From NCBI GenBank assembly GCA_000934665.2, contig JYFJ02003814.1:1-37364 (forward strand): DNA of 37,364 nucleotides, in the 5' to 3' direction. This stretch comes from Catajapyx aquilonaris. Taxonomy: Eukaryota. Below are positions 1 to 37,364 of the stretch, one piece after another. The notes beneath the pieces were generated by a model, which was not told the DNA's origin, made no database searches, and worked only from the letters and a program-made list of their open reading frames with translations. How positions within the stretch are numbered: position 1 is the stretch's first letter; each line of letters opens with the position of its first letter. The position numbers were made by a program, and so were the translations under genes.

Positions 1-718
1 ACACCTAAGTTGCATATTTGCCCAATCGAAGCCATAACCTCCTTTGTAGTCCAAGGAAGTTGCCTTCCCCTTAGTGCACTACAACTGGTGCAATAAGTAT
101 ACCATGTCTGCTTCTGAAGATTGCCGACGAGGATTCGACCAATATTTCCGGGGACACTTCAATGGACGAATATGTGCCTTCCGCGTCACCTTCATCGTCA
201 GAGGATAATAATTCCGTGGGGAGGGGGAGAATACATTAGGTTAGTTAGAATGATCTAGGCCAATCTGCTGGTGTGATTGCTACCAGGTGAATAATAATAT
301 TATAAGTAGGCGTGTAGGCCTACCGTACCTGTGCCAGCCATGCCACGAGTTTGGACATGCTGTAGGCCTACATCACCATTCACCAATGCACCAATCTATG
401 CGCAGCAGACTTTCTCAGCAGCACCAATATATGTATTGAGCATTGAAAGGCCAGTATATACAGGCTTACTGCAAGAGAAGCTGCAGTATATACTGTATAT
501 ATGTTAGGCTCAAACCCCGAAAACGGCCATTGCGCGAAAAAACCGTCCATTCTGCAGAATGATCTGTGCCAAACCATCCATTCTGCAGAATGCTCATTGT
601 CCAACCAGCCATTATGCAGAATGGACGGTTTGACATGGAGCATTGTGCAGAATGGATGTTTTAAACAGTTTTGAAACGGCCAGAGCCCGAAATGCAGAAG
701 AGATGAAGCTGAAGCCAA

Positions 719-2472
719 CACTGACAAGGGAAGTGTCTGTAGGGCCATCGGCCAATCGGCCCGAAAATGACACTAGGGGTAAATCGCAGGCCAGAAATTC
801 ATTGGTGAAAGTAAAAAGTCGCATTAGCCAACCGTTTTCGAGCATCGGCAGAAGAAAAAAAAAGTAATGCACTTCCCAGCAAGCTGTTTATTTATTCCTG
901 TTGATTGCAAAAGGGAAGATATGCGGTGATAAACGGTGTTGGNTTCCCGCGGACGTGGATCTCTATACTGGTAGAGGCCCGCGCGCATGCTACCAGAGAG
1001 ATTGCGCGCGGTGACGTCAAAATGACGTAGGCTGGGTGTAGCCCGGCCCGGCCAGCTGCCCTCCCCCTCGCGCGGGATTGGTCGGCCGCGAAGGCAGGGG
1101 GAGGCCACCTTCCGCGCGATCGATACTATGCGCGCGTTTATATACTTGTAATAACAATCATTCATGGCTGATTTGGAGAGCGGCCGGTTGCATGCGCGCC
1201 CGAAACCGGCCCGCTCAAGCAATACCGGCTCAACCACCCAAGACTTGTTGAGCGCATGGAGAGCGCTGAAAAGGGGGTGACACCACAGTGTATTTTGTCC
1301 CCGCGGGTCGTAAACTTAACCCATGGGCAGTTGGCCCGGGGTCCATGCTAATATCATGTGTGTTGGGCTGTCAATAAATGAGTATACGTACAATGTGTTT
1401 ACCAATGGAATATCACGGCATGTGTTGATTGGTTTTTGAGTTACACTAGCACAGCATATATGTTGAAACACCTATTTTGTGGAAAGTAGCATACCAATAA
1501 ATACATGTTAAATACATGGATCAATTGCAGTCGTATTTTCAATACTTATGTATTTCGCTAAACGATATCTTGGCCCCGAAGTTTGGGAAGAGCCTTCCCC
1601 TTGGTGGGGGGTAGAGTGGATGGCTTGGGTTGCTGAAAAGGGGGTGGGCATTTCCATGATGCATATTCCATCCGTTCGTAACACACGTTTTGCCTACGTG
1701 CACAAGTGTATATTTTATTACAACAATGCCAGAATGCATGCACTGCATGCTTAATCCATTTCATGCAATGAGTGCGTATTGTTACAATAAAATACGCTAG
1801 TACATGTCGGCAAAACCTGCGTTACGAACGGACAGTATGTCTGTGTTTGCGTGGAAATGCCCGGGTCAAAGACTGCACCAACCAACACCTTCTTCAGTCT
1901 CATTTTGACCGACGCGACCTCTCATACCTCCCATGCAGAAGGCGAGAGTCTCTGAACCTTGGCCGACTCCGACTCTCATACATTGCTGGGTGGACTCGCG
2001 ATGCCTGATTGGCCCTCCCTGGCCATCCATGACGTCATCTGAGACGTCATGACCCAGCTACCGAAATCATATCGCGATACCACCACACTTGGAGAGCGCC
2101 GGAGAGCGCCAGGCCAGCCCGGGAACCTCCCACAAACCACCCCCTCAGGAGGGCTACGTCACCGCGCGCAATCTCTCTGGTAGCATGCGAGCGGGCTTCT
2201 ACCAGTATAGAGGTCTTGAACGCCGAGACTTCGGATCATGACGCGGACGCGCTACCGACTGAGCCACGAAGACTGTTTATAATTTCTTCTGCCGAATGGG
2301 CCCCATTGTCACCGAACAGGTTTGCCGGGCACCTATAGTCGCCCATATCTCGAAAACGCTTGGCTAATGCGACTTTTTACTTTCACCAATGAATTTCTGG
2401 CCTGCGATTTACCCCTAGTGTCATTTTCGGGCCGATTGGCCGATGGCCCTACAGACACTTCCCTTGTGAGTG
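719..2472. mobile_element. Non-autonomous TIR element with CACT termini nested in the Ginger element
   Basis: About 125 bp of near-perfect inverted repeat (719-843 vs 2349-2472), starting CACTGACAAGGGAAGTG. The TSD is not resolved and the superfamily (CMC/EnSpm or Transib) is uncertain. Confidence 0.75.
961..2212. mobile_element. Non-autonomous TIR element nested within the 719-2472 element
   Basis: ~57-bp TIRs CTCTATACTGGTAGAGGCCCGCGCGCATGCTACCAGAGAGATTGCGCGCGGTGACGT (961-1017), inverted at 2156-2212. No convincing coding content. Confidence 0.75.
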
Positions 2473-2494
2473 TTAAAGTGAAGCAACTGAGAAA

Positions 2495-3139
2495 GTGTCT
2501 GAAAAACCAGTGTACTGTGCGGTTTGTGAGAAAGAGTCTTCTGGTGCTCACAAGTGTTTTGTATGTGATCAATATGTTCACATTATCTGTGGAAAACGCA
2601 CAGAAGAAAATGAGGGGTTTGGACATAAAATCACTTGCAACCTGTGTTTAAGGAAAGAGAATATAAAAAGTAAGCGTCAAGGTGCAAGATTCAATCAGAA
2701 AAAACAAGCTGAGCAAATGATTTCTCTGTCCAACTCAAGGCTTTCCCCTGTCGACATAGGGAGAAACGTCGTGGTTAGGGTACCTGAAGTCGATCGAGGA
2801 CGTTTGGCTCCTAGGAATGTGTTAGCGGTTGTTGTCGACGTTAATGAATCTGGGCTCTACCAATTGGGCACGAAAGAAGGCATTTTAGAGAGGCTGTATG
2901 CTCGCAATGAGTTCACACCTGCTGATTCCAATTTTATAGATCTGAACGAAGTTCCTTCCACCAGTTCTGTATCTCTTCGATCGGCTTCAGCTCTAACAGT
3001 AAGTTCAGGTAGTAAGCAGGGATTCATAAGTTGCAGTTGCAAAAAGTACTGCACTGATAAGAAATGTAAATGTCGATCAAGCAATATTAAGTGCAATTCT
3101 AATTAGTGTCATCCGAACAGTGCCTGCAAAAACAAATAG
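2495..3139 (+). pseudogene. C-terminal half of a Ginger2 (KRBA2/SCAND3-like) transposase; integrase core missing
   Basis: Contains a CxxC-CxxC-HxxC-CxxC finger, VRVPEVDRGRLAPRNVLAVV, YQLGTKEGILERLYARNEF and a terminal Cys cluster QGFISCSCKKYCTDKKCKC..CNS[N*]CHPNSACKNK*. There is a premature TAG at 3104-3106. Confidence 0.85.
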
Positions 3140-3159
3140 ACTAATAATTGAAGGATAGG

Positions 3160-3345
3160 AGTTCCTGGAAGAAGATGTACGAGTAATAATGGTTATAAAT
3201 ATTTGGAGGTAGGCCTAACACAGTTCTTAGAAATGATGTACTAGTAATAATGGTATCAAATATTTGGAGGTAACACCGTTCTTGGAAATGATGTAGGCCT
3301 ACAAGTAATAATGGTAAATATTTGGAGGTAATAGTTCCTGGAAAA
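3160..3345. repeat. Degenerate ~60-bp tandem repeat (about 3 units) in the Ginger 3' UTR
   Basis: Recurrent AGTAATAATGGT...AAATATTTGGAGGTA...GTTC.TGGAAATGATGTA. Confidence 0.75.
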
Positions 3346-3883
3346 TAAACAGCATCATAAAATGTTAAGTATTTCAACCATTTGCCAAACAACAATCTAC
3401 ATGGCACAGTGAGAAACAGGAAACTGCCACAACGAGTTATGGGCGTCTTCTAAACCAGCCATCCGGACACGAAATTGGCGTCCTGACGTGTAAGTTTCGC
3501 CCGGGAAAGCGTTCTGGCCTTAAAAAGAGCATTTCGGGCTCTGGCCGTTTCATTAAACCGTCCATTCTGCAGAATGAATGGTTTGAGAAAGGAGCATTCT
3601 GCAGAATGGACGGTTTAAAAGTGTTTAAAACATCCATTCTGCAGAATGGATGGTTTGGCACAGATCATTCTGCAGAATGGACGGTTTTTTCGCGCAATGG
3701 CCGTTTTCGGGGTTTGAGCCTAACATATACAATCATGGAATTATTCATGTGCTGCAGTGTGATCATGCGATGATAATAATACGTTTTAATAATGGTTAAA
3801 AATAGGAAATGAGGGGAGTCATCTGCTGTACAAACACCACAGTGATTACCAAACAGTTTTTACCAAAATGTCTAAAGAGGACC

Positions 3884-3955
3884 CTCCCCGGCGGGGAATC
3901 GAACCCCGGTCTCCCGCGTGACAGGCGGGGATACTAACCACTATACTACCGAGGA
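3884..3955 (-). tRNA. trnD-GTC: tRNA-Asp (GTC)
   Basis: Reverse complement is TCCTCGGTAGTATAGTGGTTAGTATCCCCGCCTGTCACGCGGGAGACCGGGGTTCGATTCCCCGCCGGGGAG: 72 nt, full cloverleaf, A and B boxes, downstream TTTT Pol III terminator. Confidence 0.97.
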
Positions 3956-4089
3956 CTTCGGTGATAGATGATCACAATAAATGGGTGAAAGCAAATGTTA
4001 CGAGATATCTCTCTTTTTATACCTGTAACCGCCTGTAACCTACCAAGGAAAATCACCAAAAACATTCGCCACTCTACAAGATGTTACTG

Positions 4090-4461
4090 AATTCCTATCG
4101 TATAATCGTAGAGCTTGTAGAGGGTTAGAGTAGTACGAAAAATGAGAGAACGATCTGACGTCATCAAGGTTTCCATGGAAAACCCCTCACAGAACAATAT
4201 GAGTAAACAGTGTCAACAAAAAGCAACAATGGAAGAAACGATGACGTCAGATCGTTCTCTCGTTTTTCGCACATTAGGAAGCCATGTACGGAAATACGTC
4301 GTTACCGTGTTAAAGCTGATTATGTCTCAGGTTAGATTAGCCCTATCCTGAGACAGAATCAGCTTTAACACGGTAACGACGTATTTCCGTACAAGGCTTC
4401 CTAGATAAAAAGTGATCTACTCAGACCCCTCCACAAGCTCTGGTAGTTTCTGGTAGGAATT
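4090..4461. mobile_element. Cluster of small palindromic MITE-like elements
   Basis: Outer imperfect IR at 4090-4133 / 4417-4461 encloses one hairpin at 4135-4271 (GAGAGAACGATCTGACGTCATC arms) and a near-perfect ~129-bp hairpin at 4275-4403. Confidence 0.65.
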
Positions 4462-4476
4462 AGCTTACCCTCTGTA

Positions 4477-4592
4477 CAGTGCTGGACATATTAGTAGACA
4501 TCAGTAGGCCTAGTACCTAAATTGCCAAGCAACGCCAGCGCCGACTATGCCGAAAAATAAACATTTAGGGACTGCTAATGTGACCAGCACTG
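4477..4592. mobile_element. Tc1/mariner-type MITE
   Basis: TA|CAGTGCTGG...CCAGCACTG|TA. The same terminus occurs at 25244 and 25868. Confidence 0.65.
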
Positions 4593-4632
4593 TACACTGT
4601 ACAGGGTGTAACCTGAAACATAATCACTTTAA

Positions 4633-5143
4633 CCCTGGAACCGTGCCGTGGGGTCTTTTTGGACCCTAAAGGAATAAAAATGGATTAAAATGATGATTAC
4701 AATGAACTTTTGCAAAAAAAAATCAGTATATAACAGGAAGTGCATGTTTATTTTGAATTAGCGATCATTTTAGGCACAGTTCAAAGAATGATTGTATATA
4801 GTCAATACCTGGTCAATACATTGAAAAGTACACCCGCGAGCATAAAGATGGAGACGGCAGGCCCTCACCTTCGGCAGGCTGCTCTGCCAATCTCAGCAAT
4901 TACAGTATCAAATATACTGTCATAAATACATGAACACACGCCTGAAGCAGCTAACTCGGTCCAAAAAGAGTTCATTAATTTCAGTCGGATAAAGAAAGGT
5001 CAAAAAATGGCCTGTCGTCTCTATCTTTATGCTCGCGGGGGTACGTATTATACAAAAATTAATAAAAATTAAAATGTGGATGGGGTCCGAAAAGACCCCA
5101 CGGCACGGTTCCCGTAACTTTCAGGCACGGCACGGTTCCAGGG
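4633..5143. mobile_element. piggyBac-type MITE
   Basis: TTAA|CCCTGGAACCGTGCCGTG ... CACGGCACGGTTCCAGGG|TTAA, with an internal subterminal repeat near the right end. Confidence 0.85.
4831..5041. mobile_element. TA-flanked Tc1/mariner-type MITE nested in the piggyBac MITE
   Basis: TA|CACCCGCGAGCATAAAGATGGAGAC ... GTCTCTATCTTTATGCTCGCGGGGG|TA. Confidence 0.75.
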
Positions 5144-8100
5144 TTAATCAGTTTAATCAGTTTGTTGCGACAAGTTTTAACTCCTTAACGACGCATTTCC
5201 AGACACGGGTTCTTTGGCTTAAAAAAAAGATCTACTCTGACCCCTGAACAAGCTGATCTATAGGGGTATCCGATAGGAATTCATTAATACCCTGTAGATG
5301 ACAACAGGGGCTGACGATATACCAGTAACTTCCCGAATGACTGGCACCTAAATTATTGGTCTAGGGCTCTAGGCTCTAGTCTTATTTTTGATGTTACGGC
5401 TCATCCAGATGCTCATCTAGTATAATATTCTACATGTAGCAATTTTCTAGGCAGAGTTTTGTTTTCCTACACCGTATATTAATATTTGGTAGACTGATCA
5501 AAATGCAGTGCCGTCACAGTTGCATGTGACGTTGGGGCAATTTGACCATTCTCTTCACTCCGGCAGACAATGTTATCTGACCTTGCTTAAACAGCCCCCC
5601 CNTTTTTTTTTTTTGGACTCACACCCTTTTTTGGGCTTCACGATGTGTGGGTGTCCGGAGGAGCTGCTGATCCTGACATTTAAGTAACTTATTCAGCCGT
5701 GTTATATTGTGTTTGGGAGTCCCCGTTGCTGATGGTATTGTTGAACCGGGATTCAGGGTTCATGGTTGAGGGATTTGGGGGCAGGTTGAACGCACGTCAA
5801 GTGTGAGGTTCAGTGAAATTGTATCCTATTCGTCCCAGGGTTGTCTCATAATCAGGTATTCTTTATATTAGGGTGGAAATGTTGAACGCACTTTAAAGTG
5901 TGATGTTCAGGGAATTTGTGCAACCGAACCTCCCCATTATTGCATCGTGAAGTTTCTTTATTTTTGTAGTCCATTATTGTTGCAAAGTTAAATGAGTGAT
6001 GTATCATTGATTGTGACCAGGTATTATTTAGTTGATGTTTTGGATGCAACAGGGGAAAGGAAGGGGGATTACGAGCATATGCCATAGTGTGTTGAAAAAG
6101 CAGATGCAAGGTCAGGGATGTGTGTATTATGTTTTGTTGGGCATTAAATGGGGCAAATTGCCGCTATATGATCATTAAGTCAACTGTGCTTGATTTATCA
6201 CGAACCGATGGCCTGTAGGTTCCGTTTGGGCCTCCTCCTCTCCTTGACCTGTGACATGCAGTGTTACACTGAATTATTAAGTATGATTCTTTCTAGAAGA
6301 CAGGGTATAGCAGATTGAGTACCGGTATTGGTTGTCCTGAACTCGAGACATGAAGTATAAAAATCTGGAATGGTGAGCAGCACAGCCCCTTAAATCCTCA
6401 GAACTCGAAGATCAATAGCTATGCAGGGGAAGAAAAAAAAAAGCAAATCACAAAACTTCGTGTGTGACCAAGAAACTTGCCAGGTGTTTTTTTCTCCTTG
6501 GAAACGCGCATGTAGATTTTTAGACACGTTTTTTTTATAGGACACGGAAAAAATGACCATCACTTGCTGTATTTGGAATATCATGAGTTTACGAAAACCT
6601 GAGTAAACTGGATTTTAAAAACCTGGCAGGCAATTGAGTTCGGATTATGTAATACCTCAACACGGTGTGTCATGTTTAGCGCCCATTGACTTATCTGGAT
6701 GGTAATGGACTGATTTGATAATATTGAGTCAACACAGCTCATGCACAAATTGGTTGCAGTACATGTAATCCGGATGAACATAATACATTTATGTATGACG
6801 GGAATTTTCCTATGCAGTTTGTGCATATTAAATGGGTTCATTTTCCCCAATAGACCGACGGATGGAAAGGTTCATTTTAGCCACACACAGCACGATCGTT
6901 ACCTGAAATGCAGTAAGTTATACCCAGTACATTGTCAGTGACGTATTACCAAATCTAGAGCGGCAAATTTTAGGGGGCGGCAAAATAATGTCATGGAGAC
7001 GGAAAATATTATTGAGGAAAATTTTTTGACGCGTGTGAAAATATGTATAATACATGGCGTCACCGTTCATGTGTGCCGCCCCAAGATGAATTGCCCGATG
7101 CCCGAGTGGCGCCCTAACAATATATTGTGGACTGGAATGGTAGGCTACTATTCTCCGAAGCAAGTACGATGTACTTATCCTAATTAGCACATGAAGAACT
7201 GTGTCTATTATGGGCAACGTGGCCGTTGAATCATGCTATGGCAAGCATGAGGCGGCCTGGAACACCTGATTTGGTGTGAAAAGTGGTTATTTATAACCGG
7301 CCATCCAACTCCAAGGTTGACCTGTGTCAGGCGTCAGCTTTGGTGTCTCTACGTGCCTAATTTGGGTCGTAACATGGGGGACGAGATATCCACCCTTTTT
7401 GTGATTTGGGAATTTTGTCGCGGAAACAGGTTGTTACCCTCCTGTGTCGGAACGTGTCTGGTTCGGTTAGAACGTAGGAAGAGTTGCTTTGTTTCCAGAA
7501 ATAATTTGACCTGGGGGTCAGCACATTTTGTGCAGCCTGCAGGTCCCCCGAATCCGTTAATTGGATGAAAAAAATTGTTGAGGTAGTTTGGTGTAGCTGT
7601 ACCGAGAAGGGGCGCGGTTTAGTTACGTTTTTTTGTTAGTGAAATGCCCTTGAATTAATGCGTGGCATCATTGATTCGCGACAAGTCAGTGGTGGTCACT
7701 GTACTTTGTCCATTTTGGATATCGCATGATGTGGGACGTGGGAGTGCACTCCTTCAATGCGGGTACCGAGTCAGTCGCTGTTTGTTGAACTGACTGTTGC
7801 CGATGCGAGAATTGCATTACGTTGCCTGCAGGTGCTAAAGTCCGGTGATCGTGCCAGTTGAGTTCGGAACTAGAGGTATTATGTTGAGGGCGAATCAGGG
7901 CGAATTGACCACTTGTTGACCGAACCGATGATGACGTGTCGTCGGTTGCATAGGCTACTGTTGGCGTCGGTTGCTGGAGTGATCCAGTGCGAACACCGTT
8001 GTCGGAGATTCCGATGACGGATTGGCTGCATTGTTGAATGTATGCCGACTCATGACCTTGAATGACCTGAGCCAGCTAAAATTGTCGCTGCCCGCCTGGG

Positions 8101-8600
8101 ATACGAGTCATCTTCCCCTGTGTCACTAGTGTCAGTGAAATCCCGTATGGCGGTATGGGCGTGAGGAAGGTGGCCACTCTCTCTATGTGGTTTGGTTTGA
8201 TTTATTAACCCTGTAGCGCGCATTGTTGCATTAGGGCAACAATTAATTTGCGCAGGCGCCATAAGCTTCAACATTGGTCCTGGAAACCACAGTGTGGCTT
8301 GATGTCACAGTTAGTTTGTTAGCTTCCGCTAGATGACAAGCAATGTCGACAATGATACGATCAGGATATGGTATGAAGCGGAGTGAAGCCAAGGTCATTG
8401 AAAATGGCGCGAAATTTGAATTTGCTGAAGCAGCAATGCTTTCTGGAGCTGATTAGATATAGGTGCAGATATTAAATATCCAATTACATGTGTAACACTG
8501 CAAGAGTAGCTCTCTCGTCGCCATTTGAGGCCATTCTGATTTTGCCAGCACAATTTCATCACCATTTTTTGGCGGCGCAGGCACAATATTGCTTGAGGTT

Positions 8601-8960
8601 TGAGTCCTAAGTCATTGTACGTATTTTTATTCAAAAACGGAAACATCTACAGATATGACCATTACTACGTTTTTAAGGTCCGGCGATTACAATTTGGACT
8701 GGAATATAGATGGCCCCGAGATCTCAAGGGGAGCCGGTAAACGAAAGGGGATCGTGACCCCCCCACCCCGAGCTGCATGAGACAGTGGAATGGTGGGGGT
8801 TATGATCACCATTCGTTTTCTGGCCCCCTTTGCGATATATGGATGCCATCTATATATCAGGTCAAATTGTAATCGCCGGACCTTCAAAACTTACCAACGC
8901 TCATCTCTGTATGCGTTACCATTTTTGAATAAAAAAATACTCGCCATGACTTTTGACTCA
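8601..8960. mobile_element. Diverged ~360-bp palindromic MITE
   Basis: The arms pair along their length, e.g. AAGGTCCGGCGATTACAATTTG / CAAATTGTAATCGCCGGACCTT; ends are TGAGTC...GACTCA. Confidence 0.7.
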
Positions 8961-9204
8961 GCCGGTGTAACTTCAAAGTCATTGAGTCAGAGATGACCAA
9001 AACGTAATAAAAACCATCCTTACGTCGCATATGACGAGAAAAAGGTGTTAGAATTTTTCTTTCCACAATCCTAAATGTGTGCAGTACAGGATTAAGAAGA
9101 AGCCAAAGCAACTATGGTTATCTAGCTACCGTATAAGAAGACGCAATGGTGGGACAGATGGAGAGAGAACCAAAGAGGAAAGAGAAGAGAGGAAAAACTG
9201 GTAG

Positions 9205-9372
9205 GGTATCTCTATTAGTCAGTCAGTCTCCTATCCCAAAGACCTGTCCGACTTGGGTAGACCAGTAGACGAAGCTACCGCCGGCATAGCTCTTGGGGTT
9301 TCGGGAGAAAGGACCCCCCCCCCCTCCCCCCACCACCGCCACCACGATAAGGTGAAGATACCATCGAGGGGT
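9205..9372 (-). mobile_element. RTE/BovB-clade non-LTR retrotransposon 5' UTR fragment
   Basis: The minus strand reads CCCCTCGATGG..CACCTTATCGTGGTGG..GAGGGG..GAGCTATGCCGGCGGTAGC..ACCCAAGTCGGACAGGTC..GACTAA. This is the motif order I recognise from RTE-type 5' UTRs. Confidence 0.6.
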
Positions 9373-9741
9373 TCTGTAATTATGCTAGGTAACATACCAG
9401 TAAGTAGCACAGCACCGTACAGCACCATAGCAGTGCTTTTAAAATGGATAATGGTCAATATAATTTGGGTATAGAAATTGAATCAACCACTGTGTACTGT
9501 ACGAGTAATTCTCGAACGTATATAGTATTGTACTACGGTACTGTCTGACCGACTTGAAGACAGATTTCAGTCCTCGATTAGGTGTCATTTTCAAAAATAT
9601 GAGCTAAGAACTATGATAACGTGATGTTTAAATTAATCAGGTAGCCTACCGTACAAGTATATGATTAATGTCTCGTCGGAGTCACACTATGTCCCAAGCG
9701 TCATTGCAGATGCACCTATTTGCGATCTTCTGTCACCGAAG

Positions 9742-9813
9742 TCCTCGGTAGTATAGTGGTTAGTATCCCCGCCTGTCACGCGGGAGACCGGGGTTCGATT
9801 CCCCGCCGGGGAG
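9742..9813 (+). tRNA. trnD-GTC: tRNA-Asp (GTC)
   Basis: Identical 72-nt sequence to the 3884-3955 copy, with TTTT runs just downstream. Confidence 0.97.
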
Positions 9814-10457
9814 GCTCTGTTTTAGATTTTGGAATCACTGTGTTTGTGTCACAGTTGTGTACACCTGAATACCTGATATAGGCACAATTTTTTTTTTACT
9901 TTCCTTGTCTATGAGAGTAGGCTAATGTTGAAATCTGGTGTCCCATCTGGGGAACGTAAGAGGCAAATTCAACCACATTTGGACAAGTAAATTATGTGTG
10001 CGGATTTTGTACCCTTTCTTGAACTGCATTTTACTGAATCCATAAAATTAAAACGAGATTACATGGCAATTGGTTAACATGGCAACTGACAACTGTGGAA
10101 CCAATCCTTGATTGTTGTTGATTTTGTTACTCAATTACAACCCCTTCTTTGCACGGCCTGTTTCCATGGTAATGCAATCGACAACAATCAATCATTGGTG
10201 ATATTATGACACTATGGACACCTATGGATATTGCTGAATGTCATTGTTGCCATGGTAATGTACAGTTCTAATTAACAACTATTACCGCCAGACTAGGTTA
10301 CGTTTTCCTAGCACCTCATAATTATAGGGAACGGCCATTTACTCGCAAACAAGAATTCAAAAAAATGTTTTGTGTTTTGGAAACTAATATGAACGAATAA
10401 AAACAAAAAAAAGTTCAACAATTAACAAAAAAAAAATAATCCCGGCATATCTGGGCA

Positions 10458-10489
10458 TCTCTCTCTCGTCTCTCTCTCGTCTCTCTCTC

Positions 10490-10538
<49 letters not shown>
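10458..10538. repeat. (CT)n microsatellite
   Basis: Direct reading. Confidence 0.95.
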
Positions 10539-10543
<5 letters not shown>

Positions 10544-10759
10544 ATTTATTTCCATTCCTATACAATACTGTATTACAGCCTTTCGTTGGTTAGTCGGTGA
10601 CGCCTGTCTGACAATCTTCATTATGCTGAAAATGGACCTTTGCAAGTCACACACTAAGCAAGCTTCCGTTGTCCAGGAATCACATCCACATGGACTTGTT
10701 TAAAATATCATTGGAAACGGATCCCATGCTTAATGGAAGCTGCTGCTAATGCGTATTAG

Positions 10760-11260
10760 TCCGTGACCTGAGCACAAAAATTGGGCCTAACTCTGCATTT
10801 TGTGATAAGAAGATGCCACATGGCAAACATGTTCTCTAGGCCTATGATGCCTTTCAGAGTTGTTGCCACCTAATCAGCTCCTTAGGTCACGAGTTAAGCG
10901 GTGTTCCCAACCTGGTGCGGGATGACCTAAGCGTTTTTAACTAGGCATTTTGTGATAAGAAGGTACCACATGGCACATAGTCATGTTCCCTTCAGGTTGG
11001 CAACACCCCATTATTCGTGACCTAAGCTAAGAGACCAATCAGGTGGCGCCATCTCTCAAAGGTCTCCTATAAGCCTAGGGAACATTTGTGTGCCAAGTGG
11101 TACCTTCATTCATATCACAAAGTGCAAAGTTTAAAACGAGTAGGTCATCCCGGACCAGGTTGGCAACACCGCATAACACAGCATAACACCGCATAACACC
11201 GCCTAGGGAACATGTTTGCCAAGTGGCACCTTCTTATCACGAAGTACAGAGTCAAAACGC
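10760..11260. repeat. Modular element built from direct and inverted copies of the same blocks
   Basis: GCATTTTGTGATAAGAAG.T.CCACATGGCA occurs twice directly (~10794, ~10945) and twice inverted (~11090, ~11216). GGGATGACCTA / TAGGTCATCCC is also present. Confidence 0.6.
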
Positions 11261-11295
11261 TTCGGGCCTGAACTATATAATATTATGTAAGATGG

Positions 11296-11623
11296 GGGGA
11301 GGCGAAGTGGCCCAACGGTAACGTTCGCGCCCACGGATGTTAAGGTCCCGGGTTCGATCCCGGCCCGGGGACACCCCCTTCATCTCGTGCAGAGTAAAGT
11401 GTCGTCTCTGACTTCGTCTCGGGTGGAATATCCACAAACTAATCCACCCGGGGGAGCTCACAAAACGGCCACATGCGGACAAGGCACTGCACTTGCACAT
11501 CCCCTCCTGTCATCCCTTCCTGCCCGTGGACCCGAGCGCTGTATAAATAGGATTCCTATGTAGTTGACAATATATTAATAAAGGTCCGGCAAGACCCCTA
11601 TAGGGGTACGCCTACTATACCCA

Positions 11624-11673
<50 letters not shown>
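11296..11673 (+). mobile_element. tRNA-derived SINE, family A, with (TTA)n tail
   Basis: A box GTGGCCCAACGG, B box GGTTCGATCCC, (TTA)n tail and a perfect 15-bp TSD TATTATGTAAGATGG (11281-11295, 11674-11688). A homologous copy is at 27828-28221. Confidence 0.9.
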
Positions 11674-11679
<6 letters not shown>

Positions 11680-11688
11680 GTAAGATGG

Positions 11689-11852
11689 AAGCAGGAGGGA
11701 TGCCTTGAATGGAAAACCTGCAGAACTCTCGAACATCTTACAGAACAACGTCAAAAAGGTTGAAATAGGTACAAATAGGTGCCAGTGGGCCATTTAGGTT
11801 CCAATACCCGAAATAGGCAATTTTAGGTTCTATAAAACAACAATTTTTGAGG
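11689..11852 (+). repeat. Dispersed repeat (probable DNA-transposon end) interrupted by the SINE
   Basis: GGATGCCTTGAA...AACTCTCGAA.ATCTTACA...AATAGGCAATTTT.AGGTTCTATA aligns to the reverse complement of 35674-35806. Confidence 0.65.
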
Positions 11853-12353
11853 CCCTTGTGTTATAAAACGAATATATAATATATTTTGGTTCGTGGTTTG
11901 CTTACAAATAAAAAGTAAGTAAAAACCTAGAAATCTGGTCATGGAAAGAGAGTGGCTGTTTACAGTGTACGTTTAAGGATCGAGAGGATAATATTCAATG
12001 GAAAGATTTATTTTTTTCAAGATGTTCATTACAATGCAATGCTGGGAAATGACTCAAATGTGGGTTGAGTATCCAGTTCAAAACAAATCCCTATGTAAAT
12101 TTCTAATTAATTTTGAATTTGAAGTAGAAAAACATAGTGTGAATTTAATTTTGAAACTGCCAAGCTATAGAATGTGCTTTCATATCATGGATTAAACCAC
12201 TGAAATGGTGCCCTCTGGGTGATTACTCGCAGCAATGAAACTGTGCATGGGAGTGTAGTCTTAGCAATGGGTCTGAGTACATAAAGTCAAATTCTTATGT
12301 TCATTATTTTGGCTCCCACATAATTATAGAGTACCGGATCATTATAATGCAAA

Positions 12354-13370
12354 CAGGGAAAAATTAAATGTCTCATGGTTGAAAGTCAAATAAGCCTTCT
12401 CAATTGATAACATCACAAAAGTGGCAAGATCTGTGGTCTCATGCCATATGGTCCACTTTCTGCTTGTAAGCCTTTTGATGTGACAAAGAGAATTAGTTCA
12501 TGACTCGTGGTGAATGGCATTGTGTCCAGAATGGATAGAAGTACAGTATTAAAACACCAATTCTTGTTCGAATATTTCATGAACCCAGGTGAAGGTAGCA
12601 CTGGGAAGTAGACGTAGGTTCACATTTCCGAGGACCAATATTCAGCGTTGAGGTTTTGCTGCTATTTGAGAACAACAGTGACAAAGGTGTATGACTTGCT
12701 AAGAAATGGTGAAGATGTGTCCCACAGCATTCAGCAAGGGTCCATAGTCGGCTTTCAAAGAGACAGGTTTGCAGACGCACTCCATCTTACAGAGGAAATC
12801 ATAACACATGTGCAGTAATTGTCCGGGAAGATCACCGCATGACCATCAATGACCTTGCCAGAGTGATTGATACCTCCAGAGGTAGTGCCCACAGGATTTT
12901 GCATTGACCATTTGCACATGCGATGAGTTTGCACCCGATGTGATGGGGCCCCAAGTTGTTGACTCCAGAGAAGCACATGCGGTTGGAGGTTTGTGAAGAG
13001 TTGTGACGTCTTGTGGACTCACATGGTGACCAGTGTCTGCTGTTCACAATCTTAGCATGTCGTACACCTCTTTGACTGTTTTATTCAAATGGAAGCAAAA
13101 CCTCAACTCTAAATTTTGGTCCTCACTGCTGCCCTCTGGCAGAGAGGAGGCAAATGTGAACCTAGGTCTACTTCCGCTGTCACCATCCCCTGGGATTGTG
13201 AAATGTTCGAACAAGAATTGGTGTTCTAATACTTCAATCCATACTGGACACGATGCCATTCCCCACAAGTTATAAACTAATTCTCTTTATCACATAAAAA
13301 ATCAGTCTCAATTTCTTTTGACTGGTCCTAGTACTTTCAACCAGGAGTGAACCTATTTTTGCCTCTCCTG
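12354..13370 (+). mobile_element. Mariner-derived fold-back element with a decayed transposase N-terminus
   Basis: Long inverted arms at ~12476-12705 / 13049-13297. The translation EDQYSALRFCCYL..TVTKVYDLL...VREDHRMTINDLARVIDTSRGSAHRIL..W(G)PKLLTPEKHMRLEVCEEL matches the mariner HTH region and the WVPxxL linker, with stops and frameshifts. Confidence 0.8.
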
Positions 13371-14387
13371 TAAAATTTACGATAATGGTCTATTCGCCCT
13401 TTCTCCTTAATGCTGATGACATACACCCCTTCTCCCCACACATACAGGGGTCAAGGCCATGGCTTTGACATCACCAAAAATTAAATTAAACCTGACACTG
13501 TAGACTAGACCACTTTGTTCGTCCTTCTGCAGATTCCTATTTTAAATATGGCAATTAGTGTGAGTGCTACAAGGCATTTTTGCAGTGTACCAATGATATT
13601 AATGATTTTGAAATTGTAATGACAATATTATTATGTTTATTTTAATTTAAAATGATCCCCTTGCAGTCAAATTTTTTTAACAAAAAGGAGAGAGAGAGGT
13701 AGACAATAGACTTCCAATCTTCCCCAAAAAGAAGCTTTGGACATTTTTCCACTTCTGTTTCAGTGGCCCACCATGGCAATCCGTAAAAAGTGTCAAAAAT
13801 GTCATATTCCAAGGTCAGGCTGAAGGTCAATTTTGGGGGAGGTGATGGAACCTATACAGCATTGGTCCTGTATGTTATTGACTCTAAAAAACCAACTTCT
13901 GAGGCCTTCACTAAGGTTAGACCTGTTTGCACAACCATTTTTTCTTTACTCTTATCACACATTGTGAATTTCCTTACAGCAGGAGCCAAAGTGTTAAGAA
14001 TTTTGATGCCTTCCTTTACATCTTCCTACATTAATATAATTTTGATTTACTGTAATTGTTCTGTGTTATTTGGATTGTACTAACAATCCCTCATACCAAA
14101 TTGCAACAAATGGGAACTAAAAAATTGCAGTGGTCAAGTGGAGAGTACATTCTACGCAGTTTGCTATGAACACATTCTTTCAGTTTTAAGAAATCGAAGC
14201 CATTTTAAGCAGAAAGCAGTGCCAATACTATGGAACAGTTATCAGAGTTTTCCCCAACATAGGATTATTCTTCTGAAAATTCTGAAAATGTTCCATTTAT
14301 CATAAAAAATATTTCTATCATCATGAACAAGCCAAACAGACTGTATTTTTCAACAAATGTCACTGAATATAAAACAGCATAGTTTCT

Positions 14388-17300
14388 CTAATTGCGAGAC
14401 TTCCTTGCTCTTGGTGTCACTGGGCGTTTAAATCCTATTGTGTAAATCAGAGCATTAGTGGAAGGATCCCTGCCACGAAACAGGCGGAAAAGCTCCCTAG
14501 GATGTAGGCCTCCTCCCGACGACAAAAATGTTTTCTTAAACCTGTTGAAAAATAATCATGTAAGTTTTGCATTTGGTTAAGATGTTCTATAGCATACCTT
14601 TTCCCTATGGACTTGATTCCTGCCTCATTGTTAATTCCAACTTCAAGGAAGGCATTGAAAACGTCTGCTGCAACAAGACGCGACCACATATGTGAGTAGT
14701 ATGCAGCTGCCCAGTCTCCAGAGAATATGTCAGTGAAGGTGCATGGGTGTGAGTCCTTAGGCTCCAGCTCGTGGCAGTAATATTCAGGCCACAATCGACG
14801 CACAATCTCAAGCCAAAAATCTTGCCTGGAAGCAATCATGGTCAGAAATCGTTCCAGCCACCATTATCTCAGGGAACATACGTGCTGTAAAGTTCGATGT
14901 CTAAGGCACTCAAGTAAAGCTCTTGACATAGGTCATATCCAATCATGTGCATACGTGACCGGCAGATCCTCTGCACTGTGTCCAGAGCCAGTGGTTCATC
15001 TGTCTTATAATGGTAGCTGAGATCAGCTAAGGCTTGTCCTTCATAAAGCCTGTAAATTATAGAATCAAATATATTTCACAAACACACAGTATGTTACCTT
15101 GATGCCTGGTTGCACCAACAAAATTACCGGTCTGATAGCTCCTAAGGGACCGATAGCACATGTCAAAAGGTCTACCTATCTGTCCATTAGGAGCTATCGG
15201 ACCGGTAATTTTGTTGGTGCAACCAGGCATGAGTCTATTGCTAATATTTTTATGTGGTTAATGCCCCTAGTCTGGAGTCCAATGGTGTAGATGCCTGAAA
15301 GGGCGGGGTAACCTATCCGTGGTGGGACGGAGGATGTATATAAAAGTTTGCCATGATTTTTGCAGTGGTGTGTCATGGAGACCCAAGGGAAGAAGGAGAG
15401 CATAATATAATAATATCATACCCCATTGAAGCCGTTCTGGCTTTTTAGGGGGGAGATTTGTTTTTTTGGCTGGAACTCTTGTAAACTTTATTTCGCTCTT
15501 TGGGACGGGATAGGGATGGAAGGAAGCGGCTGTGGCCTATTAAGGAGAGCATAATATATGGAAGGGTGTTTGTGGAAGCACATTCACTGGATAAAAGTGG
15601 CAAAATGGTAAAATGTGTCATAATCAGGGCCGGTGAAAGACCTGGTGTGGGTGTGGAGCACTCCCCACCCGAATGATTCCGCATGGGGAAATTCCCCACC
15701 CGAAATCGGGTAGTGGTCAAATGAAAAGAAATATCAACAGAAAAAAATTGTCATGCTCATTTTTCGGTTCTGAAACGTCTGAAAAATGATCTTCGAACAA
15801 CGATGTCCCAAAATCGATTGAACGACGTAACAATGTTGCATATTTCTTCCGCAGAGGTCGACAAACTTGATGATTAACAGTTAATGGACGAATTCATATT
15901 GAAAAATTCGAAAGGCAGTTCTGAATTCGCACTTTCTCGCAAATAAATGCAAATCATTTTTGGTAATATTGCTCTTACTCATTTATCCCGTAATAATTGC
16001 ACTTGTTTTGAATTTCGAAAATGAGATCCCCCCCCCCCCCCCTCGGCCCCTCCCCTACTGATTACTCACCACCCGGGCTGAATCTGTTTCACCGGCACGG
16101 GTCATAATGAATAGTTACACGTTTTGATTGGTTTGTTTGTTTGTTACCCCGTGATAGGGCAGGGCCCTCTTAGCAGGGGAAGGGGAGGTTTCCAAGGGAG
16201 GGCGCTCTTAAATAGTTTCTAGTCATTTCAGACCCTCATACCAGATCTTTTCTCTTGTCCCTGGGCAGAGAAGGGAGTGCAAGTCTGCCTGGACATGTCT
16301 GGTGAAAAGAGGAAAAAGACCCGACCAAGTGAAGGTGATGGGGACGGGATTTGAACTCCGGACCTCTGGCTTGGCTGGCCAGTAGCATAGCCACGAGAGT
16401 ACTAGACCACCATGCCCTCCCACATTTTGATTTTATAATCCAATGCAGCACAGAATTAAAAAATGCAGGGCTGCAAAAGGAAACTAAACTAAACTGAAAG
16501 AACCGTATGTTCGAATTGTTTCGTGAATAGAAACGATTCTGGAACCGAAACTAAATGCAGGAACAAAATGCTGGAACGAAAGTCAAGGAAACAAAACTTC
16601 GGGTTCTCGGAACGAAACGATTCTGGAACCGAAACTAAATGCAGGAACAAAATGCTGGAAACGAAAGTCAAGGAAACAAAACTTCGGGTTCTCGGAACGA
16701 AACGATTCTGGAACCGAAACTAAATGCAGGAACAAAATGCTGGAAACGAAAGTCAAGGAAACAAAACTTCGGGTTCTCGGAACGAAACGATTCTCGGGAA
16801 TCGAAAGTGATTTAGGTAACCGAACCGATTTGGTTTCGTTTCCTGTGACATGAGCTAAGAATCCTATAAGAATCCTAAGAATCGTTTAGTTTCCGTAACA
16901 GAACGTGGTCCGGATCATTTAGTTTCGTTTCCGAACCGAAATGGTATAGCTAACATGTTTGGTTTCGTTTCCGTAACGAAACAGAACGTGGTCCGGCTAA
17001 TATAGTTTCGTTTCCGAACCGAAATGGTATAGCTAACATGTTTGGTTTCGTTTCCGTCGGAACGAAACTTTTCTTTCGTTTAGTTTAGTATTGCAGCCCT
17101 GAAAAAATGTGGAAAAGGGGTTGAGGTAGTGGGAGGCTGACTTACTGTACAGTACCGCTAATAAAGAATGAGACTACTCTATGGACGAAATGTTTATCCT
17201 GACTGTCCAGCAGTATTCCCACTCTTATTTCATGGCGATCCTATGTACAACCTTTCCTCGACCTCTGGCTACCCGTATGACCCTCCCTTCAAACGAATTT

Positions 17301-20300
17301 TTCACGAAAATCTTTATTACCAAATTGTTCAACCAGGTACAATGCTTACATAAATTTGAGTTGAATTTTCCCTCTAAAATTTTCCTTCTTTGCATTGTTT
17401 TTTTCTTTTCTTTTTTTTCTGTATTTTCATTCCCATTACCCGGCCTTCCCCAAGACCTTTAAAAACAGGCTGACAACCCAGGGGTTGGGAACAGGATAAA
17501 CATATCATCCATGGAGTTGTCTAATTCTTTGAGTGGTACTGTACATTGGGCCAAGTATAGCCTTCTTTATGGACTTCACGGTCTGGACTTGTTTTGGTTT
17601 GTAATACTCCAATAGTGTCCATATTTGTGGAAATACCAAATTTTTAAATACTGCAGGACAACTCACCAATGCACTAGAAGATCAGGACAAATACCCAAGG
17701 CATCCCACTCAATGTTGGTTCGCCCAGATACTTCATTATATTCTGTAGTTGACAGCACATGCTGCAGGACCTGGCCAAACTTCAATAACATGGACTTAGT
17801 ATTGTACACTCATTCTTGTCAAGACACACTCACCTTGCGAAACAAAACCTCCACTTGCTTTAAGGTCAACAGCGATGGTATCCCACACTGTGGTGGTGCC
17901 AGGTTCAAAATCATGCTCGCAAGGGGTTCCATCTTGGTTCGGCTGCTTCGGCTTCGGCACCCAATCACCCAACCTGAGTTTTCCCCAGAATAAAGCTTCT
18001 CACCAGGCCTGCAAGTCAAGAGTTGTGTATCATCACAGTTCTCAGCAGCCTGCATTAAGGGGGGAATAAAGATAATTTGGGAGTAAAGTTCTTGCTAACT
18101 AACAACAGCAGAACCGATTTTTTTTTTTGTGGAAGTGTAACTGACCTCTCACACATGTGTGAGGTACTTTTCCCATATTCTTAATATAGTATTTTTAAAA
18201 GTCATTTGCATACGGGAGTAATTTACGCTGTCATAAAATTTTAAGTGATGTCGTAACAAGCACCCAAAAATGCGGAAAAATGAGATGCTCCGGACCCGTG
18301 AAGCTGATTTTTATATTTAGCTATAACCTTTTGGCAAATAATAATTTTGTCAAAATTTGACTGATTTGAGAACTACTAGAAGTTGGGGGAACCCTAATTA
18401 TCACGGTTTTTATTGTGCCTAGAGGGAATGGTCAACCGCAAACGTGACCTTTCTTTTGCGTAGCGAGGGTGGGATCCACTGTCTCCTCTTTCGGCCAGAG
18501 TTGGAACTCGAAGTAGTCCCGATTATCCTTATCCCCCCCTTAACCAACACATGCAGACCCAAGAACATGCATAGCAGGATGTACCAGCACCTGTGCTTGT
18601 GGTCTTGTTGTAATCAATAACCAGACCCATAAGGGCCCACACTGAAAACACATTTGGAAGTGTGGATATGACAATTTCCTGAATAAAGGCCCCTACACAT
18701 GGTAGTGAAACATGCTTACGGGTTTGTCAGAGGGGGAGGATCCAATCATGCATGGTACACATGGACTTTTACTGGAAAAGGGCATGTGACGCAAAAGGAG
18801 AAGATAGCGTAAGATCAACCGCATGTGTTCGTAGAGCCACCTTTCCGGGACCTGCCTCCATCTGCTCACCCCCATGGGTCCTGCTGCAATGACAGCTAGA
18901 AACTGGAAGGAGAGGCCACATTCTCCCCCTTTCAGAGTTGAGAGTGTGACTGGGCCAGAAGGGGCCATCTTGAATTGTGACGTCACATGCGCTTCATGGG
19001 GGAAAAGTAGAGCTTGTCCAAATTCAGTGCGTGAAGAGCTTAAATCCCGCAGCAGTGAATTATGTCGATATGAACAGTGCACTTTTGCATCTAGCCCCGC
19101 CCGTGCGTGAATTCTCTTGCTTGTTTCACTACTGCGTGTAGGGGCCTTAAAAGAGGCAACCATGGCCAGATCTTGGGGGTCTGTCAGGCAGGCTACTCCT
19201 GTTGCCCAGCTAAGAGTGGAAGTAACACGAGAGATATGCATTGTATTGATCAACTGTGAGCAATAAAAGCACATTTTGGTATATTGAGTGTGTCCAGCAG
19301 GGGCTAAGGTGAGAGGCCTTGCCCAGGGGAATCCAAGCCTGGGGCCAAGATTCTTGTTCATGTTTGCTTTCTCTTCCCCCTTCATTCCTCCCAGATGATA
19401 AATCAGCTCACAAGGGTTCAATCTAGACCACTATTCAAGTAGTCATGACAAGGTCCAGTATTTACTTTTCCTACCTAGGGCAGTGAAGGTCCAGATGGCC
19501 TGGGTCATGAAATGGATCCCATATGGTACGATATTCCTACAAAGGACTGCCCTGGCCAGTTCAAGCAGGGTTCATTTCTTGGAAATGAAAACATGAGCAG
19601 CAATGGTAGAAGGGCCTATTGAGACAGGACATATTGAATCATTTTTGCCCTTTATGATGTCCTGTATGTCGTGGCAATCCAGACAAAATCCAGACCACAG
19701 TCTGCCAGTTGAATAGCCCTGATCTAGACTTTTTTTCTCATGTCCTCTGAGTAGCCAAGTTAAGATTCGATTTTTTATTTTATTTTTGAAAAAACTCAAG
19801 CGTCTTTTCCTGCGTTGAACACGGCAAACCGCGTCCCGAAATTCAAAAAAATTGGCGCATCGGGAGCGGAGGCCTGGCAATGACCTTCATCGGTTCCCTC
19901 TCCTCTCCCCACCCACCTGCTGGCATGAGCGCCATCAGCATCAGGTGCTGCTCCCGCGCGGACGCGGAGGCACTACGCCGGTCCTGCTGGCCACAGAGCG
20001 TCTGTGTCACACTAACGTATTTTTTGAATCGCATTATCGCTGTTACATTACCCTACTTTTAACTTTAAACACGTTTTTCTCAGTTTTCCGGATTTGGACA
20101 CTGTCGACATCGCCCAGGCCACAAAAATTTAGCTACGGACTTCCCACTTTACCAGATTTATCCTCAAACATGGCGGTATCATTCGGCCTAAAAGAATTAG
20201 CCTGCTCGAACTACTTCTATTTTTACTTTATTTAAATGTTTTCTCAAAACTGCTTAATTTTGTAGTTATCTTTCTGAAATAGTCAAAAAAACACTAAAAC

Positions 20301-23300
20301 GATTTCAAAAATGATAATTCTAGGTCAAATGAAAACTACATGCTCAAGGAAGCCTGAGGTCCAATCTGACGGTTGTAGGTTGACCCCAGCGTCCTAAATC
20401 GTGTCAACAGTGGCGTGACATCACGCGGCCCTGGAGGCCCATCGACACACAAAAGTGATTCGATTATAGGCACTATCAGGTCTTTGACTCAGTGAGGGAG
20501 GCATGGTGGTCTAGTGGTTACGCCACTGGCCAGCAAGCGGGAGGCCGGGGTTCAAATTTCGTCCCCGTCACCTCTGCTTGGCTGGGTCTTTTTCCGCTTT
20601 TCACCCGACATGCCGGTGCAGAATTGCACTCCCTACTCTGCCCAGGGCCAGGAGAAAAGGCCTGGTGTATTTCACAAAGTCAGAAATGACCAAAAATACA
20701 GTGCCCTCCCTTGGGAACCTCCCCTTCCCCCCAAAGATCACGGGGTATTACAAAAAAAAAAAAAAAAAAAANTAAAAAAAAAAAAAAAAAAAAAAAAGTC
20801 TGACTTATGTACAGTACCCTGCATTAATGGCTATGCACAGACATCGCCACCTGGCGGGATTGAGTGGAACTAGGCGTCGGTGGGCTGTGTCAAAAATACT
20901 TTGATAATCAAGACGGCTCTAGACGGCTCAAGATATCGTGTTGGATTAACAGCCATTCGCGTGGTCCGTGTAATAACTGGTTCACAACCTCAATACATTG
21001 ATAGGAATCGCAATGGCCGTATAATTCATCCCACAGATATATCTGTGATCCGCTGTGATCCATCTTTGTAGCACGAGTTTGAATCCACCGCGATATCTTG
21101 AGCTGTCCAAGTATTTTGGACGCAGCCCACCGACGCCTAATTCCGCTCGTTCTTGGACAGGTGGCGATGTCTGTGCATAGCCATTAACCCATTCGGTCCC
21201 AGATCGGCCCGAACCACACAGTTTTTGGCTTACGGGTACTCCGAAGATACGGACAAGATATTTTGCAAATAATAACAGATCTATACTTACGAGATCTGGG
21301 AAAACCCTATGAATGTGTCTGGAACCATTTTACTCGTCTAGAAGTCCCTAAATTAATTTCCAAAAAAGGGCTATAATAACTCGAAATTTGACTACTGCCG
21401 CCCAACTTTTAGGCTGATTTGATTATGAAATGCGTGAAAATATGGGGAATAACAACCATGAGAACCATGCCAGACGAATTTGCTGAAATCGCCGTACTTT
21501 GCGAGAAATAAATTAATATTTATTTGCGGCTTTCTAGCACTTAGGAAAACTCCTAAATGAGTATGAGACGAATTTTCTGAAATCGTCGTACTTCATGAGA
21601 AACAAATAAATTTGGGAGTTTTCCGAAGCTTTCCGAAGTGCCAGAAAGCCGCAAATAAGCATTAGTAATTTATTTCTCGCAAAGGACGACGATTTCAGCA
21701 AATTCCTCTGGCATGGTTCTCAAGGTTGTTATTCCGCATATTTTCACGCATTTCATAATCAAATCAGCCTAAAAGTTGGGCGGCAGTAGTCAAATTTCGA
21801 GTTATTATAGCCCTTTTTTGGAAATTAATTTAGGGACTTCTAGACGAGTAAAATGGTTCCAGACACATTCATAGGGTTTTCCCAGATCTCGTAAGTATAG
21901 CTGTTATTATTTGCAAAATATCTTGTCCGTATCTTCAGAGTACGCGTAAGCCAAAAACTGTGTGGTTCGGGCCGATCTGGGGCCGAAGGGGTTAATGCAG
22001 GGTACTGTACATTCATGAAAATGAAGTCCCAACTTCTTGTCTCGAATGGTTTTTTTTTTTGCGATTTTTTACAAAACCCTTGATTTTGACTGCAGTGCTC
22101 CCTTCACTTCAGTGAACATACAGTACTTCTGCATATAGTTTTCTTCTTGAATAATTCCCCATAAGATAGTGTCAAAGCATATAGCATTAGCTGGTTATAA
22201 TGAAACATAAAAGTGGTTCCTCCAAAATTCAGCCTAAGCAGGTCAACATGATTATTATGTAAGTACCTAATTATATGTTGTAATGTAACTTGGCAGTACT
22301 CTTCTCTCAAAAGGCTGGCACAAGATGATATTCTATCCTGATTATCTTGTGGATTTCACCATATTTCTTTACCTTTGATATGGATCCAAGTAGAAATTTC
22401 CTAAGACACCACTGTCATCAGAAATTCTGTACATCTTCACATCGGGATGCCAAGTGTCAACTTCACCAGGGACCTCATCTATGACGAGGTCAAAGAGATC
22501 TTCACACAGGGTAAACAGGCCCAATAATACCCGTGGTAGTGGTAGATGCTCACGTAGTTCATTCTCATCATAGCTGTAAGATACATGGAAAGTCACTAGG
22601 TATGTAGATAGTTCATGCATCACAGAGTAAAATAAAATTCACAAAGTGCATCCTGATTTCTAAAGAAATTTTAAAAATTACCATTTGAAACACAAACATA
22701 AATACAGAAATGTGCAACATTAAAGTTCAGTTAATTGATGAAAAATTATATGCCAGTATCATTACAAACCTGTACAGAAATTGGTGCTGCTTACGACGCC
22801 AGTAAGGGATGTCACACTGCTCCATAGACCCTTGAAAACCACGTGCCTTGGAAAATTCAAGTAGAGCTGCTAGTTCATCCTTCTGAGCTGGCTTGGCTGT
22901 CAAATCAGTGTCACACAAACTGTATTGTTTCTGATAGTACACAAAGCACATGTGACATGGCAAAAGGCCTACTGGAATTTTTACTCGTAGCCCTTAGATG
23001 ACAACTTATTTTGTCTGGAAGTGATGGTTCTAGGGCATATAACACACTTGAAGGTGCTCTCCCCTCATGTGCACGAATTACACATACCAGAGTAATCAAT
23101 CAGAGAAAGCACGGGCAGTGCTGTGCCAGTTACGGATATGCATGCATGAATACCTGATGTTGACTTTCACTGTTCTTGCTTATTGTGAAATTATTTTGGA
23201 GATATTCTTGAGTACAATGTTCACATTTTTACATTACTGTGTCAGAGTTACGGCGACCTGACCATAAAGGCCCCAAGCCATTACTAAGAAAACACCTTAG

Positions 23301-26300
23301 AACATAAAAAGTGCTACAAAGAATCATGTTTGCATATGCAAAGTAGAAAAAACATTTTTAGCGTTGCAATTCTTATTCATCAACATCCTTTCAAATATTG
23401 TGAAAGTAATGATTTTTAAAGTTTTTATGTGGTTCAAGTCTTTGACACCCTGCTATGTCAATTCCATCAACGTGTGGCCTTTGCTATTGCTTCCAAAAAT
23501 TTGCAAAATTTGGGTCTAAAGGACATGGGCAAATCTTATGGGAAAAGTTGCGCAGGTTGTATTTGGCTGAAACTTGGTCAGTTGACCTTGACCTAAGGGT
23601 CAATTGTTCTGAAGGCCGAAGAAAATCTACCGTGCCGTTTGGCCACTAGAGGCACCCAAAGTCTGACTTTCAGATGGTTCCTATCAGGCTCATTTTCACA
23701 TATGTTATAGAGTTTCATAAGCTGAGTCGAATGAGCCATGGTGCGATTTTATGTGACAAACCATTTGGCCACTAGAGGTGCAATCGAGTTCAACAACGGA
23801 TCTTGTACTGGGATTGTAAGTGTGACATAACAATAACTGCCAAATGGTTTGTCACAGAAAATCGCCACATGGCTCATTAGATTCAGCTCATGAAACTCTA
23901 CAACATATGTGAAAATGACCCCGACAGGAACCACCTGAAAGTCTGACTTTGAGCGCCTCTACCGGCTAAACTGCACAGTAGATTTTCTTTGGTCTTCAGA
24001 ACAATAATTGACCCTTAGGTCTGATCAATCAATGGACCAAGTTTCAGCCAAATACAACCAGCGCAACTTTTCCCATAAGATTTGCCCCATGTCCTTTGGC
24101 TCAATTTCTGTACTGGCAGACCAGTAATTAATAATGGATGCCTCATTATAGGCCCCTTTGGGACTTTTAGGGGATCATCTTTTGATCAAGTCTTTAATCA
24201 TTGCCTGTGCTGTGATGGATTTTGATTTGTGGGAAAAAACAGGCGAGCCCCGAGAAAACCCATGCGAACATGGAGAAAACCCATTCAAAAACTTGATCCA
24301 CGTAAGGGCAATTCCACGTGAAGTTGAACACGTTTTGCAAAAAAAAATTGCCAGTCGGTAAGTGTGAGATATGTTTCACATATGAAACATGTATTACAGC
24401 ATGCATTTACGTTGCCATGTATATGTAGTAGGTGGGCACCTCTAAATGTGATCAAAGTACAATTAGTGCCTGCAGTTAGGCAACCACACATCAGCAGACC
24501 AAATCCTTGTGGGAATGGTCATTACCTGAGCAGGACTAAAAGATATCTCACTCACTGACGGGCAAATTTTTCCGTGGAAAACATGGTCAACTTCACGTGG
24601 AATTGCCTGTAAGTATCTTCTGTCTGACCCAGGAATCAAATTCAGGGCCTCAGAGGTGGAAGGCTGTGGCACTAGCCACTACACCACCGTGCCGTCCCAC
24701 AGACTAACCAGTACTTAATCCACACTAATCAACTTGATTGGTTGCTACCATTATACATCAAGGCCATATCACAATTATTGCAAGTTAACAATGAGTATGA
24801 GCATAGTTCTTACCTACAACTCGAAGGGTGTCAATCATGGTTCGAACATTGTCTACATTTTCAGCCATTTTTGTCTCCATTGACAATTCAACATAGTTTT
24901 TGTAGCCAAGTAGTTTTGCCTGGTCATTCCTGAAGCATAAATATTCTTACATTACAACCTTTATATTAACAACAGCAGCATACCTCTGACTCCGGATCTC
25001 TTCGATTTGAACACTATTATTTAGTTCCTTGTCTTGATAGACTGATGCCCGAAGTCTATGCGCATGCCATGCATTCCATCGCAGTTCTTTCACAGGGCAG
25101 TTTTCCATAAAGGAGGAGTAGATGTGTGGTTGGAAGGTTACTGCCCAAGGACCTTTGTCTGGATTCATCCTACAAAAGAATTAATTTATGAAAGGCACAT
25201 TACACAGGATACCAGCAAGGATACAAGTATGTATTGCCAGGTACAGTGCTGGACATTAATGGTAGAGTAGGCTATTGAGAGCGACATATTCCGAGGCGGC
25301 AGAAAAGCATATCGAAGTGATGAAGTATGGGCCATGCTAGTAAGAAATGGTAGGCCATGGGTGACATCACCGGCTGGGCACAATAGTGAATGATTGAATC
25401 TACCTGTGATGTCACCCAGGGCCTACCATTTCTTACTCGCACGACTCCTTCTTCATCACTTTGATGTGCTCTTTTGCCACCTCAGAAAATGTCACTGTCA
25501 GTACTCTACCATTAATGTCCAACACTGTACCAACACAATCACTACAGAAGCAACTAGACATTTTAAAAGATAAATTTTGTTTTCAATATAGTACACGATA
25601 CCTAAAGGCCAGTTTACAAAGATGTGGAACCTTGCCAAAAGGAGGAGTGCAACAACAGACCATTCGACTGCAGAAAAACTGACTGACTAATTTCAAACAC
25701 AGATGATATTTAAAAGGTGTAATATGCAATAATGAGTCACCCCACATGAGAACAGTTTTGAGAAGGGCTTTGAAGGTCATACATGTGAAATTAATTAAGT
25801 GTTCTTTTCAGTCATTTACGGCATAAGTATGCAGATTTCACCACCTTGATTTTAACTGAATGAAGTACAGTGCTGGACACATTAGCCGTCCCTGAATGTT
25901 TTTTTTCCGTCGGCGACGGCGCTGCGTAACCTGGCAACCCCGGCCGGCGGGCCAATTCAAACACCAGCACATGGAGAGTGCTTATAGTATCCTTTCCATT
26001 GTTGCCATTGTTTACAAATCGAGTGAGTGACGCGGACGACCCAGCGACGGGTCTCTTCTGCCTGCTTAGGCACCTTCTTAAGCCCGCTCCACACTGGCTG
26101 AGTTTCTCCGATGGGGATATTTCCGGACGAGAAATTAAGCCAGTGTGGAGCGTGTCTCCGATCCAGTTTGTGATCTCACCAGGGAGCATAATTATACTAC
26201 ATAAGAGGCGAAAACTTATGTCGGCGCCTTTGATGTTCGCGTCTCTCTGTTTGGGGCCGTTGCCAAGGCTAGCGGCCATTTTGAAGTGTGGGGAACGCCA

Positions 26301-27823
26301 ATGAGGTATAAATAGGGTACAGGCAAAAATAGGGTCCGCCATCTTTGATGGTTTTGGCGGCCACGGCCACCCTGGCCGCCTGGTCGACTTCACTCCCGCC
26401 CTATGTTAAGGCATGCAGGCGCTACTCTGCCATGTATCAAGCTTCAGGGCTCCCCCTCCCACGACTGCCTGGTATGTGTAATTGTCTGCGTGAATGTTCC
26501 TGCCATCTCCTGTGTACCTCCCTCCTCCTCCATTACTCACCCACATTAATTAACCGAATGCAATTATTAGAATTAATATTATTGAAGGATTCTACTGTCA
26601 TCGTGGCCATTTCAATAAGAGTAAATTGCAAAGGATCCAAACCAGGATAATTTTTTCCTCCATCTGACACTATTTTTTGTCATTGTCACCTTGTTGTACT
26701 TGCTGATTGCCTTTAAACTGATTACTGTGGAAAATAATGTGTAACTTCTTTCCCCACTCCCTCTTGGACTAGGAATTTGGGAAGTACATCACCCTGTGGG
26801 TTTTAGATCTGATATAAAATTATTAATGATAAAAAAACTCCTTACCTATCCAAGGACATCTCCGTTAGCAAGTCTCGAGGAAAATCACGAACAACATTCA
26901 GGTCACTAATAATATGTTTGAACCGTCCACTTGCCACCTGAAAATAAATTCAGTTTTGCATTGTAAACCAATTACACATCACGCAACGTGCAAATTTTAC
27001 ATACCTGCACTTTCTTCTCATAAGTCTTCCTTTCTGTATTCAGTTTCTTCATAACCACTTCAAAATGGTCAGCATCTTGTTTATTCAGCTCAAGTCCATT
27101 TAAACGGCCTTCGAGTAGAAACTTATGAACAAGACGTGCCTTTGCCTCATCTTCTTTTACCTCTGGACTATCCTTTATATCCTACAAATATACCAGCAAG
27201 TCAAATGTGTCAATACTTAACTTCCACTATCATGTGGTACCTGGCATGCGTCATAGATGAGTCGGCTGCGGAAGCAGCGCACCCTTGCCCGTCGTGCCCT
27301 ATCACTGATGTTTATAAATGTTGTGTTTGGCATCACATTTGCATTGGCAGCATAAAGAGTCTTTACTATCCCCCATGCACTTTCCAAGGGAGCCCCATAG
27401 GACTCAATCTCTTCTAACACAGATGTGAAGGTCTTCTGTAAATCTTCTGAAAGGCAAAAGAAAATACCCATTCACTAATTCTGGCCAACTGAAATTATTG
27501 CTACATACCTTTTTCCAGCATGTGCTCCACGCCCCATACCCCAGATTCAAAATCCAGGGACAACTTCCCAAGTCCATTGACGCACTTGGACCGGTCCAAG
27601 CTTGAGAATCGAGGGTAACCCTCTGTGTTCAGCAGGGGGTTTGTTTCAGCAGTGTCTGTAGGTATCTCTGGGACCCTGAGAGGTCGAAGATGTCATTCAG
27701 ATTATAATGATTAAAAATTATTGTGTGTCAGTTCCAGTCTTGAAATGCATGAATTCTTATGAATACACGCTAAAACAAAAACACAACGTGATTGTAAACA
27801 GGATAATGGGAGGTCATATGAGA

Positions 27824-27882
<59 letters not shown>

Positions 27883-30257
27883 TAATAATAATAACAATCC
27901 CGGTAGTGCTTGACCTCATCGGAGGTATATAGCACGGACCTATTTTATATCCTGTACATTTATTGGAACCTTTTTACGTAACGTCTGGGCCCATGGGCAG
28001 AATGACAGGAGGGAATGCGCAAAGTGCAGTGCAATGTCGTTGGTGTGGTCATTTTGTAAACTCCCCCGGGTGGATTAGTCTATGGAAATTCCACCCGAGA
28101 CGAAGCCAGAGATGGTCCAACTCTGCACGAGATGAAGGGGGGAACCCCGGGATGGGATCAAACCCGGGACCTTAACATTCGTGGACGCATACGTTACCAC
28201 AGTGCCACTCCGCCTCCCTTTGTTATAAGAGAAATATTCCTCTATCTCAAAAAAATGCTTTACCATCATGTAATCTATGCACCACTTGGAAATTTGATAT
28301 CTAGCAATGTCAGGGAGGTGCGGTGCCATGATGGCTTGCTGAGTGAAAGGTCCCAGGTTCTATCCCCACCTGGGAGTTCCCTTGCACCTGTGTCAGGAGG
28401 GTCTCTGACCCGCGCCATGGAGGTGTCTGGCAACCTAACCTCCTGGGGAACAGCACATGACCCCTTTACAGACATTGCACTTTCACCCATGTTCCCTCCC
28501 AAAAAATCCCCTATCCTTACCCCATGTTCTTGATTCCCTGCACCGGAGAGTGAAGAAAACTATGTACATTAGAAAACTGATGGTGGTGTGCCACCCCCTT
28601 ATAAGGGCTTATAGCTCTATCATGGGGTAAAAGAAATAAAAATAAAAATTTAAAAAATATATCTAGCTATGTCTGAATTTTTGAAATGTTTTAGCAGATG
28701 AGTCGTTAGCTACCTAAGGTTTACTGTGGAGGTCTTATTTGTCACATCCTGTTATGGCCAGAACTTTTACTACTATAGTACAGGTGAACATGGGGAACAG
28801 AAACTGTTTAGGTATACCACAGAGCTAAAAGGCACCTACATGAATCATGCTGCGAGTACATCTCTGGCCATAACTTGGTCATTTGAATATTATCAAAATA
28901 GCAGCCAATTAAGGAACTCTCATCTTTATTATAAAAAAGAACCCTGCTGTGGATTGGGGGAGGCTGAGAATTCTTTGGAATAATGTTGAATCTTCCCACT
29001 TCTGTGATATTGCAAACTTCATACAGGACAGGAGTTATGGATTATTGAGGCTATATGAACACAAAATAGCTTTATGGCAACCTATACTTTCTCTTAACTG
29101 CAAGAAAGCAAGGTGGGCAACATTTCAATGAGTGTTGCAAATATTTATTTCTGATCAATCCTATGGCTATTGAAAATTTGCTGGAACTCATGGCCCCATA
29201 GACTTACATTTGGTTTGAATTTCAATCTCCTGCAAATCAATGAGGAATATTTACCCTTGTAGAAGTTTACCTACTTTTCTAGGGCTAACCAGATTTATTT
29301 GTAGATCCCCAGCCCTGAATTATCAAGCTGTAATACTCATTCATTGTTTAACATACAGAGGGTGACTGCCTAGCAGAACTACATCATCAGCATAAATCAG
29401 TGTAAGTCTGGAGGGTTTAGTCCACGATTCACTCCAGGAACCCTAGATTGTGACAGCTTTTAGTTTGCATAGCTGTATATATTACAAAGAGCAACAGAAA
29501 CAGACCTTCACCTTGGAGACTACTAACTTATTATCCTTGTCATTGGTGGACAGCATTATTCCTAAATGTAAATAACTATTTTCAAGAGCTATTTTGCATC
29601 AATATTTTGCGTTGTCAAATTAACGCCAAGGAGAAGCAAGATGCTTTAATGCAGATCAAATGAGCTGACAAGTCCAACAAAAGGACCATATTACTACCCC
29701 TTTCCTGCAGCACCGCATTTTAGGATCAGAATAATAATATGCGGCAAAAACAACTGCGATTGGATCTAAAAGCCGACTGATCCTCCAGAATCACGCTCTT
29801 CGTCGTAAAATATGTCTTGCTAGATGGATGTAAAAAGCTTCAACATAGTGTTGACTGAGGAGAATCCAAATACCTCTGTTGTATGAAAAAACCAGGAGAA
29901 AGCCTGGAGATGGAAAGATAGAAATCCCGTAGCTTTGTTTTTCCAAAACCGAGTTGTTTGCACTGACATGGAATATCGATTCCCATGTAACTGGTTTTAA
30001 TATTGGCATGACTTAACACCCCATACATAATGACCAACTTTATAGTTATAAAACTGGAACTAACCACAAATACAACTAGCATGTTGCCTATACTTAAGCC
30101 AACAAAAATATCAGTTCTGCCCTTTAGAAATTTGCAGAGTATAATGGTGTGTTACAGGCCCAACTAGATTAACGTACAAGACAATATATCCATGCCGACG
30201 TGGAGTGAAAAGCAGGCCTTTGGCTGCCCTCGCACTTCTCACAGCCAGTCGCGACAT
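14388..30257 (-). CDS. M3-family oligopeptidase A-like protein (thimet/neurolysin/OpdA fold), 14 coding exons, 729 aa, predicted catalytically inactive and mitochondrially targeted
   Basis: complement(join(14388..14541,14598..14825,14882..15049,17667..17779,17834..18008,22373..22573,22770..22896,24814..24929,24984..25169,26846..26937,27005..27181,27241..27446,27509..27675,30178..30257)). All introns are GT-AG with consistent phases and the total is 2190 nt with no internal stop. The protein starts MSRLAVRSARAAKGLLFTPRRHGYIVLVPEIP and contains M3 hallmarks GPWAVTFQP, AKLLGYKNYVELSMETKMA, WHPDV..Y, FYLDPYQRPGEK, IEWDA, AAAYYSHMWS and FRGRDPS. Confidence 0.93.
15103..15229. mobile_element. Hairpin MITE with 3-bp TSD (PIF/Harbinger-like)
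   Basis: TGA|TGCCTGGTTGCACCAACAAAATTACCGGTC ... GACCGGTAATTTTGTTGGTGCAACCAGGCA|TGA. Confidence 0.8.
15410..15541 (-). mobile_element. 5'-truncated retroposon (SINE 3' part)
   Basis: 17-bp direct repeat AAGGAGAGCATAATATA at 15393-15409 and 15542-15558. The minus strand has GGCCACAGCCGCTTCCTTCC, a terminal stem-loop and a short TTA tail. Confidence 0.7.
15625..16100. mobile_element. hAT-type MITE
   Basis: CAGGGCCGGTGAAA ... TTTCACCGGCACGG, with a perfect 8-bp TSD GTCATAAT. Confidence 0.8.
16130..16420 (-). mobile_element. tRNA-derived SINE, family B
   Basis: A box TGGTCTAGT..GG, B box GAGTTCAAATCC, (CAAA)n tail, TSD CACGTTTTGATT/CACATTTTGATT. Homologous to 20493-20797. Confidence 0.85.
16466..17101. 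mobile_element. hAT-type MITE with internal minisatellite
   Basis: CAGGGCTGCAA ... TTGCAGCCCTG, with 8-bp TSD AAAAAATG. It holds three near-identical 84-85-bp units from 16531 and a second two-unit repeat from ~16897. Confidence 0.88.
20493..20797 (+). mobile_element. tRNA-derived SINE, family B, with poly(A) tail
   Basis: GGTGGTCTAGTGG A box, GGTTCAAAT B box, body colinear with 16130-16420, then a long A tract. Confidence 0.85.
20812..22007. mobile_element. Tc1/mariner-type MITE whose right TIR is split by a piggyBac insertion
   Basis: TA|CAGTACCCTGCATTAATGGCTATGCACAGACATCGCCACCTG ... CAGGTGGCGATGTCTGTGCATAGCCATTAA[insert]TTAATGCAGGGTACTG|TA. Confidence 0.85.
21188..21991. mobile_element. 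piggyBac-type fold-back MITE (804 bp, ~370-bp near-identical arms)
   Basis: TTAA|CCC ... GGG|TTAA; the arms are reverse-complementary with few mismatches. Confidence 0.9.
23516..24099. mobile_element. ~580-bp palindromic MITE
   Basis: AAAGGACATGGGCAAATCTTATGGGAAAAGTTGCGC ... GCGCAACTTTTCCCATAAGATTTGCCCCATGTCCTTT. The arms pair almost to the centre. Confidence 0.8.
24194..24698 (-). mobile_element. Old tRNA-derived SINE interrupted by a MITE
   Basis: Head GGCACGGTGGTGTAGTGGCTAGTG...TTTGATTCC (24620-24698) and body GGGTTTTCTCGGGCTCGCCTGTTTTTTCCCACA (~24230-24265). Confidence 0.55.
24305..24609. mobile_element. MITE with ~65-bp TIRs
   Basis: GGCAATTCCACGTGAAGTTGA ... TCAACTTCACGTGGAATTGCC, flanked by TA/TAA. 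Confidence 0.75.
25244..25527. mobile_element. Tc1/mariner-type hairpin MITE
   Basis: TA|CAGTGCTGGACATTAATGGTAGAGTA ... TACTCTACCATTAATGTCCAACACTG|TA. Confidence 0.8.
27828..28221 (-). mobile_element. tRNA-derived SINE, family A, with (TTA)n tail
   Basis: Colinear with 11296-11673. The 15-bp TSD has 2 mismatches (GTCATATGAGAAATA 27813-27827 / GTTATAAGAGAAATA 28222-28236). Confidence 0.88.
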
Positions 30258-30329
30258 TTCTCCAGAAGTGCTCCAGAACGTGCCGGGAATCTCTGGTGCC
30301 GGGTTCCACAGTCAGATGCTGGCTGCGTT

Positions 30330-31020
30330 TATTTCCTATCCAATAAAGGCGCCATTTTGTCACGTGATGAAACCGTGCATGAGACGAACTAGACGCACCC
30401 AAGAGCTGACTGGATAAAAGATGGCCGTATAATTAAAATTGAACCTTATTGAATCCGATTGAACCCATCATTGACCTCGGACAGCACCCTTACTTAGTTA
30501 CTCCGATTATAATTATAATCTGTGTTTAGTTCTAAAATATAATTAAATGATTGAGCTGACGGAACACGTGACTTGACCGATGTCTGGTATTATCGATATA
30601 TCTGTTAATATTCGTGGACAAAAACAACCAAGCTCCTCTTGTTGAAACAACACCGGTTGGTTTATTCTCCGTCTCGAAGCATAAGTCAGGTCAATCCCAC
30701 TGCCTTGTCTGCATGCGGCCCAATCCGGATCACCCACCGTGATTGAAAATATTATCTCGTGTATTATCCCAATCCGAAAATCGATACGTAAATATATCGA
30801 CGCAAAAATTCAAACACAAAATATCGATATATCGCTCTGGCAAATGGTCATAGAATAGAAATGGTCACTTGTGCCCGACAGCCGACACTGGACTGTGGAA
30901 GTTGGCGTGTGGTTGTACTCTTCTAGCATCTGTCTTCGAACCGGCCTTTTCTGGATCGTGTTGGGGGGCTGCTCTGCCATACCAGTTGTCTGAAGTGTTT
31001 TTGGGCATGTTTTTGACGAG
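30330..31020. promoter_or_regulatory. Bidirectional housekeeping-type promoter region plus probable non-coding first exon of GTF2E2
   Basis: CpG-rich and free of recognisable TEs. It has a YY1-like GCCATTTT (30351-30358), E-boxes TCACGTGA (30360-30367) and CACGTGAC (30565-30572), and DRE palindromes TATCGATA (30591-30598, 30822-30829). A candidate donor GAG|GTAAAA lies at 31020/31021. Confidence 0.65.
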
Positions 31021-31235
31021 GTAAAAGGTTAGACTGAGAGATATGTGATACCAACATGGGAGGGCACTTACAAAAGAACAAGGGAGAAGAGGCTAGGCAC
31101 TGGCCACATATGGCCCATTCTCATACAGGCATGAACCTGTTTAAGGCACAATTTGGGATGTCTAGTTCAATGAATGAAGAGGAGATGGTGTTGTGCAATT
31201 CTTGCACTAATGTGATATAAGATTCTAGTTTAATC

Positions 31236-32270
31236 CAGGGTTGTGAACCGAACCGAACCCTTGCTCTGTGAACCCTATAACAGCCGAGCCACTCCGGAGC
31301 AGTAGAGCCGGGTCCGGAGCGAGTGTCGGAGCTTGGTTCGGGTTCGAGCCGATTCAAGGGAAGAGTGGAGCCAAGGTCGGAGCGGGTCCGGAGTTTGGTT
31401 GGGAGCTTGCCAGCTTGCTCCGGAGTTTGGTTCGGGCCAGCGCCTCCGGAGCTGAACCCGGTTCCGGAGGGAGGTTCGGAGCGGTTCAGAGCTTGGTTAG
31501 GTCCAACATACCAACGCAATGGGGGGAAAGGCAGAAAAACCGCTGGATTTACTCCAGCATATGCGTCATGTTTTCATGGTGACAGAATGATAGTTCCAAA
31601 CCACAAATGTCACAATTTTATGTCATACACATTTTTTGGATACGTCACAATAATATGTCATAAGCATTATTTTGTTGTATGTCACAATAATATGTCATAT
31701 GCATTTTTTGTATGTTACAATATGATATTGTAACATACAAAATATTCGTATGACATAAAAATCTGGCATACAACAAATGCATATGACATGAAAATGTGGC
31801 ATCCAAAAATTGGGTATGACATGTTGTGGCATGCAAAAAATGTGTATTATGACATATTGTAACATACAAAAATGCGTATGTCATAAAAATGTGACATTTG
31901 CGGTACACCCTGTATCGCGGGTGCTTGGAAATGTCATTCTGCCACCATGAAAACATGATGCATAGGTTTTTCTGCCTTTCCCCCCTTTGAGTTGGTATGT
32001 TGGACCTAACCAAGCTCTGAACCGCTCCGAACCTCCCTCCGGAACCGGGTTCAGCTCTGGAGCCGTTGGCCCAAACCAAACTCCGGAGCAAGCTGGCAAG
32101 CTCCCAACCAAACTCCAGACCTGCTCCGACCTTGGCTCCACTCTCCCCCCTAACCGGCTCGAACCTGAACCAATCTCCGACGCTCGCTCCAGACCCGCCT
32201 CTACTGCTCCGGAGTGGCTCTGCTGTTATCGGGTTCACGGAGCAAGGGTTCAGTTCGGTTCACAACCCTG
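31236..32270. mobile_element. hAT-type fold-back element with ~350-bp inverted arms and an AT-rich central minisatellite
   Basis: CAGGGTTGTGAACCGAAC ... GTTCGGTTCACAACCCTG, with a perfect 8-bp TSD GTTTAATC. Confidence 0.9.
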
Positions 32271-32986
32271 GTTTAATCACAAGTGCAGGTGTACCTTCCT
32301 CATTTGTCCGTCATTGACTTTGTGTACAAGAGTACGAGAGTAGGCCAGCAGTGATAAGGCTATTTTGGGGACTGGTTTTATTAGATTTATGCACGCAGTG
32401 TCACCTAGACCTAGAGGAATTATACACCATGCCAAGATGATGGAAACCACTAGCTCACACTTTACCTATTTTTGCATTGCATTCACCTCACCCACCCAGG
32501 CTGCACACCATGCCATGTGTAAACTGATTGAGGGAATGATTGTCGACAGACAAGTTCAAGTTGCCTAGAACTGCAATTAAATGCGGTTTTCTTTGGCAGC
32601 ATTTTATATTACCAGTTTGTTTTGTAAATTCCTCATTTTTTTTCTCACATCAGATATGTTTTGCATAAGTTGGGGACAGTGAATACTCCTCACATGATGG
32701 CTGATGAGCCCAGGGATGAGCCTTCCAGTCTATTGTTAACAGATCATATTATTTTTGATGTCCCCTAAAAGTAACTGCCTATAAATAAGCAACTTAGTGC
32801 CAAAACTTTACTAACCACAAAGGAAATTTTTTATTGGAACACTCTTTATTATTCAGCTAATTGTTCTAGTATTACTGGAAGTGTAGCTCTTTGCTGGTGC
32901 AATATTCTCATGCCAGAAAAGCAGAAAACTAAAAGTGCCCCACAGTATGTTCCTTACTAATAGGTCAAGTGACAGTCAGTGTATTC

Positions 32987-33236
32987 CGCCGGCGCTGGTG
33001 GTCTGGTGGTTAGTGCGCTTGCCTCTAGACCCAAAGTTGTGGGTTCGAACCCGGTCAAGGTCGGTGACTTTTCTCCGTGCCAAGCCATCAATATCAGGAT
33101 TACATCCTGACACTTAGGCAACCACTGCATGTAAGGTAGTGCAGCAGTTTGCTGCCTTCCCCACAGGAAAGCTGTTGGGTGGGTGGCAGTGTTTGGTCTC
33201 GGGCATGCAAATCTCCATCGTCATCTACATCATCAA
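32987..33236 (+). mobile_element. tRNA-derived SINE, third family
   Basis: A box GGTGGTCTGGTGG, B box GGTTCGAACCC, degenerate (CAT)n tail. Confidence 0.65.
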
Positions 33237-33390
33237 TGGTTGGTCCCTTGACATTTTGCACCCCTACATTTTTGACTTGTTTTGGCCCGAGGAATGCATT
33301 GACTGCCATAGCCATACTAGTAAGAAACACCCTAAACTCTAAAATGAGATTACCTTACTATTATTATAGGATATTCATAAAAATGGTCTC

Positions 33391-33538
33391 ACTGTACATT
33401 AGTGGAAATTAATGGATATCCACAAGTGTCCCTGCCTGGTGAAGCTTTTCCTTTGCATGCAGCAGCTTTGTGTAAAGGAAAAGCTCTGCCAGACGGCGAT
33501 ACTTGTGAATATGATTCATTAATTTCCACCACTGTACA
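33391..33538. mobile_element. Small palindromic MITE
   Basis: GTGGAAATTAATG..CACAAGT..AGCTTTTCCTTT / AAAGGAAAAGCT..ACTTGTG..CATTAATTTCCAC. Confidence 0.65.
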
Positions 33539-33611
33539 GGGTTCGTTTGTCTAAAGCACAAAATCCACCCATGTAGCGACGAACTGAAGGGTCATAAACA
33601 AGTATCACAAA

Positions 33612-34787
33612 CAGGGATGGAAAAAGAACCATGACCTTCCCATCAGAATTGCTTCTTACGGATTCCGCCACAGACAACCGCTTTGCAAATGTGGAAGCGC
33701 TTAAATACCACTACCACTTTCAGAACCTATTCGACAATATTCTGTTGCAACCGGTTCTCACTCAGTTGCAAATCCAAGAACCGCTGCGAGAAGCGCTTCT
33801 GTGGGTTCCCAAGAACATGTACCGATTTCGTGCTAAGTGTGTTGCGTTATCTGGGTTTTTGGCGTTGAAGGCAAAATTGACTGTTATTTGTTAGAGTCGT
33901 ATTGTTTGTAATGCTCCTGTCAAGAATGAGCCACGAAGCCGAGCGCCCCCAACCGAACTAATTTCGACCGATCTCGTGACTATGCTCCCTGCGATCGGTT
34001 AGCGTCATCGTTCGGCGGGCTAGCCCGTTTGACACGACCAGTATACTGGTCCTGGCGGCTCCGGGACCCGCATCCGGACCGGGTGCCACCCACGGCCCAT
34101 GGGCGATCTTGCAGGCTGATGAGTTGGATGCCTTGTTGTATTCATAATACACCCGGACAAATTCATGTGCCCTCTTCATTTTCTTGGGTGGAGGTGTATC
34201 CTCCGAGTCGGACATGGTGTAGGGGCCGCAGAAATCCTATCACCTTTCGGCTAGACCTTGCACTCTGTTACGATGAAGCTGTGCCTCTGTGCGATAAGGT
34301 CTTCCAGAAGCCAGTTTGACCAACACATGTCACCATTTGACTGTTTGTGCTCCAGTGTACACTTTTACAGGCAGTGTCACAGTGAATATCCCCATTGGGC
34401 GAAAGAGAACAAGGAACTGGTTAAGACCTGAGAACCGTTTCCGCAGAACTGGTAGCATCTTCAAAAAAGGCATCCGGTTCCGCTTCTACAACTGCTCCCA
34501 TGTTGCCGGATGCCAAGGATACCGAGATGTTCGGAAGCGGTTCTTGTAGGCGACCGGATCCGGAGCGATATCATAGAAGCGGTTCTTTTTCCATCCAAGA
34601 CACGAGAACCGCTTCCGCAGAACTGGTAGCATCTTCAAAAAAGGCATATTGTTCCGCTTCTACTGCCACTCCCATGTTTGCAAAGCACTTCCGGTTATCA
34701 GATGCCAAGGGTAGCGAGAAATACCGGAAGCATTTCTTCTACCGGATCCTGAGTGGTATCATAGAAGCAGTTCTTTTTCCATCCCTG
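33612..34787 (-). mobile_element. Internally deleted hAT transposon retaining a BED-finger-like transposase N-terminus
   Basis: CAGGGATGGAAAAAGAAC ... GTTCTTTTTCCATCCCTG; TSD ATCACAAA/ATCACAAG. The minus ORF from 34215 reads MSDSEDTPPPKKMKRAHEFVRVYYEYNKASNSSACKI and then loses homology. The subterminal block is duplicated (34428-34590 / 34603-34783). Confidence 0.8.
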
Positions 34788-35673
34788 ATCACAAGACATC
34801 ACCAAATACGAGTTGACCAAGCAAACTGAGGCAAACATCATGAATATATTTGAGGTTTATGGTTCAATTTGGAAAGGAAAGGTTCTGCTAAACAGATGAA
34901 GCTTAATAGCTTTTAAGAGGCAAAGTAATTCAGATTAGAGTTAACAGTGGAAAATTAACATTGGAATGCTTTATTAGATGTCAAAAATACATAGTCAAAT
35001 GTGGTGGTTTATTTTCCATTTTATGGAGGGCCCCATATTTATTATTCTCTCTTATCCATTTTGTTTCTTTTTTCTTCAGATCCTTGACAAAAACAAAATT
35101 GAGGTTTCATTGTATTAGTAGACTAATCAGTTCAGCAGTTAAATTTTTAGCTTTTAATTTGTACTTTACCAAGTGGTTTTGAATAATTTAGGGACTAATG
35201 AAGAGCTTCATTGCTAAATTTGCCCCATTGCCATCACAGATCCTCCTGCTATTAACTGGAACGTCATCAGAGACTTAACAGTTTGGAAGCCCCTACTTGG
35301 CTGTGTATTCTGGTTGTGTTATTCCTGGACTCCGCTGGAAAGAGGAGGCTAAGTTGCCATCCAACTCATCTGGTTTCCATATAACCCTTCACAGAGAGGT
35401 ATGTTTCTCACTGGGGTAAATGTAGGGACTGTGTGAAGTAAGTGTGGTGCGTATAACATTGGAGGCACGTTTAACGCCATAACCTAAAAGAGAAGGACCA
35501 TGGCAGTTTTCTCTGCCATTGTGCTTGTCTGGGTATACTGTTTGCATGCAGATACTCTCATGCAGTTTCAATGATACTTATAATTAGAGAAAGGATTTAT
35601 AGATTTTTACCTACTTTTTATTCTGTAGGCAGAACACCGCAACCAAAATATCTATCCATTTCATAACACAATC

Positions 35674-35806
35674 ACCTCAAAAATCGTACTTCTATAGAAC
35701 CTAAAATTGCCTATTAGCACCTATTTCCACCTTTTTGATGCCGTTGTGTAAGATTTTCGAGAGTTTTGCGGGTTTTCTGTTCAAGGCATCCGTCTGCTTC
35801 AACCTG
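35674..35806 (-). repeat. Dispersed repeat homologous to 11689-11852
   Basis: Reverse-complement alignment; begins CAGG on the minus strand. Confidence 0.6.
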
Positions 35807-36224
35807 TGAACGGCAAAGAAGTTGTAGGCATGCCAGATGAATTGACTGTAGAAGACATTTTAATTTTTAAGTATGATTCAGTTACTTCGTGTGACGTAGA
35901 AATGTCATTTTCAGCGCATAAATATGTATTGTCAGAGGCATCGCCTAATAACTGTGATTAACCAATGAAAATATAGTTTGTTACTGTGCTACAAAATTCC
36001 ATGGCCAAGAGTAGGCTGTAATGTTGCATAGGAAGGAAAATAAATGAGGACCTGCTTGAATTTTACTGCCTATTTATGAGCCTATTTTGACTGTTTTCAG
36101 GGCCTAAATGTGTATCATACAACCTTATTTTTGTGTATGGGCCGTCTTTATGAAGCTTCATTGATAATTATATTTGTTATGCTAATTGGCTGCTCTTTTA
36201 CTTTCAGGTGACAGCTTGAACAAA

Positions 36225-36470
36225 ATGGATGCTGAACTACTTCGAGAACGTGATCAGTTCAAGAAAAAAGCACTCTCTACTCCTGTGTAAGTCATCAAGA
36301 AGGACAATAAATTTTTTTGTTTTAACGCTTATTATATTATAATGGCGTCACTTTTTCAGGCTTGAGAATCGCAAGCGGAAAGAGCCAGAAGGAATTGCTG
36401 GGAGCTCCAAAAGTGAACCCAAGAAAAAGTCGAAGTTCACACCTTCCGCTCCTTCAATAGATTCTAAGAA
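36225..36470 (+). CDS. GTF2E2: General transcription factor IIE subunit 2 (TFIIE-beta), first two coding exons; gene continues beyond the window
   Basis: join(36225..36286,36360..36470) translates to MDAELLRERDQFKKKALSTPVLENRKRKEPEGIAGSSKSEPKKKSKF..., matching the conserved TFIIE-beta N-terminus (MDPxLLRERExFKKRALSTPVVEKR). An acceptor tttcag ends at 36207; donors are gtaagt (36287) and gtaggt (36471). Confidence 0.9.
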
Positions 36471-36512
36471 GTAGGTTGCTTTCTGACAATTTTAAGGTTT
36501 TCCCTTCTTATA

Positions 36513-37073
36513 CCGTATTACCTCTCATATTACGGCATGCCGGTGTAGGCGAGGTCGACCAGTTTTTAGAAATGCATGATCTGGTGGCTATACCGGCATG
36601 CCGGTATAAGGCGAGGTTTTCACATAAGTTACATTATCCTTTCTGAACTTGACATTTGCCTGAAAATCGAAATTCACGTAAAGGCTATCGAAAAGGCACA
36701 TTTTCCAATAGGTTACCCATACCGTATATTGTTTTTAATCATAGTGTTTGGCAATAATCTCTATTTAAACAGTATGTTAGAGCAGGGAGTTCCCCTGTCA
36801 AAGCAGGCTGACGATGGGATTGGTCATACACTCGGCATTTTTTAAATGCACTGTGCAGCAGAACTGACATGTTCTCACAGCCTGTACACTCACCCATTTT
36901 CATTGTAACATTATTTTAGTATGGTACCAGAAGCATTCCAAAACATTTGGCAAGGATCAAAATTATGGAAATCTACCTTGGTTATTGTTGCATGCCTGCC
37001 ACCCCCGGGTTATACCGGCATGCTGGTCGACCTCGTTTTATACCGGCGTGCCGCAATATGAGAAGTAATACGG
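36513..37073. mobile_element. pogo/Tigger-type MITE in a GTF2E2 intron
   Basis: TA|CCGTATTACCTCTCATATTACGGCATGCCGG ... CCGGCGTGCCGCAATATGAGAAGTAATACGG|TA. Confidence 0.85.
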
Positions 37074-37364
37074 TAGTTGGATCTTATTCACATATTGTTT
37101 GCATTTTCAGGATAAGCGAAACTTGCCTTGATTGAATGAAGCCTATAATAACGAAAATGCAGAACGCACATGCATGATATTGGTATTCGCAGAAAGATTA
37201 GGCAAATCTGAACCCACACCTGGTGGTTCGACACTCATCGCTCAAGCAGAGCCTTATCCTCCTGAGACCTGGTGTCGACATATGTCGACATCAGCAAAAG
37301 ATTTTTTTGGCGCCAACCAGTGATGCCAACAGAACTGTAATAGGCTGGTATCCCATGGTTACAA

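Follow-up and report, generated by a model that had tools for sequence, protein, structure and literature searches.

Contig JYFJ02003814.1 of Catajapyx aquilonaris carries on its minus strand, from 30257 to 14388, a 14-exon gene for a full-length M3 peptidase homologue in which the HExxH motif of the active enzymes reads RKFGQ. The question raised by this locus is whether it encodes an intact protein deprived of its catalytic zinc site and, if so, what such a protein is retained for. In NCBI records, many panarthropod homologues are labelled 'oligopeptidase A' or else 'probable cytosolic oligopeptidase A', and these names, together with orthology tables that match the fly gene to human neurolysin, suggest an active enzyme. 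Our best explanation overall, held with considerable confidence, is that the gene is the orthologue of Drosophila CG11771 and encodes a pseudoenzyme of the OOP/OpdA branch of family M3, with its fold kept, its catalysis lost, and a probable mitochondrial location.

Gene structure and splicing

The gene model was built from tblastn of homologues, splice-site enumeration and assembly, and all coordinates refer to the window, i.e., the whole analysed stretch of 37,364 nucleotides. The assembled coding sequence comprises 2190 nt (729 codons plus the stop), is a multiple of 3 with no internal stops, and all 13 introns display GT..AG ends; the original prediction had described a preserved frame of 729 codons with its splice sites and distal motifs, and the rebuilt model returned the same length and canonical introns. 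The features are as follows:

14388..30257, minus strand: whole coding span, 14 exons, 729 codons plus stop
30257-30178, 27675-27509, 27446-27241, 27181-27005, 26937-26846, minus strand: exons 1-5 of the gene model
25169-24984, 24929-24814, 22896-22770, 22573-22373, 18008-17834, minus strand: exons 6-10 of the gene model
17779-17667, 15049-14882, 14825-14598, 14541-14388, minus strand: exons 11-14 of the gene model
30178..30257, minus strand: exon 1, which opens with the start codon, codes for an N-terminus resembling a presequence (MSRLAVRSARAAKGLLFTPRRHGYIV-) and closes in the GYIVLVPE motif; the motif runs on into exon 2
17834..18008, minus strand: exon 10, Pfam profile positions 201-246; its last two codons, 17839-17834, are CGC AAG (Arg-Lys)
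17780..17833, minus strand: intron within the former HExxH motif, 54 nt, GTGAGT...GAAG, from the gene model and the joint 17779/17834 in an X1 contig
17667..17779, minus strand: exon 11, Pfam profile positions 246-281; its opening codons, 17779-17771, encode Phe-Gly-Gln
17710-17693, minus strand: EWDALG, with Gly at 17695-17693 (codon 538)
14681..14719, minus strand: GDWAAAYYSHMWS, remnant of the Tyr-rich loop, from the gene model and alignment
14460..14480, minus strand: FRGRDPS, retained C-terminal motif within FRLFRGRDPS, from the gene model

The size of 54 nt is normal for an intron of this gene, which has five further introns of 54-67 nt. Spliced contigs of one public run (X1) match 7 of the 13 introns, including the 17834/17779 junction inside the motif, with zero differing letters in the listed pieces. 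Record 1 of this run (815 nt) covers 18010-17834, 15048-14881, 14824-14596 and 14539-14418, likewise with zero differing letters, and the joint table connects 17834 with 17779 and 17666 with 15048, the joint 17779/17834 being recorded as "skips 54". X1 is the only public run with the stretch; its library kind is unrecorded, and since run and assembly possibly share one sample, its letters do not constitute independent proof. The run contained 0.21 of the sampled words, approximately the exon share of the stretch, and among the public runs looked at, none listed as RNA contained the stretch. With the library kind unrecorded, we infer from their splicing that these contigs represent RNA. Their cover is incomplete, and the parts of the gene lacking it provide evidence in neither direction. 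The exon junction that the original prediction had singled out for confirmation is joined in these contigs, and the alternative exon restoring HExxH that it had envisaged was not found on the minus strand inside 14388-30257, with 3 HExxH strings in total in six frames of the whole window. These results show an intact gene whose splicing follows the model.

Zinc site, fold and family

The minus-strand text around the end of exon 10 and the start of exon 11 reads GTG GAG GTT TTG TTT CGC AAG, then the intron gtgagt...ttattgaag, then TTT GGC CAG GTC CTG CAG CAT GTG CTG TCA, and translates across the junction as VEVLFRK and FGQVLQHVLS, continuing to ...NIEWDALGICPDLLVHW before the next gtgagt. The former HExxH is split by the 17834/17779 splice: the Arg-Lys closing exon 10 stands at the positions of the His and Glu of active M3 enzymes, and the Gln at the start of exon 11 replaces the second zinc His. 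The third zinc ligand, which from knowledge of thimet oligopeptidase and Dcp we take to be the last Glu of EWDAVE, is a Gly (EWDALG, codon 538), compared with Glu in 17/17 rows with an intact site. MAFFT alignments with intact-site homologues set RKFGQ against HEFGH, and the Gly of EWDALG against the final Glu of EWDAVE; the register is identical when P0068, a close homologue, is compared with chain 4KA7 of Arabidopsis OOP, whose structure is solved. Thus, the four key residues His, Glu, His and Glu are replaced by Arg, Lys, Gln and Gly, and the zinc-site loss originally claimed is borne out by the gene model, the alignments and the Pfam coordinates. Because all four are replaced, the best explanation is that the protein would be unable to bind the catalytic zinc or to activate water. 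The Tyr-rich loop, GGYAAGYYSYKWA in intact-site relatives, reads GDWAAAYYSHMWS in the window protein, where two Tyr invariant in those relatives have become Trp and His (positions 641 and 648).

The remainder of the protein resembles an M3 peptidase. Pfam Peptidase_M3 (PF01432) was matched by 7/7 submitted exon ORFs (E 2.4e-15 to 0.052), of which, each ORF being scanned separately, only 2 exceed the 27-bit gathering score singly (57.3 and 55.4 bits). The profile coordinates run without gap (75-126, 121-194, 201-246, 246-281, 286-340, 342-424 and 420-455, i.e., 75 to 455 of 457), and therefore no exon is missing around the active site. An AlphaFold2 model of the fly orthologue P0004, in which all four residues are also lost (KTFGS...Q), reached a pLDDT of 92.7 and a pTM of 0.91. 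Foldseek searches with this model returned as best matches Arabidopsis OOP (4KA8/4KA7) and TOP2 (4PUT), with E ~1e-39 and TM 0.79-0.84, neurolysin and thimet oligopeptidase following at E ~1e-33. P0004 displays the two-domain clamshell (TM 0.80/0.84 to OOP), and the window protein is 42-48% identical to insect orthologues; retention of the whole two-domain M3 fold, as predicted for P0004, is the best explanation for the window protein as well. With the homologue P0068 as phmmer query, OOP scored 5e-99 versus 1.5e-50 for the neurolysin/THOP1 type. The phmmer and Foldseek results for the orthologues P0068 and P0004, on which the placement is based, our trees containing no NLN or THOP1 sequences, support a family of the plant OOP / bacterial OpdA type and not of the neurolysin type.

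The original prediction had also likened the Arg-rich, acid-free N-terminus to a mitochondrial presequence, and indeed the first 27 residues include 6 Arg/Lys and 0 Asp/Glu, with a hydrophobic moment of 0.73 at residues 3-13 compared with a protein-wide 95th percentile of 0.63. This basic, acid-free extension is followed by GYIVLVPE (the window reads ...RRHGYIVLVPEIP), and most of 78 listed full-length homologues begin likewise. To judge from N-terminal composition, the nuclear-encoded window protein is probably mitochondrial; the predicted location also draws support from fly CG11771, which when overexpressed is reported in mitochondria, with an uneven intramitochondrial localisation in muscle (PMC13523200). 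The GYIVLVPE motif itself is specific to the clade.

Phylogeny and history of the site loss

In a tree of 88 rows, the window protein belongs to a 24-row insect clade (SH-aLRT 96), as sister to P0178 (98), within a 36-row pancrustacean clade (98). A 41-row panarthropod clade including the window protein, Drosophila and Lucilia received an SH-aLRT of 86, below the 95 at which a star is given. One database match was named 'CG11771, partial [Drosophila busckii]', and orthology of the window gene to Drosophila CG11771 appears to be the best explanation. Identity is 48% to decapods and insects over ~700 residues and ~42% to brachyceran orthologues (P0035); the closest match to the best-conserved exon reached 62% over part of that exon.

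Neither HExxH nor the catalytic Glu is kept in any of 121 insect homologues, whose site positions vary freely, with more than 30 different five-residue strings. Among 42 panarthropod rows, the Glu is present in 0, K/R stands at the Glu position in 30 and at position 1 or 2 in 38, and all four residues are replaced in 20. Lys at the Glu position is found in tardigrade, millipede and crustacean sequences and in those of many insects, and Aedes still reads HKFGH...E. As read from these residues, none of the panarthropod homologues examined could work as a conventional zinc peptidase. The suspicion that the loss is lineage-wide under an 'oligopeptidase A' label stood as regards its extent, but the feature is not hidden, as the idea is in print for CG11771. 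Further, the view of a dead enzyme kept by selection gains support from the intact frame, the spliced contigs and the panarthropod-wide conservation.

Outside the panarthropods, the complete site is kept in a priapulid, a crinoid and bichir fishes, and many molluscs and annelids display a partial loss arrived at in several different ways. A single loss of HExxH, as drawn from a 50-row tree with all 39 'dead' rows in one clade, was overturned by wider sampling: the priapulid, several molluscs, a nemertean and an annelid keep HExxH inside that clade, and on the 88-row tree HExxH must have changed 5 times and the Glu 7 times. We therefore withdraw the single-loss reading for protostomes and, on these sequences, retain it only for the Glu in panarthropods. 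The same tree places a sea spider, an arthropod, among lophotrochozoans and the priapulid outside all other protostomes; these placements, contrary to the accepted species tree, may be long-branch effects and are not relied on. Most likely, Lys took the place of the Glu in the stem lineage of panarthropods, and the zinc ligands eroded later, separately in each lineage.

Conservation beyond the site was assessed over 707 columns, 77 of which are at least 90% conserved in the 42 panarthropod rows. Of 117 columns conserved in intact-site relatives, 67 persist in 80% or more of panarthropods and 27, including positions 641 and 648, are lost in panarthropods; the latter gather at positions 505-546 and 635-648 of the window protein, around the active site, and therefore the channel is remodelled and peptide binding is not to be assumed. 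Conversely, 22 columns that are not conserved in intact-site relatives have become so in panarthropods, and the majority in lophotrochozoans as well; of these, 16 are found in the priapulid, 2 in the crinoid and 1 in the bichir. In the FRGRDPS region, G703, R704 and P706 (reference numbering) are nearly invariant in 85 sequences. The mean path from the protostome node is 1.23 for panarthropods versus 0.37 for the intact-site priapulid, and such long branches are compatible with relaxed constraint and equally with a new function.

Known relatives and possible role of the retained protein

CG11771 has been named an "M3 non-peptidase homolog", and male fertility and the integrity of mitochondria were found to depend on it (PMC13523200, Cell Biosci 2026). 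According to the same source, the knock-out is viable and male-sterile, with loss of cristae and late mitochondrial aggregates, loss of CG11771 promotes HTT72Q aggregation, and overexpression lowers HTT96Q aggregates; the paper itself leaves undecided whether CG11771 acts as a protease and gives NLN/MEP as its best human orthologue. The window protein shares with CG11771 the orthologous clade, a similar length, the GYIVLVPE motif preceded by a basic N-terminus, and the loss of the His, Glu, His and third-ligand Glu. It differs in the residues found there (RKFGQ...G versus KTFGS/KTFGT...SQ in brachyceran flies). The observation at this locus is real, and its interpretation is broadly right but already in print for the fly gene. 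Our literature search, which covered main texts, returned no other paper on this protein as an M3 non-peptidase or oligopeptidase A pseudoenzyme; a 2024 review of pseudo-metallopeptidases (PMC11266112) does not include the M3 family, with zero occurrences of thimet, neurolysin, oligopeptidase, M03 or 'family M3', and a paper on OOP evolution (PMC9291397) has zero occurrences of 'arthropod' or 'HExxH'. The window gene adds one more species in a little-studied group and leaves the overall picture unchanged.

The nearest solved relatives by sequence (P0068, E ~1e-99) and fold are Arabidopsis OOP (4KA7/4KA8) and cytosolic TOP2 (4PUT), of the bacterial oligopeptidase A type, with the same domain layout over ~690 residues, and NIEWDA, the AAxYYS loop and FRGR[DE]PS in common. 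OOP is an active zinc peptidase with HEFGH and the Glu, a set of residues that the window protein lacks altogether. Neurolysin (NLN/MEP), which is mitochondrial, and THOP1 share family M3 and the clamshell fold (TM 0.75-0.87, fly orthologue P0004), but are clearly more distant than OOP with the orthologues as queries (phmmer ~1e-50 versus 1e-99; Foldseek ~1e-33 versus 1e-39). The vertebrate counterparts seen were 'oligopeptidase A' of bichir and reedfish only, with an intact site. For proteome and protease inventories, both the catalytic loss and the OOP/OpdA type correct the reading of these genes.

The published fly phenotypes fit a real non-catalytic function: the dead protein reportedly matters for sperm maturation and mitochondrial integrity (PMC13523200), and its mode of action therefore becomes a testable question. 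The specific role originally proposed (peptide binding, scaffold or chaperone) would be one candidate. Plant OOP is described as organellar, degrading targeting peptides of 8-23 residues (PMC9291397, citing Kmiec 2013). In the mode of action that we consider most likely, the closed peptide channel would still bind short unfolded peptides, e.g., cleaved presequences, without cleaving them, and the protein would then act in mitochondrial proteostasis as a binder, a holdase or an adaptor for active peptidases; we put the chances of this somewhat below even.

A less probable candidate, although still a serious one, is a subunit role, regulatory or structural, in a different mitochondrial peptidase or complex, exerted by protein-protein contact and not by holding free peptides, as with MPP-alpha and MPP-beta. 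MPP-alpha (PMPCA/Mppa) is likewise described as a functional mitochondrial metallopeptidase homologue with a lost zinc site (PMC13523200, PMC11266112), although it belongs to the unrelated family M16 (HxxEH) and its mode is known, namely that of substrate-binding partner of an active paralogue. The 22 newly conserved columns could mark a new interface, and male sterility with elongated spermatids and no motile sperm is reported both for flies lacking CG11771 and for flies lacking CG3107, their PITRM1 orthologue; against this, the M3 enzymes matched in PDB searches have no partner in their entry names, and similar phenotypes are described for unrelated proteases such as Immp2 (PMC13523200). It is very improbable that the protein is still an enzyme, by relocation of catalytic residues in the fold or by a different chemistry. 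Migrated catalytic residues are reported for some so-called pseudoenzymes (PMC10211241), and relatives holding three of the four residues (Aedes HKFGH...E) might still bind zinc; nevertheless, all four residues and two otherwise invariant Tyr are replaced in the window protein, the site varies as a catalytic site does not, and no new invariant cluster of His, Glu or Asp stood out among the gained columns. Slimmest of all are the chances of a decaying pseudogene, an assembly or annotation artefact, or a functional isoform in which another exon restores HExxH. The two active-site exons do score weakest on Pfam (E 0.012 and 1.4e-4) and the stretch occurs in a single run of unrecorded kind, but the 14 exons hold 729 codons with neither stop nor frameshift, all splice sites are canonical and the spliced contigs exact, the Glu loss is common to every panarthropod homologue examined, all with open frames, the locus offers no HExxH-coding stretch, and the Pfam coordinates are contiguous across the junction.

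Within the preferred explanation of a non-catalytic M3 protein, the protostome OOP-type proteins may, as a tentative proposal to which we give roughly one chance in three, represent a graded natural series, with enzymes at one end and pseudoenzymes at the other. New conserved features would have arisen on the long protostome stem with the site whole, as 16 of the 22 clade-specific columns occur in the priapulid, which yet keeps HEFGH...E; catalysis would then have become dispensable and its loss would have come about independently, in the stem of the panarthropods through a Glu-to-Lys change and bit by bit among molluscs and annelids. In that case a non-catalytic job, perhaps that of capturing presequence peptides to feed the PreP pathway, would predate the loss of activity, and a comparison of the proteins of priapulid, snail and insect could be used to study it; the window protein, with all four residues gone, would represent an end state.

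Gene structure and active-site residues

The M3 peptidase homologue is encoded on the minus strand by 14 exons (30257 to 14388). Their layout was obtained by tblastn with four database homologues, the junctions were set by enumerating frame-compatible GT/AG pairs, and exons 1 and 2 were found by reading the 5' region. The assembled model has a coding sequence of 2190 nt (729 codons and a stop) and GT..AG borders at all 13 introns, six of which measure 54-67 nt; one of these, of 54 nt, interrupts the former HExxH. With both distal motifs, GDWAAAYYSHMWS and FRGRDPS, present in the protein, the frame, splice sites and motifs originally predicted were all recovered. Pfam Peptidase_M3 was matched by 7/7 submitted exon ORFs, with profile positions contiguous from exon to exon and no hole, passing from 201-246 directly to 246-281 across the 17834/17779 junction.

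Junction support came from one public sequencing run (X1), the sole one used and of a library kind not on record, in whose contigs, placed on 14300-30300, seven joints correspond to modelled introns, among them the active-site junction that had been singled out for confirmation.

Introns of the gene supported by X1
14542-14597, minus strand, contig joint
14826-14881, minus strand, contig joint
15050-17666, minus strand, contig joint
17780-17833, minus strand, contig joint
22574-22769, minus strand, contig joint
22897-24813, minus strand, contig joint
24930-24983, minus strand, contig joint

An 815-nt contig spans the last exons (18010 down to 14418), the listed pieces show zero differing letters from the window, and the run contains a fraction of 0.21 of the words sampled from 14388-18008, approximately the exon share of that stretch; the X1 sample may be the assembly sample, and its contigs attest to the isoforms they contain, not to the lack of less common ones. 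When all six frames of the window were scanned, HExxH occurred three times, never on the minus strand inside the gene, so the alternative exon that would have countered the original prediction was not found there. Together, these data show that the gene is intact and spliced as modelled, and encodes a full-length protein of predicted M3 fold.

Across the 17834/17779 junction the translation reads VEVLFRK followed by FGQVLQHVLS, with NIEWDALG further on. In alignments with intact-site relatives (those with a complete HExxH and the third-ligand Glu), RKFGQ occupies the columns of HEFGH and the Gly of EWDALG that of the last Glu of EWDAVE, and an equal register was obtained between the close homologue P0068 and the solved chain of the Arabidopsis organellar oligopeptidase (OOP), which upholds the reported replacement of the zinc site. 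The first 27 residues contain 6 Arg/Lys and 0 acidic residues, as had been described, and residues 3-13 form an amphipathic stretch.

Distribution and decay of the catalytic site

The best-conserved exon retrieves distant relatives only (≤62% identity over part of the exon), and therefore the window's own lineage is poorly sampled. Exhaustive phmmer gave 388 matches to the exon query; among the 41 of 400-1300 residues, 30 lacked HExxH and 11 had it. With a Lucilia protein as query, 120 more insect sequences were retrieved, among them one annotated as 'CG11771, partial [Drosophila busckii]'; neither HExxH nor Glu at the second motif position occurs in the insect set (0/121 each), and Lys or Arg stands at motif position 1 or 2 in 121/121. 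Name look-up revealed dead-site proteins in a millipede, a tardigrade, a sea spider, two mites, an ostracod, a barnacle, a dragonfly, bugs, bees and wasps, and intact sites in reedfish/bichir and Diplonema. A search seeded with an annelid member extended the set further. The decapod, krill, amphipod, collembolan and orthopteran sequences it contributed all lack the Glu; many of its mollusc, annelid and nemertean sequences keep HEFGH, with Gln, His or another residue as third ligand; and in one priapulid and one crinoid protein the site is complete.

The only deuterostome members found in the searches, P0246/P0290 (reedfish, bichir) and P0354 (crinoid), are OOP/OpdA-type 'oligopeptidase A' proteins with a complete HEFGH...E, the reedfish protein having a basic N-terminus. 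Two paralogues of the gastropod Babylonia areolata (P0306, P0313) read HEFGH..Q in one and REFGH..Q in the other, which suggests duplication followed by site erosion in one copy.

The catalytic Glu is kept in 0/42 panarthropod rows, the first His in 1, the second in 13 and the third-ligand Glu in 18; all four residues are lost in 20, including the window protein. Lys or Arg occupies the Glu position in 30/42; Lys is the residue of the tardigrade, the millipede, crustaceans and a large number of insects, and Aedes still reads HKFGH...E. From these sequences we infer that Lys replaced the Glu in the panarthropod stem and that the ligands then degenerated separately in individual lineages.

Trees of 50 and 88 rows were built, the latter with IQ-TREE (LG+G4, short search, SH-aLRT support only). 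All dead rows form part of a single clade in the former, and the latter gives the fuller picture: a protostome clade of 72 rows (support 100, stem 0.43) has the bichirs as sister (grouping support 95) and the crinoid just outside, both with intact sites. Within it, the intact-site priapulid branches first, followed by a lophotrochozoan group and a panarthropod group of 41 rows; the window protein groups with insects in a clade of 24 rows (96), its sister being the database homologue P0178 (98). Measured from the protostome node, the path to the priapulid is 0.37 and that to the window protein 0.98, and the mean for 35 named panarthropods is 1.23. The basal priapulid, and the sea spider among lophotrochozoans, are at odds with the species tree and may reflect long-branch effects. 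This tree needs one change for the complete site, five for HExxH and seven for the Glu; since the priapulid site is intact and Ecdysozoa is an accepted clade, the species tree requires the complete site to have been lost independently at least twice. These results indicate that catalytic-site loss in the window protein's clade predates the arthropod radiation.

The 17 intact-site rows share 117 columns with ≥90% conservation; 67 of these are retained by ≥80% of panarthropods and 27 by <50%, the latter clustering at window positions 505-546 and 635-648 and including two Tyr of the Tyr-rich loop; among panarthropods, 77/707 columns are ≥90% conserved. Another 22 columns have become conserved in panarthropods, and the majority of these in lophotrochozoans as well; the priapulid has 16/22, the crinoid 2/22 and the bichir 1/22. 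The priapulid also keeps 20 of the 27 'lost' residues. On both counts the clade-specific features seem older than the loss of catalysis. The by-product of most interest is this evolutionary series, from the intact priapulid to the fully eroded site of the window gene and flies.

Family, fold and proposed role

The family is of the OOP/OpdA type, as indicated by P0068 sequence matches and the predicted structure of the fly orthologue P0004. For P0068, Arabidopsis OOP and the cytosolic TOP2 were the nearest solved sequences (E ~1e-99), whereas thimet oligopeptidase and neurolysin were more distant (~1e-50). The AlphaFold2 model of P0004 (85-row alignment; pLDDT 92.7, pTM 0.91) is poorly ordered only in its first ~35 residues, and Foldseek ranked OOP and TOP2 first (E ~1e-39, TM 0.79-0.84), followed by neurolysin and thimet oligopeptidase (E ~1e-33); the M3 fold is therefore predicted to survive loss of the metal site.

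The window protein belongs to a known, little-studied kind. In one report, its Drosophila orthologue CG11771 is an 'M3 non-peptidase homolog' without essential catalytic residues, its protease action being left unclear, with NLN/MEP as best human orthologue; knock-outs are viable but male-sterile, their cristae are reduced and mitochondrial aggregates appear late in photoreceptors, loss of the gene promotes HTT72Q aggregation, overexpression lowers HTT96Q aggregates, and the overexpressed protein is described as unevenly distributed within the mitochondria of muscle (PMC13523200, Cell Biosci 2026). The accessible text of a 2024 pseudo-metallopeptidase review does not contain thimet, neurolysin, oligopeptidase, M03 or 'family M3' (PMC11266112), nor does that of a 2022 OOP evolution study contain 'arthropod' or 'HExxH' (PMC9291397). 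No description of the clade-wide loss pattern or the OOP-type assignment was found in the part of the literature searched.

An intact, spliced gene and conservation across panarthropods support the proposal of a dead enzyme kept for a non-catalytic role; that it is a pseudogene or artefact is highly improbable. The protein would be imported into mitochondria through a cleavable presequence, zinc binding and hydrolysis would both be absent, and function would depend on fold rather than chemistry. Our preferred reading, held tentatively, is that it may bind short unfolded peptides without hydrolysis in the retained channel, supporting mitochondrial proteostasis; a statement in the OOP evolution study gives the clearing of targeting peptides as the ancestral activity of OOP (PMC9291397). 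The main rival, a subunit or adaptor acting through protein-protein contact, by analogy with MPP-alpha, is a less probable possibility, and residual or relocated catalysis is unlikely.

Repeats and other elements of the window

Downstream of the active-site exon, the 2.6-kb intron contains tandem repeats at 16491-17047: an array of four ~85-nt units, two of which are identical, and after it two units of 83 nt. Large foldback-type inverted repeats (21182-21997, 23504-24110, 25267-25509, 31230-32276; arms 82-319 nt, 81-97% complementary) occupy three introns and the region just upstream of the gene, and look like MITE or foldback elements. X1 contigs pile up at 15368-15901, 20174-20707 and 27650-28717 (summed word depth ~90-600 vs ~5-8 on exons), probably abundant interspersed repeats inside introns.

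A short open frame at 254-436 (+), containing CHEFGHAVGLHH, matches Pfam Matrixin (M10) weakly (E 0.0047; 17.3 bits, below the 24-bit cut-off) and may represent a single exon of a metzincin gene located at the window edge, unrelated to the M3 gene. The 209-residue ORF 2477-3103 (+) matches a SCAND3-like zinc finger (PF23663, E 6.6e-17) and is flanked by 95-nt inverted arms (498-592 / 3635-3729, 100% complementary), with a second inverted pair (717-842 / 2349-2474, 98%) inside; 498-3729 (+) looks like a recent DNA-transposon insertion.
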